Positions 1 to 64,000 of a DNA stretch of 64,000 bases are shown piece after piece. Each line of letters starts with the position of its first letter. The first letter of the stretch is position 1. The notes below the pieces were generated by a model, which searched no databases, was not told the DNA's origin, and saw nothing but the letters and a program-made list of their open reading frames with translations. The position numbers and the translations under genes are program-made. Source of the DNA: Acidobacteriota bacterium (GTDB taxonomy: Bacteria > Acidobacteriota > Terriglobia > Acidiferrales > UBA7541); contig JAJYLB010000011.1 in NCBI GenBank assembly GCA_021788095.1, positions 28,593 through 92,592 on the forward strand, given 5' to 3'.

Positions 1-5
1 GGCCG

Positions 6-1655
6 ATGCGCGACGCGTTCGTCAGCAACCTCCGGCCGGCGTTGCTGGTGCTGTTCGCTGCCGTCGCGCTTGTGCTGTTGATTGCCTGCGCCAATGTAGC
101 GAATCTGTTTCTTGTGCGCGGCGCGGTCCGCACGAAGGAAATTGCCCTGCGCGTCGCCCTCGGCGCCAGCCGCGGGCGGATCCTCCGCCAGATGCTTACC
201 GAGAGCTTTGTACTTGCCCTTCTAGGCGGCGGGCTAGGCTTGGCGCTTGCGGTCGCGGCAATTCAATCAATGGCCCGGCTGATTCCGGGGGATATCCTGC
301 TAGGCGCGCGCGTGAACCTAAGCAGCACGGTGCTGCTGGTCACAGCCGGCGTGGACTTGCTGGCAGCAACCCTTTTGGGGCTTGTCCCCCTGGTCCAGTG
401 GGCAGGTCCCGACGCACACGCTGAGCTCAGGACGAGCGCGCGAACGGCTAGCGCGGGCGTGGCACAGGGGCGGCTGCGCGGTGCGCTTGTCGTGGCGGAA
501 ATTTCGCTGGCGCTCGTCCTACTGGCGGGGGCGGGTCTGATGATGAAGAGCCTTTATCTTTTGCTTTTGGTTAGCCCCGGCTTTCAACCGAGCCGCGTGG
601 TGACGGTCGGAATCGGCCTGCGCGCGCCGCAATATTCGACGGATGCAGCTGTGCTCGGCTTTTGGCGGCGGCTCTTAGACCACGTGCGCTCGCTGCCGGG
701 AGCGAGAGGCGCCGCGCTGGGCACCGTCGTTCCGTTCACCGGCGATCACAGCCGTACGGACGTTACCATCGAAGGGATGCGCCTGCCGGGCCTGGGGGCG
801 TGGCCGCACCCCGACGTCCACGTCATTACTCCGGGCTACGTGCGCACCCTCGAGGTGCCACTCCTACGCGGCCGTGCTTTTGCGGATGCTGATAGCGCGA
901 AGGCGCCCGCCGTGGCGCTGGTAAACGAGATGCTTGCCAGGAAGTTCTTTCCCCATGGGGATGCCGTTGGCAAGCGATTCATGTTCGGCCATCCGTCGCC
1001 GGAACATCCGCCCTCCTGGATAACCATCGTCGGCGTGGTGGGCGATACGAAACTGTACGGGCTCGCAAACCCGGCGCGCCTCGAGGTCTACGTTCCTCTG
1101 GCCCAGGCCCCGCAGAGCCATATGGAGCTGCTGGTGAAGTCGGCAACCGGGCCGCCACTGCTGATTTCTGAGATTCGCCGCGCCGTGGCCTCGATTGATC
1201 GGAGCCAGCCCGTGTCTGATATTTCAACTATGGAAGACTTGGTGAGCAACTCGACCGGGCCGAGACGGATCACGTTGGTTCTGCTTGGCGCATTCAGTGG
1301 ACTTGCGCTTGTTTTGGCGGCGGTCGGAATCTACGGCGTCATGTCGTATTCCGTCGCCCAGCGAACGCACGATATCGGCATTCGCGTGGCGCTCGGAGCC
1401 GGGAGGGGTGACATCTTGAAACACGTCCTCGCGGAAGGTATGAGGCTGACGATGCTCGGCGCGGCTATCGGGATTGCCGGCGCGCTGGGTCTGACTCACT
1501 TCCTGGAGAGCTTGCTCTACGGCGTGGCCCCAACCGATCCGGTGATCTTCGCTGCTGTTTCGATGATTCTAGCGGCAGTGGCTCTTCTGGCAAGTTTTGT
1601 TCCCGCGCGCCGGGCCGCGCGCGTCGATCCCGTGGTCGCCCTGCGCCAGGAATGA
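6..1655 (+). CDS. FtsX-family ABC-transporter permease (MacB-like, duplicated FtsX/ADOP-type); N-terminus lies outside the window
   Basis: The ORF is open to the window edge. Two FtsX permease modules (IALRVALGASRGRILRQML and IGIRVALGAGRGDILKHVL) are separated by a MacB-type periplasmic domain. The C-terminus PARRAARVDPVVALRQE is typical of the family. Confidence 0.75.
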   Translation: MRDAFVSNLRPALLVLFAAVALVLLIACANVANLFLVRGAVRTKEIALRVALGASRGRILRQMLTESFVLALLGGGLGLALAVAAIQSMARLIPGDILLGARVNLSSTVLLVTAGVDLLAATLLGLVPLVQWAGPDAHAELRTSARTASAGVAQGRLRGALVVAEISLALVLLAGAGLMMKSLYLLLLVSPGFQPSRVVTVGIGLRAPQYSTDAAVLGFWRRLLDHVRSLPGARGAALGTVVPFTGDHSRTDVTIEGMRLPGLGAWPHPDVHVITPGYVRTLEVPLLRGRAFADADSAKAPAVALVNEMLARKFFPHGDAVGKRFMFGHPSPEHPPSWITIVGVVGDTKLYGLANPARLEVYVPLAQAPQSHMELLVKSATGPPLLISEIRRAVASIDRSQPVSDISTMEDLVSNSTGPRRITLVLLGAFSGLALVLAAVGIYGVMSYSVAQRTHDIGIRVALGAGRGDILKHVLAEGMRLTMLGAAIGIAGALGLTHFLESLLYGVAPTDPVIFAAVSMILAAVALLASFVPARRAARVDPVVALRQE

Positions 1656-1704
1656 GACAGGCAGTGGCAATTGGCTAGCTGGCCGGTGGCTGGAGCCGGA
1701 GCCG

Positions 1705-2415
1705 TTAGCCGGACACGGGAGATTGCTCCGAGAACGTGTGGATGCCGCACTCGAGTTTCTGCCCGCCCCAGCGACCCGAGCGGGGATTCGCGGGGTCGGT
1801 CGGCAGCGTGGTGCAGGGCTCGCAACCGATGCTGGTGTAGCCGCGATCGTATTGAGGCAAGTAGCTGAGCCCGTGCGCCCGCGTATATTCCCAGACGCGC
1901 TCCCGGCTCCAATCGGCCAGCGGATTCACCTTCAGCAGGCTCTTTCCGCCGGGCAGCCGGTGCTGCTCGATTTTCTTCAGGTCCCTCCTCGTCGGTGATT
2001 GCTCCCGGCGCAAGCCGGTGAACCAAATGTCGTAAGGATCGAGGCCCGCCATGAGCGGCTCGACCTTGCGCAACTGGCAGCAGCGCGTGGGGTTCTGCTG
2101 GTAGAGGATTCCGAACTCGGACTCCTGCTGCGCCACCGTCTGCTTCGCCGTCAGATTCACGAGTTTCAGACCCCACTCGCGAACGAGTCTGTCCCGGAAC
2201 GCGTACGTCTCGGCGAAATGGTAGCCGGTGTCGAGGAACAGGACGGGAACGTTCGGCAGGCGCTTGCGAACCAGATGCAGTACGACGATGCCTTCCGCCT
2301 GGAAACTGCAGGTGAGGCATGCCCGGAAGTTCCCGGCTGCCTCGAATGCCAGTTCCACAATCTCTTCCGCGCTCCTACCCTCGAGATACTGGCTATTTTC
2401 CCATTCGCGCGTCAT
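1705..2415 (-). CDS. cysH: assimilatory APS/PAPS reductase (Fe-S type CysH)
   Basis: PAPS_reduct fold (VLFLDTGYHFAETY), a CC pair (NPTRCCQLRKVEPL), a C-terminal CEPC motif and an ECGIH motif. The Cys pairs indicate the Fe-S-containing APS-reductase subtype. Confidence 0.9.
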   Translation of the reverse strand: MTREWENSQYLEGRSAEEIVELAFEAAGNFRACLTCSFQAEGIVVLHLVRKRLPNVPVLFLDTGYHFAETYAFRDRLVREWGLKLVNLTAKQTVAQQESEFGILYQQNPTRCCQLRKVEPLMAGLDPYDIWFTGLRREQSPTRRDLKKIEQHRLPGGKSLLKVNPLADWSRERVWEYTRAHGLSYLPQYDRGYTSIGCEPCTTLPTDPANPRSGRWGGQKLECGIHTFSEQSPVSG

Positions 2416-2451
2416 TCGCTCTCTCTCCCTTCTCAGGTCGTCTGGTCCTCG

Positions 2452-2494
2452 AAAAACAAAAAGCCCACCGGCCAGGCACTCTGGCGGCGGGCTT
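2452..2494 (-). terminator. intrinsic terminator-like hairpin inside the cysH 5' leader
   Basis: Minus-strand RNA reads aagcccgccgccagagugccuggccggugggcuu followed by uuuuuguuuuu. This gives a 10-bp GC-rich stem plus a 4-bp inner stem and a U-tract, ending 37 nt upstream of the cysH ATG. No upstream minus-strand gene is present for it to terminate. Confidence 0.6.
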
Positions 2495-2522
2495 CACTAC
2501 CCCTCGTTCGGAACGGGATCTC

Positions 2523-2624
2523 TTAGATCACGCGCCTCCCCACGCCAGAGCGCACCCAGGCGCTACACATCGCGCCGCGACAGCACCGGTTCGCTGGGGC
2601 ACTCTTGCGTGCGTCGAAACTCAT
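2523..2624 (-). CDS. candidate 33-aa leader peptide with Cys codons (MSFDARKSAPANRCCRGAMCSAWVRSGVGRRVI)
   Basis: The ATG lies 7 nt downstream of a -10-like hexamer. It has tandem TGC-TGT codons at positions 14-15 and TGT at position 20. The ORF covers the antiterminator segment CTCTGGCG and stops 28 nt before the terminator stem. Confidence 0.3.
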   Translation of the reverse strand: MSFDARKSAPANRCCRGAMCSAWVRSGVGRRVI

Positions 2625-2631
2625 AGCCGCT

Positions 2632-2660
2632 ACGTTACCTGATAAAGAAGGAGGTCGCAA
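2632..2660 (-). promoter_or_regulatory. sigma70-like promoter for the cysH leader (TTGCGA-17 nt-TAACGT)
   Basis: On the minus strand, TTGCGA (2660-2655), a 17-nt spacer and TAACGT (2637-2632). It sits in a locally AT-richer stretch. Confidence 0.35.
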
Positions 2661-2800
2661 GCTAATTCTACTGTTTGTAGGGTATTTCTCCATCCCTATC
2701 GCAACTCGCACATCCATAAGAAGTTGCAATGGAACACACCCCGCCAGACGCCAAGTCGCAAGGTCTTCGGTCCGCGGCCAGCCCTACGCTGCTAAACGAG

Positions 2801-3076
2801 CACAGACTAAAGAATCTGTGTGGCAACCCGGGTCTTACGAAAGGGCACGGCTTCAGCCGTGCCGAAAGTCCTTGCCCATCAACGCGGCTTTAGCCGCTGA
2901 GGGCTGTATCCGCCAGTTGCCACACAGACTCTAAAGTCTGTGCCGCGGCACCGCGCGGCCGGCATCGGACCTCTCAAGTTCTCCGGCTCCTCACCGGGTC
3001 ATTCCCGCGCAAGCGGGAATCCAGTCCTGTCGATGCCCCGCCGCTGAAACTGGATTCCTGCTTGAGGGAATGACCG
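2801..3076. repeat. cluster of short GC-rich hairpin repeats plus an ~80-nt imperfect palindrome
   Basis: Hairpins are cacagaCTAAAGAAtctgtg (2801-2820), ggcacggcTTCAgccgtgcc (2844-2863), gcggcTTTAgccgc (2884-2897) and cacagaCTCTAAAGtctgtg (2923-2942). The palindrome gggtcattcccgcgcaagcgggaatccagt...actggattcctgcttgagggaatgacc spans 2996-3076. Related copies occur at 16538, 23037 and 62887-63227. Confidence 0.7.
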
Positions 3077-3376
3077 TTACACAGCGCGGCCATGCGGCCG
3101 CGACCCGGCGCGCCCGACCCCAACGAGAGCACAAACTTCAGTCTGTGGGCCTTGAGTGACTCCCATTCTCCGGACACCCTCCGGGCCTGCGCCTGGTCCA
3201 ATCGAAACCCATACTTGTTTCACGGGGTCTACAGTGATGGAATAGACGGTTCGGTGTGTCCCGAAGCGCCCTGTACGCTGCTCGGAACCGCCGGAACATC
3301 CGACCGGAGGAAAGGAATCCCGACCGGGTGGCTGCTGAAACAAGAGTTCGATTTCGATAGGGGGTGGAAGTCCCTT

Positions 3377-4984
3377 ATGAAGCCTTCACAAATTGCTGGA
3401 CGAGCAGGCCCGTCGTTGGTCAAAACCCTCGTGTCCGCATTGCTGGTCCTTCTGGCGCTGGCGTTCGCGCCCGGTTGGGTGCCTGCTTCCCACGCGCAAA
3501 CGAATATTTCCGGGGTGTGGGTGATCAAGACCACCGCGCCCGATGGCAACGTCCGCAGCCTCTATTTCGAATTCAAACAAGTTGGCGAAGCGGTCACCGG
3601 CCAGATGATGTTCGGTCCCGGCCGCGGCCGCCCGATCAGTGATGGGAACTTTAAGGATGGCAAGCTGCACTTCGTGATGACGTTCGGCCGGGCGCCGCAG
3701 TCGCGCCAGATCCCCTACGACGGCACTTTGAAAGACGGCAAGCTGTATCTGACTCTTCCGGGGTTTCGCGGCCAGCCGCCGCGCACAGCCGTTGCCGAGC
3801 GGGCGAGCGCAGAGGATTTGAAAGCGCTGCAGCCGCCGCCTCGGCTTCCCCTGCCCGCCTTGCACCACGTGCGGTACAACGGCTTGGCGAAGACGCCGCC
3901 GATGGGCTGGAACAGTTGGAATAAGTTCGCCGGCCAAGTCAACGATCAAGACGTTCGCGGAATGGCCAAGGCCATGGTGACGAGCGGCATGAAAGCCGCC
4001 GGCTACACCTACGTCAACATTGACGACACGTGGGAAGGCCCGCGCGACGCCAAGGGCGAGATCACTACAAACAACAAGTTCCCGGACATGAAGGCACTGG
4101 CCGACTACGTTCATTCCCTCGGCTTGAAATTCGGAATCTATTCCTCGCCGGGTCCCACCACCTGCGCCGGGTATACGGGCACCTACGGCCACGTGCAGCA
4201 GGACGCCGATACCTACGCCAAGTGGGGAGTCGACTATTTGAAATACGACTGGTGCAGCGAAACCGAAATCTACCCTGTCGGCGGCCACGGGTATCCCACG
4301 GTGGACGAGATGCGCGGCGTCTACCAGGAGATGGGCGACGCCTTGCTGAAAACCGGCCGGCCCATCGTCTTCAGCCTCTGCGAATACGGCTGGGACGACG
4401 TCTGGAACTGGGGCGCCACGGTCGGCGGGAACCTCTGGCGCATCACCGGAGACATCGGCGACAACTGGAATTCCATGATCCGCAACGGCCTTGGGGGAGT
4501 CAACCTCTCGAAATACACGCGGCCGGGACACTGGAACGATCCCGACATGCTCGAAATCGGCAATGGCCACATGACGGACGAGGAATACCGCACGCACATG
4601 AGTCTGTGGTCCATGCTCGCCGCGCCCTTGATTGCAGGCAACGATTTGCGCAGTATGACGCCCGACATCAAGGCCATCCTCACCAATCGCGAAGTCATCG
4701 CCATCGACCAGGATCCGGCCGGGAAACCGGTGGATAGACTCACCGACCCGCAATCGACCCAGTTGGTTTTGACGCGCCCGCTCGCCGATGGCTCGCACGC
4801 GGTGGGCCTATTCAATCTTGCCGACCAGCCGCAAAGCATCACCGTAAACTGGAGCGCAGCAGGCATTAGCGGGAAGAAACTCCGCGCGCGGGACCTATGG
4901 GAACACACGAACGTCCGTGTCTCCCTACCCGCCTACACGGCAACGGTCCCGGCACACGGAGTCGTCCTGCTTCGAGTGAAGTAG
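3377..4984 (+). CDS. secreted GH27 alpha-galactosidase with an extra N-terminal domain
   Basis: The in-frame ATG at 3377 gives the signal peptide MKPSQIAGRAGPSLVKTLVSALLVLLALAFAPGWVPASHA. GH27 motifs: PPMGWNSWNKF, YVNIDDTW, KFGIYSSPG, LKYDWC, DPDMLEIGN. The upstream part of the 3092 ORF overlaps the repeat cluster. Confidence 0.85.
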   Translation: MKPSQIAGRAGPSLVKTLVSALLVLLALAFAPGWVPASHAQTNISGVWVIKTTAPDGNVRSLYFEFKQVGEAVTGQMMFGPGRGRPISDGNFKDGKLHFVMTFGRAPQSRQIPYDGTLKDGKLYLTLPGFRGQPPRTAVAERASAEDLKALQPPPRLPLPALHHVRYNGLAKTPPMGWNSWNKFAGQVNDQDVRGMAKAMVTSGMKAAGYTYVNIDDTWEGPRDAKGEITTNNKFPDMKALADYVHSLGLKFGIYSSPGPTTCAGYTGTYGHVQQDADTYAKWGVDYLKYDWCSETEIYPVGGHGYPTVDEMRGVYQEMGDALLKTGRPIVFSLCEYGWDDVWNWGATVGGNLWRITGDIGDNWNSMIRNGLGGVNLSKYTRPGHWNDPDMLEIGNGHMTDEEYRTHMSLWSMLAAPLIAGNDLRSMTPDIKAILTNREVIAIDQDPAGKPVDRLTDPQSTQLVLTRPLADGSHAVGLFNLADQPQSITVNWSAAGISGKKLRARDLWEHTNVRVSLPAYTATVPAHGVVLLRVK

Positions 4985-5104
4985 TCAAAATGCGCCTCCC
5001 GCGGTTCCGGCGCCGTCCCCGCGGCGCAGCAGACGGCGTCGCAGCCGTGCGGCTGTGCGGAAATCCGGTATCATGGGCGGGTCACGCCGGGGACCGAACG
5101 CCCA

Positions 5105-6463
5105 GTGAAAACGAGCGGCCTCGAACCCGCCTCCCTCAATATGCAGGGCGCCATTCGCGTCACCGATCTCGTCGTTCACTCCATCGCCATCGCCGATCCG
5201 CCGCTTCGCAGCTCCTATGGCCGCCACCAACCCTACGCGTTGCGCACGATCGTCGAGCTTCGAAGCGACGCCGGAATCACCGGCATCGCGGAAACGCACG
5301 GCGGCGAAGCCATCGCCGGAGCATTTCACTCCCTCCGCCCGCGGGTTATCGGAATGGATCCGTACCGGCTGGCGGGGGATCTGCTGCCGATGCTCGAGCC
5401 TCCCGCCGAAAGCACGAATGAAGGCCGCTCCCAAACGCATTTCGTTCCCGGCGAAAATCCGCTGGACATCGGCGCTCGCCTCTATGCGGCTCTCGAGATC
5501 GCCAGCCTGGATCTGGTCGGCAAAGCGGTCGGCATCCCCGTTTGCGACCTGCTGGGCGGCCGCGCGCGCGACGAAGTCCCCTTTTGCGCCTACGCGTTTT
5601 ACAAGCACGCGGGAGGCGGCGGCGAGGCCGATGACGCGCGCGAAGATCGCTACGGCGAAGCCCTCACGCCGCCCGCGCTGGTCCGGCAAGTCGAACGGAT
5701 GATCGCCGAATACGGCTACGAAGAGGTGAAGCTGAAAGCCGGCGTCCTCGATCCCGAACTCGAAATCGAAACGATCCGCCAGCTTCGCGCCGCGCTGGGC
5801 CCGGCCGTTCCCCTGCGCCTGGACCCGAACTGCGCGTGGTCGGTCGAAACGTCGGTGCGCCTGGGGAAGGCGCTGGCCGGCGAATTGGCCGGCGGAGGCT
5901 ACCTCGAGGATCCCACGGCCGGCCTGGCGGGAATGGCGGAGGTGCGCCGGCGGCTGCTGGCCGAAGGAGTGCCGGCGCCCTTGGCGAGCAACGTGGCGGT
6001 CACCGGGTTCGCCGACATCCCCGAGAGCATCCCGAGAGACGCGGTGCAGATCGTTCTTTGCGATCCGCATTACTGGGGCGGCATCCGGCAGGTGCAGCAC
6101 CTCGGCAAAATCTGCCGCGTTTTCGGCTTGGGACTTTCCATGCACTCGAACACCCACCTCGGCGTCTCGCTCATGGCCATGACCCACGCCGCCGCCGCTA
6201 CTCCCCACCTCTCGTACGCTTGCGATACGCATTACCCGTGGCAAGCGGAGGAGGATGAAGTCGTGGCGGGAGGCCGCGTGCCCATCGTGAAGGGCCGAGT
6301 GCGAATTCCCGACAAGCCGGGGCTGGGCGTGGAACTCGATTACGACCGGCTGGCGCGGGGCCGCGAGCGCTACGCCCGCTGCGCGTACCGGCGCCGTGAC
6401 GACGAAGCGGAAATGCGCAAGCACGTGGACCCGAATTGGCGGCGTATCCTGCCGCGATGGTGA
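5105..6463 (+). CDS. gudD: glucarate dehydratase (enolase superfamily)
   Basis: Motifs KLKAGV, LRLDPNCAWS, YLEDP, LCDPHYWGG, SMHSNTHLGVS and CDTHYPWQ. GTG start at 5105, with an alternative ATG at 5141. Confidence 0.8.
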   Translation: MKTSGLEPASLNMQGAIRVTDLVVHSIAIADPPLRSSYGRHQPYALRTIVELRSDAGITGIAETHGGEAIAGAFHSLRPRVIGMDPYRLAGDLLPMLEPPAESTNEGRSQTHFVPGENPLDIGARLYAALEIASLDLVGKAVGIPVCDLLGGRARDEVPFCAYAFYKHAGGGGEADDAREDRYGEALTPPALVRQVERMIAEYGYEEVKLKAGVLDPELEIETIRQLRAALGPAVPLRLDPNCAWSVETSVRLGKALAGELAGGGYLEDPTAGLAGMAEVRRRLLAEGVPAPLASNVAVTGFADIPESIPRDAVQIVLCDPHYWGGIRQVQHLGKICRVFGLGLSMHSNTHLGVSLMAMTHAAAATPHLSYACDTHYPWQAEEDEVVAGGRVPIVKGRVRIPDKPGLGVELDYDRLARGRERYARCAYRRRDDEAEMRKHVDPNWRRILPRW

Positions 6464-7377
6464 ACGCCATGAAACCCGAAGAATTGCGAGCGAGGCTTCG
6501 CGGAGTGATCGCGTTTCCCGTGACGCCGTTCGCGCCCGATCTTTCCCTGGACCTCGGAGGCCTCCGGCAGAATATCCGCCGGCTGCTGCGCTATCCGATT
6601 TGCGGGATCGTTGCCGCCGGCGGCACTGGCGAACTCTATTCCCTCTCCCCCGCCGAACATGCGGAAGTGGTGAGGGCCGTCGTCGAGGAAGCCGCCGGCC
6701 AAGTGCCCGTTTTCGCCGGGGCGGGATTCAATTGTGCCATCGCCACGGAATTGGCAAAGCAATCCGCTCGCCTCGGCGCCGGCGCCGTTCTCGCCTTCCC
6801 GCCCTACTTTCCGAATGCCGACGAGGAAGCTCTGGCCGACTACTACGCCACCATCGGCGCGGCGACTGCGCTGCCCTTGTTCGTCTACAGTCGCGACTGG
6901 GTTAATCCCTCCCCGGCCTGGGTCGAGAAATTGGCCCTTCGCGTTCCCACGCTCCTTGGCTGGAAGGACGGCCAGGGCGACCTGCGGCGCTACCAGCAGA
7001 TCATCGACCGGCTGGGTGATCGTCTGCACTGGATCGGCGGCGTGGGAGATGACGCCGTGCCCGGCTATTACAGCATCGGTATTCGCGTCTACACTTCCAG
7101 CATCGCCAATGTCGCGCCGAAGCTTTCCCTCGAGCTGCACGAAGCCGCCGCCGGAGATTCCGTTGCGCTCGGCCGCTTGATGCGCGAATTCGTGATCCCT
7201 CTCTACGCCCTTCGCTCGAGGCGGAAGGGCTACGAAGTCAGTGTCATGAAGGAAATGATGAATCTTGCTGGCCTTCCTGCCGGGCCCGTGCGGCCTCCGC
7301 TGCCGCACTTGCGCGCGGAAGACGCCGCCGCGCTCCGCGCCATGATGGAGCGCTGGCGCCCAGAGATCGGTTCCTGA
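6436..7377 (+). CDS. kdgD: 5-dehydro-4-deoxyglucarate dehydratase (DapA/NAL family)
   Basis: Motifs IAFPVTPF, AAGGTGELYSL and FPPYF, plus the gudD neighbour. The ORF overlaps gudD by 28 nt, so the true start may be ATG 6457 or 6469. Confidence 0.8.
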   Translation: MAAYPAAMVNAMKPEELRARLRGVIAFPVTPFAPDLSLDLGGLRQNIRRLLRYPICGIVAAGGTGELYSLSPAEHAEVVRAVVEEAAGQVPVFAGAGFNCAIATELAKQSARLGAGAVLAFPPYFPNADEEALADYYATIGAATALPLFVYSRDWVNPSPAWVEKLALRVPTLLGWKDGQGDLRRYQQIIDRLGDRLHWIGGVGDDAVPGYYSIGIRVYTSSIANVAPKLSLELHEAAAGDSVALGRLMREFVIPLYALRSRRKGYEVSVMKEMMNLAGLPAGPVRPPLPHLRAEDAAALRAMMERWRPEIGS

Positions 7378-7388
7378 ATGCGGCTCAT

Positions 7389-8714
7389 GTGTCCATGAAA
7401 CCCACGGGGGAGCGCTGGAAGGTCCTCGCCTGGCTCTGCTGCCTTTCCGTCTTCACCTACATCGGGCGAATCGGCATCAGCAGCCAAATCCGCGAAAACA
7501 TCGAACGCGATCTGCACCTGATTCCTTCCCTCACCGCCTACGCCATCGCCGCCTTTACCCTCTCTTACGCGCTGTTCGAGTTGCCCTTCGGCTGGCTGGG
7601 TGACCGGCTCGGCCCGCGCAAGGTCCTGATGCGCGTGGTGGTTTGCTGGATGGTTTTCACCGCGCTCACGGGCGCCGCTTGGAACCTGGCCAGCTTGATC
7701 TTTTTCCGCTTCATGATCGGGGTAGGGGAAGCGGGCGCGTTTCCCAACATCGCGCGCGCGACGCGCGAGTGGTTTCCGTACCGCGAGCGCGGCCTGGCGC
7801 AGGGCTACGTCTGGATGCTGGCGCGACTGGGCGGCGCCATCACGTTCCCTGCTCTGTTGGCGCTGACTTGGGTGCTGGGCTGGCGCTGGGCTTTCGTCTC
7901 CATCGGGGCGATCGGCGTCCTCTGGGCCTGGGCGTTCTGGAAGCGATTCCGCGACAGGCCGGCGCAAGATCCGAAAGTGAACGCAGCCGAGCTGGCCCTG
8001 ATCTCCGAGGGCCGGGGCGAAACCGCGAAATTGGCTCCTCTCTCCTGGCGCACCATGCTCCTGAGCCCGACGATCTGGTTCCTGCTGGTGATGTATTTCG
8101 CGAGCAACGCCGGCTGGTCGTTCTTCGCCAGTTGGATCACGCCGTACGTCGAAAGCGACCTGCGCTTGAATGGCATGGCCCTGGCCCTGGCGTCGGGTTC
8201 CCCGCTCTTCTTCGGTGGAATCGCCTGCTTCCTCGGCGGATTTCTGACGGACCGGATGGTCCGCGGCTGGGGCCGGCGCTGGGGCCGTACGCTGATCGGC
8301 GCCGTCGGCTACGGAGTGGCGGGAACCCTCATGCTCGTCGCGTTCAAAACCACGGCTCACCACCGCGACTGGGCCCTGGCCGCCATTTGCCTCTCCTCTT
8401 TTGCCAAGGACTTGGGAATGGCCGCCACCTGGGCGATCGCCATCGACGTCGGCCACCGCTACAGCGGAACGGTTTCCGGGCTGATGAATTCCTTCGGCAA
8501 TATGGCTCAGGTGATCTCGGTGCCCGTCGTCGCTTACCTGGCCGTCTGGGCGGGTAAACGAGGCCATTTGAACTGGCAGGTGTCGCTTTATTACTACGGC
8601 GCAATGTTCTTCATCGCCGCGGTTTGCTTCCTGTTCATCGAGCCGCGCAAGGTGGTTGTCTATTCCGAAGAAGACCGCCTGCGCCTCGAAGCCGCCGGCG
8701 CGCTTGGCCGCTAA
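7389..8714 (+). CDS. MFS transporter (anionic sugar-acid / glucarate-hexuronate type)
   Basis: Twelve-TM pattern with the MFS loop motif GWLGDRLGPRKV. It lies directly downstream of gudD-kdgD. Confidence 0.8.
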   Translation: MSMKPTGERWKVLAWLCCLSVFTYIGRIGISSQIRENIERDLHLIPSLTAYAIAAFTLSYALFELPFGWLGDRLGPRKVLMRVVVCWMVFTALTGAAWNLASLIFFRFMIGVGEAGAFPNIARATREWFPYRERGLAQGYVWMLARLGGAITFPALLALTWVLGWRWAFVSIGAIGVLWAWAFWKRFRDRPAQDPKVNAAELALISEGRGETAKLAPLSWRTMLLSPTIWFLLVMYFASNAGWSFFASWITPYVESDLRLNGMALALASGSPLFFGGIACFLGGFLTDRMVRGWGRRWGRTLIGAVGYGVAGTLMLVAFKTTAHHRDWALAAICLSSFAKDLGMAATWAIAIDVGHRYSGTVSGLMNSFGNMAQVISVPVVAYLAVWAGKRGHLNWQVSLYYYGAMFFIAAVCFLFIEPRKVVVYSEEDRLRLEAAGALGR

Positions 8715-9706
8715 CGCCCCGGCACCTCGTACACCCGCACTTCGGCTCCGTGACCGGGCCGGCGCGGAACGGCCACGTAGAGTCGGCCGAGTTCCGGCGC
8801 GAAGAACGAAGTCCGCGCTCCGGGGGCGGTGGGAATACTGCCTAGGCTTCGATAATGGTCCCGGTCTAGCTGCTCGATGACGCTGAGGAAACCCCCGCCG
8901 CCCGAGATGTAAATCCGCTTTCGCGCGGAGTCGTACCAGAGGTCGTCCGAATCGCCAACCGCCGTGAGGTGCGCCACAATGCGGCCGGTGGCCGCATCGA
9001 GAGCCAGAAACTGCGGGGGCCGGCGAGTGACGACGAAGAGCCGTTGATCCTTGGCGTCGAGCGCCATGGGGAAATTCGACCGGTATTCCTGCATGGGCCA
9101 CCGGGCGACGATCGCGCGCTTCGGCCAACTCGCTACGGCGATTTCGCCCGCATCCGGAATGTTGATGTAGATTTTTCCGCCGCCCTTCTCCACTTCGAAC
9201 GCCTCGGGATGGGCTGGGACCGGAATTTTGCCCAGCAGTTTTCCCGTCCGGGAATCCAAGACTCCGATGCCGCCGTCGCCGTAGCCCACGTACACCCGGC
9301 CGCTGGCGGCGTCGTACCGCGTGTCGTCGGCGTCGTCCCCAAAATCCAGCGTAGAGAGGAGCCTGTACGTCGTGCCGTCGAAAATCCTGACCTTGCCGCC
9401 GTCGGCGTTGGCCACGAAGATTTTGTTGGAGTCGGGGGCGTAGGTCACGCCTTGCGGTTCGTGAAGGCCGGTGAGGGTGCGAAGCAGCCGATTGGTTCGC
9501 AGGTCGAGCACTTCCACGGTATTGTTGCCGAGCGCTGAGAGAAACAGTCTTCGGCCTTCGAGGTCGATTCCGTAATGGTCGATTCGCCCTCGCACATTGG
9601 GCAGAGGGATCACCCCGACGAGGTGCAGAGGAGCGGATTCCGGTGCTCGAACGGAAACCCCAATCGCGGCCGCCAAGGCCAGAACTAAGACGGTTCGCAC
9701 GCCCAC
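8711..9706 (-). CDS. secreted YncE/YVTN-type beta-propeller repeat protein
   Basis: Repeated units such as NNTVEVLDLRTNRLLRTL, PQGVTYAPDSNKIFVANADGGKVRIFD and GRVYVGYGDGGIGVLD. A signal-like segment VRTVLVLALAAAIGV follows GTG codons at 9706/9700. The ORF track extends to 9874, so the start is uncertain. Confidence 0.6.
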   Translation of the reverse strand: MGVRTVLVLALAAAIGVSVRAPESAPLHLVGVIPLPNVRGRIDHYGIDLEGRRLFLSALGNNTVEVLDLRTNRLLRTLTGLHEPQGVTYAPDSNKIFVANADGGKVRIFDGTTYRLLSTLDFGDDADDTRYDAASGRVYVGYGDGGIGVLDSRTGKLLGKIPVPAHPEAFEVEKGGGKIYINIPDAGEIAVASWPKRAIVARWPMQEYRSNFPMALDAKDQRLFVVTRRPPQFLALDAATGRIVAHLTAVGDSDDLWYDSARKRIYISGGGGFLSVIEQLDRDHYRSLGSIPTAPGARTSFFAPELGRLYVAVPRRPGHGAEVRVYEVPGR

Positions 9707-9975
9707 TCCTTGCGGTCCCTTCGGAAATTCCTTGCGCCGAAACGCGCGATTCGTCCCGGCGCCTGCCAAAGCACGAAAGCTCCTGGATTCCTGTAGCCGG
9801 ACACACGACCAGCGCCCGGACTGGGGCTGATCTTCGTCCGAGCGGAGCCGATAATACCTCTCGGCGCCGGCCAACGCGCGATTCCCCGGCCCAGGTCAGC
9901 CTCCGACTCTTGCCGCCGCGCCCCACCGGCGGCGAGCGGCGCGCTACGCGCCGGGGGAAATGACCGTCTCGGTGC

Positions 9976-10101
9976 TTACTTCCTCTTCGCCTTCTTCTTC
10001 CGACCCTTCCCCTTTGCCGCCTTTTTCTTTGGTTTCTTCGCCTTCTTCTTCTTTACGACGGCCGCGCGGCCAAAGGCGGGGCCAATGAAGTTTTCCGGCA
10101 T
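9976..10101 (-). CDS. 41-aa lysine-rich small basic protein (MPENFIGPAFGRAAVVKKKKAKKPKKKAAKGKGRKKKAKRK)
   Basis: The ATG at 10101 is preceded by GGAGGAATCACAAG (a Shine-Dalgarno sequence at good spacing). The C-terminal two thirds are K/A/G/R/P low complexity. Confidence 0.4.
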   Translation of the reverse strand: MPENFIGPAFGRAAVVKKKKAKKPKKKAAKGKGRKKKAKRK

Positions 10102-10302
10102 CTTGTGATTCCTCCCTCTTCCCGTTCGCCACCCAAGTTGCGAGATGGCCTCGGCAAACTGCTCCATCCAAAACTGGCCCTTTCTATAGGGAGGTTACCG
10201 CAAATTGTCAAGAGAATTCGGAGAATTCGGAGCGCAGAGGCAAGGCGCTTGCGCACGCCGTCCTGGACATCTACACTTGCGCAACCCCCAGGGGGAATTG
10301 CC

Positions 10303-10845
10303 ATGAAGCGATCCGTATTCTGCGGCGTGAGCCTTGACGGCTTCCTGGCCCGGCCAAACGACTCGTTCGACTTCTTGTTTGCAGGCGGGGCCAAGCCCCA
10401 TGATTTCGAGGAATTCTACGCCAGCGTCGACGTCGTGGTCCTCGGGCGCAGGACCTTCGAAGTCGTGCTGAAGCTCGGCCATATGTCGCTTTACGGCAAG
10501 AAGCCGGTGGTCGTGTTGAGCAGCCATCCGCTCGATTTCTCGACGGTCAAGAACGCCGCGGTCGAACAGATGTCGGGGGAACCCACCGATATCGTAAAGC
10601 GGCTCGAAGCGCGCGGATTCCAGCACGCCTATATCGACGGCGGCGTCACCATCCAGCGATTCCTCGCGGCCGGTCTCGTCGACCGCTTGACGGTCACGCG
10701 GGTACCGGTTTTGATCGGCGCGGGGATTCCGCTGTTTGGCTCGGTGCCAGGCGACATCACGCTACGGCATGTGGCCACGCGTGCTTACAAGGATGGACTC
10801 GTGCAGAGCGAATACGAGATCGGCGGCGGGGCCGAGGAGCGGTGA
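10303..10845 (+). CDS. dihydrofolate-reductase-like protein (RibD C-terminal domain family)
   Basis: From ATG 10303: MKRSVFCGVSLDGFLARPND, VVLGRRTFE, AYIDGGVTIQRFLAAGLVDRLTVTRVPVLIGAGIPLF. Confidence 0.75.
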   Translation: MKRSVFCGVSLDGFLARPNDSFDFLFAGGAKPHDFEEFYASVDVVVLGRRTFEVVLKLGHMSLYGKKPVVVLSSHPLDFSTVKNAAVEQMSGEPTDIVKRLEARGFQHAYIDGGVTIQRFLAAGLVDRLTVTRVPVLIGAGIPLFGSVPGDITLRHVATRAYKDGLVQSEYEIGGGAEER

Positions 10846-10946
10846 GGGAGCCGTCTGCTAAGGGCGCCAGCGCTCATATTTTGGCGGTGGCCTATGCCTC
10901 CTGATAGGCGCCGCTGCCAGAAAGGGAGTGGAGATTTCTCCCGCGA

Positions 10947-11501
10947 ATGATGGCACTTGTGATTTTCCTGCGCGGCGTGAACGTCGGAGGTCACCGAACG
11001 TTTCGCCCCAGTCTCCTCGCCAAGAAACTGCGCGCTTACGACGTCGTCAATATCGGCGCTGCCGGCACCTTCGTCGTCCGCCGACCCCCATCGAAGGCGA
11101 AATTCGCCGCCACCTTGCGGCGGGAGTTGCCCTTCGTGGCGGAAGTAGTGCTGTGCGAGGGCCGGGAAATCCTCCGCCTCGCTGCGGAGAATCCCTTTGG
11201 GGCCGAGCCGGCGCCGCCCGGTAGAGTTCGCTTTGTAAGCCTGTTGGCGAAAGCCGCCCGCCTCCATCCGGCCCTTCCCCTCGCGCTTCCGCCCGGCGGC
11301 GAGTGGCTGCTGCGAGTCCTCGCGCGAAAGGACCGATTCGTTCTGGGGGAGTATCGCCGCCATATGAAGACGATCGGGTATCTAGGTCAACTGGACAAGA
11401 TCTTCGGAGTACCGGCGACAACGCGGAATTGGAACACCATCGTTGCGGTCGTGCGGATTTTGAGAGATGGGAAGAAGGGGGCCGGGACGCCAGGCGAGTA
11501 G
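10947..11501 (+). CDS. DUF1697 family protein
   Basis: The N-terminus MALVIFLRGVNVGGHRTFRPSLL is characteristic of DUF1697. Confidence 0.7.
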   Translation: MMALVIFLRGVNVGGHRTFRPSLLAKKLRAYDVVNIGAAGTFVVRRPPSKAKFAATLRRELPFVAEVVLCEGREILRLAAENPFGAEPAPPGRVRFVSLLAKAARLHPALPLALPPGGEWLLRVLARKDRFVLGEYRRHMKTIGYLGQLDKIFGVPATTRNWNTIVAVVRILRDGKKGAGTPGE

Positions 11502-11561
11502 ACGGCAAAAGACCGCGGGCAACGTGCCGGGGCTACAACTGCAACGCACGGGTGGCGCGGG

Positions 11562-13556
11562 TCAGGGCAGGACGTTCAAGGCCGGCTCCGGGCGGATCCA
11601 CTCGCGCCCGGCGGTCAGCGGCGAATTCGGCGTCGCCAGTTCCGCCATCAGTGCCGGCTTCGCCACCGCCAAGGGCACGAACCAGCCGTCCAGTATCACG
11701 GCCAGCCGATCTTCGATGGCCCGTGCGGCGACGGCATTCGAAGCGCGCGGCTGCGGCGTGAGCAGCAGCGCCGCCTCGTCTCGCGTCAGTTTTCGCGGGC
11801 TTTGGATTCGCGCCACCTGCCGGGTGTCGACCAAAACGTATTTTCCATCCGCTTCCGAAATCCGTAACTCCTCCCCAGGCTGTTTCCCGTCGCTCCACGA
11901 GCTGCGCCAGCGGGCGACGGCGCCGAGCAACCGCTCGATCACGTCCACGCGGCGGTGCGACCCGCTGGCGTACTCCCCGGTAAAGTGGTAAGCGATGCGG
12001 GCAACGTCCGCCTGTTTCGGGAGAAAATCGGCGTAGTCGGGAACTGGCCGCAGATTCTTCACTCCAAACTGTTTGGCGTCGTCGAAGTAGGGGCTGAACC
12101 GGTCGATGCTGATATGCCAAAGCGCCTCGGGAGGAGGCAGGTGGTGAAGCAGGGGAACGAGCCCGAGAGTCTCCTCGTACGCTTCGGCTTCGTCGCCGGG
12201 AAATCCCCAGAGCAGGTTCCAGGCAATCGCGATGCCCGTAGCGCGCGCGTAGCGCAGCAACGCCACGTTTTGTCGCGCCGAGACACCCTTCCTCATCCGC
12301 TCGAGAAGCCGCGTCGACAGCGCTTCGATTCCCGGCTGAATCGACCGCACACCCGCTTGCGCGAGCGCCACCATCTGTGCGAGAGACAGGTTCGCCTTCT
12401 GCTCGTAAAAAATCTGGAGCTGCCTGCTTTCCCCCGCCAAACGCGGAACGAGCGTCTGGAAGTAGCGGTGGGGCATGATGTTGTCGGTCATGGAGACGTG
12501 CCGCGTCGGGTACGCCCCGAGCCGCCGCAAGTCTTCGAGCACGCGCTCGGGCGATTTTTGCCGGAAGGCCATCCCCTCGCCGTTCAGCCCGCAAAACGTG
12601 CAGTGGTGTTTCTCGCCCCACCAGCATCCCCGGCTCGTCTCGTACAGCAGCACGGTCTCGCTCTCCGGGGTCAAGCTGTCCGGTAGGAACCGCCTGCGCT
12701 GCTCGAAAAACTCGGCGAAGTCGGGGAGCGGCAGGCGATCGAGGTCGCGGCAAAGTTGTCCGGGGAGGATTCGCTCGGCCGGCAGCGTTCCACCGAGCGC
12801 CGCCCGCAGGAACGCGGGAAACGCCTCTTCGCTCTCCCCGGAAAAGACGTAATCGATTCCCGCGTCGAGCCGCGCCAGCCCGCGGCCCATCTCTCCTTCG
12901 CAGTTGGCTCCGCCAAGCACCGTGACGATCGCCGCGTTTCGCCGCTTCACCCGCCGCAGAATCGCTATGCTGGCCGCTGTCTGCTCGAATACCGTCGTGC
13001 AGCCGACCACCGGGTATCCCCGCGCCGCTGCCGCCGCGGCCACGGCGCGGGCAAGCTCCGCCGCCCACGGCTCCTGCCGGCGCAGGTTCCCGAGTGTGAG
13101 CGCGTCGCGCGAGGCGGTAGCGGGCCCGAGGTCGACGTCGGCATCTCCAGGTATCTTCCAGGGAGGATCGAACATCCTCCCGGCGCGTCGGCCCAGTGGC
13201 GGGGCTCCAAACGCCGCGCGGGCGAAGAAGCGTTCGCCGGCGAGCGAGCCGGTTGGCGCGTCGGCAATGCGGCCGTAAACCTCCTCGCCCAGCACGGCAG
13301 CGAGAAGGAAATTGGCGTAAAGGATTTTGACGCGCCAGCCGGCCTCGCGGCAGCAGGCCTGGAGCAGATGAATGCCGAGCGCGGGATGGCGCAACCCGGC
13401 GAAGGGAGGAACGATGAGCAGGACGTCGGCCTCGCCCAGGGTTTCGGCGAGCGCCTCCTCGAGAAACCGGCGTTTCCGCGCGCGGCCATTCACGCGGCGC
13501 CCTCCGCGCCGGCCGGGCCGCGCGCTCGGCTTGGTTCCCTGGCGCCGCAACCCCAA
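11562..13556 (-). CDS. B12-binding-domain radical SAM enzyme of the RiPP-maturation C-methyltransferase-like class
   Basis: N-terminal B12-like domain (DVLLIVPPFAGLRHPALGIHLLQACCREAGWRVKILYANF). The cluster motif ETSRGCWWGEKHHCTFCGLNG is typical of that class. The Arg-rich first ~30 aa suggest the real start may be later. Confidence 0.75.
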   Translation of the reverse strand: MGLRRQGTKPSARPGRRGGRRVNGRARKRRFLEEALAETLGEADVLLIVPPFAGLRHPALGIHLLQACCREAGWRVKILYANFLLAAVLGEEVYGRIADAPTGSLAGERFFARAAFGAPPLGRRAGRMFDPPWKIPGDADVDLGPATASRDALTLGNLRRQEPWAAELARAVAAAAAARGYPVVGCTTVFEQTAASIAILRRVKRRNAAIVTVLGGANCEGEMGRGLARLDAGIDYVFSGESEEAFPAFLRAALGGTLPAERILPGQLCRDLDRLPLPDFAEFFEQRRRFLPDSLTPESETVLLYETSRGCWWGEKHHCTFCGLNGEGMAFRQKSPERVLEDLRRLGAYPTRHVSMTDNIMPHRYFQTLVPRLAGESRQLQIFYEQKANLSLAQMVALAQAGVRSIQPGIEALSTRLLERMRKGVSARQNVALLRYARATGIAIAWNLLWGFPGDEAEAYEETLGLVPLLHHLPPPEALWHISIDRFSPYFDDAKQFGVKNLRPVPDYADFLPKQADVARIAYHFTGEYASGSHRRVDVIERLLGAVARWRSSWSDGKQPGEELRISEADGKYVLVDTRQVARIQSPRKLTRDEAALLLTPQPRASNAVAARAIEDRLAVILDGWFVPLAVAKPALMAELATPNSPLTAGREWIRPEPALNVLP

Positions 13557-13557
13557 C

Positions 13558-15987
13558 TCAGTGCTCCAAACTCGTGCCGCCCAGCAGGCCCATCTTGGCC
13601 AGAAGCGCCTGGAATCGCGGATCGGATCGCAGGCCGTCGAACATCGGCTCCGGACGTATCAGGGGCAGCAGCAAGTCGTGCCGCTGGTAAGCCAATTCGA
13701 GCGAGGCAATCGCTTGGTCTTTCTCCCCGAGACCCAATTCGGCCAGAGCGAGGAAGTAGGGCGACGGGGGAATGCCGGCCGGGCCGCGCTTCAAGGCGCC
13801 GAAAGTGCGTTGGGCCTCGGCCCGCTTTCCCGCGCGCGCGTAGGCGAAAGTGAGCGCGGCCAACGCATCCTCATTCCCGGAAACTAGGGCGTTGGCCTTC
13901 TCCAGCATGGCGATGCCCTCCGCCAGGTTCCCTTCCTCCACCTCCACGGTACCGGCTCGGTATTCAGCCGCGAAATAGCTCGGATTGGCCGCGAGCGTTT
14001 TCCGCAGCGCCTCTCCCGCCTCAGGATACTGCCGCGCCCAGTAGAGTATCTGGCCAACGTAGGCGCCCGCCAGCGCGGATAGGGGATCGAGCCGCGCCGC
14101 GCGCTTCGCCTCCGCCACCGCCTCCTCGGTTCGGCCTATTTCCACCAGCATGAACGAATGCCATTCCCGGGCCCCGGCGTCGCCGGGATCGAGTGCGAGC
14201 GCCCGCTGAAAATCGGCTTCCGCCTGGCTCCAATCCCAGCGGGTCTGATCGATGAAGGCCAGCGCGGCATAGGCTCCGGCTTGGTTCGGGTCGATAGCTA
14301 GCGCCGCTTGCGCCGCCGCCTTCGCCTTCCGCAGGCCTTCCTCCTGATCCATCCAGCCGTCGCCCGCCGCCTCCACGTACGCTTGCGCCAAACCCGCGTA
14401 CCCCTGCGCGTATTTCGGATCGTCCTTCACGGCCTGCTGGAGGTAATTGAGGCCCACCAACGCCCCTTCCCGATTCACCATTTGCGAGTAGTAGCGGCCC
14501 TTGAGATAGGCTTCGAAGGCCCGGGGATCGACCGCCTTCGCGCTGCCGAGCCGCGCCTGCACGTCCGGCTCGAGCTGAGCGCGAATCTGGCGGGCGATGT
14601 CGCCCGCCACGCGGTTTTGCAGGGCGATCACGTCTTTCAGGTTGCCGTCGTAGCTCTCGGCCCACAGGTTCTCGTCGGTCGAGGGCTGGATCAATTGCGC
14701 CGAGATGCGCACCTCACCGCCCGCGCTCAGCACCGTGCCCTCGACGATGGCTGAAACCCCCAGGTCCTTCGCGATGCGCGCCACCGGTTCGGTGGTGTTT
14801 CGGAAGCGCATCACCGACGTTCGTGCGATCACCCGCAGCCCGCCGATCTCGGAAAGCGTGGTGATCAGCTCGTCGGTCATGCCGTCGGCGAAATATAGCT
14901 GGTGAGGATCGCCCGAGAGATTTTCCAGCGGCAGGACGGCAATCGAGTGGATGGCCTGCCCGGCGGGGCGCGCGGCGGGCAGCGGCGCGGTTCCAGACCG
15001 AAACAGCAGGAGGGCTGCCGCGGCCACGGCCGCCGCCACGGCCACGCCGGCCGCGAGGGCGTACCAGAGCTTCTTCCGCGAGCGCGGGGGAAGGGCGACC
15101 GGCTCGGCCACGGTCTCGGTGCGGGGCGAGGCCAGCCGCCGCAAATCCACCTCCAACTCCCGCGCGGATTGGTATCGGTCTTGGGGATCTTTTTCCAGGC
15201 ACTTGAGGACGATGCGCTCGAATTCCGGCGACAGACTCCCTTCGATGGCCCGCGGGGAGACGGGCGGCCGCTGCAAGATCGCCTGGACCAGTCGCGGCGC
15301 CGACTTCTCCTGAAATGCGCGGCGCCCGGTCGTTATCTCGTAAAGAATCAGCCCGAGCGCGTAGATGTCGATCCGCGAGTCCACCTCTTCCCCGGTGAAC
15401 TGCTCCGGCGCCATATAGGCGGGCGTGCCCAACGCGCCGCGAGTCGCCGTCACATCCTGGGTGACGCCCTCGTCTCCCACCGGGTGAAGCAGCTTCGCCA
15501 AGCCGAAGTCGAGCACCTTCGCCGTGCCCTTTGGCGTCAGCATCACGTTTCCCGGCTTCAGGTCGCGATGAATCACCCCGTGGCTGTGGGCTTCTTCGAG
15601 CGCCGAGGCAATCTGCAAGCCCAGCGTCGCCGCCTGCTTTTCCGGCAGAAATCCCGAAGCAATTCGCGCCCCGAGCGTGGGTCCGGCGACGTATTCCATC
15701 ACCAGGAAATCGATTCCCTCCTGGGTATCGAAGTCGTAGATGGCGCCGATATTGGGGTGGTTCAGCCGCGCCAGGGCCACGGCCTCTTTCCGGAATCGCG
15801 CTCGCCCCTGGTCGCCGCCCACCGCCGCCGGATTCAGAATTTTGAGCGCGACGTCCCGGTCGAGTCGCCCATCGTGCGCCCGGTAGACGGTGCCCATACC
15901 GCCGGCTCCGGCTTCTTCCAGCACCTGGTAGCGGCCCAGTTGTTTGCCGATCATGGAAGGGAAATGCCCGCGCGCGAATCCTAGCAA
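13558..15987 (-). CDS. membrane Ser/Thr protein kinase with TolB-N-like and TPR domains
   Basis: Hanks kinase motifs GAGGMGTVYRA, VALKIL, HRDLKPGNVML, DFGLAK and GTPAYMAPE. One TM segment (LWYALAAGVAVAAAVAAAALLLF), then IAVLPLENLSGDP and multiple TPR repeats. Confidence 0.85.
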   Translation of the reverse strand: MLGFARGHFPSMIGKQLGRYQVLEEAGAGGMGTVYRAHDGRLDRDVALKILNPAAVGGDQGRARFRKEAVALARLNHPNIGAIYDFDTQEGIDFLVMEYVAGPTLGARIASGFLPEKQAATLGLQIASALEEAHSHGVIHRDLKPGNVMLTPKGTAKVLDFGLAKLLHPVGDEGVTQDVTATRGALGTPAYMAPEQFTGEEVDSRIDIYALGLILYEITTGRRAFQEKSAPRLVQAILQRPPVSPRAIEGSLSPEFERIVLKCLEKDPQDRYQSARELEVDLRRLASPRTETVAEPVALPPRSRKKLWYALAAGVAVAAAVAAAALLLFRSGTAPLPAARPAGQAIHSIAVLPLENLSGDPHQLYFADGMTDELITTLSEIGGLRVIARTSVMRFRNTTEPVARIAKDLGVSAIVEGTVLSAGGEVRISAQLIQPSTDENLWAESYDGNLKDVIALQNRVAGDIARQIRAQLEPDVQARLGSAKAVDPRAFEAYLKGRYYSQMVNREGALVGLNYLQQAVKDDPKYAQGYAGLAQAYVEAAGDGWMDQEEGLRKAKAAAQAALAIDPNQAGAYAALAFIDQTRWDWSQAEADFQRALALDPGDAGAREWHSFMLVEIGRTEEAVAEAKRAARLDPLSALAGAYVGQILYWARQYPEAGEALRKTLAANPSYFAAEYRAGTVEVEEGNLAEGIAMLEKANALVSGNEDALAALTFAYARAGKRAEAQRTFGALKRGPAGIPPSPYFLALAELGLGEKDQAIASLELAYQRHDLLLPLIRPEPMFDGLRSDPRFQALLAKMGLLGGTSLEH

Positions 15988-16078
15988 AAATCGCGGGCGC
16001 TAGCTACTTCCGCGCGACGCGTGTGTCCCCGCGACGGGTGGCCTGGGAGAAGCACTCCACCTCAAAGCCAAGGCGCGA

Positions 16079-16588
16079 TTGACGCGGGAGCTGGAAGAAC
16101 TCCGCCGGGAGCGCGCGGAGGTTCGCAAAACGCTTCGCGCCGTGGAAAGAGGCGATCTCACGGTGCGCGCCTCGACGCCCGGCTCGCCCAGCGAGGTGGT
16201 GCGGTCGCTGAACAACGTCATTGCCATGAACGAGCGGGAGGCGGGCAAATTCGAACGCGTCAGCCGCGTGGTGGGCAAGGAAGGCAAATTGATGGCGCGA
16301 GCCTCGGTGAAGGGTGCGCGCGGCTCCTGGGGGACTTCCGTCTCCTCGGTTAACACCCTGATCGGCGACCTCGTCCAGGCCACCATCGAAGTGGCGCGTG
16401 TGATTGGAGAGGTGGCCAAAGGCAATCTCTCCCGCACCATGCCCATGGCAATCGAGAGCCGGCCGGTGAAGGGCGCTTTCCTTCAAATGGCCGAGACGAT
16501 CAACACGATGGTGGGTCACCTCAAGGCTTTCGCCTCCAGCGGGAATCCAGTCCGGTCAACGCACCGATTCTCCCGGTCGTCTCCGTGA
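16079..16588 (+). pseudogene. remnant of a multi-HAMP sensor kinase (HAMP repeats only, truncated at both ends)
   Basis: RVSRVVGKEGKLMARASVKGARGSWGTSVSSVNTLIGDLVQATIEVARVIGEVAKGNLSRTM...FLQMAETINTMVGHLKAF matches the repeated HAMP unit of very large sensor kinases. No kinase, TM or receiver part is present. From 16538 the frame runs into a copy of the agcgggaatccagtcc repeat. Confidence 0.55.
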
Positions 16589-16760
16589 AACTCCGTGCCG
16601 AAGACCAGCAAGCCGTTGCCTGAAGAAGCCGCCGGGCGTATTCTACCCATCCGTCGGAAATCCGAATGGAAATTTCCGATCCCATTTCCGATCCAGGGCG
16701 CTACCCGCCATCGCAGGTTTCGCTTCCGCCAGCCGTTCACCATACCGGGAGATTCCCACC

Positions 16761-17705
16761 ATGCCAAAAGACGTGCGGGATTTCGTTTATTGGGTGTTGT
16801 CCAAACCGGCCGTAGGCCGCACCCTGGGGCGAGCGGGGATGCGCGCGGGATTCGCGCGAAGATTCGTCGCGGGAGAAACGATCGAGGAAGCCCTGGCGGC
16901 CAGCCGTAACCTCGGCGCCGGCGGCCGGCGCGTCATCCTGAATCATCTCGGAGAAAACGTCGCGAGCGAGGCGCAGGCGCGGGCGGCGGCCGCCGCCTAC
17001 GTCGAAATGCTGGGCCGGATACGCGCCAGCTCGATCGACGCCCATATCGCGCTCAAGCTGACCCATCTCGGGCTCGACCTCGGCCGCGAACTGGCCACCG
17101 AACTCACGGCGGCCGTCGCCGCGCGGGCGCGTGAGTTGGGGCTCGGCGTCGAAATAGACATGGAAGCCTCGGCCTACACCTCGGCCACCCTCGACGTGTT
17201 CGAGGCGGTGCGGCGCAAATTCGAAAACGTCGCCTTGGCCATCCAGTGCTACCTGCGGCGGAGCGAAGCCGATCTCGAGCGGCTCGCGCCGCTCGCGCCG
17301 AAGATCCGGCTGGTGAAAGGAGCCTATCGCGAGCCGCCGGAGCTCGCTTTCCCGACGAAGGAGGAGGTCGACGCCAGCTTCCGGCGGCTGCTCGATCGCC
17401 TCTTCGACGGGCCGTTCTTCCCCGCCATCGGCACGCACGATCCGCAACTGGTCGACTACGCGGAACGGCGTATCCGCGAGCGGAAGCTCGCGCCCGACCG
17501 GTACGAATTCCAGATGCTGTTCGGCGTGCGGCGGGATCTGCAGAGCAAGCTGCGCGCCCAGGGGCATCCGCTCCGCATCTACGTCCCCTTCGGCACCGAG
17601 TGGTTTCCCTACTTCATGCGGCGGCTGGTGGAGCGGCCGGCGAACACGCTCTTCGTCCTCCGCTCGCTCGTGGCCGAGGAATTCCGGCGCCCGCGCGCGT
17701 CGTGA
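16761..17705 (+). CDS. monofunctional proline dehydrogenase
   Basis: Motifs RLVKGAYREP, IGTHDPQLV, YEFQMLFGVRRDLQ, LRIYVPFGTEWFPYFMRRLVERPAN. Confidence 0.85.
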   Translation: MPKDVRDFVYWVLSKPAVGRTLGRAGMRAGFARRFVAGETIEEALAASRNLGAGGRRVILNHLGENVASEAQARAAAAAYVEMLGRIRASSIDAHIALKLTHLGLDLGRELATELTAAVAARARELGLGVEIDMEASAYTSATLDVFEAVRRKFENVALAIQCYLRRSEADLERLAPLAPKIRLVKGAYREPPELAFPTKEEVDASFRRLLDRLFDGPFFPAIGTHDPQLVDYAERRIRERKLAPDRYEFQMLFGVRRDLQSKLRAQGHPLRIYVPFGTEWFPYFMRRLVERPANTLFVLRSLVAEEFRRPRAS

Positions 17706-17719
17706 CTACCCGCCGCGGC

Positions 17720-20050
<2,331 letters not shown>

Positions 20051-20476
20051 CTAACGGGAAGCGCGCCGCGGGGCGCACCGGGTGCAGAGCCCCCGGAAAA
20101 TCAGCTCGCACTCGCGAAGGTTCCGCCTGCCGAGCGCGCCCGAAGCAGGCTTGGGCACGTCGTACCACCCCACGTCCTCGACATTTCCGCAGCAGTCGCA
20201 GATGAAGTGATGGTGGCGCGCGCCTCTCGCGTCGAACCGGGCGGCGCGCCCCTCGACCGCCACTTCGCGCACCAGACCCGCCTGCACCAAATCCCGCAGA
20301 TTGTTGTACGTCGTAGCCCGCGAAGAGCGCGGATTCGCCCGGTTCACCGCCTGGAAGATCTCCGCGGCCGTCGGGTGCCGCTTGCACTCCGTCAAAAATG
20401 CCATCACGGCATAGCGCTGCGGCGTGCACCGCAACCCGCTCCCCTCGAGCGACCGTCGAATCGCCGTAGCGCCCAT
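20051..20476 (-). CDS. fur: Fur-family (FurA/PerR-like) transcriptional regulator upstream of katG
   Basis: Motifs LRCTPQRYAVMAFL, the winged helix ATTYNNLRDLVQAGLV, and metal sites HHHFICDCCG and CTRC. It lies 42 nt upstream of katG. Confidence 0.85.
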   Translation of the reverse strand: MGATAIRRSLEGSGLRCTPQRYAVMAFLTECKRHPTAAEIFQAVNRANPRSSRATTYNNLRDLVQAGLVREVAVEGRAARFDARGARHHHFICDCCGNVEDVGWYDVPKPASGALGRRNLRECELIFRGLCTRCAPRRASR

Positions 20477-20482
20477 GCATTG

Positions 20483-20497
20483 TTAGAATCTATCTAA
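20483..20497. promoter_or_regulatory. AT-rich inverted repeat TTAGAatctaTCTAA, candidate Fur/PerR operator
   Basis: This is the only strongly AT-rich patch (attgttagaatctatctaatatgac) in a GC-rich region, immediately upstream of the fur start codon. Confidence 0.3.
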
Positions 20498-20682
20498 TAT
20501 GACAGTTCGTCAAATCGACCCGGCCCCGGGAGCGGGAACGGACACAGACCTCGTTGCTCACGATGAAGGCGATGACCTCAATGACGTGGATCGCCACAAG
20601 CCGGGAAGTTTCCTCTTCAGCTGCCGCCGGCATGGAGGGAGATTTCACGCCTATCGGGCGGAACTGAGAACGGTTTCCTGCG

Positions 20683-21096
20683 CTAGAGTTGCACTACGGA
20701 CAAGCCGGGGATTCGCTCGAAGTGGCGGACGTTGACCGTCAACACCGAGTAACTGAGCGCCAGTGCCGTAGCCCCTATGAGCAAGTCGGCGAAGGGGATG
20801 ACCACACCCTTGCTCTGCTGCTCTCCGTCGAGTTTTCCGGCCAGCATCGCCGTCTCTTTCGTGTAGGGATAGACCGTTAGGTCTGAGAGCAGTTCATTCA
20901 GGAATGCTTCGCGGCGCGAACGGATTTGCGGTGCCGAGGCGCGGTAGATGCCATGTACCAGTTCGGTCAGGCCCACGGCAGAGAGCGCCGCATCCTGATC
21001 GCCGGTCGAGCGAACGATGCGCTCGATCAGCCGTTCGACGGTCTCCCCGCGTCGTTCCGCATCGATGATGACGCTGGAATCGAGGATCAGTCCCAT
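20683..21096 (-). CDS. vapC: PIN-domain toxin VapC
   Basis: MGLILDSSVIIDAER with the PIN acidic residue pattern. It overlaps the antitoxin gene by 10 nt. Confidence 0.85.
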   Translation of the reverse strand: MGLILDSSVIIDAERRGETVERLIERIVRSTGDQDAALSAVGLTELVHGIYRASAPQIRSRREAFLNELLSDLTVYPYTKETAMLAGKLDGEQQSKGVVIPFADLLIGATALALSYSVLTVNVRHFERIPGLSVVQL

Positions 21097-21368
21097 GCAA
21101 GCGGGTTGAGCGGTTCGCGATGGCTGGCTACAGCGGCCTCTACATCCTTGGCGAAGTCAGGATCGAGCGTGGCCGTCGAGCCGTGCTCTCTGGCGAGGCG
21201 AAGCGATTCCGACAGCCGCCGCACCGCAGGCTCGGCAGGACGCACCACGGCCACGGGACGCGCATCGTGCTCGATCACGATTTCCGCGCCCGCACGCACG
21301 CGGTCCAGCAGCGAAGCGAAGTCGCTCGCCGCTTCCGCTTCCGAGATGTGAATCACGCGCTTGGGCAT
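21087..21368 (-). CDS. Phd/YefM-type antitoxin partner of VapC
   Basis: From the internal ATG at 21368: MPKRVIHISEAEAASDFASLLDRVRAGAEIVIEHDARPVAVVRP. The longer 174-aa ORF has an Arg/Ala-rich, non-coding-looking N-terminus. Confidence 0.7.
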   Translation of the reverse strand: MPKRVIHISEAEAASDFASLLDRVRAGAEIVIEHDARPVAVVRPAEPAVRRLSESLRLAREHGSTATLDPDFAKDVEAAVASHREPLNPLAWD

Positions 21369-21614
21369 AACCAAATTATACACGGGCCACTCCTCTTCGG
21401 CTTCGGCGTCCAGCGCGGCGAAGGGTTCCTCGGCATGTTGATCCCGGCCTCCGAGCGCGGCGGCCCGCCGGGCCGGCAGAAGCCGGCGAGCCGGGGCATG
21501 CTGTTGGCGGGCTGACGCAGTGCGGACAAAGAACGGGGCAGATCGCGCACCCGCATACGCCGCGTAGCGCGGGAGCAGGCTGCGGAAGGCCCTTCGACGG
21601 GCGCCCTGCAAAAG

Positions 21615-22412
21615 TCAGTTTGCCGCCTTCGAGTAAGCGAACTGCCGTTGGCGCTCGAACCAATTCAGTTGGTCGGTGAAGCGGCAGGCTTCGCCGACGA
21701 CGATCAGGATGGGGGCGCGAAGGCCTTCGTTGGCAACTTCCGCTTCGATCGTATCCAGCGTGGCGAGAACCGTGGTCTGCTCTTCCCCGCTCACGTTGCT
21801 GATGGCGGCCACCGGCCGGCTTCCGGGAAGGCCGGACTCGATCAACGCCGCCGCGATTTCCCCGAGCCACTTCCCGCCCATGAAGATCACCAGCGTATCC
21901 ACCCTCGCCGCCAGCTCGATCCAGCTAAGGTCGGGCGAACCGGGGCAACCCGCGCCATGGGCGGATACGAACGCCACCGAGGAGGAAACATCGCGGTGGG
22001 TCAGAGGAATGCCCGCATAGCTTGCGGCAGCCAAGGCCGCGGAGATGCCGGGAACGATCTCGCAGTCGATTCCCGCTTCCGCGCAGGCCAGGGCCTCCTC
22101 GCCGCCGCGCCCGAAGATCATCGGATCGCCGCCCTTCAAGCGCACGACGGTCTTCCCTTCCCGAGCCTTCGAAACCAGGAGCGAGTTGATCTCGTCCTGG
22201 CCGATGGAATGTTTCCCGCAGCGTTTGCCCACATAGATGCGTTCGGCGCGCAGCGGGGCATGGTCGAGGAGTCGGGGGCCGACGAGCGCGTCGTAGAGAA
22301 CCACGTCGGCGGCGCGCAAGGCATCGAGCCCGCGCACGGTGATCAGGTCCTCCGCACCAGGACCCGCCCCGACGAGGAACACCTTACCTGGGTGGTTTCC
22401 CCGCTCGCTCAT
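21615..22412 (-). CDS. cobA: uroporphyrinogen-III C-methyltransferase (SUMT)
   Basis: Motifs GKVFLVGAGPGAEDLITVRGL, VVLYDAL and VVRLKGGDPMIFGRGGEE. Confidence 0.9.
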   Translation of the reverse strand: MSERGNHPGKVFLVGAGPGAEDLITVRGLDALRAADVVLYDALVGPRLLDHAPLRAERIYVGKRCGKHSIGQDEINSLLVSKAREGKTVVRLKGGDPMIFGRGGEEALACAEAGIDCEIVPGISAALAAASYAGIPLTHRDVSSSVAFVSAHGAGCPGSPDLSWIELAARVDTLVIFMGGKWLGEIAAALIESGLPGSRPVAAISNVSGEEQTTVLATLDTIEAEVANEGLRAPILIVVGEACRFTDQLNWFERQRQFAYSKAAN

Positions 22413-22986
22413 GGGTACGCACTCCTTCCAGGAAATCTTCGAGCAGCTTCTTCCGCCCTGGGAGATCGCTCGGAATCTCGAATTTCAATTTCGGGCGGAG
22501 CAGCGCCAAGGCTTCCGTCAAGTCTGCCGCGTTTTCCGGTATCGCTTCGTCGAGCCACGCGCGTAGCCGGCCCGCCAGGAACGGACTCTGCCCTCCGGTG
22601 CCGATGGCGATGGCCAAATCTCCCCGTTCGACGACGGCGGGGGTATAGAAGTTCGAAAGGGCGGGATTGTCGACCACGTTGAGCAGAGCCCCGTGCCGCT
22701 CGGCTTCCTCCGCCACGGCGACTTGCACCGCGGGATCGCTGGTCGCCGCAATCACCACGAAGAATGCTTCGGATACGTCTCCCGGCTGGAAGGGGCGGCG
22801 AACCAGCTCGAGGGTGCCTTCCCGGGCCCACGCCTCGATTTCCGCGCCGACTTCGGGAGCGATGACGGTGACCAGGGCCCTGGCCCGAAGCAATTGCCCC
22901 GCGCGCTGTGTCGCGATGGCGCCGCCGCCTACCACGAGCGCCCGACGGCCGCTCAGTTTCAGAAAAAGCGGGAAAAGCTGGCTCAC
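22384..22986 (-). CDS. precorrin-2 dehydrogenase / sirohydrochlorin ferrochelatase (CysG N-terminal-type, SirC-like)
   Basis: FPLFLKLSGRRALVVGGGAIATQRAGQLL Rossmann motif. It overlaps cobA by 29 nt. Confidence 0.8.
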   Translation of the reverse strand: MSQLFPLFLKLSGRRALVVGGGAIATQRAGQLLRARALVTVIAPEVGAEIEAWAREGTLELVRRPFQPGDVSEAFFVVIAATSDPAVQVAVAEEAERHGALLNVVDNPALSNFYTPAVVERGDLAIAIGTGGQSPFLAGRLRAWLDEAIPENAADLTEALALLRPKLKFEIPSDLPGRKKLLEDFLEGVRTHERAGKPPR

Positions 22987-23036
22987 CGGCCACCTCGATC
23001 TGAAAGCTGTTGCATAACCTGTCTTCGCCCGCCCTC

Positions 23037-23091
23037 AGGGGCTAAAGCCCCTGATTCTCGGCCACGCTTACGGCACGGCTGAAGCCGTGCC
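23037..23091. repeat. hairpin repeats of the same family as at 2801-3076
   Basis: aggggCTAAAGcccct (23037-23052) and ggcacggcTGAAgccgtgcc (23072-23091), in the 248-nt gap between the cytidylate-kinase-like gene and the siroheme genes. Confidence 0.65.
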
Positions 23092-23234
23092 CTACAAAGA
23101 TCGCGGCCATCCAACGACTCCTAATACGCATGCGTCCCCAGGACAACCTTCACGCCGAAACTTGCTTTCGAGCATCGGCTTCAAGTTGCCATAGAGGATA
23201 GCGATCTTTGCCATTCGGCCTCCCGCCGCCGGCC

Positions 23235-24071
23235 TCAGTCCGGGAATTCCGGGAACCGGCGGAGGGTGACGTTCGCTTCCTTCACCCCTTCCACCGTTTG
23301 CGCGATCAGCCGGATATCGTCTTCGCTCGGCCCCACTTTCCGAATGAGAACGCCCGACGTCGCCATTTCGCCGAAGACTTCCACCTTGTCGCCGTCGGCT
23401 TTGACTTCGAACGAGACCGCACGCGACTTGACGTTGGCGGCGAGCGCGACTTTCACCCGGCAAGCCAGGGCGAAGTCGCCGAACTGTTTCCGGACCGTTT
23501 CCGTCGCCTCGTACGCCGGCAGCTTCACGACGGCGCCAATCAGGGTGCAGGCCGTCGGGATGGTGAAGTTCTTGAGATTGATGACCAAGTCGTAGTTTCT
23601 GGGGTCGCGCCAATCGAGTCCGTAGACGAATTTCGTCCACCGCACCCGCTCCTCGTCGAGCGCGGCGATCGACTCCTTCGCGGCGCTGTAATCGAGCCCT
23701 TTCCGGTTCATTAGCTCGCGAATGCGCATGGCCATCGGAGCGATCAGCCGGATGCGGAGCACGGCGGGAAGGTCGTCGAGAAGGAGATGGCCGGCGTGGC
23801 CGTGGTAGATGAGGTTGCCGCCCACGCAAGCGTCTGCCAGCGCGGATTCGAGGGCGACGAGGTAGATTCTTCGATCGGAGGTCATGCGCTCCCAAAACCG
23901 CGCGCTCTTCTCGATTTTGCCGCGCAGCACCTCCTCGGAAGCGCCCAGCTTCTCGGCGGCTTTGACGAGCACCTCGCGCGCCAAAGTGGGGTAACCAAGG
24001 TTCTGGGCCAGGCATTCGGCCAGGGCCATTCCTCCGCTCATCGAGCCGCGCGAAATCGTGATGATGGCCAT
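23235..24071 (-). CDS. cytidylate-kinase-like family protein (degenerate P-loop) with a C-terminal extension, paralog 1
   Basis: The internal ATG at 24071 lies 2 nt after the TSUP stop. The N-terminus MAIITISRGSMSGG lacks the Walker-A lysine. Other motifs: LIYHGHAGHLLL, LRIRLIAP, WTKFVYGLDWRDPRNYDLVINL, plus a ~90-aa extra C-terminal domain. Confidence 0.7.
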   Translation of the reverse strand: MAIITISRGSMSGGMALAECLAQNLGYPTLAREVLVKAAEKLGASEEVLRGKIEKSARFWERMTSDRRIYLVALESALADACVGGNLIYHGHAGHLLLDDLPAVLRIRLIAPMAMRIRELMNRKGLDYSAAKESIAALDEERVRWTKFVYGLDWRDPRNYDLVINLKNFTIPTACTLIGAVVKLPAYEATETVRKQFGDFALACRVKVALAANVKSRAVSFEVKADGDKVEVFGEMATSGVLIRKVGPSEDDIRLIAQTVEGVKEANVTLRRFPEFPD

Positions 24072-24073
24072 CC

Positions 24074-24910
24074 CTAGAGTCTCCTTGTGACGCCGCTGTA
24101 GATCATTTCCAGCGCCATGAGCAGGATCACCGCGCTGAAGAAGAGCCGCAGCGGCTTGGTAGGAACCCGCATGAGCAGCCGCGCGCCGCTGAAAGCGCCC
24201 AGGAACACGCCTAGCATCACCGGCATGGTCAACCCTGGATCGATAAACCCTTCGAACAGGTAGATACCGGCGCTGGCGGCCGCCGTAATCCCGATCATGA
24301 AATTGCTGGTGGTAGTGGATACTTTGTAAGGCAGGCGCATGAGTTGGTCCATGGCCAAAACCTTCACGGCGCCCGAGCCGATGCCGAGCAGGCCGGAGAG
24401 TGTGCCCGCTGCCAGCATCAACGAAAACCCGCCCGTCACATTGTATACCCGGTACGGTTTCCATCCCCCGACGACGGGATAGCGGGATTCCAAGCGGAGG
24501 CGGACGGCCAGCGGGTCGGAGGGCCGGTCGGTCTCCTCTTCCTCCTGGCGGCGAAAAGAGAGGTACGCCGAATAGATCAAAACGAGGCCAAAGACAATCG
24601 CAATCGTGGCGGCGTGAAGGATGCCCGCGACGATGGCGCCGAGGATGGCGCCCGCCGTCGCCGCCACCTGCAGGAACATGCCGATGCGCAGATTGGTGTA
24701 CCCCTCGTTGAGATAGGCGGAGGCCGCCCCCGACGACGTCGCGATCACCGAGATCAAAGAGGCGCCGACCGCATAGCGCAGGTTCACGTGGAAGAGCAGT
24801 ACGAGCATGGGAACCAGAATGACACCACCCCCCAGGCCCGTGAGCGCGCCGATCACCCCCGCGAGCAGGGATCCTAGAAACAGGAACGCGGTGAACTGCG
24901 TGACGTGCAT
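24074..24910 (-). CDS. TSUP (TauE/SafE) family anion permease, paralog 1
   Basis: Two 4-TM halves, with GALTGLGGGVILVPMLV and MRLPYKVSTTTSNFMIGITAAASAG. The conserved central loop is FRRQEEEETDRPSDPLAVRLRLESRYPVVGGW. Confidence 0.85.
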   Translation of the reverse strand: MHVTQFTAFLFLGSLLAGVIGALTGLGGGVILVPMLVLLFHVNLRYAVGASLISVIATSSGAASAYLNEGYTNLRIGMFLQVAATAGAILGAIVAGILHAATIAIVFGLVLIYSAYLSFRRQEEEETDRPSDPLAVRLRLESRYPVVGGWKPYRVYNVTGGFSLMLAAGTLSGLLGIGSGAVKVLAMDQLMRLPYKVSTTTSNFMIGITAAASAGIYLFEGFIDPGLTMPVMLGVFLGAFSGARLLMRVPTKPLRLFFSAVILLMALEMIYSGVTRRL

Positions 24911-24922
24911 TTCAGCGGCCTT

Positions 24923-25765
24923 TCACGCCGCCCTGCCAGATTCCTGCCCGCCGGCGAGGTGGATCGCGACCTTCTTCACGCCCTCCACCGTCATGGCCGC
25001 CTGCCGGATACGGGCTTCCTCCGGCCTGCGCAGCGGCGAGCCGGGTCCGAGGCGCGGAAGCTGCCAGACGATGTCCACTTGGCCATTCTCCGCGCGCACT
25101 TCGAACTCGAAGCAGCGAAGTTCGGAATCCCTGGCCAGAGCGAGTTGGATCCGGCAGAGGAACGCGAACGAGCGCAGACCCTTCTTCACGTTCTCCGTCA
25201 CGGCGTACGCCGGCAGCGCGATGACGGCCGACACCATGGCGCAAGCGGCTTCAATCGTCACGTCGCGCAGATGGATGACGAGGTCGTAGTTTTTGGGGTC
25301 GCGCCAGTCTACTCCGTAAACGAATTTCGTCCATTGGGCGCGTTCGCGGTCCACAAAATCGAGGTACTCGCGAGCGGCGTCGGGAGCCAGTCCCTGCCGT
25401 TTCACCAGCTCGCGGATGCGGGTTTGCCGGGGTGCGATCAGGCGCACCCGCAAGACGCCGGGCAGGCCCTTGAGCAGGAAATGGCCGGCGTTACCGTGAT
25501 AGATCAACTTGCCGGTGACCGAGCGGTCGGCCAGTGCCGACTGCAAAGCGAGGAGGTAGATTCGGCGGTCTTCCCGCAAGGTCTCTACCGCTCCCGAGGC
25601 CATCTGGATCTTTTCCCGCAAGATGTCTTCCGATATGCCGAGCGTCGCCGCCGCCTCCACCAGCACTTCACGCGCCAGGACGGGATAATGCAGCCGGGCG
25701 CCCAGGCAGCGGGCCAACTCTTCTCCTCCACTCATCGATCCGCGCGAAATGGTGACAATCGCCAT
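24923..25765 (-). CDS. cytidylate-kinase-like family protein (degenerate P-loop), paralog 2
   Basis: MAIVTISRGSMSGG, LIYHGNAGHFLL, LRVRLIAP, WTKFVYGVDWRDPKNYDLVIHL. It is colinear with paralog 1. Confidence 0.7.
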   Translation of the reverse strand: MAIVTISRGSMSGGEELARCLGARLHYPVLAREVLVEAAATLGISEDILREKIQMASGAVETLREDRRIYLLALQSALADRSVTGKLIYHGNAGHFLLKGLPGVLRVRLIAPRQTRIRELVKRQGLAPDAAREYLDFVDRERAQWTKFVYGVDWRDPKNYDLVIHLRDVTIEAACAMVSAVIALPAYAVTENVKKGLRSFAFLCRIQLALARDSELRCFEFEVRAENGQVDIVWQLPRLGPGSPLRRPEEARIRQAAMTVEGVKKVAIHLAGGQESGRAA

Positions 25766-25831
25766 GGGAAACCTCCTCGGAGCAAGCTGCCTTTCCCAGG
25801 CTCCGGCTGGGCCAAGAGAGCTGCGCGAGGG

Positions 25832-26209
25832 TTATCCTCGCCCCGCGAAAAAGAGCGCATACGTCAGAAGTCCCAAGACCAGCGCCGTGATGATGACGAA
25901 ACTCTTGTCCCGGCTCAGGAGAAAGAGCAGGCCGGTTAACGCCACGCGGATCAGTTGCACCGCCACCAGGAAGATCAACCCGAGCTGAATCAGGCCCCTT
26001 CCCGACCCCCTCTTCATGTCGTCCCAAATCCCCGCGAGCGATCTCAGGTCGGAAGGCTCTCCCCGAAAGATTCGGTAATGAACCACGTCGGAGCCGTGGC
26101 GCCACAGAAAGATGGAACCACCCGCCAGAACCGTCACCGCCGAGGCCAATACCCCGACGAGCAGAACCATGCCGATCAGCTTTTCCATCCGGCGCATCAC
26201 CAGAGTCAT
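25832..26209 (-). CDS. DUF1634 small membrane protein
   Basis: 125 aa from ATG 26209, overlapping the TSUP stop in an ATGA motif. Four hydrophobic helices (MEKLIGMVLLVGVLASAVTVLAGG ... FVIITALVLGLLTYALFF). Confidence 0.65.
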   Translation of the reverse strand: MTLVMRRMEKLIGMVLLVGVLASAVTVLAGGSIFLWRHGSDVVHYRIFRGEPSDLRSLAGIWDDMKRGSGRGLIQLGLIFLVAVQLIRVALTGLLFLLSRDKSFVIITALVLGLLTYALFFAGRG

Positions 26210-27036
26210 CGCGTCGCACCCTTGTAGATCATCTCGAGAGCCATTAGCAGAACGATGGCGCTGAACAGAACCCGCAGCGGCTTGGCATTCACAAACATCA
26301 AAACCTTCGCCCCCACCACCGCCCCGCCGAACACCCCGAGCATCACGGGCAGCGTCAGGCCGGGATCGATGAAGCCGTCGTTGAGGTAAACGCCCGCGCT
26401 CGCCGCGGCCGTAATCCCGATCATGAAATTGCTGGTGGTGGTCGAGACCTTGTACGGAAGCCGCATGACCTGATCCATCGCCAGGACGTTGACCGCGCCG
26501 GAGCCGATTCCCAGCAGGCCGGACAACACCCCTGCGACGCTCATCAGCAGGAAAGAGGGAATCACGCGATACACCCGGTAACGCCGCCAGCCTCCCAAAA
26601 CGGGGTAACTGCTCTCGAGGCCGAGCCGGAGCGCCAGGCGGTCGGAAGGGCGATCCCTCTCGCTTTCTTCCTTCCGGCGAAAGGACAGGTAGCCCGAAAA
26701 CAAGAGGACGAGTCCGAAAACCATGAACAGCGCCGGCACGGGCACCACCGCCGCCAACAGCGCCCCTCCGATGCCCCCCGCGATACACGGCAGTTGCAGG
26801 AACATCCCCAACCGCAGGTTGGTGTAGCCCTCGCTCAAGTACGCGGCAGCCGCTCCGGACGACGTGGCGATGACCGCGATCAACGACGCTCCGGCGGCAT
26901 AGTGCATCTCCACGTGGAACACCAGGACGAGCATCGGGACGAGGATGATCCCCCCGCCCATGCCGGTCAGCGCGCCGACGGCTCCCGCCGCGCACGATCC
27001 CGCGGCCACCAGGAGCAAGAAAGGAGCCGTAGTCAT
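26206..27036 (-). CDS. TSUP (TauE/SafE) family anion permease, paralog 2
   Basis: Alignable without gaps to paralogs 1 and 3, and shares MRLPYKVSTTTSNFMIGITAAASAG and the DRPSDRLALRLGLESSYPVLGGW loop. Confidence 0.85.
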   Translation of the reverse strand: MTTAPFLLLVAAGSCAAGAVGALTGMGGGIILVPMLVLVFHVEMHYAAGASLIAVIATSSGAAAAYLSEGYTNLRLGMFLQLPCIAGGIGGALLAAVVPVPALFMVFGLVLLFSGYLSFRRKEESERDRPSDRLALRLGLESSYPVLGGWRRYRVYRVIPSFLLMSVAGVLSGLLGIGSGAVNVLAMDQVMRLPYKVSTTTSNFMIGITAAASAGVYLNDGFIDPGLTLPVMLGVFGGAVVGAKVLMFVNAKPLRVLFSAIVLLMALEMIYKGATR

Positions 27037-27082
27037 CGGGAACCTCCGCGCCCTTCGATCCTCGCCTGCATCTTCCTTTCCC

Positions 27083-27922
27083 TCATGGCAGCCAGCGCAG
27101 CACGCCCTTGACTACCATCTCGATCGCCATTGCCAGCACGAGCGTGCTGAACAGGAATCGCAAGAGCTTCGCCCGCACCACCAACAGGAGCCGCGCCCCC
27201 GCGATCGCGCCTGCGAAGATGCCCAGCACCGCCGCCATCGTGAGCACGGGATCGATGTAGCCGTGGCGAACGTAAATCCCCACGCTCGCGGCGGCGGTGA
27301 TGCCGATCATGAAGTTGCTCGTGGTGGTCGACACCTTGTACGGGAGCCGCATCACCTGATCCATCACCAGCACATTTACCGCGCCCGCGCCGATTCCGAG
27401 CAAACCCGAAATGATTCCCGCCGCTCCCATCAGCAGGGAACCGGGAACGACGCGGCGCACCTTGTAAAACTTCCAGCCCCCCAGCACGGGATAGCTGCTC
27501 TCCATCCCCAGACGGATCGCCAAGGGATCGGAGGGCCGATCGGGCTCCTCTTCTTCCCTCCGGCGAAAGGACAGGTAGCTCGAGTAGAGCAGGGTGAACC
27601 CGAAAACCATCATGAGCGCCGGCACGGGCACGTAAGCCGCGAGCATGGCGCCCGCGATTCCGCCCACGATCGAGGTGAGCTGGAGGAACATCGCAACCCG
27701 CAGGTTGGTGTAACCCTGGTGCAGAAAGGTGACGGTGGCCGCGGTCGAGGTCATCGTGACCGCGATCAGGGACGCCCCCGCCGCGTTGTGCAGGTTGACG
27801 TGCAGGAGCAGCACGAGGACGGGAACCAGGAGGATCCCTCCTCCTTCGCCCGTCAGCGCCCCCACCATCCCCGCGGCCGCCCCGCCCACAGCCACCAGGA
27901 ATAAGAACAGCCATGCTGCCAT
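27083..27922 (-). CDS. TSUP (TauE/SafE) family anion permease, paralog 3
   Basis: Same architecture, with the DRPSDPLAIRLGMESSYPVLGGW loop and MRLPYKVSTTTSNFMIGITAAASVG. Confidence 0.85.
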   Translation of the reverse strand: MAAWLFLFLVAVGGAAAGMVGALTGEGGGILLVPVLVLLLHVNLHNAAGASLIAVTMTSTAATVTFLHQGYTNLRVAMFLQLTSIVGGIAGAMLAAYVPVPALMMVFGFTLLYSSYLSFRRREEEEPDRPSDPLAIRLGMESSYPVLGGWKFYKVRRVVPGSLLMGAAGIISGLLGIGAGAVNVLVMDQVMRLPYKVSTTTSNFMIGITAAASVGIYVRHGYIDPVLTMAAVLGIFAGAIAGARLLLVVRAKLLRFLFSTLVLAMAIEMVVKGVLRWLP

Positions 27923-28085
27923 CGCCGATCTCCTGGGCCACTCCCTCGACGGCCGGCCGCCGGCCTATCGGACGAGGGGAAGCCGCTCGAGCGGAGTTCT
28001 TCTGGCCCGCCAGGAGTCCCTGGCGGCATTTCAGCGCTCGCGCTCGGGCGGTTTCCACCTCGTCTCCCTCATGGGCTCGCCGCGG

Positions 28086-29348
28086 CTAGCGCGCTCCGCC
28101 CGTGGCGGCGTTGTGAAGTTTCACCTCGACCTTCTCTTCCAAGTGGTCGTAATACTCCTTCAAGACGGCGATGACTTCCGGCTTGGAGAACTCCGCCGGC
28201 ACCGGCTTGCCTTCGCTCATCAGCTTGCGCAGCAAGGTCCCCGAGAGCAGCAGCCGGGCGCCGCCCTTGTAGTTGCCGTTGTCGTCGATCACCGCCTTGC
28301 TTTCGTGCGGGCAGGTTTTCATCGAGGCCATTGAGCCGCACTCGTAGCAGTAGAACGTCCAGTCCATCGAGAGCGGTTGAATGGCCAGGGCGCCGGCCGG
28401 CACTTCGCCAAAGATCTTCTGGGCGTCGAACGGGCCGTAATAATTCCCTACGCCGGCATGGTCGCGGCCGACGATCAGGTGGGAGCAGCCGTAGTTCTGG
28501 CGGAAGACGGCGTGCAGAAGCGCCTCGCGCGGCCCCGCGTAGCGCATCTCCATCGGGTACCCGCCCTGGATCACGCGGTCGCGGCGAAAGTACTTGTTCA
28601 CCAGGGCGTCGATCGCGCGCACGCGCACGTCCGCCGGAATATCCCCCGGCTTGAGTTTGCCCAGCAGTTGATGGATGTAGACGCCGTCGCACACCTCGAT
28701 CGCGATCCACGCCAGGTACGCATGGGAGTTGTGCATGGGGTTGCGGAGCTGCAAGGCCGCCACCGTGCTCCAGCCGCGCTCCTCGAAGAGCTTGCGCGCT
28801 TCCGCCGGCCGCTGGTAGATACCCGCGAATTCCTTCGGGAAGAAGGATTCGGACACCACCCTCACCGGGCCCGCCAGATTCACCGGGCCCTGCTCCATCA
28901 CCTTCTGCACGCCGGGATGGTTGGGGTCTTTGGTTTTGAAGACTTCCTTGCACTCGCGGTCTTTGTCGATCTTGTACTTTTCGGTCACCTTCATGGTGCC
29001 CATGAATTCATTCGTCTCGCTGTCCCAAAGCGCTACTTCCTCGCCCAGCGCCACCGCCGCGGCTAGGGCCTCGGTCGCGGAAAGCGTGATGGGAATGGGC
29101 CAGAACGCGCCTTTGCGGGAGGCGAGGCTCAGGGTGTCGCAAGTCGATTTCCAGTCCTCGGCGCCCATGAACCCTTCGAGCGGCGTGAATGCCCCGATGC
29201 CCATCATGAGCAGATCGCCGGTCTCCCGGCTCGTCATGGGAACTTTCTTGAGTTTGGCGGCGCGCTGGGTCTCCTCCCGGGCGGCGGCGGGATCGAGCAA
29301 CAGCGGCTTCAATTCCGGACTTCCATGCGGCGGTACGAGTTGGCTCAT
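28086..29348 (-). CDS. sat: sulfate adenylyltransferase (ATP sulfurylase)
   Basis: Motifs [21 protein letters not shown] and the N-terminal PUA-like domain. About 420 aa, as in dissimilatory Sat. Confidence 0.95.
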
Positions 29349-29394
29349 GGCAAATCTCCTTTTCGCGGAACTGCTTGGGAACTCGATCGTTTCC

Positions 29395-31323
29395 TCAGTG
29401 CACCTCGCTGACCTTGGGCGGCGGCAAGATCACGAGCCGGCCGGCCGGGGCGTGCGGGCTGTAAAGGTAATGGCGCGTGTCGGAGAAATTCAGCCGGCCC
29501 TTGTGGCATTCGGCGCAGCGGGCGATTTCCGGCTTTTTCTCTCGCGCGGCCACTTTCACGTGGCAGCCGTTGCATACCTCGTGCATCGCGTCGACGTAGG
29601 AAACGGCGTTGTAATTCGGGATCTCGATCGTGGCCCCGGCGGGCACAAGATTCTTGTGGCAATCGGCGCAGGGCTTCACGTGCGCCGAGGTGCGTGCGTA
29701 TCCCGGCTCGTGACACTCGACGCAGGCGAGATTCGCGCCGTGGGGCGAAGCGTGCCAATCGTGGCGGGAAGCGTCGCTCTTCTGGTACATGTCGCGATGG
29801 CACGCGTAGCAGCCGGAGTCCTGGTCGTGCGGCATGTTCATGTGGTGGCAGAGCACGCACGACTTCTCCCGGCCATTCCGCTCGATTTCCCGCTGGTGGT
29901 AGAAGGTCACGCCGTACCGCGTGAGGTCGCCATCGATGTAGAGCACGCCCCGGGGCAATTCCCCCGGCTGTCCGAGACTGGCGGCTTCCGAGACCCCGCT
30001 CCTCAAGTACCCCGCGTCGCCCCGCGCGCGATGGACGGGCGCGGGCACCGAGCCTTGCCGGGCCGCCAGGGGACTGCCCAGGAGAGCGAAACCTGCGCCG
30101 GCGGCAAATACGAACCCCAAGGAGTACTTGACGCGGCCGGCGACCGCCGGCGTGCCCAGCCAAGTGAAGCCCACCTTGTCGAATTCCGGCAGCTTCCGCG
30201 GATCGGCTTCCGGATCCGCGGGCCGGCTTTCCCAAACCCTGAAGTGTTCTATCATGAACAGAAAGGCGAGGGTCGCCGCCGCTACGATGCCCAGGCTGAC
30301 CGCGATTTCGGTCCACTTCGGCGCGTAGAGAGGGCCGCCGCGGCCGATGTCGGCCAAGCCGCCCACGTCAATTCGGTTCAGAACGACACCGGCCACGCCA
30401 ATGGCTGCCGCGGCCCCTTGCCACCCCGCTTGGCGCCGGAACCGCGTAGCGGACATCAAGGCGAGCGGCAAAATCGCCATGAGCGCCAGCTCCAGCCAGA
30501 ACAACTTGGCCTGCCACGCCCCACTCGCGAGGTAGTGGAGTTGTCCCCGAGCTGCCAGATCGCCGAACCGCGCTGCGACGTACACCGCCAGAACCCAGCG
30601 CGTCGCGGCGCCCAAGGGAGCCAACAAGCCGGTTTCCGGTTTGCGCCGGTAGAGGTATGCGGTGACGTGGCTTTCGAGGATCACCATCATGAGTCCCAGA
30701 GCGACCGCGGAGATAAAGAACAGCACGGGCAGGAGGGGCGAATACCAGAGCGGATAAAGGCGGTAAGGCATGATCAGGAAAAGCGAGCCGAGCGAGGACT
30801 GATGGAGCGTGGAAAGCGCGACGCCGAGGATGACCAAGGGGATGCGCAGCGTGAGCAGGAAACGCCGTAGGCTGGCCAGAGCGGAGATCCCCTCTGTCGG
30901 CACGGGAAAGAATTCCAGCATCAGCACCGTGAGGTAGAGCATCACGCACCAGCCGACTTCGAAGAGCGGCGAGCGCGGATTCCAGTAGATCGTTAAGTGC
31001 CAGATGTTCCAGGGCAGTCCGAGATCGAAGAGCAATCCGACGACGACGGCAACGTAGCCGAGGAAAGCGGTTAGAACCGCGGGCCGAACGATCGAGTGAT
31101 ACTCTTCCATCTTGAAGATATAGACCGTTGCGGTAACGACAAAGCCGCCGGCGGCCAGCGCGACGCCGCCCATCACGTCGAATCCGACCCACAGACCCCA
31201 AGGCGTGGCATCGGAAAGGTGCGTGGTCGCGCCAAGGCCGAAGGCGAACCTCGCCGTGGCGATGGCCGCTGCCAGCCCCACCATCACCCACAAAACGAGC
31301 TTTAGCCGAACCACCCTATCCAT
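29395..31323 (-). CDS. NrfD/PsrC-type integral membrane subunit fused to a C-terminal hexahaem cytochrome c domain
   Basis: The N-terminal ~400 aa form a polytopic NrfD-like domain ([31 protein letters not shown]). The C-terminal ~170 aa carry six CxxCH motifs: CVLCH, CYACH, CVECH, CADCH, CNGCH, CAECH. Confidence 0.8.
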
Positions 31324-32106
31324 TTACTTCTCCGGCTCCCTCTGGCCCTTGGCTTCCCCTGCGGCTTTCTCCGCTTGCAGGCGGTTGCGCCGCTCGATGA
31401 TCCAGTACAGACCGCCCATGGCCGCGCCCATCCCCAAAAAGGCAAAGGGCACGGACTCCATGGCCAAGGTCGTCGTCTGTGGCAGCGGTTCCTTACCGAA
31501 ATGCTCGCCATAGGTCAGGAAGGACAAATCGATGCCGGAGATATAGAGCACCGACGTGCCTCCCACTTCCGATTCACCCCAGACCCGGTCGAGGTACTTG
31601 CCCGGATTGCGCCGAATCCGGCGGTGAGCCTCGGCGAGCAGTTCGTCGCGGTCGCCGAAGATGGTTGCTTTCGCCGGGCACGCCTCGGTGCATGCCGGTT
31701 GGCCGCCCGCTTTGATCCGGTCGTAGCACAAGACGCATTTGCGAACGTACGGAACCACGTTGCTCCACTCGTAGCGCGGGATACCGAACGGGCAGGCCAT
31801 CATGCAGTAACGGCAGCCAATGCACTTGCTCGTATCGCAGAGCACCGGCCCGGCCGCGGTTTTGTGCATGGCGCCCACGGGGCAGGCATCGACGCACGCG
31901 GGATCGAGGCAATGCCGGCATTGCTTGCGCACGAAGGTGTTGTCCGCCGCGTCCACCACCGAACACCAGTTCTCGGCAGACAGCCCGTCGCCGAAATCCC
32001 ACCGGCGCGGGATGTCTCTCTCCAGGCGGTTCACCCTTTGGCAAGCGATCGCGCATTCGCTGCAGCCAGTGCATTTGGTGGTGTCGGTCAGGATGGCCGG
32101 TTTCAT
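31324..32106 (-). CDS. 4Fe-4S ferredoxin-type subunit (NrfC/HmcB/DsrO-like) with a C-terminal TM anchor and no obvious Tat signal
   Basis: It starts directly at the first cluster motif (MKPAILTDTTKCTGCSECAIAC). Further CxxCxxCxxxCP groups follow, then a C-terminal helix VPFAFLGMGAAMGGLYWII. Confidence 0.8.
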   Translation of the reverse strand: MKPAILTDTTKCTGCSECAIACQRVNRLERDIPRRWDFGDGLSAENWCSVVDAADNTFVRKQCRHCLDPACVDACPVGAMHKTAAGPVLCDTSKCIGCRYCMMACPFGIPRYEWSNVVPYVRKCVLCYDRIKAGGQPACTEACPAKATIFGDRDELLAEAHRRIRRNPGKYLDRVWGESEVGGTSVLYISGIDLSFLTYGEHFGKEPLPQTTTLAMESVPFAFLGMGAAMGGLYWIIERRNRLQAEKAAGEAKGQREPEK

Positions 32107-32876
32107 CGCTCCGACCCTCCTTTCCCGGCCGCTCCTTCAGGCAGCTCGGCGGTAAGACGGGCTTTCGGCAGCCAGGTAGGCCGGTCGCCGAACCCGAGCG
32201 TTTCGGCCACGCGGTCGCCGGCTCCCGCCGGGAACTTCCACGCGACAGCCGTCACCAATTGCGAGAGCGGCGCCAGCACGCAATGCGCGAGCTTGGTGAA
32301 GGGAATCATCAGGAGGATGAGGTCACCCGCGTACAGGTGGACCAGCAGGAATTCCTGGTAGGTCCGCGGACTGAGGATGGCGTTCGAGGCGATATAGCCC
32401 GTGACGAAGGGCGCCGCGATCAGCAGGGGCCAAAGGAAATCCTGCGCCTTGCTTATCTTTCGCGCCGCGGGGGAAAGCAGCCGGCCCAAGAAAAGTCCTG
32501 CCCCGGCAAAGATCACCAGCAACGTGAGCCAGTTCGCCAGCCGCCGCGGCAGAGCCGCCCAGCCAATCCCCAGCGCGTTGCGCCACAGAAGGATGTGCGA
32601 GGCCAGGAAGAGGGGTGTAACGATCATCCCCGCGTGGAAGAGAAAGGAAATCAGGCTGTAGATCGGCCTTTGCCGCCACAAACGCGCCATCGGGAACAGC
32701 CAGCCGAGGGTCTGCCGGCGGACCTCCTTCCATGCCACGATCTTGTCCGAACTGTTCTGGTATCCCTCTCGAACGCCGGCGAGCGTCAGGAGGACGATGC
32801 GCAGCAGCCCCAGCGCCATCAAGGCGAACGAGAGGCGGAACAGCGGGCCGCGCGCGAAATCGATCCAGGCGGTCAC
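32103..32876 (-). CDS. NarI/DsrM/HmcE-like membrane cytochrome b subunit
   Basis: The GTG start at 32876 overlaps the upstream stop in a GTGA motif. It is polytopic with conserved His residues (SFLFHAGMIV, SHILLW, LLVHLYAGD, KLAHCVLAP). The longer track ORF overlaps the upstream gene out of frame. Confidence 0.7.
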   Translation of the reverse strand: MTAWIDFARGPLFRLSFALMALGLLRIVLLTLAGVREGYQNSSDKIVAWKEVRRQTLGWLFPMARLWRQRPIYSLISFLFHAGMIVTPLFLASHILLWRNALGIGWAALPRRLANWLTLLVIFAGAGLFLGRLLSPAARKISKAQDFLWPLLIAAPFVTGYIASNAILSPRTYQEFLLVHLYAGDLILLMIPFTKLAHCVLAPLSQLVTAVAWKFPAGAGDRVAETLGFGDRPTWLPKARLTAELPEGAAGKGGSER

Positions 32877-34450
32877 GGTGATTCTCCCTGCCGGCCGGGC
32901 GTTTCGCCCCCTTCGATCCCTTCGCTTGCCGGCGCTTGGGCGGAGGCGGCTTCGGCCGCCGAATCGGGAGGCAAAACGATGGCCTTGTAAATCAAGTCGT
33001 GCAGGCCGACGATTTCGCAACTTACGCCCTGGTCTTCCATCAGCTCGCGCAGTTGCTTCTTGCAGTTGGCGCAAGGGGCGACGCAGTAATTCGCCTCCGT
33101 CCTCCGGATCTGCTCGGCTTTCAGCCTGCCGCTTACGGTGGTGCGGTAGGGGCGAACCTCGTCGAGCGATACCGTTCCCGCGCCGCCGCCGCAGCAGAGG
33201 TTGCTGCGGCCGTTCGGAACCATTTCCACGTACTGGGGGCAGAAAGCTTCGAGCGTGCTCCTCGGCTGCCGCACGATCCAGCCCGTGCGCGCGATGTTGC
33301 AGGGATCGTGATACGTCACCCTCTCCGAGACGATTTTCGGATCGAGCGGGATCCGCCCTTGCCGGATCGCCCGGTCGGTGTACTCGAGGATGCTGACCAC
33401 CGGCAGGGCATCCTTGCCGCCGCAAAACGCGGGATAGAAAAACTTCGCGGTGCGCGCCGCGTGCCCGCATTCGCCGATGATGATTTTCCTGGCCTTGAGC
33501 CGCTCCGCCTCCGCCCGCATTTTGCGGAGAACGTGCTCCATCACCTGATCGCTATAGAACAGGCCGTAATTGATCCCGTCGTAATACTGGCTGCCAATCG
33601 TCCAGCTATCCCCCGTGGCCTTGAAGGCGGCGGCGATGCCCTTCAGCGTCTCCGCCTCCATCATGAAGTCGGAAACGGAAGTGAAGAAAATGTACTCGGC
33701 GCCTTCCCGATCCACCGGGAAAGGCACGTGCACGCCTTTTTCGTCTTGGATGTCTTCGGTGAGGAATTCCAGCGTATCGAGCAGCGCGGGCAGGGGAATC
33801 GCCGAGGTATTGGCCGTCTTGCCCGTCAATTGCTCCCGCGTGCTGACCACCAGGGCCCGCGGCGCGATGCCGATTTCCGAGAGGATGTAGCGTCCCAGGT
33901 GGGCGATTAGCGCGTGGTCGATGCCCATCGGGCATTCGAAATGGCAGCGGCGGCAGGCGGTGCAGTTGTAGTAGGAATCCGCCATCTCCTGAATCTTCTC
34001 GTCGGTCAGGCCGGGATCGGCCAGAACGCGCGCGCGCAGTATCCCGGAAAGCGTGAAATGCCTGCGGTAAATCGAGAGAAGCATCTCCGAGCGGTAACAA
34101 GGGACATCGCGAGAATCGCCCGTGGCGTCGTAAATGGGGCAGGCGACGGCGCAGCGGGCGCAACGCGCCGCCACACGAACGTAGTGGTCGAGCGCAAGGC
34201 GATAGTTCGTATGCTTGAGGATGGAAGCGAAGACCTCGAGGAAGCGCCGCGGGCGGTCCGCGACGTCGCAATCCTCCACGTGGTAGCGCACCGGCAGGCG
34301 CTGCCGGGCCATCGCGTCGGGTTTCTTGGGCGTCGAGTACGCCTTCTCCCGCTCGCCCGGTTCGAGCGGCCGCGTGAGCGACTTCATCACCGATCCCATT
34401 CTGGTCTGCCCGTTTCGAAATCCCTTGGCTTCGCGAGCGACTTCCGCCAT
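32873..34450 (-). CDS. HdrD/DsrK/HmcF-like CCG-domain iron-sulfur protein (third DsrK paralog)
   Basis: Ferredoxin motifs CARCAVACP and CTACRRCHFECP. CCG-domain motifs HDPCNIAR, LCCGGGAG and CAPCANCKKQL. Confidence 0.8.
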   Translation of the reverse strand: MAEVAREAKGFRNGQTRMGSVMKSLTRPLEPGEREKAYSTPKKPDAMARQRLPVRYHVEDCDVADRPRRFLEVFASILKHTNYRLALDHYVRVAARCARCAVACPIYDATGDSRDVPCYRSEMLLSIYRRHFTLSGILRARVLADPGLTDEKIQEMADSYYNCTACRRCHFECPMGIDHALIAHLGRYILSEIGIAPRALVVSTREQLTGKTANTSAIPLPALLDTLEFLTEDIQDEKGVHVPFPVDREGAEYIFFTSVSDFMMEAETLKGIAAAFKATGDSWTIGSQYYDGINYGLFYSDQVMEHVLRKMRAEAERLKARKIIIGECGHAARTAKFFYPAFCGGKDALPVVSILEYTDRAIRQGRIPLDPKIVSERVTYHDPCNIARTGWIVRQPRSTLEAFCPQYVEMVPNGRSNLCCGGGAGTVSLDEVRPYRTTVSGRLKAEQIRRTEANYCVAPCANCKKQLRELMEDQGVSCEIVGLHDLIYKAIVLPPDSAAEAASAQAPASEGIEGGETPGRQGESP

Positions 34451-34501
34451 CCTGGCGAGCCGCGAAGCCCCTGCCCGCGGGCGTATCCGGCATCGTGGCC
34501 G

Positions 34502-34903
34502 TCACGCATGCCCGCGTTCCCGCACGCCAAGAAGCTGGTGGATCTTGGCCAGAAGCTTTTCACGGTCCAAGGGCTTGTCGAAGTACCCTGCGGGCGGGCG
34601 CACTTGCTTGCGCGTCTCGATGAACTGCTTGAAGTCATGCGTAATCCCGGTGATGATGATGACCGGGACGTTCGACGTTACCGGGTCCGTTTGCAAGTCC
34701 CGGAACATGCGAACTCCCGATTCCTTCGGCATCGAGATGTCGAGCGTGATCAGATCCGGATGATTCGCCTTCGCCTTTTCAAAGCCCTCGCGGCCATCCG
34801 GCGCCGTGATCACGGCGAAACCCTCGTCCTGCAAAAACGCCTTGAGGTAGGCGGTCTGGTCCGGCTCGTCTTCGACGACCAGGATTGTCTTCAGGGTGGT
34901 CAT
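34502..34903 (-). CDS. single-domain response regulator (receiver only)
   Basis: ILVVEDEPD, DLITLDISMP, PVIIITG. 133 aa with no output domain. Confidence 0.85.
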   Translation of the reverse strand: MTTLKTILVVEDEPDQTAYLKAFLQDEGFAVITAPDGREGFEKAKANHPDLITLDISMPKESGVRMFRDLQTDPVTSNVPVIIITGITHDFKQFIETRKQVRPPAGYFDKPLDREKLLAKIHQLLGVRERGHA

Positions 34904-35424
34904 GGGGTTACCCCCCTCTTCTTTTTCAAGGCATCGAGTGCCCTTTCGACTGCCTCACGGTCGGCGCCGGAGACGGCGCGAGAGACTTCCTGGCGCAAGT
35001 CTTCGGATCGAGCTTGCGGTGGCTCCTGGGCCTGCAGGCCCAGGATGCGGCGGACGGCAGCCACGTAAGTGTCGGGATGCAAGGGCTTCTCCAGATACAC
35101 CCCGGGGCCCGACATCGTCATCTCTTCGAAGTCCGCCTTGCCCAGGTCGTCCCGCGCGTGACCGGTGACGATGAGGACCGGGATCTTCGAGAGCAGTTTG
35201 TCCTTCCGCAGTTCGTGATAGAACTGGCCTCCGGAATACCGGGGCATCACCAGATCCAGCGAAACGAGATCCGGCGGATCGCATCTCACCTTCTCCAGCG
35301 CTTCCAGGCCGTCCGCGGCCGTCTCCACAACGAATCCCGCATCCGTGAGCGCGCTCCTTAAGTACTCGCGGATGTCCGGCTCGTCATCCACCACCAACAC
35401 CCGCCTCGGCTGATCGTCGTTCAT
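34900..35424 (-). CDS. response regulator, receiver domain plus a short helical tail, no DNA-binding domain
   Basis: VLVVDDEPD, DLVSLDLVMP, PVLIVTGH. A ~50-aa C-terminal tail has no recognisable output domain. Confidence 0.85.
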   Translation of the reverse strand: MNDDQPRRVLVVDDEPDIREYLRSALTDAGFVVETAADGLEALEKVRCDPPDLVSLDLVMPRYSGGQFYHELRKDKLLSKIPVLIVTGHARDDLGKADFEEMTMSGPGVYLEKPLHPDTYVAAVRRILGLQAQEPPQARSEDLRQEVSRAVSGADREAVERALDALKKKRGVTP

Positions 35425-36920
35425 GGCAGCTTCCCCTCCGCTGGCACGCTGGCAGGAGGCGCCGCGAGCGCCTGCAAGCGGCTGCGCGGCAGCCGGATAC
35501 GAAAAATCGATCCCTGCCCGGGAACGGACTCGAAGTCCATCCGCCCTCCATGCTCCTGCACGATCTTCCGCGTCGTCAGGAGGCCCAGCCCGGTTCCCTT
35601 TCCTCCCTTGGTGGTAAAGAACGTGGTGAAGATCTTGGATTTGATCTCCTGATCGATCCCGCAGCCGTTATCGGCGACTTCGAAAACCAGGTCGTTACCC
35701 ACGTCCCGGGTGCGCACGCTTACCTTGCCGCCCGTCTGGCCGGGTTTGGTGGCGGCGTCGATACCGTTCGAAACAAGGTTGGTCAGGCAGGTCTCCATGC
35801 CGCGTGCATCGAGCATCGCTTCCGAAACGTCTGGCGAAGCTTCCAGGACGAGGTCGACGCCTTGATTCGCTGCGGCATCGTGGTAGAGGTCCACGACGTT
35901 GCGAGCCAGGGCTTTCGGGTTGGCTGGCGCAAGCTCCGGCGGCCGGCCTTTGGCAAAACTGAGGAAATCCTTCACCAGTGTGGTCGTCTTCTCGAAGTTG
36001 CGCTTCAGGATTTCCCAGCCGTTCACGATGCGCTCGGCATCGCTTCGTGCGAGGCCGGTGTCCACCATGTACATCCCGCCCTCGAGCCCCATCAGCAGGT
36101 TCTTGATCGTGTGCGCCAGCCCCGCCACGGTCTGGCCGACCGCCGCCAATCGCTCCGCGTCCAGCCGCTCCTGTTCAAGCTGCTTCATCTCCCGAAGGTC
36201 CTGCATCAACGCCGCCCTGCCCAGCTTCGTTCCCCGGCTCCTCAACTCGACGGCGGAGAACCGAACGGGGACCTCCTCGCCGCCGACGGCGTGCAGGGAG
36301 GTTTCCGGCATGTTGACGACGGTCCCGTTTTCCTGCGCCGGCGCGAAAAATTCCTGGGGAAGCATCGCGCGCAGCTGGTCCGGCGCGGGCGGTCGAGCCG
36401 ATGTCCAATGGAGTAGGGCGCGTGCAGCCGGATTGATGATGCGAATCTCGCCGGCCGTATCCACGGCCAGGATGCCCGATGCCGCATTCCGCACCAGGCT
36501 CTCGTAGAAATCGTCGGCTTTCCTGAGGTCCGTCTCTAACTCGCGGACTTCCGTGACGTCGGCAGCCATCTCGATGACGTGAGCCACGCCGTGCGCGCCC
36601 CGGGAAAGCGCCGCCGTGGTGACCACGTAGTACGCTGGCGTCCCATCCTGGCGGAGGCCCACCTGCTCGGAGACATGCTCGGTGCCGTCCCGAAAGGTGA
36701 GCGCCGCGGGACAGCGCGAACACGGTTTCTTCCGCCGCTTGTAAACCTGGTAGCAATACCTGCCCTCAGCCTCGCCGAAGGCTTGACGGAATTTCTCATT
36801 GGCCCTGACGATGCGGAAATCCCGGTCGATCACCGAGACGTAGCACGGCACGCGCTCGAAGAGCAGATTGTATTGGCGCTGCCAACGCCCCGTTTCCCTC
36901 ATGCGGGCCCATTCCCTCAT
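35421..36920 (-). CDS. cytoplasmic PAS-PAS histidine kinase with a four-Cys first PAS domain
   Basis: The ATG at 36920 shares one nt with the upstream TGA. H-box GLAHTIKNLL and HATPase motifs NLVSNGIDA, DNGCGID and GGKGTGLGL are present, with no TM segment. Cys26, Cys56, Cys67 and Cys70 lie in PAS1 (CYQVYKRRKKPCSRCP). Confidence 0.8.
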   Translation of the reverse strand: MREWARMRETGRWQRQYNLLFERVPCYVSVIDRDFRIVRANEKFRQAFGEAEGRYCYQVYKRRKKPCSRCPAALTFRDGTEHVSEQVGLRQDGTPAYYVVTTAALSRGAHGVAHVIEMAADVTEVRELETDLRKADDFYESLVRNAASGILAVDTAGEIRIINPAARALLHWTSARPPAPDQLRAMLPQEFFAPAQENGTVVNMPETSLHAVGGEEVPVRFSAVELRSRGTKLGRAALMQDLREMKQLEQERLDAERLAAVGQTVAGLAHTIKNLLMGLEGGMYMVDTGLARSDAERIVNGWEILKRNFEKTTTLVKDFLSFAKGRPPELAPANPKALARNVVDLYHDAAANQGVDLVLEASPDVSEAMLDARGMETCLTNLVSNGIDAATKPGQTGGKVSVRTRDVGNDLVFEVADNGCGIDQEIKSKIFTTFFTTKGGKGTGLGLLTTRKIVQEHGGRMDFESVPGQGSIFRIRLPRSRLQALAAPPASVPAEGKLP

Positions 36921-38527
36921 CAATGCCACTCCCACTCGAGGAAGCCCGGCTTCACGTCCGACATGGCATTCACGATCAGCTCGACCAACCCGCCGTAGAG
37001 GATCCGGTGTTTCTCCCAGAGGCCGTAATAGGTGAACATGTCCCGGAACTGGCCTTTGCAGTTGCTGCACGGGGCGCAGACGTATTTCGGGATCGAGGGG
37101 TCGAGGCAATCCTCGAAAGCGGTGAGGATTTGCAAGAGTTTCTTGCGGCCCGACACCTGGAAGCGCCAGTCCTGGAAATTGTTCCCGCTGATGATGGCGA
37201 ACCCGCTTCCCCCGCCGCAGCAATAGTTCATCACGCCGTGAGGTTCCATCTCCCTGAACTGCGGGCACAGCTTGCGAAGGATTTCCCGCTGCGGTTCGAC
37301 CACGCCCATCAAACGCACCAGATTGCAGGGATCGTGCAGGGTCACGGGGAAATCGTTGCGGGCGGGGTCGAACCGGATCCGGCCGCTCGTGACGATGTCG
37401 CGCAAGAGCGTCAAGGAGCTTTCCCGCGGGATGTTGAGATCCCCCGTGAGCACGCGGTCGGCGATCAGCGTCAGGGCCTTGTGCGCGTGACCGCATTCGC
37501 CCAGAACGATCTTCTTGACTTTGAGTTTGCGCGCCGCTTCGGCGTGCTTGATCGCCACACGCGCGAATTGGGCGTCGTCGTAAAACACCCCGTAGTTGAT
37601 CGAGTCGTATCCCGCCAGCTCCGAAGACAGCGTCCAGGAAATCCCGGCGGCATTCAGCAGGAGGGCGAAGGCGCCGGGATTGTCGGGCCAGGCCACGATC
37701 TCGCCCGCATTGTGGATCAGCAGAATATCCGCCCCCTCGACGTCCCAGGGAGTCTTCACCGCAATGCCAGCCCGCTCGCTCGTGTCCTCGTCGATGAAAT
37801 CCATGTTGTCTCTTACGGCTGCGGCATTCATCCCCGTGGAAGAGCCGACGCGGAGCTGCAGCATGGACCCTTTCTCGTGCAGCTCTTTGGCGGTGATCCC
37901 CATCTCCTGGCTGAACACTTTCCGCAATTCGCGGGCGACCAAGCCGTTGTCGGCCCCGATGGGACACGCCTGGGCGCAGCGCCGGCACAGGTTGCAGCGG
38001 TAGCAAAGCTCGAGCAATCGGGCGACCAGAGGCCAGTTGAGTTGGATGTCGCCGTGCTGCCAGGCCGAGAGCAAGCCCCCGCGCTTGACGTATTTGAAGT
38101 AGAGGCGGCGCACGATCTCGGTGCGGAACGTGGGGCGGTAAATCTCGTTCCGGCCGCTGGCTTCGAAAATGTGGCAGGCGTCGGAACACGTCTGACACTT
38201 GGTGCAATGCTCCATCGTCAGCACGAGCGGTTGGAGGAAAGTCCAGTTGTTGTCCCGGTTGAACAGCTTCTCGAGGCCCGAAAGGAATTTCCCGACGAGT
38301 TCGTCTTCCTCCTGCTTGGTTTTCGGTTGTGGGAAATTGACGACGCACGTGTCGTCAAGGAAGCATTCGCACCCCGCCAGGGTTTGCGCCGGGAGCGGAG
38401 GCCAGTCGTGCTGGCCGGCGGGACCGTCGTAGGGCGGCGGCAGCGGCATCAGGTCCCTGCCCTCAAGATGAGTCAACGGTTCCCTGGCGGTCTTGGAGAT
38501 ATCCGCGACCTTGATTTTCTGCCTCAT
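36920..38527 (-). CDS. DsrK/HdrD-like CCG-domain iron-sulfur protein (second DsrK paralog)
   Basis: The ATG at 38527 overlaps the upstream stop (ATGA). Motifs CTKCQTCSDACH, CYRCNLCRRCAQACP, HDPCNLVR, NYCCGGGSG and CAPCSNCKGQF. Confidence 0.8.
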   Translation of the reverse strand: MRQKIKVADISKTAREPLTHLEGRDLMPLPPPYDGPAGQHDWPPLPAQTLAGCECFLDDTCVVNFPQPKTKQEEDELVGKFLSGLEKLFNRDNNWTFLQPLVLTMEHCTKCQTCSDACHIFEASGRNEIYRPTFRTEIVRRLYFKYVKRGGLLSAWQHGDIQLNWPLVARLLELCYRCNLCRRCAQACPIGADNGLVARELRKVFSQEMGITAKELHEKGSMLQLRVGSSTGMNAAAVRDNMDFIDEDTSERAGIAVKTPWDVEGADILLIHNAGEIVAWPDNPGAFALLLNAAGISWTLSSELAGYDSINYGVFYDDAQFARVAIKHAEAARKLKVKKIVLGECGHAHKALTLIADRVLTGDLNIPRESSLTLLRDIVTSGRIRFDPARNDFPVTLHDPCNLVRLMGVVEPQREILRKLCPQFREMEPHGVMNYCCGGGSGFAIISGNNFQDWRFQVSGRKKLLQILTAFEDCLDPSIPKYVCAPCSNCKGQFRDMFTYYGLWEKHRILYGGLVELIVNAMSDVKPGFLEWEWH

Positions 38528-39465
38528 TTCTTGCCGCCCTGTGCTGGATTGGTGATCGCGATTTCCGCCCACGTCTTGGCGCCATCGGCGCCGATGTGCG
38601 GCGCGGCCCACGTCGGCCGATAGGTCAGCATCTCGGCGATCCTCTTCTCGATCCCGCTTCCCCTCCCATTGGGCTGGTCGCCCCAGCGCACGGAGTGGTA
38701 GGTGAAATACTTCGCGATGAAATGCGACATATGCGTCAGCGGGATGTAGGCCACGAGCAGCGCGCCCAGTACCAAACCGAATCCGAAGAGCGCCGGGACC
38801 CGCAACCCTGCGTCGAAAGTCAGCAGGCCTCGCGCGAGGGCGAACGCGCTGAAGGAACCCTTGCCGCGCCAAAGGTAGCCGGCGGCCAAAAACCCAGCTG
38901 CGACGATGAAGAACAATAGATTAAAGATGTCGGCGGGCGTCGTATAGGGCTTGAGATCAGCGTCCGTGAGCCTCTGGAGGAGCAAACCCGCCGCGCCCGC
39001 CAGCGTCAATCCGATCCCGGCCGGCCCGAGGATCACGCAGGCGCCGTGGAGAACGATGCCTGGCCCGGCAGCCCAAGATCGAGGTGCGACGATCCAGAGG
39101 AAGGCGCTCGAAAAGAGAAGCGCTGTCGCGCCAAACAGCAGGTAGAGACCGAGGTGAAAGGGATAGGAGCGATACCACGTCTTCTTCTTGAACTCCCAGA
39201 GCCCTTTCAGGAAGAGCATCTCCGCCAGCATGGCCTTCAGCTCGCCAGACCGGTTGAATTTGGCGGGTTGGGTCCACCAGTCCTTCATTTCAAAATACGA
39301 ACCGCCATGCGCTGCTCGCCCCTTCTCCTCGTGAGGCACGGGGTAGATTTCCCAGCGCAGGTGCAGCGGCAGCCGCGCATAGCCCGCGGCTCGAACGATG
39401 CTGGCCACGACAAAGACCGCCAAGCTGGCGTACAAGACGGCATAGATTGCGATCGTGCTCACCAT
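38524..39465 (-). CDS. DsrM/NarI-like membrane cytochrome b (second DsrM paralog)
   Basis: Polytopic, with N-terminus MVSTIAIYAVLYASLAVFVVASIVRAAGYARLPLHLRWEIYPVPHE and PFHLGLYLLF. It is paired with a DsrK-like gene. Confidence 0.75.
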   Translation of the reverse strand: MVSTIAIYAVLYASLAVFVVASIVRAAGYARLPLHLRWEIYPVPHEEKGRAAHGGSYFEMKDWWTQPAKFNRSGELKAMLAEMLFLKGLWEFKKKTWYRSYPFHLGLYLLFGATALLFSSAFLWIVAPRSWAAGPGIVLHGACVILGPAGIGLTLAGAAGLLLQRLTDADLKPYTTPADIFNLLFFIVAAGFLAAGYLWRGKGSFSAFALARGLLTFDAGLRVPALFGFGLVLGALLVAYIPLTHMSHFIAKYFTYHSVRWGDQPNGRGSGIEKRIAEMLTYRPTWAAPHIGADGAKTWAEIAITNPAQGGKK

Positions 39466-39508
39466 GGTTGGGCGTCTCCCTTGACCGCGTTGCGAGCCAC
39501 CGATGCCA

Positions 39509-40810
39509 TCACCGGCGATCCCTTCCGGAGGTCCCGTCTCCCGATGCCGGGAACTGTCCCGGGCTCGATAAAACGCCGGCCTGGCTCGCGTGCGCCGCCG
39601 ACCCGACAGGGCCGCGGGCGCCCCCGGGCTCGTAAGTAGGCGAATGTTCCGCTCCCTCCTCCGCGTTCACGGCGATGGCGATCTTGTAGAACACCGTGAT
39701 CATCAAGGCGCCCGCGGCCCAGACGCCAAGCGTGATGGTGACTTCGGGCAGGGTGGGAACGTAGCTCGTGACGGCGCCCAGGGGCGAGGGGGAGAAGCCG
39801 CACACCACCAGGCACACGCCCTTGTCCATCCAAAGCGAGGTAAACACCGCCGCACACGCGATCGTCAGCCATCTCTCGCTACGGCGCAGCCGAGGAACCA
39901 GTAGTGGCGCCAGCGCCGCGAACATCAGGAGCAGGGAGACTTGGCCGAAAACGCCGAGCAGGGTCGGCCCGCCTTGTCCGAGGTACATCAGCTTGAGGTG
40001 CTCGGTGAGCTCGGGGACGTGGCTGTAAAAGGCCGTGAAGAGTTCCATCATGAGGAGGAAAACGTTGGCGAGCATGGCGTAAGTCACGACCACCGCCAGG
40101 CCGTCGATCGCTTTCTTGCCGACGTCGTATCCCGTGAGTTTTCGCGCCAGCAGACACAGAAGGATCAGTAGGGCGGGCCCGGCGGCGAAGGCCGAAGCCA
40201 GGAAGCGAGGGGCGAGCACCGCCGTGCGCCAGAACATCCGCCCCGGCAAACCGCAGTACAAGAACGCGGTGACCGTATGAATGCTGATGGCCCAAGGAAT
40301 CGAGAGCCGAATCACGGGAGAGAGCCAGCCGGCGAGCGGCAGATTCTGCTGCTCCGCGTGCAGCGCGTTGACCGTGATGATCGCGTTCAGGAAGAGATAA
40401 CCGGAAAGCGAGACCATGTCCCAGAACATGATCGAGTGGAATTGCGGGTAGAGGATGACGTTCAACGCGCGCGTGGGACTTCCCATGTCGATCAGGATGA
40501 ACGCCAGGCACATCGTCACCGCGGCCACCGCCAGCGATTCCCCCAGAATGGTCATGCGGCCGAATTCCCTGCGGTTGTGCAGATAGTAGGGAATCACCAC
40601 CATCACCGCCGACGCCGCAATTCCCACCAGGAAGGTGAACTGGCCGATATACAGCCCCCAGGAAACGTTCCGGCTCATTCCCGTGATGCCCAGCCCGTAG
40701 CGGAGTTGGTGGAGATAGACGACGAAGGCAACCCCGATGAAGGCAACGAGGCCCGCGACCCAGAGCTGGTATCTCCGGCTGCCCTCGAGCGCCTTTTCGA
40801 ACAGGAACAT
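39509..40810 (-). CDS. dsrP: DsrP, NrfD-type membrane subunit of DsrMKJOP
   Basis: Ten-TM NrfD-like protein (GMSRNVSWGLYIGQFTFLVGIAASAV) directly after dsrO. Confidence 0.85.
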   Translation of the reverse strand: MFLFEKALEGSRRYQLWVAGLVAFIGVAFVVYLHQLRYGLGITGMSRNVSWGLYIGQFTFLVGIAASAVMVVIPYYLHNRREFGRMTILGESLAVAAVTMCLAFILIDMGSPTRALNVILYPQFHSIMFWDMVSLSGYLFLNAIITVNALHAEQQNLPLAGWLSPVIRLSIPWAISIHTVTAFLYCGLPGRMFWRTAVLAPRFLASAFAAGPALLILLCLLARKLTGYDVGKKAIDGLAVVVTYAMLANVFLLMMELFTAFYSHVPELTEHLKLMYLGQGGPTLLGVFGQVSLLLMFAALAPLLVPRLRRSERWLTIACAAVFTSLWMDKGVCLVVCGFSPSPLGAVTSYVPTLPEVTITLGVWAAGALMITVFYKIAIAVNAEEGAEHSPTYEPGGARGPVGSAAHASQAGVLSSPGQFPASGDGTSGRDRR

Positions 40811-40820
40811 CGTCCACGCC

Positions 40821-41597
40821 TCAGATCCGGTAATAGATGTTGGGTCCGGTGCCCAACTCGGGCTTTCTCCGCAAGACGTAGCTCTCGCTCAGCACCTCGC
40901 GCACCTCGGAATGGGGATCGTTCACGTCGCCGAAGAGCAGGGCTTTCTCGGGGCAGGCTTCGACGCAAGCCGGCAATTTCCCCGCGACCACACGCTCGGA
41001 ACAGAACGTGCACTTCTCCACCACGCCCAGGGTTCTTGTGGGGAAATCGGGGTTGGGATTCGCGAGGTACGCGCGCGGATCGACCCAATTGAAGCTGCGC
41101 GCTCCGTAGGGACACGCGGCCATGCAGTATCGGCAGCCGATGCAGCGGTGCCAATCCATCATCACGATCCCATCTTCCTCGCGCTTCCAGGTGGCGCCGG
41201 TGGGACACACACGCACGCAAGGCGGCTGGTCGCAGTGGTTGCACAAGACGGGAATTTGCTCGTCGCGGCGCGCGGCGTCCAGGTACTGGACGTCGCTTTC
41301 GTCGAACACAACGTCGGCCGGCTCGTTCCAGATCCACTGGATTTCGTGGGCCTTGTCGGGGATGGCGGGGATGTTGTGCGCCGCGTCGCACGCCTCGATG
41401 CAGCGGGTGCAACCCGGCTCCTTGGCGCACTTCGCCGTATCCACGATCATCGCCCACTGCTTGCGCGGCCGCGGCTTCGCGCCGCCCGGGAAGGTAGCCC
41501 CGGCGGCGCGGTCGAGAGCGGCAAGTTCCCGGCCGCCGAACACCAGAACGAGCCCCGCGCCGGAGAGCTTCAGGAACTCCTTCCTCGTGATCTTCAT
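40821..41597 (-). CDS. dsrO: DsrO, periplasmic 4Fe-4S ferredoxin-like subunit
   Basis: From the ATG at 41597, a Tat-like leader MKITRKEFLKLSGAGLVLV. Cluster motifs CNHCDQPPCVRVCP, CIGCRYCMAACP and CTFC...CVEACP. Confidence 0.85.
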   Translation of the reverse strand: MKITRKEFLKLSGAGLVLVFGGRELAALDRAAGATFPGGAKPRPRKQWAMIVDTAKCAKEPGCTRCIEACDAAHNIPAIPDKAHEIQWIWNEPADVVFDESDVQYLDAARRDEQIPVLCNHCDQPPCVRVCPTGATWKREEDGIVMMDWHRCIGCRYCMAACPYGARSFNWVDPRAYLANPNPDFPTRTLGVVEKCTFCSERVVAGKLPACVEACPEKALLFGDVNDPHSEVREVLSESYVLRRKPELGTGPNIYYRI

Positions 41598-42013
41598 CGC
41601 GCGGCCCCTTTCCCGAGTGCGGGGTCCACGTGGCAATTCCAGCAGTAGGGCGTTCGCGCGCCGACGTAATCGTGGCAGCGATCGCAGAATTCGCGCTTGT
41701 CGTGGCAAGAGAGGCAGGTCTTCGTCAGGCTCTTCGGGTAGGTCTTGCCGTCGTACGCAACGTAGGTCGGGTTGTTTTCGCGCACCGCGCTTTGGCGCCA
41801 GTCCAGTAACAGTTGCATGTGGGAACCGCGCATGAAATCGAGTGGAGCCACGCACTGCTTCGCGTGGGCCGGCAGCACGAGCGCCGGAGGCCGCGTATTG
41901 GCGTGAGTTTCCCAATCGCGCCAGGTGGGAAGGGTCGCCACGCCGACGAACAGAAGCAATCCGCCGAGGATCCAGAACTTGTCACGCATGAATCGCCTCG
42001 GCTCCCTGGCCAA
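41594..42013 (-). CDS. dsrJ: DsrJ, trihaem cytochrome c subunit
   Basis: N-terminal membrane anchor and three haem motifs CLSCH, CDRCH and CWNCH. The more likely start is the ATG at 41989 (MRDKFWIL). Confidence 0.85.
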   Translation of the reverse strand: MAREPRRFMRDKFWILGGLLLFVGVATLPTWRDWETHANTRPPALVLPAHAKQCVAPLDFMRGSHMQLLLDWRQSAVRENNPTYVAYDGKTYPKSLTKTCLSCHDKREFCDRCHDYVGARTPYCWNCHVDPALGKGAAR

Positions 42014-43601
42014 GCGGCTGCCCGCGGAGGTCCGTCGTCCTCTCCTTCTCCCCTTTCATCACCAGCGCGTTGCCCACCAGCTCGTGCACCCCGCCCACTT
42101 CGACTCCGGGCGCCCAGTACGCGAGCGCGGTGGGAAGCGTGGCCTTGTCGATCGCGCAGATGCAGGTGAGCAGATTCACCCCGTACTTGTCGCGCACGTA
42201 CTTCACCGCGTTCGCGCGCGGCAATCCGCCGCGCAGACGCATCTCGATGTTTTCATCCGAGCCCAGGCCGGCCCCGCTGCCGCAGCAGAACGTCTGCTCG
42301 CGAATCGTGTTTTCGGGCATCTCGTGGAAGCGGTTCGCCACCCTTCGCAGGATGTAGCGCGGCTCTTCGAGCAAGCCCATGGCGCGCGCCGGATTGCAGG
42401 AGTCGTGGTAAGTCACCGTCCAGTGGTCGTTGCGGCGGGAATCGAGTTTCAGCTTATGGGCGTGGATCAGGTCGGCGGTGAATTCGCAGATGTGCACCAT
42501 CTTCGTCGAGCGCGCGTTCTCGAATCGGGTTCCCGTAACCGGGGAAACCGGCTCTTCCAGGAAATCCGCCGGGCCGTTGAGCGTGTCCATGTATTGATGG
42601 ATCACGCGCCACATGTGCCCGCACTCCCCGCCCAGAACCCACTTCACGCCCAGCCGCTTCGCTTCCGCGTAGATCTTGGCGTTCAGCCGCTTCATCATTT
42701 CGTGCGAGCTGAACAGGCCGAAATTCCCGCCTTCGGAAGCGTAGGCGCTGAAGGTGTAATCGAGCCCGATCTCGTGGAAGAGCGCCAGGTACCCCAGCAG
42801 CGTGTAGTAGTGCGGCGTGGCGAAGTAATCGGCGGAAGGAACCACGAAGAGAATCTCGGCGCCCTTGCGGTTGATGGGCGCCTCCACCCGGACCCCGGTC
42901 AGGTCCTCCAGATCGTCCACCGCGAAGTCGATGCTGTCTTTGAATCCGTGGGGCTGAATGCCCAGGTGGTTCCCGGTCCGGTAGCAGTTCGCGGCGGGCT
43001 CCAGCACCCAGTTGGTGTTCACGCCCACCAGGTTCAACAGCTCGCGCACCATCATCGTGATCTCGGCGGTATCGATTCCGAAGGGGCAAAAGACGGAGCA
43101 GCGCCGGCATTCCGTGCATTGGTAGAAGTAGTAGAACCACTCCTTGAGGACGTCTTCGGTCAGGTCCCGGGCTCCCGCCAGGCTTCGAAAGACCTTCCCC
43201 GCCGTCGTGAAATAGCGGCGGTAGACTGAGCGGATGAGTTCGGCCCGCAGGACCGGCATGTTCTTCGGATCGGCCGAGCCAAGATAGAAATGGCACTTGT
43301 CCGCGCACGCCCCGCAGCGTACGCAGATGTCCATGAACAGGCGGAAGGAGCGGAATCGTTCCAGCCGCTCCTTCATCCCCGCGAGGATGATCTCCTTCCA
43401 ATTCGGCGGCAGCTTCCAATCCTGGTCGGTCGGCTGCCAATCGCGGGGATTGGGCAGCTCCAGATAACGCACGCTCTTCGCCCCTGCGGCGTGGCAGAAA
43501 GTTCCCTTGCGGAATTCCACCGGGCTCCCGCGCCAGTCCCCCGGCGGCGGATCGTAGCTGATCCGAACCAGTTCCTCGGGTCGTGTCGCGGTCTCAGGCA
43601 C
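41982..43601 (-). CDS. dsrK: DsrK, catalytic CCG-domain subunit of DsrMKJOP
   Basis: Motifs CVRCGACADKCH, CTECRRCSVFCP, HDSCNPAR and TFCCGSGAG, in the canonical position after dsrM. Confidence 0.9.
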   Translation of the reverse strand: MPETATRPEELVRISYDPPPGDWRGSPVEFRKGTFCHAAGAKSVRYLELPNPRDWQPTDQDWKLPPNWKEIILAGMKERLERFRSFRLFMDICVRCGACADKCHFYLGSADPKNMPVLRAELIRSVYRRYFTTAGKVFRSLAGARDLTEDVLKEWFYYFYQCTECRRCSVFCPFGIDTAEITMMVRELLNLVGVNTNWVLEPAANCYRTGNHLGIQPHGFKDSIDFAVDDLEDLTGVRVEAPINRKGAEILFVVPSADYFATPHYYTLLGYLALFHEIGLDYTFSAYASEGGNFGLFSSHEMMKRLNAKIYAEAKRLGVKWVLGGECGHMWRVIHQYMDTLNGPADFLEEPVSPVTGTRFENARSTKMVHICEFTADLIHAHKLKLDSRRNDHWTVTYHDSCNPARAMGLLEEPRYILRRVANRFHEMPENTIREQTFCCGSGAGLGSDENIEMRLRGGLPRANAVKYVRDKYGVNLLTCICAIDKATLPTALAYWAPGVEVGGVHELVGNALVMKGEKERTTDLRGQPLGQGAEAIHA

Positions 43602-44601
43602 GGGTCCGCTCCTTCTCCAGAGGAAGACCCGCGCTCGCGATCTTGTCGTGAAATTCCTCTTCCCACTCCTGGTAGGTGTGCACTTTGACGGGATAGTCCC
43701 AGGGATTCACATGCCGCCGGGCGCGGCTGTCGTTGGCCAGGTTGCGCGTGGGACTGAGGAAGATCCCGCCCATGTGCATCAGCTTGCTGAATGGGAAGTA
43801 GGCGAGCAGAAGGCTCGCGAAAGTCAGATGAACGAAAAACAGCGGCCCCACGCTCGCGGGGACCAACGGGGAAAACGTGACCAGTCCCAGAGCGAGTTGC
43901 TTGATGCCCTCGAGATCCACTTTCGTGAAGTACCGCATCAGGATTCCGGTGATCGCGATTCCCAGGAGCAGAAAAAGGGCGAAAAAGTCGCCGGGGAGCG
44001 ACAGGTAGCGAACGCGCCCGTTCGCAAACCGCCGCGCGAGAAGGTAGAGAAGCGCGGCGACGATGACGGCGTCGGTCACGAACAACTGAGGAGCGCCGAT
44101 CTGCAGGAAGCCGTCCACGGCGTCCAGAGCCGGCAGGAAAGCGGGCACGGGGCTGAGGAAGTAGCGGAGATGGCGAACCAAAACGACGAGCAGCGACCAG
44201 TGGAAGGCCAGGGCCCCCAGCCACAGCCACTTGTTCTCGGCGTAGAGCAGCCTCGGTCCCTCTTCTTCGAGCCGCGCCTGGCTGTTTCGGAAAAGCGACC
44301 GGAACAGGAGGATCTCCAAAGCCATGCGCGCCGCAACACCCGCCTTGTGATTCGGGTTCTCGATGGGGTTCGATCGAATCCACCCGAGGCTCTTTTGCTG
44401 TCCGCAAGTGGTGGGAATGTGGAAAGGCAGCGCGGACCAGGCCCAACGCACTACGCGGAAACTGAATCCGATGAGGAAAATTCCCATGGCGGCGTAGGGC
44501 AGGACGACGCCCAGCAGCGCGCGCGTTCCCGGCAGCAGCCCGCCCGCGTAGGCGAGGCCGGCAACCCCGAGAATCGCGGCCAGTGGAACGAGCGCTTTCA
44601 T
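43594..44601 (-). CDS. dsrM: DsrM, membrane dihaem cytochrome b
   Basis: NarI-like polytopic protein (LPFHIPTTCGQQKS, LAFHWSLLVVLVRHLRYF, FSKLMHMGGIF), the first gene of the dsrMKJOP block. Confidence 0.9.
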   Translation of the reverse strand: MKALVPLAAILGVAGLAYAGGLLPGTRALLGVVLPYAAMGIFLIGFSFRVVRWAWSALPFHIPTTCGQQKSLGWIRSNPIENPNHKAGVAARMALEILLFRSLFRNSQARLEEEGPRLLYAENKWLWLGALAFHWSLLVVLVRHLRYFLSPVPAFLPALDAVDGFLQIGAPQLFVTDAVIVAALLYLLARRFANGRVRYLSLPGDFFALFLLLGIAITGILMRYFTKVDLEGIKQLALGLVTFSPLVPASVGPLFFVHLTFASLLLAYFPFSKLMHMGGIFLSPTRNLANDSRARRHVNPWDYPVKVHTYQEWEEEFHDKIASAGLPLEKERTRA

Positions 44602-44614
44602 GAACCCTTCACCC

Positions 44615-45091
44615 TTACCCCTCCCGGGAATACATCCTCTCCAGTTGCGCGACCCGTCGCCGGGCCTCGTCCGCTTGGATCTGGTAGATCTGCTCGCGAA
44701 AGCGCATGAAGAGATCGAAGGCGGCCAGCGCCAGCTCGTCCACGCGTTCCTCCCACCGGGCGAGCGTCTCCCAGTCCGCCGCGGACTCCTCCCGCAAGAT
44801 GGTCTTCAACCCGAAGAGGAAACCCACCGCTTCCCTCGCGGAGAACCGCTGCACGGCGCGCAGTCGCATCAGGTCTTCCAAGGCGGCGCCCACCTTCCCC
44901 GCATCCATCTCCCCGAAAAGCTCCTCCACGAGTTCGGGAATGCGCTTGCGAAGCGCCTGGCCCGCGGGATTCCGGAACGGATCCCTCTGATCCACCAGGA
45001 ACCGCCGCGACGGGACCGGATACGTCTGGACCGCCAGGGCGAGCCATCGCTCCGCCATCGCGTGCTTCCGCGCGGGGGAAATGCCGGCCAT
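44615..45091 (-). CDS. dsrT: DsrT-like protein (RsbRD N-terminal-domain family)
   Basis: The ATG at 45091 is preceded by AGGAGGAGCC. DPFRNPAGQALRKRIPELVEELF and LMRLRAVQRFSAREAVGFLFGLKTILREE resemble the RsbRD_N domain. The position between dsrC and dsrM fits DsrT. Confidence 0.6.
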   Translation of the reverse strand: MAGISPARKHAMAERWLALAVQTYPVPSRRFLVDQRDPFRNPAGQALRKRIPELVEELFGEMDAGKVGAALEDLMRLRAVQRFSAREAVGFLFGLKTILREESAADWETLARWEERVDELALAAFDLFMRFREQIYQIQADEARRRVAQLERMYSREG

Positions 45092-45099
45092 GGCTCCTC

Positions 45100-45417
45100 C
45101 TAAACGCAGCCGGTCGGCTTGGGCAGGCCGGCCAGCTTGCAGGCGCCTTTCGCCGGTCCCGAGGGAAACAGGTTGTAGATCTCCTTCAGGGAGAACCCGG
45201 TCTGCTTGCACACCTTGCGAACCATGGGCGCGATGCCGAACTGCAGGTAGTAATCGCGGATGTAGCGAATCACTTTCCAATGATCTTGGGATAGGTCGCC
45301 GATCCCTTCGGTGGCCATGAAGTCTTTGGCCACTTCTTCGTTCCACAAACTGGGGTCTTGCAAGAACCCGTCCTCGTCGACTTCGTAGACCCGGCCGTGG
45401 GATGTATAGTTAGGCAT
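45100..45417 (-). CDS. dsrC: DsrC, sulfur-carrier substrate protein of DsrAB/DsrK
   Basis: 105 aa. The C-terminal arm GACKLAGLPKPTGCV carries both conserved cysteines. Confidence 0.95.
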   Translation of the reverse strand: MPNYTSHGRVYEVDEDGFLQDPSLWNEEVAKDFMATEGIGDLSQDHWKVIRYIRDYYLQFGIAPMVRKVCKQTGFSLKEIYNLFPSGPAKGACKLAGLPKPTGCV

Positions 45418-45432
45418 TCTGGCTCCTTCCTC

Positions 45433-46641
45433 TTACGTCATGTCGATGTACCGGCAAGGGCACTCCTCGGCGCATTTCTGACACCCGTTGCATAGTTCGA
45501 GTTTGATTTGGAAGTGTTGGCCCTTCGGAAGCCGGGCGAAGCAGTTGTTGGTGCAATACATCCAGCACACTTCGCAATCCATGCACATCCCGCAGGACAT
45601 GCAGCGCGCCGCTTCGGCGACGACTTCCGCTTCGCTCAGCTCGGGCGCGCTGCTGTCGCAGCGCGCTGCCGGCTTGTAGTAGTCCAGCTTCAGCTTGTCG
45701 GCCTTGATGACCGGCGGGCGAAGGTCTGGGCGGGCGGGCCGCCGTTCCAGGAAAGCGGCGATGGCTTCGGCGACCGCGCGTCCCTGCGCGATGGCGATGC
45801 TGACCGTGTTCAACACGCGCGGCTGAATGCCCGTGGGCTCCTCGTTGGGGATCGTGGGCGGTTCGGCAGCAAGCGCGCCTGCGAGACACGCCTCCCCATC
45901 CCGCCCCGGGCGAAGTTCGAGTTGCGCCGCCTTCTGGAAGCCCATCGCGAAGAATACGGCGCGATAGTCGCGTTGCAATTGCTCGAGGGGGATGTCGCGG
46001 CCGACCACGCAGCGCGTCTTCAGTTCCACTCCTAGCTGAAGGATATTCGCGATTTCCGCATCCAGAACGGTTGCGGGAAGGGTACTGCGCGGAATCTGGT
46101 AGCGCATCATGCCCCCGGGCCGCGGCGCCGCTTCCAGCACCGTGACCGCATAACCCAGGAGCGTCAGGTGATACGCCGCCGCGAGCCCGGCCGGGCCCGA
46201 GCCTACGATGGCGATCTTCGATGCGTTGGCGCTTGGGCCGGCCTTTCGCTCCGCCCGCCAGCCCTGCGCAATCGCGTAGTCGCCGACGAACCGTTCCAGG
46301 CGGTTGATCGCCACCGGGCCTTCTTTCGCCTTGCGATTGCAATTCAGCTCGCACGGATGCTGGCACACCCGCCCGCAGATCGCCGGAAACGGATTGCGCT
46401 CGAGAATCGTGCGCCACGCGAATTCGAACGCCTGCGCGGGCGTGCGGCCATATTCCTTGTGCTGGGCGATGGCCACCAGCCAGGCGCGGACGTCGGTTCC
46501 CGTCGTGCAGCTATGAAGGCAGGGCGCGGTCTTCGGCGCGTAGCGGGGGCGCAGCGCGCTGATCTCGGCGCCCGGCGTCACCGCCGCCTTCACCGTCGGT
46601 TTCTTCACCGCCTTGAAAATCGTCATCGCATCGCTCCGCAC
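45433..46641 (-). CDS. shortened DsrL/GltD-like iron-sulfur flavoprotein lacking the NAD(P)H-binding domain
   Basis: GltD-type N-terminal Cys motifs (CLHSC, PFPAICGRVCQHPCELNC), the FAD GxGxxG motif (KIAIVGSGPAGLAAA) and the DsrL-type C-terminal ferredoxin domain (CMSCGMCMDCEVC, CNGCQKCAEECPC). Only ~25 aa lie between ...AVFFAMGFQKAAQLELRPG and ...TVSIAIAQGRAVAEAI, where a second Rossmann domain normally sits. GTG start at 46641, or ATG at 46626. Confidence 0.65.
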   Translation of the reverse strand: MRSDAMTIFKAVKKPTVKAAVTPGAEISALRPRYAPKTAPCLHSCTTGTDVRAWLVAIAQHKEYGRTPAQAFEFAWRTILERNPFPAICGRVCQHPCELNCNRKAKEGPVAINRLERFVGDYAIAQGWRAERKAGPSANASKIAIVGSGPAGLAAAYHLTLLGYAVTVLEAAPRPGGMMRYQIPRSTLPATVLDAEIANILQLGVELKTRCVVGRDIPLEQLQRDYRAVFFAMGFQKAAQLELRPGRDGEACLAGALAAEPPTIPNEEPTGIQPRVLNTVSIAIAQGRAVAEAIAAFLERRPARPDLRPPVIKADKLKLDYYKPAARCDSSAPELSEAEVVAEAARCMSCGMCMDCEVCWMYCTNNCFARLPKGQHFQIKLELCNGCQKCAEECPCRYIDMT

Positions 46642-46700
46642 CGCTCCTGCCGGGTCGGTCCTCGCCCGCGGTCACCGGCTACGAAGAGTGGCCGGCACGC

Positions 46701-46949
46701 CTACTCCGGGGCCGCGCCCTCCTTGTGAGGAAGGGTGATGTAACTGCCGCCGAAGTAGCTGTAGACGCAGCGTCCCGAGTCGATCAGCAAACGGATGGCG
46801 TGCTTGCAGTCTTCCTTCGTGCACTCCGCCTCCCCGAACTTGGCGATCATCGCCTTGGTCAGATCGGTGGCCTTCAGGTTCTTCTTCCCCATGTATTCCG
46901 CCACCATCTGGTACATCGCTTCCGCGATCGTTTCTGTTGCGGCGGGCAT
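46701..46949 (-). CDS. dsrD: DsrD-like small winged-helix protein
   Basis: 82 aa immediately after dsrB. AIRLLIDSGRCVYSYFGGSYITL resembles the DsrD C-terminal motif (VLEYWSSGSTTMYGL in Desulfovibrio). Confidence 0.65.
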   Translation of the reverse strand: MPAATETIAEAMYQMVAEYMGKKNLKATDLTKAMIAKFGEAECTKEDCKHAIRLLIDSGRCVYSYFGGSYITLPHKEGAAPE

Positions 46950-46958
46950 AACAGCCTC

Positions 46959-48038
46959 CTAATACCGGATATGCGTGGAGCGGGCGTACGTCTGCCCCGC
47001 GTACCGGAAATCGTCGATGTGGTACCGCGTGAACGGGATCCCGGTCAGCTCGAAGAACCGCGGCCAGCCGATTCTCTCGATCCAGTCCCCCACCCGTTCG
47101 AACTTCCGGGCGTTCCGCGCGTAGACGTCCACGATGTTCGCGACCGCCTCCACCACCTCGGGCCAGCGCGGCGGGTTGTTGGGAATGAACGGAATCGCCA
47201 GCTTGGAAAACCGCGGCGCCGACCGCGCGTTGCTCACCTTCCCCCCTACCCAGATGGAGAGGCCGTCGTTTTCGGGATCGTTGAGCGGCATCGAGGGGCA
47301 CACGGTGTAGCAGTTGGCGCAAAACATGCACTGCTCCTCGATCACCTCCACCGAAGGCTGCCCGTCCACCGTGGCCGAGCGAATGGCGCCGGTGGGACAC
47401 GACGAGATCACGTTGGGGATTTCGCACAGCTTCCGCAGGGTGTCGTGCTGCACGCGCGGCGCCCGCCGGTGGATTCCCAGGATCGCGATGTCGGAGCAGT
47501 GGACCGCGCCGCACATGTTCAGGCAGCAGGCCAGGGCGATCCGCAGCTTCCCCGGCAGCTTCTGCTCGGTGAACTGATCGCACAGCCGGTCCATGACCGC
47601 CTTCACGATCCCCGAAGCGTCCGTGGCCGAGGAATGGCAGTGGACCCAGCCCTGCGTATGCACGATGTTGCTGATCGAGTTCTGCGTACCCCCGACGGGG
47701 AACCCCGCCGCGGCGAGTTCCTGCTTGAGCGGCTCGATGTTCTGGGGATCGGCCAGCAGAAATTCGACGTTGTTTCGGCTGGTGAATCGCAGGTAGCCGC
47801 TCGAGTACTTCTCCGCCAGATCGGCCATCAAGCGCACGGAGGCCAGGCCCACCAGGCGCGGCCAGCCGGCCCGCACGGTATACAGGCGGTCGCCGCTCTC
47901 GGCGACGTGGCACAAGACGCCCGGAGCCAGAATTTCGTGATACCTCCACTGGCCGTAGTTCTTCTTGATGAGGGGATGGAGGAACTGCCGGAAGTCCGGC
48001 GGTCCGATGTCTGTCAATCGCTCCGCTTGCGTTGCCAT
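46959..48038 (-). CDS. dsrB: dissimilatory sulfite reductase beta subunit
   Basis: Motifs [17 protein letters not shown] and [14 protein letters not shown], and the ferredoxin insert CPTGAI...[12 protein letters not shown]. Confidence 0.95.
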
Positions 48039-48062
48039 TCTCTTGCCTCCTGAATTTCGCGC

Positions 48063-49283
48063 CTACCTTTGCGCCGCGGCCCCGTTGCCGTCTCCCGCCG
48101 CCTCCGCGTCTTCCTTCTTGAAAAAGATGTAGGGGTTGTCGCGAGGAGCGGAAATCATCTCGGGAACGGGATCGAGCCCGATGGCGTCGAGGAACGTCGC
48201 CATCCCTACCCGCTGAATCAGCTCGCCCACCCTCTCGCGGTTGTTTCCGTACTCGCCCCAGAAATCCCAGATCCTCGATACCAGCTCCTTCAGCGTTTCG
48301 AGCAGCTCGTCGGCCGGAACGAAGGGAATCAGCACGGAGGAGAGCAGGGCCCCTTGCAGGATGGGGGCCTTGGCGCCGATCAGCACGACGGCGCCTTTCT
48401 CCTTCCCCGGGCGCAGCGCCTTGGGCAAAACGTTGATGCAGTGCATGCACCGCACGCATTCGCGGTTCTGGATCTTCAGCTTCTTGCCGTCCCATTCCAT
48501 GCACTTCGTGGGACAGTGGTCGCAGACGTCCTTCTGAATGTCCACCCCGGCGGCGGCGTACTCGGCGATGGCCGCGTTGTCCTGCTGGATGTCGTCTTTC
48601 CAGGTGCCGATGATGGAGAGGTCGGCCCGCGCGATCGACGCCACGCAATCGTTCGGGCAGCCGCTGAATTTGAATTTGAACTTGTAGGGGAACGGGGGCC
48701 GGTGCAGCTCGTCCTGGTAGGTGTGCGTGATCTCGTTGCAGAGATCCATCGTGTCGTAACAGGCCCACTCGCACCGCGCCTGGCCCACGCATGCCGAAGG
48801 CGACCGCATCACCGAGCCGGATCCGCCCAGGTCGAACCCGAGATGGGTCAATTCCTGGAACGTCGGCTCGAGCTGATCGGTTCTCGTGCCCAGAAGGATG
48901 ATGTCGCCCGTCGAGCCGTGGAAATTGAACAGGCCGGAGCCGTGCCGCTCCCAGATGTCGCAGATCTTCCTCAGCACTTCGCTCGTGTAGAACCAGCCGG
49001 AGGGCATGTTCACGCGCATCGTGTGGAAATGAGCCACGTTCGGGAACTTCTCGGGCACGTCGCTGTAGCGCCCGATCACTCCCCCGCCGTAACCCATCAC
49101 GCCGACGATGCCCCCGTGCTTCCAATGGCTGATCTTCTCCTGGTAGGAAAGCTCCAGTTGTCCGAGCAGGTCCGCCGCCATCGGCTCGCTCTCGGCCGCG
49201 CTCTTGATCTCCTTGACGAAACTCGGCCAGGGTCCCTTCTCCAGCTCGTCCAGCAACGGCGTCTTCTTGTTGTCGTCGGGCAT
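48063..49283 (-). CDS. dsrA: dissimilatory sulfite reductase alpha subunit
   Basis: The ATG at 49283 is preceded by GGAAGGAGAAAGAGGGC. Siroheme/Fe-S motifs CVGQARC and GCPNDC, and ferredoxin insert CDHCPTKC...CVRCMHC. The upstream part of the 816-aa track ORF overlaps qmoC out of frame. Confidence 0.95.
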
Positions 49284-49309
49284 GCCCTCTTTCTCCTTCC
49301 TTCCGTTTC

Positions 49310-50455
49310 TCAGCCGCGCGCGGCCAAGGCGTCTTTTCGCACCGCGTCCACGTAGATCGCGACGGGGCGGTAAAGCAGATGCGCCCACTTCCCAAACGGC
49401 ACTTCCACCACGAGCATCGGCGCCGCGACCGCCAAGTGGATCGTGTACATCACGTAGGTAGGCATCGGCAGGTTCTCGACCCGCAAGAGGTTCACCAGGA
49501 TGCCGGTCGCGGCGGTGAGCAGCAGCAAGGCCGGAAACAGCCAGTCGGAAAGATGGCTGAAGCGGTACATCTCCCCGCGCTGGCGCGCCCGATCCAGAAT
49601 CATCCAGCCCGAGCCGGCCACCAGCACCCCCGTGGCGTAGTACCCGAGATAACTCGTCCAGTGAAGGCTGTCGTTCTGCACCTGAAACCACGGGAGGAAA
49701 ATCACCACCAGCGTGAACATCAGCATGTAGCCGCTCGCCAGCGCCAGGTGCCGCACCCAGTTCTTGATCGCATCGTCGGCTTGGCAGCCCTTCCACCGCG
49801 ACTGGGTAAAGAGTTGCAGCGCGAGCGTCGGCAGGCGGCGGAGGTAGGTCGCGAGCGGAATCCCGTCGTTGCGCGTCAGCCGCCGGAACATCCTGGCCGC
49901 GTTGGTCAGCAGGAAGAAGCCAAGCAGCAGCGCCAGCATCGTGTCCGCCAGGTGCACGGTCTCGACCGGCGCGAACTTGTCGAGCATCACCGAGCGAAGC
50001 GCCTGCGGACCCGCTTGATTGAGCAGCCCGAAGCCGAAACCGCGCGGCAGGGTGAACAGCAACACCACCACGCTCGCCACCAACCCCAGAATTCCCAGTT
50101 CCCAGGCCGCCGACCGGTACATCAGCCGCGAGAGGCCCGTCCAGTCGTATTGCGTGGTGAGGTAACGGCGCAAAGCCATCATCGTTTCTCCGGGATTGGC
50201 TTTGCGTAGGCAGTCCTTCGAGCATTCCCCGCAATAAAAACAGAGCCAAGGACCGGGATCCTCGACGAGCCGCTCCTTCAGCCCCCACTGCGCGAGCAGC
50301 ATCTGCTTGCGCGGGAAACCGTTCTCGGCCGTGGAAAGCTTGCAGACCGCGGTGCAGGTCGCGCATTGGAAGCACTTCTTCACGTCGCCTGCGCCGAGCG
50401 ACATCAGTTGGTCCACCAACCGGAGATCGGGCTCGACCATGACCGCTTGTTCCAT
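49310..50455 (-). CDS. qmoC: QmoC (HdrC-like Fe-S domain fused to HdrE-like membrane cytochrome b)
   Basis: N-terminal [11 protein letters not shown] and [11 protein letters not shown] motifs, followed by six TM helices. Confidence 0.9.
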
Positions 50456-50457
50456 CT

Positions 50458-52713
50458 CTAGAAGCCCTTATAGGGGTTCGGCCCCATTTCCCGAATGCGG
50501 CCCGCGAAGGCATCGATCGCCGCCGGCAGCCGCCGGTATTCGTCCAGCGAAACCTCGATCGTTTCGATCCGCCCCGGCTCCAGTTGCAGCCGTTCGAGCG
50601 TCTCCTTCACGTTCTCCAGGCGGCGGCTGGCGATCTCGCTGCCCTTGGCGAAGTGGCACTGGTAGTCGTCGCCGTGCTTGCAGCCGGCGAGCATCACGCC
50701 GTCGATGCCGCGCGACAGGGCGTCGGCAATCCACACCACGTTCAGCGAGCCCAGGCAGCGCAGGGGAATCACCCGCACCGAGGCGTCGTACCGCCCGCGC
50801 CCCATCGCGATGGCGTCGAGCGCCGGATAGGCGTCGTTCTCGCACAGAAAGAGGAGGATCCGGGGCTTCTCCTCTTCCTCGCCCGGCACGTCGATCGCTT
50901 TGATCATTCCCGCGATCGTGTCCACCGAATAGTTCTTGAACGAGATGATGCGTTCCGGGCAGGCGCCCATGCACACCCCGCAGCGCCGGCACCGCGTGGG
51001 ATTGAACTTCGGCGTGCCCTTTTCGTCCTCGTCGATCGCCCCGAAGGGGCACTCCACCGTGCACCGCTTGCACTGCGTGCATCGCTGCAGGAGGAAACTC
51101 GGATAGGACCCATCGCCGGCGCGGGGATGAACGGCTTGCCCGCGCGACGCCATTTCAACGCATTGGATGGCTTTCATCGCCGCGCCCAGGCCGTCCTCTT
51201 CCGCCGCCGAAGCGTCCATCGGCGCGTGGACCGCGCCCGCGGCGTAGATGCCGGTCCGCAACGTTTCATAGGGGAAGCAGATGAAGTTCGAGCCGGGGAA
51301 TCCGTCTTTCAGCAGCGGAAGCTCCGGTCCCTGGCGATACGCCAAGTGGAGCGCGCCACCCGGATCGACCGGCCACCCGGCGGCCTTCGCCCCCGCTCCC
51401 GCTTCGCTTGCGGCTTGCCCCGCGTCGCCGCTCGAGGCTCCCTGCGCTGGCGTCGAGCTTCCGCCGTTCTTGCCATTCGGCGCGTTGGGAACGAAACCCG
51501 TCGCCAGCACCACCAAATCCGCCGGCACGCGAATCGTCTCGCCGAGCGAGCTGTTCTTGACCTCGACGGCGAGATTGTCTCCCGTGTGACGGGTGACGCT
51601 CGATACTTCGCCGCGCAGCAGGAACGTCGCGGGATGGTTCTGCACCTCGGCGAAGTAACGTTCGTATTGCCCCGTAACGATGATGTCCCTGTGAAGGATG
51701 GAAACCTTCACGCGCGGATCGCGCCGGTGAATCAAGTCGGTCTGCTGGAGCGTGGTCAGGCAACACACCGCCGAGCAGTACGGCAGATGGTTCTTGTCCC
51801 GCGAGCCCGCGCATTGGATGAACGCGACGCTTTCCGCCGGCTTGCCGTCCGACGGCCGAACCGGCGGGCCGGCCCCCAGCATCGTCTCGAGCTGGTCGCC
51901 GGTGATGACGTTTGGAGAAGCGCCGTAGCCGAGCTGGCCCAGCCGCGCCGGATCGTAAGGCGTCCAGCCGGTGGCCATGACGATGGCGCCGACGCGATGG
52001 GAGAAGTGTTGGCCACCGCTTTCGATCGTGACTTCGAACGCTCCCGGTTGGCCCTCGGTTCGGGCGACGCGTGCGCCGGCGTGCGCGGTGATCCTGGGAT
52101 GGACGGCGAGTCTGGTGATGTTCCGGGCCAAGCCGCGCTCTGGGAGTTCGGTGTGGGGCGTGCCGTGGGGAAAATCGTTCCGCGTGGCTCCGAGACGCCC
52201 GCCCAGCCCCGCTTCCTTCTCCACCAGAACGACTTCGTAGCCGGCGTCGGCCGCTCCCAAAGCCGCCGCGATCCCCGCCGTGCCGCCTCCGACCACCAGA
52301 ATCGCGCGGGAAACCTCGGCAACGCAGGGCTCGAGCGGCTCCATCTTCTGCGCCTTCACCACGCCCATGCGCAAGTAGTCCTCGGCAAGCCGCTGCGTCT
52401 CTTCTTCCCGCGGCGCATGGCTCCAAGCGACGTGCTCGCGCAGATTGACGCGCTCGACGACCAGCCGGGGATCGAAGGTGAACGCCGCCGATTTCATCCG
52501 CGGCGAACACGCCGCGATCACCACCGCATCCACCGTTTTCTCCGTGACGTCTTTCCGGATCGCCGAAAGCCCGGCTTCGCTGCACAGGAAGGGATGCACG
52601 CGGCAAACCGGAACCTTGCATTCTTCTCGGGCGACGCCGGCCAGGCGCTCTACGTCGAGCGATTCCCCGATCGAGCACCCGCTGCAGATGTAGGCTCCGA
52701 CGCTCTTACTCAT
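50458..52713 (-). CDS. qmoB: QmoB (HdrA-like flavoprotein with ferredoxin and MvhD-like domains)
   Basis: Motifs [36 protein letters not shown] and the C-terminal MvhD-like [14 protein letters not shown]. Confidence 0.9.
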
Positions 52714-53980
52714 GGGGAGCGCTCCCCGCGACGTGCGGCAAGGCCGCGAGCGCCGCTCCCGTCGCGTCCCGGACGCTGGCGGCCACTTCCTCGGGCCGCT
52801 TCACGCACCCGGCGGCGTAGAGCCCTGGCGTTCCGTTCACCACGAACCCGAACTCGTCTCGCGCAAACGCGGCGGGAAGCCCCTCCGACCGCGGCACCAT
52901 CCCCGTGGCCAGCACGACGAGACCGAATCTGGCCGTCGATTTCCTTCCCGGGGGCACGTCCTCGGCGGTGACGAGCAGGTCCTGCGTGCCGGGGTCTTCT
53001 TCGATCGCGCCTACTTTCCCTCTCACCAGCCTCAGGCGATCGCTCGCTGCCGCCTTGGCGCGGAACTCTTCGAGCAGCCCCGGGGTGCGCAGGTCGATGT
53101 AGAAAATCGCGATCTCGGTTTCGGGGTAGAGGGCGTGGAGGTAGGTGCTGTGCTTCAGGGAGGCCGTGCAGCATACGGTCGAGCAATACGCCAGGTGGTT
53201 TTCGTCACGCGACCCCGCGCATTGCACGAACGCAACGCTCGCCGGGGCCTGTCCGTCCGATGGCCGCAGGATCTTGCCGCCCGTGGGGCCGTCGGGAGCC
53301 GCCATCCGCTCGAGCGCGACGTTCGTGACGACGTTCTCGAATTTGCCGTAGCCGAAACGGTCCAGCCGCGCCGCGTCGTAAGGCGCCCAGCCCGTCGCCG
53401 CGATCGCCGCGGCCACGCGAAACGTCCGGATCTCCGTCCGCTGGTAGAGATCGATGGCCCCGTAGCGGCACGCATCCACGCACCTGCCGCAACCCTCCGC
53501 GCAAGCCGCTCGATCGATGGCGTACGCCCCGGGAAATGCCATCGCCCGCGGAAAGTAGATGGCCTTGCTCTTCCCCAGCCCCAAGTTGAAATCATCGGCT
53601 CGTTCGGCGGGGCAAACGTCCACGCAAGCCCCGCACAGCGTGCAGGCGCCGGTGACGTATCGCGGCCGTACGCGAATCCTGGCCTCGAAGTTTCCGGCCG
53701 TCCCCGAAAGCGATTCGAGTACCGCTTCCGTCAAGACGGTGATCCGCGGATTCTGCTTCAGGCGCCGGAAGTTGATCTCGAAGCCGCAGGTGGGAGGGCA
53801 GAGCTTGGGGAAATAGAGGTGCATCGCCGCCGCCCTCCCTCCCAGGAACGGCGAACGCTCGATGAGAAGGACGCTGGCGCCGGCTTCGGCCGCCTCGAGC
53901 GCGGCCGTCACTCCTGCTATTCCACCGCCAACGACCAGAATCCTACTTCGCTCCAGGTCTAGGAAACTCCCACTGCTCAT
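52706..53980 (-). CDS. qmoA: QmoA (HdrA-like flavoprotein)
   Basis: Motifs ILVVGGGIAGVTAALEAAEAG and CTLCGACVDVCP. It overlaps qmoB by 8 nt. Confidence 0.9.
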   Translation of the reverse strand: MSSGSFLDLERSRILVVGGGIAGVTAALEAAEAGASVLLIERSPFLGGRAAAMHLYFPKLCPPTCGFEINFRRLKQNPRITVLTEAVLESLSGTAGNFEARIRVRPRYVTGACTLCGACVDVCPAERADDFNLGLGKSKAIYFPRAMAFPGAYAIDRAACAEGCGRCVDACRYGAIDLYQRTEIRTFRVAAAIAATGWAPYDAARLDRFGYGKFENVVTNVALERMAAPDGPTGGKILRPSDGQAPASVAFVQCAGSRDENHLAYCSTVCCTASLKHSTYLHALYPETEIAIFYIDLRTPGLLEEFRAKAAASDRLRLVRGKVGAIEEDPGTQDLLVTAEDVPPGRKSTARFGLVVLATGMVPRSEGLPAAFARDEFGFVVNGTPGLYAAGCVKRPEEVAASVRDATGAALAALPHVAGSAPHE

Positions 53981-53986
53981 ACATCC

Positions 53987-54817
53987 TCAGCGTTCCAGCG
54001 CCGCCTGCGCCCGAGCCGGGTCGGGCTGGCGCCATGCTAGCGGCGGCGCGTCCTTCCTCAGCCGCATGGTCTGTTCCTGGAACAGGCAGAACCGCAGCCA
54101 TTCCATGGCGAATTCCAGCAACTCCTCGTCGTCCGATCGCAGCGCTTCCACCCTCTCCTCGTGCACCTCGAAAAACTTGAAGAAACGCGTCTCGAAGAGG
54201 AACCGGCGGAAGCGGTCCAAATCGAAGCAGGCCATCAGGTACATCGAGACCTGTTCCGCCGATAGCGGCTCCTCCTTCCGCCAGAATTCGTTCAGCATGA
54301 GCTGCTGGAAGGAAGCGCCCATCATCTCGAAGGCGTCGATCCCTTGCTCGGAAATCCATTCCTGCACGGTGCGGCTTCCCCTGCCGTGCCCGTGGCAGAA
54401 CTTTTCCTGAAGGAGGAAATAGAAGCCGCGCTCGGTCGGGGTCGGGTGGTCCGGTTCGGCTCGGCCCAGCGGGTACATGCGGCACGCCCAGGGCCGGTCC
54501 TTATAGACCGAGCAGCCCTTCTCCGTAACGAAGGGGCAGCGCTTGTCTTCCTCTCCCATCCGCAGCAGCACGATGGGCAGCTTCTTGTTCCGCGTGCAGG
54601 AAAGCACGGTATGGCGGCTCAGAAATTCACTCGAGCTGATCCCCAGTGCGCGTTTCATCCGCAGCGCGTCGTAGGGGGTAAGAACGATGGAAACATCGCG
54701 GCAGCAGTGCGTGTAGCAGTCCAGACTCCCTTCGCAGCGAAAGTCCAGGATGTCGCCCGCGCCCAAGCGGGCCGGCGCCGCTTCGCTTCTCGCCCGCTCG
54801 GCGATTCCTTCAGGCAT
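53987..54817 (-). CDS. YkgJ-family Cys-cluster (putative zinc/iron-chelating) protein
   Basis: Motifs CYTHCCRD and CPFVTEKGCSVYKDRPWACRMYP are characteristic of the CxxCxxCC/YkgJ family. A ~130-aa C-terminal extension follows. Confidence 0.65.
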   Translation of the reverse strand: MPEGIAERARSEAAPARLGAGDILDFRCEGSLDCYTHCCRDVSIVLTPYDALRMKRALGISSSEFLSRHTVLSCTRNKKLPIVLLRMGEEDKRCPFVTEKGCSVYKDRPWACRMYPLGRAEPDHPTPTERGFYFLLQEKFCHGHGRGSRTVQEWISEQGIDAFEMMGASFQQLMLNEFWRKEEPLSAEQVSMYLMACFDLDRFRRFLFETRFFKFFEVHEERVEALRSDDEELLEFAMEWLRFCLFQEQTMRLRKDAPPLAWRQPDPARAQAALER

Positions 54818-54820
54818 GGC

Positions 54821-55096
54821 TCATGCCTCCTCGCCCAGAATCCCGTCGCGCAGGGCGTCTCGCGACCACACCGGAAGCGGGCCCGAGTCCCCGCTCAGGG
54901 GATCGAGGCGATGCCGGTACGACGCTCTCATCTGGTAATGGCTCTCCATCCATTCCCATCCCCGGACGAAATACGGGCATTCGTCGTTGAAGCAGACGTA
55001 CTGGAATTCGCCGCTCCAGCTGCTTAGCTCCGGAGTCGCCCATCGGCTCATCGGCTTTTGGCAATGAGGGCACGAGGCTCTCGCCCGCTCGCTCAT
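54821..55096 (-). CDS. 91-aa Cys4 zinc-ribbon-like protein
   Basis: The internal ATG at 55096 gives [19 protein letters not shown]...[11 protein letters not shown] (CxxC...CxxxC). Its stop lies 3 nt before the YkgJ start. Confidence 0.5.
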
Positions 55097-55185
55097 GGAA
55101 ATCCTGCGCGTCAGCGAGGCTCGCCCGCCGCGGCGGGCGAGCCTGCCCGTGACGGCGCCGGCGCACGAGCGCCGGCGCGCAAACG

Positions 55186-57084
55186 CTACGCAAAAATCTG
55201 ATGGATGGGTCGCTTCAACATCTGCCAATGGTCGGTGCCGGGATCGTACCGGCAGTTGGCGAAGACGTGCCAATGCTCCTCGTCCATCTTGGGTTTGTCC
55301 GACCGGAAGTAATAGCCCGGCCAGCGTGTTTCCTCGCGGAAGAGCATCGTGCGTACGTGGGCTTCGGCCTGCCACATCCGGTGGATGTTTTCCCAGCACC
55401 GCATGAGTTCGTGCAGATTGGCCGCCGCCAGCTTCGTCGAGTCTTCCTTGAGGTAGTCCAGCAATTCGACCGCGCGATCGAGCTGGGCCTTGTTGGTGGT
55501 GAACTGCGAGGTCACGCCGCCCGCGTATTCGTCCATGATCTTTTGCAGGCGGAACATGAACATCCGCGGCTTCACGTAGTGCGGATTGATCTCCGGATCG
55601 GTCGTCGCGCCCGCGTGCGCTTCGTAAAGCGCCAAGGGCGCCAGGATCTCCTTGGCTTGCGCATCGAGCGCCTGCGGATCGATTCGCGGCGGGTGGTTGT
55701 GATCCACGATGAACTGGATCGCCGCTTTCGCCGCGATGCGCCCCTCGGTGCAGGAGCCCGAGGAGAACTTATGGCTGGAAGCTCCCGAGGCGTCTCCGGC
55801 GCAGAACAGCCCCGCCACCGTTGACATGTTCGGGTAGCCCCAGAAATATTCGCCCTTGGTCTGCTCGTTTTGCAGGTCCTCCGGGCCGCTCACCCAGGCT
55901 CCCGACGCCCCCGAATGCGAGCCGATGAAGTACGGTTCGGCGGCGGCGATTTCCGAGCTCTTCTCCTCGGGTTGCACGTTGGTTCCGGCCCACAAAATGG
56001 CCTGGGAAATCGTCATGTCGAGGAAGTCTTCCCAAGCCTCCGATTCCAGCTCCTTCATCTTCTTCTTGTGTTCCTTCGGATCGTTCTTGTAGGACTCGGC
56101 GATCTTTTGGATGGCTTCCTCGGTCCGCATGTAGATCGGCCCTTTGCCTTCCATCACGTCGAGCATCCCCAGGTAGTTCCGCAGGTTCGCGGGAACGGGC
56201 TTCACTTTGCCGTAGGGCAGCCAGTTCTCCAGCTCCGCTTGCCGCTCCACCATGTAGTTGCCGCCCGTCGAGTTCGTCGCGCGCGACTTGAACAGCAGGA
56301 ACCACGCGCCCACCGGCCCGTAAGCGTCCTTGAAGCGTACGGGGATGAACCGCACTTCCTGGCAGGTCATTTCCGCGCCCGCCTTCATCGTGAAATAGGC
56401 CGAGGAACCCGAGTTCCACGGCGGATACCATGCGCGGCCCATGCCTTCGCCGGAACTGCGCGGTTTGAAGACGTGTACCGCGCCGCCCATCGCCGCCAGG
56501 GTCGCTTTCGCCATGAAGAAATACAGCTTGTTCTCGCGGACCGAGAAACCCACCGCGCCCGCGCACCGGTCCCCATCCATCAGCGGGCCGACGATGAAGA
56601 CCCGCTCGAAGATCTGGCCATTGCCGCTGCCCAGCAGCGCGTTCTTCGCCGCCTCCGCCACGATCACCTTGTACGATTCGCCGTTGATCATCAGTTGCCA
56701 GCGGCCCTCGTGGACGTACTTGCCTTCCGCGTCCTTCCAGATGGGCAAGCCCCATTTCTCGAACAGGTGCACGGTCGAGTCGACGTGGCGGGCGATATTC
56801 GCCACCAAGTCCTCGCGCGTGATGCCCATCAGGTCGTTGCGCACGTAGGTCACGTAGTCCTTGACCGTATTGGCGCCGTCCTTGAGTCCCACGTACTGGT
56901 TGATCGCGGAAAGCCCCATGGCCACTGCGCCGGAACGGTCCACCGCCGCCTTGTCCACCAGGGTTACCCGCAAACCGTTCTCCTTGGCCCAATAGGCTGC
57001 CTCGACGGCCGCTCCACAGGCGGCCATCCCGCCTCCCAGGATCAATAGGTCGGTTTCGACGATCACTTTTTCGAACTCAGGCAT
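55186..57084 (-). CDS. aprA: adenylylsulfate (APS) reductase alpha subunit
   Basis: FAD motif [17 protein letters not shown]. It is a ~630-aa fumarate-reductase-fold flavoprotein and overlaps aprB by 8 nt. Confidence 0.95.
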
Positions 57085-57532
57085 GTGGCGCCTCCTTCTT
57101 CAGCGTGAAGACCTCCGGCAGCCCCAGGGAGCCGGGCTCGGTGAAGAGGGCCGGGCTGCTCAGATCCTTGGAACTCGAATATCCGCCATCGGGAACCGCC
57201 GCTCCTTCCGGCGTTGTGCGGATGGGGAACTTGAACCGCTTCAGGGTGCCGTTGCGGAATTTCACCGTCCACAGAATCGAGTCGGTGGACCGCAGCGGCG
57301 TCACGCTCGCTCCCAAGGGAACGAAATCGGCGTAGCCGCGGACTTCAATGGCTTGTGTCGGGCAGATCTTCACGCAGTTGTAGCATTCCCAACACATCGA
57401 AACGTCGCGGTTGTACGCTTTCATCGTCTCCCTGTCCAAGACCATCAGGTCGTTGGGACAGATGTACTGGCAGGCGGTCTTGTCGAGCGCCTTGCATCCG
57501 TCGCATTTCTCTGGATTCACGTAACTGGGCAT
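57077..57532 (-). CDS. aprB: adenylylsulfate (APS) reductase beta subunit
   Basis: The ATG at 57532 is preceded by GCGAGGAGGCGCA. MPSYVNPEKCDGCKALDKTACQYICPNDLM, CWECYNCVKICP and the AprB C-terminal tail. Confidence 0.95.
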   Translation of the reverse strand: MPSYVNPEKCDGCKALDKTACQYICPNDLMVLDRETMKAYNRDVSMCWECYNCVKICPTQAIEVRGYADFVPLGASVTPLRSTDSILWTVKFRNGTLKRFKFPIRTTPEGAAVPDGGYSSSKDLSSPALFTEPGSLGLPEVFTLKKEAPHA

Positions 57533-57641
57533 TGCGCCTCCTCGCAAAAAAGCCTTTTGACAGGTAGCCTCGCGAGCGTCCGCAGGGCTGGCTCTCCGGA
57601 CGCCCGCGCCGTCTTTCCGGGTCCCAGGAAGATTGCCTCGG

Positions 57642-59192
57642 TCACCAGGCCGCCTCCGAGGCCAAACTCAGTCGGCGCGTCCCCGCTCCTCGCCGCGCCG
57701 CGTGCGCCCGCGCGGCGCGCAGCATTCCCTTCGCCCATTTCGGCGTCGCGGCCGCGTGAACGTGGGCGTAGCTCGCCCAAACGTTGTTCCGAAGCACGCC
57801 GTCGCGCCCGTCGAATGTCCCCACGCCCCGCCGCACCGCGCAGGCAGTCTCGGGCGCCGCCGGGCAGGAAAGCAGCCGGGAATAATGAAATTCGTGCGCG
57901 CGAATCGTCGTCCCTACCGGATAGAAAGGATTGGCGCGGTCGACCAATAACTCCACGTACCCGTGCCCTTGCGGCGTGCGGAAGACCTCCGCCTCGTAGG
58001 GGAGTACGCCCGCCATGGGAAACCTCTTGCCCTCCCGGCGAATCGCCTCCGCAAGGAACATCAATCCGCCGCATTCGGCGTAGATGGGCAGGCCCTCGAG
58101 CGCGCGCTGCCGCACCGACGACCGCAGCCCCGCGTTCGCCGTGAGCCGCGCCGCGTGCGTTTCCGGAAACCCGCCGCCGATGTACATCGCGTCCACGTCT
58201 TCGGGCAGGCTCGCCGCCGAAAGCGCGGGAATCGGCTCGAGTTGCGCCCCTGCATTCTCCAGGGCCTCCAGGTTGTCCGGGTAATAAAAGGTGAAAGGAG
58301 AACCTTCCAGGTAGGCAATCTTGAGTCCCGCTCCGGCGTCCTCGGCGGAAGGACGCTCGCCGAAGTATTCCACCGCGGGCGCGCTCGCCGCGATTTCCAG
58401 TATCCTCGCCGCATCCAGCCGGGAACCTGCCAGCGCTAGCAACTCGCTCCGCAGCTCCTCGAGCCGATCGTGCTCTTCCGGAGTGACCAAACCCAGATGA
58501 CGGTTCGAGGGAAGCGCCCCTGCTTCCCGCTTCGGTAGCGCCCCCAGCACGGGGATGCCGCAGATCGATTCCACGGCCTTCCGCAGAATCGCTTCCTGGC
58601 GCGGGTTGGCGACGCGGTTGAGAATCACTCCCCGAATCGATAGGTGGCGATCGAGCGTCTGGCATCCCAGCACGAGCGCCGCAACCGTCCGAGTCGCCTT
58701 CGTGGCGTCTACCACCAGCGCCACTGGCGCCTTCAAGAGTTTCGCCAGTTCCGCCGTGCTGTGCGTTCCGATTTCGTCGACGCCGTCGTACAAACCGCGG
58801 TTTCCTTCCACCACGTTGAGGCCATCGGCTCGGGCGTGGGTCGCGAACAACCGCGTCGCCGTCTTCCCACCCATCAGAAAAGTGTCCAGGTTCCGCGCCG
58901 CTTTCCCCGATGCCCAGCTCAGCCAGGCCGCGTCGATGTAATCGGGACCCTTCTTGAACGCTCGGGTCGGTATCCCCTGCTGCCGTGCCAGCAGAAGCAG
59001 AGCCAGCGATACGAGGGTCTTGCCGGAGTCTCCGGAGAGACCGGCAATCACAATCCTGGGCGCTCGATTCGCGATAGACACCAGCCTCTGGACCTCACCT
59101 CGCAAGCCATCATGAGGAAGCGAGTGCCTGAAGACAATTCGGCAGGTCCCATATTTCCTGAAGTTTTGCTCACTAAGAGCCCTTAAGGGCAT
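57642..59192 (-). CDS. dsrN: DsrN (cobyrinic acid a,c-diamide synthase-like, siroheme amidase)
   Basis: CbiA-type N-terminus IVIAGLSGDSGKTLVSLALL and the C-terminal glutamine amidotransferase domain (YAECGGLMFL). The start is uncertain and the first ~45 aa may not be translated. Confidence 0.8.
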   Translation of the reverse strand: MPLRALSEQNFRKYGTCRIVFRHSLPHDGLRGEVQRLVSIANRAPRIVIAGLSGDSGKTLVSLALLLLARQQGIPTRAFKKGPDYIDAAWLSWASGKAARNLDTFLMGGKTATRLFATHARADGLNVVEGNRGLYDGVDEIGTHSTAELAKLLKAPVALVVDATKATRTVAALVLGCQTLDRHLSIRGVILNRVANPRQEAILRKAVESICGIPVLGALPKREAGALPSNRHLGLVTPEEHDRLEELRSELLALAGSRLDAARILEIAASAPAVEYFGERPSAEDAGAGLKIAYLEGSPFTFYYPDNLEALENAGAQLEPIPALSAASLPEDVDAMYIGGGFPETHAARLTANAGLRSSVRQRALEGLPIYAECGGLMFLAEAIRREGKRFPMAGVLPYEAEVFRTPQGHGYVELLVDRANPFYPVGTTIRAHEFHYSRLLSCPAAPETACAVRRGVGTFDGRDGVLRNNVWASYAHVHAAATPKWAKGMLRAARAHAARRGAGTRRLSLASEAAW

Positions 59193-59445
59193 TCCCGTAG
59201 TCGAATTCGCCCTCGCTCGGTCGTATATCGATCCCCGAAACTTTCCCCCGCCCTTTCTCCGCTTCCGCTATAATGCCCGTAGCAAGCGAAGGAAGGCTCG
59301 GACGGTTTTCCCGAGCGCGCAGCTTCTGGCGCCGCCTTTCGCCATAGGCGCTCCGCTTGGCGCGCTTTCCGCCAGCCTTTCTTTATGCTCTGGGCCGTAA
59401 CCTCGCTCCGTTGGAAAAGACCGCTCGCTTCCCGATTGAGCAGGG

Positions 59446-62244
59446 ATGCCTGAGGCGAAGGTTTTCCGCATTCCGTCGTGGGCCAAGCGGGCCGCGGCCT
59501 TCTCCCGTCTGTTGACGCTTGTCTCCTGCCTCAGGGCGTTGCGGCTGATTGCGCGGATATGGCAGGTCAATATCCACAAGACTCAGCAGTGGCTGCCGGA
59601 AGGACAAACGCTGATCCTACGGTCGGGCAGGGGCTGGAGCAGCGCGCTGATTGGCCGCAACCCTGCGCGTGGTAGCGTGTCCGATCTTTCTGAGCGGCCC
59701 GCGCCGAGGCGCGTCCCGGCTGTACTGGTCGAGGACCTGACGGAAGCGCCCGCTTCCTCCTTCGCGAGATCCCGCGAGTTTGCCGCGGAGAATCTCCACC
59801 TCCTCGAAACCGTTTCCGATCCCTTGCGCGCCGCGATCGACCGCAGCCGCGTCGAGCAAGACTTGCAGCAATCCAGCCGCGCCCTGCGCACCCTGAGCGC
59901 TTGCGATGCCGCGATGGTGCGGGCGCTCTCCGAACCCGACCTCTTGCAGAAGATCTGCAAAATTCTGGTGGATCAGGCCGGATACCGCATGGCCTGGGTC
60001 GCTTATGCCGAGAAAGATGTGGCCAGGACCGTTCGTCCCGTCGCCGTGGCTGGCGAAGAGAGCGGCTACCTAGACTCCGCCAGGATTACTTGGGCGGACG
60101 AAGTGCACGGCCGCGGGCCCTCGGGCGTGGCCATCCGCACGGGGAAACCTTGCGTCGTTCGGGATATCCTGCGAGAGGAGAATTTCGCGCCGTGGCGGGA
60201 AGACGCCCTGCGGCACGAGTACGCCTCCACCATCGCGCTGCCACTCCTCGTGGATGGTCAGACGCTCGGCGCTCTCCGCCTCTACTCCACGCGGCCAGAC
60301 GCCTTCGACGACCTCGAGATCCGCCTGCTCGAGGAGTTGGCTGGAAATCTGGCCTATGGTATTCAGGCCCTGCGCGCCGCCTCCGCGCGCGCGAAAGCGG
60401 CCGAAGAGCTGTCCCAAAGCGAGGAACGTTTTCGCCAGATGACCGGGAACATCCGCGAAGCCCTTTGGATGGTGGATCCTACCGGCATGCACGTCCTCTA
60501 CGCGAACCCGGCCTTCGAACAGGTTTGGGGACGTCCTCCACTCCCCACCTACCCGCGTCCGCTGGGCTGGCTCGATGCCGTACACCCCGACGATCGGCAT
60601 CGCGTCCGCGCCTCCCTGGCCGGCGAGGTCCCGCAAAAGGAGTTCGAAGCCGAATTCCGCGCCGTCTGGCCCGATGGATCGGTTCACTGGATCCGCGACC
60701 GCTCCTTCCCCATTCGCGACGGCCAGGGTCAGCTCCGGCGAATCGTGGGCATTTCCGAGGACATCACCGAACGCCGACTCGCTGACGAGGCCCTATTCGA
60801 AAGCGAAAGTCGCTTTCGCCGACTCTTCACGCAGATGAACCGCGGCTGCGTGTTGTTCGAGCTGACTTCCCCCGATGCCCCCTCCCCTCACGACGCCCGC
60901 TTTGTCGAAGTCAACCCGGCCTTCGAAAAACTTACCGGATTCTCGCGAATGGCCGTTCAGGGAAAGGGGCTGCTTGAAGTCTTCCCGGAGGCCGAGCCCG
61001 CCTGGATCGCCCGCTTGGCCAAGGTGGCGGAGACGGGCGAGTCGTTCACCCTCGAGGGGTACTCCGACTTCTTCCACCGGTATTTCGTCCTGAGCGTCAT
61101 GCGGCTTGGCCAGGGACAGGTGGCCGTCGCCTTTGCCGATGTCACCGAGCGTCAGCGCGCCCACGAAGCCCTCGAACATGCCGAGCGGAAATACCGAAGC
61201 ATGTTCGAAAACGCCATGGAAGGCATCTTCCAGATCCGCGACGATGGGGTCATCCTGACCGCGAATCCCGCCATGGCTCGCCTGCTCGGCTACCAAAGCC
61301 CGGAGCAATTCCTCTGGGAAGAATGCAATTTCGAAAAGCACTTGTTTGCCGAGTCGGGCCGCTCCATCGGCTTCCTCACGCTGCTGCGGGAACAGGGGGC
61401 CATCCCCGAATTCGAAACACAGATGCGCCGCCGGGATGGAACGCTCACCTGGGTCATGGGCAGCGCCTACCCAGTGCGGGACGCCTCGGGTAAGCTGCTC
61501 TACTACGAAGGAACGCTGCGCGACATCACCGCCCGCAGGCAGGCCGAGGAGGCCTGCCGGCTATTGTCCGCCGAACTGCTCCGCACGCAGGACGACGAGC
61601 GCCGCCGCATCGCCCGCGAGTTGCACGACAGCACCGGCCAATCCCTCGCCGCTCTCGCCATGAATCTCTCCTGGATCGAGCAATCCTCCGCGGCCGCCGA
61701 GCCGCCCGTCCGGACGGTCGTCAACGAGAGCATCGAACTGGTGAAGAGCACGCTGTCGGAAATCCGCAATTTCTCCTACCTCTTGCACCCGCCGATGCTC
61801 GATGATTATGGGCTCCCCAGCGCCCTCCAATCCTATGCCGAAGGCTTTTCCGAACGGAGCGGCATCCAGGTAGACTTGGACCTGCCCGCCGAAATGCACC
61901 GCCTCTCCCTGCCCGCCGAAACCGCCCTCTTTCGCATCGTGCAGGAATGCCTCACCAACGTGCACCGTCACTCGGAAAGCCCGCGTGCCACCATCCGCGT
62001 TCGCCAGGACAAGGCCAGCTTGACGCTCGAAGTGGCGGACGAAGGCAAAGGCATGGCTTTCGTCCGTAGGCAGGGCGCCGGCGGCGGCAAGGTAGGCGTC
62101 GGGATCACCGGCATGCGCGCGCGAATCCGGGAGCTCGGCGGACGATTGGAAATACAATCGAACAGCCGCGGCACCAGCGTGCGCGTGACCCTCCCTGTCA
62201 CCTTCGAAGAGGCTCTCGATGAAAAGAAAGATTCTGGTCGGTGA
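59446..62244 (+). CDS. GAF/multi-PAS sensor histidine kinase of the NarL-partner (HisKA_3) type
   Basis: A GAF domain (ICKILVDQAGYRMAWVAYAE...ALRLYS), at least three PAS domains, the H-box ELHDSTGQSLAAL and HATPase motifs (ECLTNVHRHS, GVGITGMRARI). The first ~110 codons look non-coding, so the start is uncertain. Confidence 0.8.
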   Translation: MPEAKVFRIPSWAKRAAAFSRLLTLVSCLRALRLIARIWQVNIHKTQQWLPEGQTLILRSGRGWSSALIGRNPARGSVSDLSERPAPRRVPAVLVEDLTEAPASSFARSREFAAENLHLLETVSDPLRAAIDRSRVEQDLQQSSRALRTLSACDAAMVRALSEPDLLQKICKILVDQAGYRMAWVAYAEKDVARTVRPVAVAGEESGYLDSARITWADEVHGRGPSGVAIRTGKPCVVRDILREENFAPWREDALRHEYASTIALPLLVDGQTLGALRLYSTRPDAFDDLEIRLLEELAGNLAYGIQALRAASARAKAAEELSQSEERFRQMTGNIREALWMVDPTGMHVLYANPAFEQVWGRPPLPTYPRPLGWLDAVHPDDRHRVRASLAGEVPQKEFEAEFRAVWPDGSVHWIRDRSFPIRDGQGQLRRIVGISEDITERRLADEALFESESRFRRLFTQMNRGCVLFELTSPDAPSPHDARFVEVNPAFEKLTGFSRMAVQGKGLLEVFPEAEPAWIARLAKVAETGESFTLEGYSDFFHRYFVLSVMRLGQGQVAVAFADVTERQRAHEALEHAERKYRSMFENAMEGIFQIRDDGVILTANPAMARLLGYQSPEQFLWEECNFEKHLFAESGRSIGFLTLLREQGAIPEFETQMRRRDGTLTWVMGSAYPVRDASGKLLYYEGTLRDITARRQAEEACRLLSAELLRTQDDERRRIARELHDSTGQSLAALAMNLSWIEQSSAAAEPPVRTVVNESIELVKSTLSEIRNFSYLLHPPMLDDYGLPSALQSYAEGFSERSGIQVDLDLPAEMHRLSLPAETALFRIVQECLTNVHRHSESPRATIRVRQDKASLTLEVADEGKGMAFVRRQGAGGGKVGVGITGMRARIRELGGRLEIQSNSRGTSVRVTLPVTFEEALDEKKDSGR

Positions 62245-62857
62245 CGACCACGAAATTGTCCGCCACGGCCTGCGCCGGTTGATTGAAACGCAGCCGGACT
62301 GGGAGGTGTGCGGCGAAGCGGTTTCCGGCTGGGAAGCGATCGAGAAAGCGCGCGACCTGCAGCCGGAAGTGATCGTCCTCGATTTCAGCATGCCGGAACT
62401 GAACGGTGTCGAAGCCGCCCGTCATATCCTCAAAGACTCGCCTCGCACCGAAATCGTGATGCTCACCATCCACAACTCCGAAAAGCTGCTCCGCGAGGCC
62501 TTGGACGCCGGGGTGCGTGGCTACGTGCTGAAGTCGGATGCCATGAGCGATGTCGTCGCCGCCATCCGTGCCCTCCTCCAGCACCGTACCTACCTCTCTC
62601 CCGGACTTTCGGGCACGGTGGTCACCGGCTTCCTCCGGGGAGCCGAGGCGGAACCCTCGGGCCGCCTTACCCCTCGCGAGCGCGAGATCGTTCAGTTGCT
62701 CGCCGAAGGCAAAAGCAACAAAGAGGTCGCCGAGCGCTTGAATATCAGCGCGAAAACCGTCGAGGTGCACAGGGCCAATATCATGCACAAGCTCAACTTG
62801 GGTTCCGTGAGCGATCTGGTCCATTACGCTATCCGCAACAAAATCGTCGAAGCTTAG
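62219..62857 (+). CDS. NarL/FixJ-family response regulator (receiver + LuxR HTH)
   Basis: ILVGDDHEIVRHGL, VIVLDFSMP and LTPREREIVQLLAEGKSNKEVAERLNISAKTVEVHR. Confidence 0.9.
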   Translation: MKRKILVGDDHEIVRHGLRRLIETQPDWEVCGEAVSGWEAIEKARDLQPEVIVLDFSMPELNGVEAARHILKDSPRTEIVMLTIHNSEKLLREALDAGVRGYVLKSDAMSDVVAAIRALLQHRTYLSPGLSGTVVTGFLRGAEAEPSGRLTPREREIVQLLAEGKSNKEVAERLNISAKTVEVHRANIMHKLNLGSVSDLVHYAIRNKIVEA

Positions 62858-62886
62858 GAGCTATTTGAAAACCTCCTTCTTCGGGG

Positions 62887-63227
62887 GTCGGAGCTTCAGC
62901 TCCGACAAAAAGCGGCCGAAAAATAGGGGCTTTATTGATCCTTGCAGAAGAAATGTCCTACTTGGTCATTCCGAGCGCAGCGAGGAATCTGCTTTCCCCG
63001 CCTGCCTCGTGGGACATTTCTTTTGCAGTAGTCAATAGCCCCTGAAGGGACCTGGCGGAAGGTTTCGAAATAGCTTCCAGATGCCATTTGAAATCCGCGG
63101 AACCGCCCTGGCTCTAACAGGTTGCTGCAAAAGGCCTCTTTTCGTAAGGGCACGTCCCGAATCCCGAAAGTTCGGGACGGGATTAGTCGTGCCGTAAGCG
63201 CTTGCGCAAGAAAGCGGCTTCAGCCGC
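62887..63227. repeat. third cluster of hairpin/palindromic repeats
   Basis: Hairpins gtcggagcTTCAgctccgac (62887-62906), the nested ggcacgtcccgaatcccgaaagttcgggacgggattagtcgtgcc (about 63148-63193) and gcggcTTCAgccgc (63214-63227). Inverted arms tgcagaagaaatgtcc (62943-62958) and ggacatttcttttgca (63012-63027) flank gtcattccgagcgcagcgaggaatc. Confidence 0.7.
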
Positions 63228-63480
63228 TGGGGGCCGCTCAGCCGACTTTTGCAGCATCCTGCTAAGGGCCCTCCCTGCGTCAAATCGCTCACAGGGGCGA
63301 TGAATTTTTACCTGCCGAAAAACACCCCCCTGACGCCGCCCCCTCCAAGTGCTTGAATCCTCAACCCTTCGCAAGCAGCCGCCCCACCCCGCTTCTGGCA
63401 AGAGCAATGCAAAAGACGCAGAGGGGTGTTGTCGCCCGAGGCCAACAGGCAGGAATTGAGGATCACGGAAGGCGGATCGA

Positions 63481-63942
63481 ATGTTTACGACAAAAGTTCT
63501 GGTGGCGCTAGAGTGCGCGGAATGCTCCGCTCCCTCGCTCCGGGTCGTAGCCAGCCAGTTCCAGCCGGACAGCGTTGAGCTTTATCTCCTCCACGTCATT
63601 GACCCGGCGGCTTACCCTGCCCCCTCCGAAGGCGCCGCGCGGGACCCGGCGCAGATCGATGCGCTTCGCCAAGCCAATCTCCAGCGGGCTCATGATCTTG
63701 TCGACCGTGCGATGCGAGTCTTCCTCGATTCCGGCTACCGGGTCCAAACGGCGGTGAGAGAAGGTGAGCTGAGGTTGACGATTGTCGCCTATGCCAGGTG
63801 GGTTAAGGCCGACGTGATCCTTCTGAGTTCGCACAAAAGCCGCGGTTTGGGTGCCCTGACTTTCGATGGCGTCTCCGACTACGTCGTCAGCCACGCTCCC
63901 TGCTCCGTCGAGGTCATTCGCAACTGGTCTCACGCCGCTTGA
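63481..63942 (+). CDS. universal stress protein (UspA family)
   Basis: VLVALECAECS, LYLLHVIDP, ADVILLSSHKSRGLGALTFDGVSDYVVSHAPCSVEVIR. Confidence 0.8.
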   Translation: MFTTKVLVALECAECSAPSLRVVASQFQPDSVELYLLHVIDPAAYPAPSEGAARDPAQIDALRQANLQRAHDLVDRAMRVFLDSGYRVQTAVREGELRLTIVAYARWVKADVILLSSHKSRGLGALTFDGVSDYVVSHAPCSVEVIRNWSHAA

Positions 63943-64000
63943 TTGCCTTCCAGGACCATGCTCCTCGATCTCGTTGCGACCTGCTTCGCTCGGTTGACAT

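Follow-up and report, generated by a model that had tools for sequence, protein, structure and literature searches.

A PAS kinase and two receivers in an acidobacterial dsr cluster are the signalling end of a seven-gene operon for an Hmc-like complex

Genes at the locus

The window is a 64,000-nucleotide stretch of an Acidobacteriota bacterium genome (GCA_021788095.1, JAJYLB010000011.1:28593-92592). It carries an acidobacterial cluster with the order aprBA-qmoABC-dsrABDLCT-MKJOP, followed by M2, K2, a PAS kinase, two receivers, and the genes of an Hmc-like set (K3-M3-B3-C3cyt). Divergently placed at the cluster head are another kinase and a NarL-type regulator that binds DNA. All genes of the locus described here are on the minus strand and are listed in order of transcription.

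dsrP, 39509..40810, minus strand: last gene of the canonical dsrMKJOP set (Pfam NrfD, E 3.4e-37), which bounds the 43-nt gap to M2
M2, 38524..39465, minus strand: 313-aa five-helix membrane protein, remote DsrM/NarI homologue, starting 43 nt past the dsrP stop
K2, 36920..38527, minus strand: 535-aa cytoplasmic HdrD/DsrK-like iron-sulfur protein (Pfam Fer4_8 and CCG); ATGA overlap with M2
Kinase, 35421..36920, minus strand: 499-aa soluble histidine kinase (Pfam PAS_4, PAS, and HATPase_c); TGATG overlap with K2
RR174, 34900..35424, minus strand: 174-aa receiver-only response regulator (Pfam Response_reg only, residues 9-124); ATGA overlap with the kinase gene
RR133, 34502..34903, minus strand: 133-aa receiver-only response regulator (Pfam Response_reg only); ATGA overlap with RR174
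K3, 32873..34387, minus strand: third HdrD/DsrK-like paralogue, cytoplasmic subunit of the Hmc-like complex (Pfam CCG and Fer4_8); the start codon is uncertain, with 34387 giving 504 aa and 34450 giving 525 aa; a gene call for K3 is on record in locus L001
M3, 32103..32876, minus strand: TmcC/HmcE-like cytochrome b with four conserved haem-ligand histidines
B3, 31324..32106, minus strand: HmcB/DsrO-like ferredoxin with several clusters (Pfam Fer4_11, E 9.8e-23)
C3cyt, 29395..31323, minus strand: NrfD-like membrane subunit fused to a C-terminal cytochrome c domain (Pfam NrfD and Cytochrom_CIII) with six CxxCH motifs

The initial annotation had described the five genes from M2 to RR133 and the junctions between them, and both the genes and all five junctions proved to be as it described. 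The GC3 values of these genes range from 0.78 to 0.80, and comparison with loci L002-L005 yielded dN/dS values of 0.04-0.23 for all five, with dS near saturation. Judged from sequence, the five genes are intact and under purifying selection and do not represent chance ORFs or pseudogenes. M2 has five hydrophobic segments, and none is present in K2, the kinase, RR174, or RR133.

The M2K2 module and the signalling proteins

M2 gave a weak match to the Pfam family Nitrate_red_gam (PF02665; 24.9 bits) and was not recognized by the NCBIfam DsrM model (NF038037) in a profile search, but hhalign aligned it with DsrM at a probability of 98.2% (E 2.9e-14, 20% identity). In this alignment, H104 and H248 of M2 match H134 and H276 of DsrM, and histidines are absent at the positions of DsrM H144 and H258. 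M2 consequently lacks the signature of a canonical DsrM, which combines a match to the model with four haem-ligand histidines, two in helix 2 and two in helix 5. It retains two of the four ligands, the pair for the cytoplasm-proximal haem, and lacks the distal-haem pair.

K2 likewise scored below the DsrK equivalog cutoff (NF045796, 400 bits), with 317.6 bits for K2 and 286.3 for K3 versus 733.6 for the true DsrK of the window. It nevertheless carries the residues expected of DsrK, namely two 4Fe-4S motifs, a complete five-cysteine CCG motif, and the cysteine of GECGH. A comparison of 79 orthologues showed its catalytic and cluster cysteines to be conserved throughout (100%), and GECGH does not vary among DsrK, K2, and K3. 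A C-terminal CAPC(S/A)NCK motif said to be shared by K2 and K3 holds only approximately, because the sequences are CAPCSNCK in K2 and CVAPCANCK in K3; canonical DsrK does differ, as claimed, with CICAIDK. The last CCG ligand is a cysteine in K2, as in other paralogues, and an aspartate in canonical DsrK.

Identity among K2 proteins across phyla is 63-88%, and in several phyla M2K2 is found linked to dsr genes. Several dsr operons contain M2K2 with no signalling genes at all (L005, L027, L035, and L041-L043). The close relative L005 keeps dsrMKJOP-M2K2 and lacks both the signalling genes and K3M3B3C3cyt. Other regulators accompany the module elsewhere: an Rrf2 regulator gene lies directly upstream of M2 in L085, L030, and L078, and 22 of 80 loci encode OrpR-like activators (C-x8-C-x3-C) no more than 4 kb from M2K2. 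By its conserved residues, M2K2 is a separate and catalytically intact module. The possibility, raised initially, that it is a pseudogenised duplicate runs counter to the dN/dS values and to the complete conservation of the K2 cysteines.

The window kinase is arranged as a Cys-PAS domain (C25...C55-x10-C66-x2-C69), a second PAS domain, an H-box, and an ATPase domain (HATPase_c, E 1e-25), and the H-box histidine is 100% conserved among its orthologues (H382 of P0392). It is approximately 118 aa shorter at the N-terminus than those orthologues: 117 of the 120 closest homologue clusters measure at least 595 aa, and the window protein aligns only to residues 119-611 of P0392. In L002-L004 the kinase has 611 aa and is separated from K2 by 88-112 nt. 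A deletion of approximately 450 nt in this lineage has thus taken the first PAS domain of the kinase and a spacer. The overlap between K2 and the kinase gene is lineage-specific and exists because of this deletion. The argument for a functional tie between K2 and the kinase from their translational coupling therefore loses its support.

In 44 kinases of the 611-aa type, both PAS domains carry the C-x10-C-x2-C motif without exception (100%); more distant kinases have it too, and the family displays a PAS cysteine triad of the NreB/OrpR type. A structure search with the Cys-PAS domain found no match among solved structures. By analogy with Fe-S sensor PAS domains, the kinase is probably its own sensor through these conserved domains. 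An Fe-S cluster in the PAS domain is a candidate that may apply here, with a cysteine spacing that differs from those of NreB and OrpR.

Both receivers end without an output domain, since Pfam detects only Response_reg in each, and this agrees with the initial description of them as lacking DNA-binding or enzymatic outputs. RR174 has a weakly conserved C-terminal helical extension of approximately 45 aa, and RR133 contains a distinctive conserved segment, TG..HDFK.FIE.RKQV.PP.GY..KP. Conservation in the RR133 group includes D12, the phospho-acceptor Asp55, and position K110, and receiver residues could also be read directly in both window sequences. Kinase and receivers together are therefore predicted to form a working two-component set, having the kinase histidine and ATPase domain and the acidic pocket, aspartate, and lysine of a receiver. 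The best NCBIfam family for both receivers is DVU0259_DivK (NF045717), although RR133 (98.5 bits) and RR174 (81.5 bits) fall below its cutoff of 160 bits.

The seven-gene operon

K3, M3, B3, and C3cyt supply the subunit set of Hmc and Tmc complexes, comprising a periplasmic multihaem cytochrome c, a ferredoxin, an NrfD-like protein, a cytochrome b, and an HdrD-like protein. Their scores lie below equivalog level, with K3 reaching 186 bits for HmcF (cutoff 750) and 197 bits for TmcB (cutoff 735), and M3 reaching 133.9 bits for TmcC (cutoff 240) and 131.2 bits for HmcE (cutoff 275). The K3 cysteines are conserved in 27 orthologues, and M3 residues H81, H94, H180, and H198 are 97-100% conserved.

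Operon structure was surveyed in 63 loci collected from the kinase, with denominators that differ by feature. C3cyt lies directly upstream of the kinase gene in 39 of 41 kinase-sampled loci and, after near-duplicates had been removed at 90% kinase identity, in 28 of 30 clusters. All four complex genes precede the kinase in 26/27 loci, giving a seven-gene order. An RR174-type gene is the next gene after the kinase in 55 of 56 loci, and both receivers follow it in 46 of 47. In L087-L089, C3cyt and the kinase gene were called with 4 nt in common. The conserved unit is thus a seven-gene operon, K3-M3-B3-C3cyt-HK-RR-RR, with the kinase and two receivers as its signalling end. Its product is a membrane-spanning Hmc-like complex of a haem c-NrfD fusion, a ferredoxin, a dihaem cytochrome b, and an HdrD-like cytoplasmic subunit.

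The gene order in the window is derived, the three signalling genes having moved in front of K3 in this lineage, and for that reason they now abut the separate M2K2 module. In L149 the order is dsrMKJOP-K3M3B3C3-HK-RR-RR, with M2K2 absent. The initial annotation had taken the kinase and receivers for partners of the second DsrMK pair. Against that assignment, their orthologues nearly always end the K3-M3-B3-C3cyt operon and almost never stand by M2K2, with K2 present in only 2 kinase-sampled loci. Furthermore, RR133 nests in a clade of K3-operon receivers in the tree, and L005 has M2K2 without the signalling genes.

Receivers of this kind are nonetheless linked with K-type subunits well beyond the operon. 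In species loci from different phyla, paralogous receivers directly adjoin M2K2 in 51 of 67, and just 21 of 42 loci have a kinase-like gene no farther than 5 kb from the module. In the large P0188 family, an HdrD-like protein (K') is fused to a C-terminal receiver in at least 119 of the top 120 clusters; the fused receiver is 40% identical to RR133, and the fused K part is 31% identical to K3 and 29% to K2. No such fusion exists in the window, where receiver and HdrD-like domain are encoded by separate genes. The fusion genes adjoin a gene for a TmcC-like membrane protein and one for a kinase that shares the Cys-PAS motif, and Cys-PAS kinases co-occur with three K subfamilies, K3, K2, and fused K'. 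The DVU0259 family is also the best match for the K'-fused receiver and for a free receiver in L084, and all of these scores (73-109 bits) are under the cutoff. An AlphaFold model of a natural K-receiver fusion (pTM 0.71) contains a receiver that superposes on DivK, RR468, FrzS, and CheY with TM scores of 0.85-0.94 relative to the target.

From these sequence relationships, the window genes exemplify a widespread association of this signalling family with HdrD-like redox enzymes, of which no description was found in the literature searched. The expectation that such genes would co-occur across genomes consequently held for the signalling family, which is conserved by HdrD/NarI-like (MK) modules, and failed for this kinase/receiver set with M2K2. 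Because of that conservation, the arrangement is not unique to this genome.

Proposed role of the receivers and known systems

As an explanation of the whole, we tentatively favor, at somewhat less than even odds, an origin of the signalling genes in the seven-gene operon combined with receivers that act directly on K subunits. The soluble kinase would sense cytoplasmic redox state or sulfide through a Cys-rich PAS domain of its own, possibly one with an Fe-S cluster, and would phosphorylate RR174 and RR133. The receivers would then bind an HdrD-like K subunit, with K3 as the main candidate and K2 as a possible second target. Their binding would adjust, post-translationally, electron flow between the quinone/cytochrome side and the cytoplasmic thiol/disulfide (DsrC) side, and one of the two receivers may be a phosphate sink. 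The K-receiver fusions, the receivers adjoining M2K2, the missing output domains, and the conserved Asp55 and K110 suggest such an action on K. The C-terminal position that the receiver has in the fusions is, however, also typical of feedback or sink domains, as opposed to switches that control an enzyme.

In a more general form of the initial proposal, an MK module, either M2K2 or K3M3, could instead be the sensory input, passing the redox state of its quinone site or thiol/disulfide site to the soluble kinase, much as in ArcB quinone sensing but split over two proteins. The HdrD-like subunit might reduce or oxidize the PAS cysteines of the kinase, and the receivers would carry or drain the signal. 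Such an input is in keeping with the co-occurrence of Cys-PAS kinases with all three K subfamilies, with the retention in K2 and K3 of every residue expected for thiol/disulfide chemistry, and with the inability of a soluble kinase to contact quinones itself; a receiver fused to or beside K could also tether the cognate kinase at the K active site. We consider it unlikely, as the receiver and not the kinase is most tightly linked to K (51/67 versus 21/42 M2K2 loci), and the kinase Cys motif resembles PAS sensing by an Fe-S cluster of its own. M2K2 also occurs alone or behind Rrf2/OrpR-like sensors, which fits a regulated enzyme better than a dedicated sensor.

Alternatively, the kinase and receivers might regulate transcription of the respiratory operon and leave the enzyme untouched, with the receivers passing phosphate to, or titrating, a DNA-binding partner encoded at another site, such as an Rrf2-type repressor or sigma-54 activator. 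The one studied relative, hmc, points by analogy to such a transcriptional effect and to that extent counts against receivers acting on K: in Desulfovibrio vulgaris, hmc expression is described as being regulated by rrf1 and rrf2, two genes that lie downstream of hmcF (Keon 1997, as cited in 10.1101/2023.11.02.564894). Related modules in L082, L083, L085, and L088 are flanked by Rrf2 genes, the OrpR-like activators near M2K2 are also compatible with this scheme, and in Desulfococcus multivorans kinase and response-regulator genes lie by the hmc and tmc genes, an arrangement likened to that of D. vulgaris (PMC5109826). Yet the 64-kb window contains neither an Rrf2 gene nor a sigma-54 activator, these operons encode no Hpt (phosphotransfer) protein, only some kinase-centred loci carry a nearby Rrf2 or activator gene, and the natural K-receiver fusions would be left unexplained. 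We therefore regard a purely transcriptional role as quite unlikely; transcriptional control of the cluster may reside elsewhere, in the separate kinase and NarL-type regulator at its head. That the arrangement means nothing, with M2K2 a decaying duplicate or the signalling genes mere passengers, is highly improbable. The lineage-specific, deletion-derived M2K2-kinase junction and the ability of L005 to manage without signalling genes would fit, but the conservation data have already largely refuted it, given the low dN/dS of all five genes, the invariant K2 catalytic cysteines, the seven-gene order, and the recurrence of the receiver-K link in three K subfamilies.

Returning to receivers that act directly on K subunits, a broader version would make them phospho-switchable regulatory subunits of HdrD-like catalytic subunits, with the fusions, the M2K2-receiver modules, and the seven-gene operon as three versions of one ancient mechanism. 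We hold this generalization to be possible but doubtful. If true, a two-component kinase would switch electron flow through a respiratory membrane complex on or off directly, bypassing transcription, and the mechanism would span Desulfobacterota to Acidobacteriota and could govern in which direction dissimilatory sulfur metabolism runs or how it is coupled.

Among known systems, dsrM2K2 paralogues have been described from sulfate reducers and peatland Acidobacteria (Hausmann 2018, PMC6018796; Barbosa 2024, PMC10861901), in papers that mention no kinases or receivers with them. The window M2K2 is one such pair, having GECGH, a full CCG motif, and a cysteine for the aspartate of DsrK, as in Archaeoglobus paralogues, but its M2 differs in lacking the distal-haem histidine pair and in escaping the DsrM model. 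EtfD of Mycobacterium smegmatis (PDB 9ojn) is the best solved match to the K-type fold (Foldseek E 1e-16 with the K' model) and the only sequence match for K2 among solved structures. It too joins a quinone-linked cytochrome b to an HdrD-like module, but it is one fused polypeptide, accepts its electrons from ETF, and has no signalling partner. Three-cysteine PAS domains that bind Fe-S clusters are documented in OrpR of D. vulgaris (PMC8359166) and in NreB (PMC13478379), where the three invariant cysteines are needed for redox or sulfide sensing. The kinase shares a PAS domain with three invariant cysteines, but its motif is C-x10-C-x2-C, a sequence relationship to NreB is not detectable, and cluster binding is argued by analogy.

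RR174 and RR133 resemble CheY, DivK, and CpdR, single-domain receivers that act by binding proteins. We know of no studied precedent for a receiver that targets a respiratory iron-sulfur enzyme subunit. Tmc (tmcABCD) also has HdrD-like and NarI-like subunits, and DVU0259, which names the best-matching though sub-cutoff family of the window receivers, is presumably located beside tmc; DVU0258, DVU0259, and DVU0260 went unmentioned in the literature searched. In D. vulgaris hmc, rrf1 is, we assume, a response-regulator gene. The window set differs from hmc in its reversed order (K-M-B-C), the absence of HmcD, a six-haem cytochrome fused to NrfD in place of a separate 16-haem HmcA, K3 and M3 scores far under the HmcF and HmcE cutoffs, and a Cys-PAS kinase with two receivers and no Rrf2 gene. 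The two systems are nevertheless alike in that both complexes combine a cytochrome c, a ferredoxin, an NrfD-like protein, a NarI-like cytochrome b, and a cytoplasmic HdrD-like subunit, and Rrf2 genes flank relatives of the present module too. In both, the regulatory genes come after the structural genes within one cluster, which in D. vulgaris Hildenborough is the hmcABCDEF-rrf1-rrf2 operon (Rossi 1993; Keon 1997; both as cited in 10.1101/2023.11.02.564894).

Sulfur cluster and its five embedded genes

The window is part of a metagenome-assembled contig of a Terriglobia-like member of the Acidobacteriota. Its minus strand carries a dissimilatory sulfate-reduction cluster of about 35 kb, with two signalling genes placed divergently at the head of the cluster. 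The gene order is as follows.

Gene order of the sulfur cluster and flanking signalling genes
Minus strand, cluster start, in order: dsrN, aprB, aprA, a CxxCxxCC gene, qmoA, qmoB, qmoC
Minus strand, next: dsrA, dsrB, an 82-aa gene in the dsrD position, a dsrL-like gene, dsrC, a dsrT-like gene
Minus strand, next: dsrM, dsrK, dsrJ, dsrO, dsrP, M2, K2, kinase, RR174, RR133
Minus strand, cluster end: K3, M3, B3, C3cyt, then sat and several TauE genes
59446-62244, plus strand: GAF-PAS-PAS kinase of the HisKA_3 type, at the cluster head, divergent from dsrN
62219-62857, plus strand: NarL/LuxR-type DNA-binding response regulator, at the cluster head, divergent from dsrN

The GAF-PAS-PAS kinase and the NarL-type regulator are candidate transcriptional controllers of the sulfur cluster. 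A promoter and terminator scan of positions 28000-46000 gave counts at the level expected by chance. Several other genes deserve mention. The CxxCxxCC gene (PF03692, 276 aa) lies at 53987-54817 between aprA and qmoA, and gene 1368 of MAG CO124, which is annotated alike, shows co-expression with the pathway (PMC10564751). Between dsrB and dsrC are the 82-aa gene (46701-46949), which has no Pfam match, and the dsrL-like gene (45433-46641), which is short at about 400 aa and encodes Fer4_20, an NAD-binding domain and a C-terminal ferredoxin. Just outside the cluster, positions 17720-22986 hold a peroxidase-family (catalase-peroxidase-like) gene, a PIN-domain gene and sirohaem-synthesis genes (a tetrapyrrole methylase and a precorrin-2 dehydrogenase-like gene).

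The initial annotation had singled out the DsrMK-like pair M2-K2, the kinase and the receiver-only proteins RR174 and RR133 as a translationally coupled set. The lengths and junctions of these five genes were confirmed, with a 43-nt gap between dsrP and M2, ATGA overlaps at M2/K2, kinase/RR174 and RR174/RR133, and a TGATG overlap at K2/kinase. Domain content likewise agreed, with both receivers consisting of the receiver domain alone by Pfam; M2 has five membrane segments, and the kinase, K2, RR174 and RR133 have none. The motif difference pointed out earlier is also real (CAPCSNCK in K2 and CVAPCANCK in K3, the HdrD-like subunit of the Hmc-like complex, versus CICAIDK in DsrK), but it is already known from the literature: canonical DsrK often has Asp at the last CCG cysteine, the paralogues keep Cys, and the GECGH cysteine is present in all (PMC10861901). 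The five genes are under purifying selection, with dN/dS values of 0.04-0.23 against loci L002-L005, where dS is near saturation. These values and the conservation of catalytic residues rule out pseudogenes or chance open reading frames.

The encoded parts are intact. K2 and K3 retain every cluster and catalytic cysteine, the cytochrome b M3 has four haem-ligand histidines as in dihaem cytochrome b, and C3cyt has six CxxCH motifs. Throughout the kinase family, the H-box histidine is conserved and a C-x10-C-x2-C triad is fully conserved in each Cys-PAS domain. M2 is distantly homologous to DsrM (hhalign 98.2%). Of the four DsrM/NarI haem-ligand histidines, its family retains just the pair for the cytoplasm-side haem, along with further invariant histidines (H35, H45, H245, H257 and H290) and a strongly conserved cytoplasmic loop. 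M2 may serve as an anchor with a single haem and no transfer of charge across the membrane. Searches of solved structures returned EtfD as the sole match to K2, a weak one, and no useful match to the Cys-PAS domain.

K3-M3-B3-C3cyt (29395-34450) represents an Hmc-like complex with reversed gene order, in which a six-haem cytochrome c is joined to the NrfD subunit. No obvious signal peptide was found in the ferredoxin B3. In CO124, a MAG of a sulfate-reducing acidobacterium, the orthologues of these four genes are induced when conditions are anoxic and sulfate-reducing (PMC10564751, Supplementary Data 2).

The kinase and both receivers belong to a seven-gene operon

The proposal that the kinase and receivers form a unit with M2K2 was not borne out by loci centred on the kinase, which place these genes behind K3-M3-B3-C3cyt. 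The order K3-M3-B3-C3cyt-kinase-RR-RR was present in three homologue loci (L087-L089), where gene calls have C3cyt and kinase overlapping by 4 nt. Together with a metagenome scan, these gave 63 loci with kinase identity of at least 50%. C3cyt is immediately upstream of the kinase in 39 of 41 evaluable loci, and all four complex genes precede it in 26 of 27. The pattern of upstream C3cyt persists after dereplication at 90% kinase identity (28/30 clusters). Downstream, the next gene is of the RR174 type in 55 of 56 loci, and both receivers are there in 46 of 47. K2 was found in only 2 of the 63, and this sampling overturned the view that M2K2 partners the window kinase and receivers.

The gene order in the window is a rearranged version of the common one. 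The order M2-K2-kinase-RR-RR-K3-M3-B3-C3cyt is common to the window and L002-L004; L130 also has M2-K2-kinase-RR-RR, and its contig stops after the receivers. Two further loci carry only one of the modules. In L149, dsrMKJOP is followed directly by K3-M3-B3-C3cyt-HK-RR-RR, with M2K2 absent. In L005, a Terriglobia MAG whose K2 is 82% identical, dsrC-MKJOP-M2-K2 runs directly into sat, with the kinase, both receivers and K3M3B3C3cyt all absent. Window RR133 also falls inside the K3-operon clade of a neighbour-joining receiver tree built without support values, in which M2K2-side receivers and those of the fusions fall into separate clades.

Nearly all of the kinase's closest homologues are about 611 aa long (at least 595 aa in 117 of the 120 closest clusters). 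The window kinase, at 499 aa, lacks their first ~118 residues, which constitute an extra Cys-PAS domain, and the K2-kinase spacer of 88-112 nt seen in L002-L004 is missing as well. Because both are absent, the TGATG overlap of K2 and kinase (36918-36922) can be traced to a deletion of ~450 nt.

Receivers recurrently adjoin or are fused to K subunits

A scan with K2, using one genome per species, recovered 269 relatives, and the best 80 of these 269 loci were analysed by reading neighbourhoods to flanks of at most 10 kb. K2 identity is 63-88% in Acidobacteriota, Myxococcota, Desulfobacterales (among them a genome of Desulfosudis oleivorans, a cultured species), Planctomycetota, Chloroflexi and others. 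M2 lies upstream of K2 in every case among these best 80. Of 76 evaluable loci, 55 have a receiver-only gene on the same strand no more than 400 nt downstream of K2; of 70 loci, 20 have one no more than 200 nt upstream of M2. M2K2 has an adjacent receiver on at least one side in 51 of 67. The Desulfosudis oleivorans locus (L063) has the order RR-M2-K2-RR. These receivers are of two types, short (RR133-like) and longer (RR174-like). Only 21 of 42 loci have a related kinase within 5 kb. M2K2 pairs without receivers occur in dsr operons (L005, L027, L035 and L041-L043). DsrC-like genes, sought as a pointer to the substrate, were near M2K2 in three loci only, and these lack one or both C-terminal DsrC cysteines.

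DNA-binding regulators also accompany M2K2. An Rrf2 gene is immediately upstream of M2 in L085, L030 and L078, and a sigma-54 activator lies within 4 kb in 22 of the 80 loci (L036, L052-L056, L060, L064, L067, L071-L075, L079-L081 and others). Since most of these activators have a PAS domain bearing the C-x8-C-x3-C triad described for OrpR (PMC8359166), M2K2 transcription is suggested to be redox-dependent in Myxococcota and Desulfobacterales.

A whole-library search with K2 yielded P0188, in which an HdrD-like part is followed C-terminally by a receiver that is 40% identical to RR133 and shares an unusual segment with it. The same architecture is present in at least 119 of the best 120 clusters of this family (P0188, P0271-P0389), from many phyla, and NCBI names these proteins only 'response regulator'. 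An AlphaFold model of a natural fusion has pLDDT 86.9 and pTM 0.71. The fusion loci (L082-L084, L086) read [Rrf2]-[TmcC-like membrane protein of ~220 aa]-[K-receiver fusion]-[PAS kinase]-[receiver], with Rrf2 often present, and the Cys-PAS motif of the window kinase recurs in their kinases. In L086, a single kinase-receiver pair is flanked by a fusion set and by M2K2. These data on the fusions are strong evidence that receivers of the RR133/fusion type work in physical contact with K-type subunits. Of the original interpretation, the link between this signalling family and MK modules stands across genomes, and the assignment of the kinase and receivers to M2K2 does not.

Possible mechanisms and relation to known systems

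Our tentative preference is for a route in which the Cys-PAS domain of the kinase itself would detect sulfide or the redox state of the cytoplasm, as reasoned by analogy with OrpR and NreB; the kinase would then phosphorylate both receivers, which in turn would bind K3, and perhaps K2 too, and tune electron flow. The initial annotation instead made the extra DsrMK pair the input of a phosphorelay; in a more general form of this model an MK module would be the input and might act on the kinase cysteines. This model is weakened because the conserved neighbour of K is the receiver rather than the kinase and because M2K2 occurs behind several unrelated kinds of sensor, and we regard it as rather improbable. 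Control could also pass through a DNA-binding partner encoded elsewhere. The rrf1 and rrf2 genes of the hmc operon offer a precedent (10.1101/2023.11.02.564894), but the 64-kb window lacks both Rrf2 genes and sigma-54 activators, and such transcriptional control seems unlikely here.

These results bear on how electron flow is balanced among the quinone pool, periplasmic cytochromes and the cytoplasmic DsrC cycle in sulfate reducers and sulfur-cycling Acidobacteria, and on what the numerous Hmc, Tmc and DsrMK paralogues do. A signalling module consistently tied or fused to HdrD-like subunits is a concrete handle through which control of these respiratory modules becomes testable, with kinase, receiver and enzyme sets defined, one of them from the Desulfosudis oleivorans genome. 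Should the receivers prove to act on the enzyme, a respiratory complex would, unusually, be under direct phospho-control; should the complex prove to be the sensor, quinone or thiol redox state would be reported in a novel way. Annotation should also be corrected, in that the signalling genes go with the Hmc-like complex and not with dsrM2K2.

The literature searched contained no account of the seven-gene operon, of K-receiver fusions or of a receiver-M2K2 link, and no mention of DVU0258, DVU0259 or DVU0260. Kinases or receivers beside DsrMK-like or Hmc-like genes are unmentioned in Hausmann 2018, Dyksma and Pester 2023, Diao 2023, Barbosa 2024 and Rajeev 2011. The link between signalling and HdrD-like proteins is ancient, widely distributed and as yet unstudied. 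Among systems with published work, those nearest to it are the Desulfovibrio hmc operon with rrf1 and rrf2, the tmc locus together with the DVU0259 receiver family linked to it, and the dsrM2K2 paralogues reported in peatland Acidobacteria. Because M2, K2, K3, M3 and the two receivers reach no curated equivalog threshold for DsrK, DsrM, HmcF, HmcE, TmcB, TmcC or DVU0259, they are classed by sequence as relatives rather than members of the DsrK, DsrM, Hmc, Tmc and DVU0259 families. Hmc/Tmc-like and DsrMK-like modules with attached regulators are known, and the arrangement in the window is a variant on these.

Follow-up and report, generated by a model that had tools for sequence, protein, structure and literature searches.

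The dsr operon of an acidobacterial window (the whole 64-kb stretch of DNA analyzed here) carries a short dsrL gene that is, with high confidence, functional and devoid of a canonical NAD(P)H site. The encoded protein, referred to below as the short form, belongs to a large monophyletic family that is under purifying selection and shows conserved linkage to dsr genes, and by sequence descent it is a derivative of DsrL-2. We consider it likely that the short form acts as a DsrAB-associated Fe-S electron-transfer protein, probably also containing a flavin, which obtains its electrons from a donor other than NAD(P)H bound in the canonical way.

Operon and domain anatomy of the short form

The mechanical ORF at 45433-46641 on the minus strand is intact and encodes 402 aa from a GTG at position 46641. 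An ATG located five codons inside this ORF (MTIFKAVKKP...) is used as the start in homologs and in independent gene calls. We thus assigned the short dsrL gene to 45433-46626, with a product of 397 aa; residue numbers refer to the 402-aa ORF unless stated otherwise. The gene and its neighbors are as follows.

49310..59192, minus strand: the upstream genes qmoC, qmoB, qmoA, CxxCxxCC protein, aprA, aprB and dsrN
48063-49283, minus strand: dsrA
46959-48038, minus strand: dsrB
46701..46949, minus strand: dsrD, 82 aa, 74 nt upstream of short dsrL
45433..46626, minus strand: short dsrL, 397 aa from the ATG
45100..45417, minus strand: dsrC, 105 aa, PF04358, 15 nt downstream of short dsrL
44615-45091, minus strand: dsrT
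39509-44601, minus strand: dsrMKJOP

The gene order in the window is therefore dsrN-aprBA-CxxCxxCC protein-qmoABC-dsrABD-short dsrL-dsrC-dsrT-dsrMKJOP, and dsrM2K2 is also present on the same strand as the dsr genes. Together, the dsr, apr and qmo genes constitute a complete dissimilatory sulfate-reduction supercluster. As originally predicted, the reading frame is intact and the gene is tightly packed between dsrD and dsrC, with spacers of 74 nt and 15 nt, respectively; both features speak against decay, as had been inferred. Cotranscription of the short dsrL with dsrABD and dsrC is very likely.

We then examined the domains of the encoded protein. Pfam searches matched Fer4_20 at residues 37-127 (E = 6.6e-17) and the start of an FAD/NAD Rossmann domain at residues 142-180, along with a weak di-cluster ferredoxin match at residues 352-401; the C-terminal ferredoxin domain also gave weak Fer4_21/PorD-like matches. 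The NCBIfam profile PRK12771 (566 aa) was matched in two separate stretches, and the score of 332.8 bits was below the cut-off of 516. The domains are arranged as follows.

46252..46551, minus strand: N-terminal GltD/NfnB-type domain with two [4Fe-4S] clusters, ORF residues ~31-130
45922..46221, minus strand: first half of the FAD-type Rossmann domain, ORF residues ~141-240
45814..45921, minus strand: connector replacing the NAD(P)H domain and the GGD strand, ORF residues 241-276, 36 aa
45742..45813, minus strand: retained closing helix of the FAD domain, 'NTVSIAIAQGRAVAEAIAAFL', ORF residues 277-300
45607..45741, minus strand: linker to the ferredoxin domain, ending in a conserved helix, ORF residues 301-345
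45436..45606, minus strand: RC347xxC350G pair and C-terminal 2x[4Fe-4S] ferredoxin domain

The ligand positions of the N-terminal clusters, mapped from PMC7596348 and an NfnB alignment, are C41, C45, C93, C97, C101 and E116, and all six were invariant in both the short and the full-length sets. The FAD-type half-domain contains G147-x-G149-x-x-G152, an acidic residue at position 170 (the end of beta2), G176-G177 and the 'AVFFAMG' strand. Two CxxCxxCxxxC motifs (C353/356/359/363 and C384/387/390/394), in which every Cys is invariant, make up the C-terminal ferredoxin. When 69 short forms were compared with 21 full-length DsrL-2 proteins, the cofactor positions in the retained parts were found to be equally invariant in the two sets. 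Invariance within the short clade extended to all Fe-S ligands, to the FAD GxGxxG and GG motifs, to the closing helix and to the ten C-terminal cysteines, and the acidic residue at the end of beta2 was D or E in 100% of the short forms. The conservation of GxGxxG, GG and this acidic residue suggests that FAD is probably still bound by the short form. The original prediction that the GltD-type Fe-S cysteines, the FAD GxGxxG motif and the C-terminal double ferredoxin are kept agrees with the Pfam matches and the invariant ligands.

What the protein has lost was determined by alignment. A genome scan yielded four short proteins and three full-length acidobacterial DsrL-2 proteins (L004, L005 and L007; 544-553 aa), the latter being used as references. 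Compared with these, the window protein lacks ~145 residues between '...FAMGFQKAAQLE' and 'LNTVSIAIAQGR...'. With this stretch it has lost the second glycine-rich motif (VVVGGGDTAIDAA), YRR and the GGD strand that belongs to the FAD domain. Of the NAD(P)H domain, neither the glycine loop nor helix alphaA nor the beta2/YRR segment is left, and the remainder is absent as well; the linker ahead of the C-terminal ferredoxin is another 13 aa shorter. A motif search of the window protein returned a single GxGxxG, at residue 147, and neither YRR nor a GD strand. The GGD strand normally contacts the FAD ribitol, and the acidic residue that might substitute for this strand is Ala in the window protein. 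A regex search for a cryptic second dinucleotide motif found no genuine one in the window protein or in its best 120 relatives; the four matches obtained among the 120 relatives were spurious, three of them lying in the retained helix ('AIGQGR') and one being a 'YRR' in the N-terminal domain. With the second Rossmann motif, YRR and the rest of the domain absent, the data are in agreement with the original prediction that the protein cannot use NAD(P)H in the normal way. The same prediction described the NAD(P)H domain as missing in frame, which holds for the second Rossmann domain but underestimated the loss, since the GGD strand has disappeared as well.

The connector was of fixed length and almost gap-free in the 69 short forms, with the conserved anchor residues G249, G255, P262, R275 and N278. 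In profile-profile alignments, its '...EACLAG' segment corresponded to 'VIVVG', the beta1 strand directly ahead of the glycine loop, and its 'E(L/P)PAE' segment corresponded to the conserved 'EMPAI' that follows YRR. Judged by these alignments, the connector consists of remnants of the NAD(P)H domain and is not a scar, arguing that the domain was whittled down and remodelled rather than cleanly excised. The junction that had been predicted is real, but the term short linker does not do justice to an anchored segment of fixed length that contains domain relics.

Structural comparisons were carried out with the PDB relatives NfnB, GltD, DPD and the large subunits of NfnABC and StnABC. All of these aligned with the short form only up to residue ~235-250, and the alignment resumed only just before the ferredoxin domain; the full-length L007 protein, unlike the short form, aligned with them over its whole length. 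An AlphaFold2 model based on the alignment of 69 short forms reached a pTM of 0.80 and a pLDDT of 84-97 over residues 120-300 (397-aa numbering), connector included, and it predicted a short strand within the connector. Using Foldseek, ~200 residues of the model could be superposed on NfnB, GltD and DPD at 2.4-3.0 A, with 30-36% identity, and alignment to the NfnABC/StnABC subunits required a gap of ~200 columns. The short form shares its Fe-S domain and the first half of its FAD domain with NfnB, the GltD small subunit and the N-terminal module of DPD (4YLF_B, 5JCA_L, 2VDC_G, 1H7X). However, all of these proteins possess the NADPH domain and the GD strand and lack the C-terminal ferredoxin, and the structural alignment with them ends where the NADPH domain would start. 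The best matches in both sequence and fold were the NfnABC/StnABC large subunits (9BOV_A, 9N5U_A, 8OH5_C), in which, as in DsrL, the FAD domain is followed by an 'EAxRCxxCG' segment and more Fe-S clusters. In contrast to the short form, these modules are full-length and NAD(P)H-binding, and they are embedded in bifurcating subunits of ~950-1180 aa.

Similarly to reductive-type DsrL-2 (DaDsrL-2 of Desulfurella amilsii and the acidobacterial DsrL-2), the short form has an N-terminal two-cluster domain with the reductive-type 'S..RP' signature, the FAD GxGxxG and GG motifs and a linker followed by a C-terminal two-cluster ferredoxin, and its gene follows dsrAB(D) and precedes dsrC in the operon. 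It differs from DsrL-2 in its shorter C-terminal linker and in the absence of both the GGD strand and the entire NAD(P)H domain, and with the latter of YRR, the motif by which the NADPH specificity of DsrL-2 is recognized (PMC7596348). Since the NAD(P)H domain is absent, we do not class the short form as a DsrL in the functional sense: going by its sequence, it lacks a defining feature of a functional DsrL, which is an NAD(P)H:acceptor oxidoreductase, and loss of the canonical activity is predicted.

Family, selection and exchange with full-length DsrL-2

The original prediction proposed a search for other proteins of ~400 aa with the same deletion and dsr linkage, and such proteins were found. 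The best 120 matches of a protein search, on which our view of the family size rests, were homolog clusters with 56-100% identity. All were 351-429 aa long, 106 of the 120 falling between 390 and 399 aa; the window copy is thus not a truncated exception among full-length homologs, as would be the case for a pseudogene. At least 120 clusters, down to 56% identity, have the same length and junction. A protein search with the 95-aa junction segment alone returned no matches, with only 32 candidates sharing words, a limit of the word index.

Neighbor-joining (NJ) analysis of the shared regions placed the short proteins and P0121 in one clade (bootstrap 100/100), sister to the acidobacterial full-length DsrL-2 proteins with 68/100 in this distance method. 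Between the window gene and a relative with 84% identity, dN/dS was 0.18 for the whole gene. Regional values were 0.03-0.06 for the Fe-S domains, 0.10 for the retained helix and 0.44 for the connector; the C-terminal ferredoxin part is the most conserved of the protein (0.035). The identical protein was also recovered on two contigs that had been assembled separately and measure 100.7 and 91.7 kb.

The arrangement dsrAB-(dsrD)-short dsrL-dsrC-dsrT-dsrMKJOP was observed in the window and at loci L001-L003, L013, L015, L017 and L019. In seven of eight related short-clade loci the gene lies directly between dsrB or dsrD and dsrC. The exception is L006, where it follows suyAB/comC/slcC-like sulfolactate-degradation genes and no dsr gene occurs within 6 kb of it. 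Sulfolactate degradation is a pathway that releases sulfite. No candidate gene for an alternative donor consistently co-occurred with the short form in the loci examined. At L013, a 150-aa ORF between dsrD and the short dsrL was considered as a partner acting in trans and was rejected; it gave no match to Pfam, and the window has no such ORF.

An exhaustive search of representatives indicated that most members of the wider family are full length, with scattered forms of ~340-420 aa that have no second Rossmann motif. Among these are short DsrL proteins from Thermoanaerobaculia (P0139 at L011, in dsrAB-dsrD-X-dsrN-dsrC-dsrT-dsrMK...) and Thermoleophilia (P0130/P0276 at L023, in dsrOP-dsrAB-dsrD-X). 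Like the window protein, they are ~394-412 aa long, without a second Rossmann motif, and encoded directly after dsrAB-dsrD, but they fell outside the short clade of the window (100/100, NJ). In these proteins a GGD or SGH strand is still present and the connectors are short and unrelated; the clade of the window protein, in contrast, has lost GGD but kept relics of the NAD domain. As the boundaries of the deletion differ between lineages, the losses were independent. A single ancestral loss common to P0139, P0122, P0130 and the window's clade was rejected, because every lineage has retained some parts that are gone from the others.

A more distant case is the NAD-less GltD-like/PorD-like fusion P0154/P0281 (L021), which resembles the short form in combining an Fe-S domain, an FAD-type half-domain and a C-terminal di-cluster ferredoxin without a second Rossmann motif. 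It is only 38% identical to the short form, however, and has a G-G-K strand where GD would be. Its gene is not part of a dsr operon but lies between the POR gamma and alpha/beta genes of a 2-oxoacid:ferredoxin oxidoreductase operon.

We also compared the operon of the window with those of two relatives. L013, the closest relative, carries the short form and showed identities of 88% for DsrA, 87% for DsrB, 88% for DsrC and 84% for DsrL. L007 has a full-length DsrL-2 at the same position, and its values were 91%, 87% and 85% for DsrA, DsrB and DsrC and 58% for DsrL. Across the operon, the window is thus about equally related to L013 and L007. The short clade arose long before the window and L007 diverged, so that the difference reflects a swap of genes rather than a recent deletion in one of them alone. 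It follows from these comparisons that a long and a short form have taken each other's place in the operon, next to near-identical DsrAB, and that the two are interchangeable partners for essentially the same DsrAB.

Electron source and role of the short form

In the mechanism that we favor, the short form is a functional descendant of the reductive-type DsrL-2 that has shed the NAD(P)H Rossmann domain and the GGD strand. It would dock to DsrAB via its C-terminal ferredoxin domain, an association that was proposed for DsrL (PMC7596348), and would relay single electrons through its four Fe-S clusters. The flavin would probably be kept at the far end of this chain, either exposed or capped by the remodelled connector. 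Since the hydride-donor site is gone, electrons would have to be supplied by something that is not NAD(P)H bound in the canonical way; the foremost donor candidates are reduced ferredoxin or another redox protein, which might act at the flavin or at the face of the N-terminal cluster. The original prediction had left the choice between a decaying dsrL and a distinct electron-transfer adaptor. We reject the pseudogene and favor the adaptor, the function of which is what we infer here.

It is unlikely that the short form has remained an NAD(P)H:acceptor oxidoreductase, with the nicotinamide placed over the exposed flavin or with an NAD(P)H module supplied in trans. Such an activity would be consistent with the strong constraint on the FAD-type half-domain and the closing helix, which makes it probable that the flavin still reacts with some partner, and the occupation of one slot by long and short forms in near-identical operons could mean that the function is unchanged. 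However, neither the window protein nor the 120 relatives contain a second dinucleotide motif or YRR, a free-standing gene for an NAD(P)H domain was not consistently adjacent in the loci examined, and tblastn detected no second DsrL/GltD-like gene in the 64-kb window. To our knowledge, no member of the GltD/NfnB/DPD family uses NAD(P)H without the NAD(P)H domain, which further counts against this possibility.

A role away from DsrAB, as a redox sensor or regulator, as a partner of DsrC/DsrMK or as a general ferredoxin-like module near sites of sulfite production, appears quite improbable as well. The short form of L006, with its sulfolactate genes and without dsr genes nearby, would fit such a role. 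So would the distant fusion described above, which replaces the delta subunit in the 2-oxoacid:ferredoxin oxidoreductase operon and thereby indicates that the module can serve other enzymes. Yet the other seven of the eight short-clade contexts place the gene directly between dsrB/dsrD and dsrC, even L006 is tied to sulfite metabolism, and the C-terminal ferredoxin, the proposed DsrAB-docking element, is the part that has been conserved most. Finally, a pseudogene in decay or a collapsed assembly at 45.8-45.9 kb, for which a full-length gene at the same position in the closely related L007 operon could be cited, was rejected as having a negligible probability, given the low dN/dS, the fixed connector, the common length and junction of at least 120 clusters, the identical protein on two contigs and a monophyletic short clade much older than the window/L007 split.

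Implications for acidobacterial sulfur metabolism

The DsrL type serves as a genomic marker for the direction of Dsr-based sulfur metabolism and has been used to argue for NADPH-driven sulfite reduction in Acidobacteriota (PMC7596348, PMC8528874, PMC10564751, PMC10591310). Acidobacterial dsrL genes were named by Hausmann et al. in 2018; the main text of that study ascribes to the proteins 'the same functional domains' as those of A. vinosum DsrL, and a footnote to its Table S2a gives the lengths of two of them as only 396 and 413 aa (PMC6018796). In later work, acidobacterial DsrL was taken to be an NAD(P)H-dependent DsrL-2, and Diao et al. (2023) named the acidobacterial DsrL-2 'DsrL-2C'; their custom DsrL HMM misses some of the acidobacterial DsrL sequences that Hausmann et al. 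had described (PMC10591310). In our literature search for a DsrL without an NAD(P)H domain, the length footnote of Hausmann et al. was the only trace found.

The short form represents a large, overlooked and recurrently evolved NAD(P)H-less DsrL, a domain-loss variant that is known from metagenome-assembled genomes (MAGs) only. On the basis of these sequences, soil and peat acidobacteria with a short DsrL probably do not feed their sulfite reductase from NADPH in the way that annotations assume. Metabolic reconstructions would therefore rest on a wrong electron-donor assumption for a clade without canonical NAD(P)H binding, and the organisms concerned matter to wetland carbon and methane cycling. 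The occurrence of long and short forms beside ~90%-identical DsrAB also amounts to a natural experiment on the role of the Fe-S/flavin core and on the true donor of DsrAB.

The repeated independent losses from DsrL-2 in reductive dsr operons, in at least three lineages, and the swaps of long and short forms beside near-identical DsrAB raise the further, tentative possibility that NAD(P)H oxidation is not what DsrL-2 is essential for in sulfite and sulfate reducers, and that it acts instead as an Fe-S/flavin electron hub for DsrAB. If this were true, DsrL-2 could accept electrons from a different donor, for instance reduced ferredoxin, which would bear on the question of what donates electrons to DsrAB in the cell. 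The short form would in that case constitute a DsrL type of its own, indicative of sulfite reduction independent of NAD(P)H in the Acidobacteriota that are widespread in peat and soil.

The dsrL slot in closely related operons

The operon in the window was compared with two related ones, that of L007, which carries a full-length DsrL-2, and that of L013, the closest relative, which carries the short form. We observed that DsrA, DsrB and DsrC are 85-91% identical across the three operons and that the type of DsrL differs.

dsrL genes compared
window 45433-46626, minus strand, short dsrL
L007:6007-7665, full-length dsrL-2
L013:6001-7194, short dsrL

The short-form DsrL proteins of the window and L013 are 84% identical to each other, and the full-length DsrL-2 of L007 is just 58% identical. 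This change of DsrL type implies a gene replacement in the dsrL slot within a closely related lineage. In L013, dsrD and the short dsrL are separated by a 150-aa ORF without any Pfam match (L013:5534-5986); this ORF is absent from the window, where the spacer between the two genes measures just 74 nt.

Shortened DsrL in other lineages and outside dsr operons

Shortened DsrL proteins were also found after dsrAB-dsrD on contigs from two other lineages.

L011:6001-7185, 394 aa, Thermoanaerobaculia contig
L023:5176-6414, 412 aa, Thermoleophilia contig

These two proteins were shortened independently and have different deletion boundaries.

In L006, a short dsrL is located directly 3' of suyA/suyB-, comC (Ldh_2)- and slcC (2-Hacid_dh)-like genes and an aldehyde dehydrogenase gene (L006:1487-7194), with no dsr genes within 6 kb. 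These upstream genes form a sulfolactate-to-sulfite cluster. In the region L021:5417-9352, the POR gamma gene is separated from the POR alpha/beta genes by a gene for a 416-aa GltD-like protein, which lacks the NAD domain and carries a C-terminal ferredoxin. This protein stands where a 2-oxoacid:ferredoxin oxidoreductase has its delta (ferredoxin) subunit.

Other genes of the supercluster

Additional genes in and around the sulfur-metabolism supercluster
38524-39465, second DsrM-like gene, after dsrP
36920-38872, second DsrK-like gene (CCG domain), after dsrP
53987-54817, 276-aa CxxCxxCC (putative Zn/Fe-chelating) domain protein, between aprA and qmoA, same strand
59446-62244, plus strand, sensor histidine kinase with GAF, PAS and HisKA_3/HATPase domains, upstream
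35421-~37000, PAS/histidine kinase-like region, C-terminal part of a 975-aa mechanical ORF, downstream

The DsrM-like/DsrK-like pair (36920-39465) agrees with the dsrM2K2 paralogs described from peat Acidobacteria (PMC6018796). Large sensor histidine kinases border the supercluster on both sides, the downstream one being called by eye from the ORF translation.

The segment preceding the C-terminal ferredoxin

The N terminus of DsrL lacks the ligands Cys39 and Cys42 of the NfnB distal cluster (PMC7596348). In the short form, the C-terminal ferredoxin is preceded by this segment:

45592-45642, 'ELSEAEVVAEAARCMSCG', residues ~334-350 of the 402-aa ORF

The equivalent segment of the full-length L007 DsrL gave a weak HMMER match to the NfnB N terminus (residues 9-42, ending in 'EAQRCLQC'), a region that includes Cys39 and Cys42 in our own numbering. 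The distal N-terminal cluster of DsrL may be completed by its C-terminal linker folding back.
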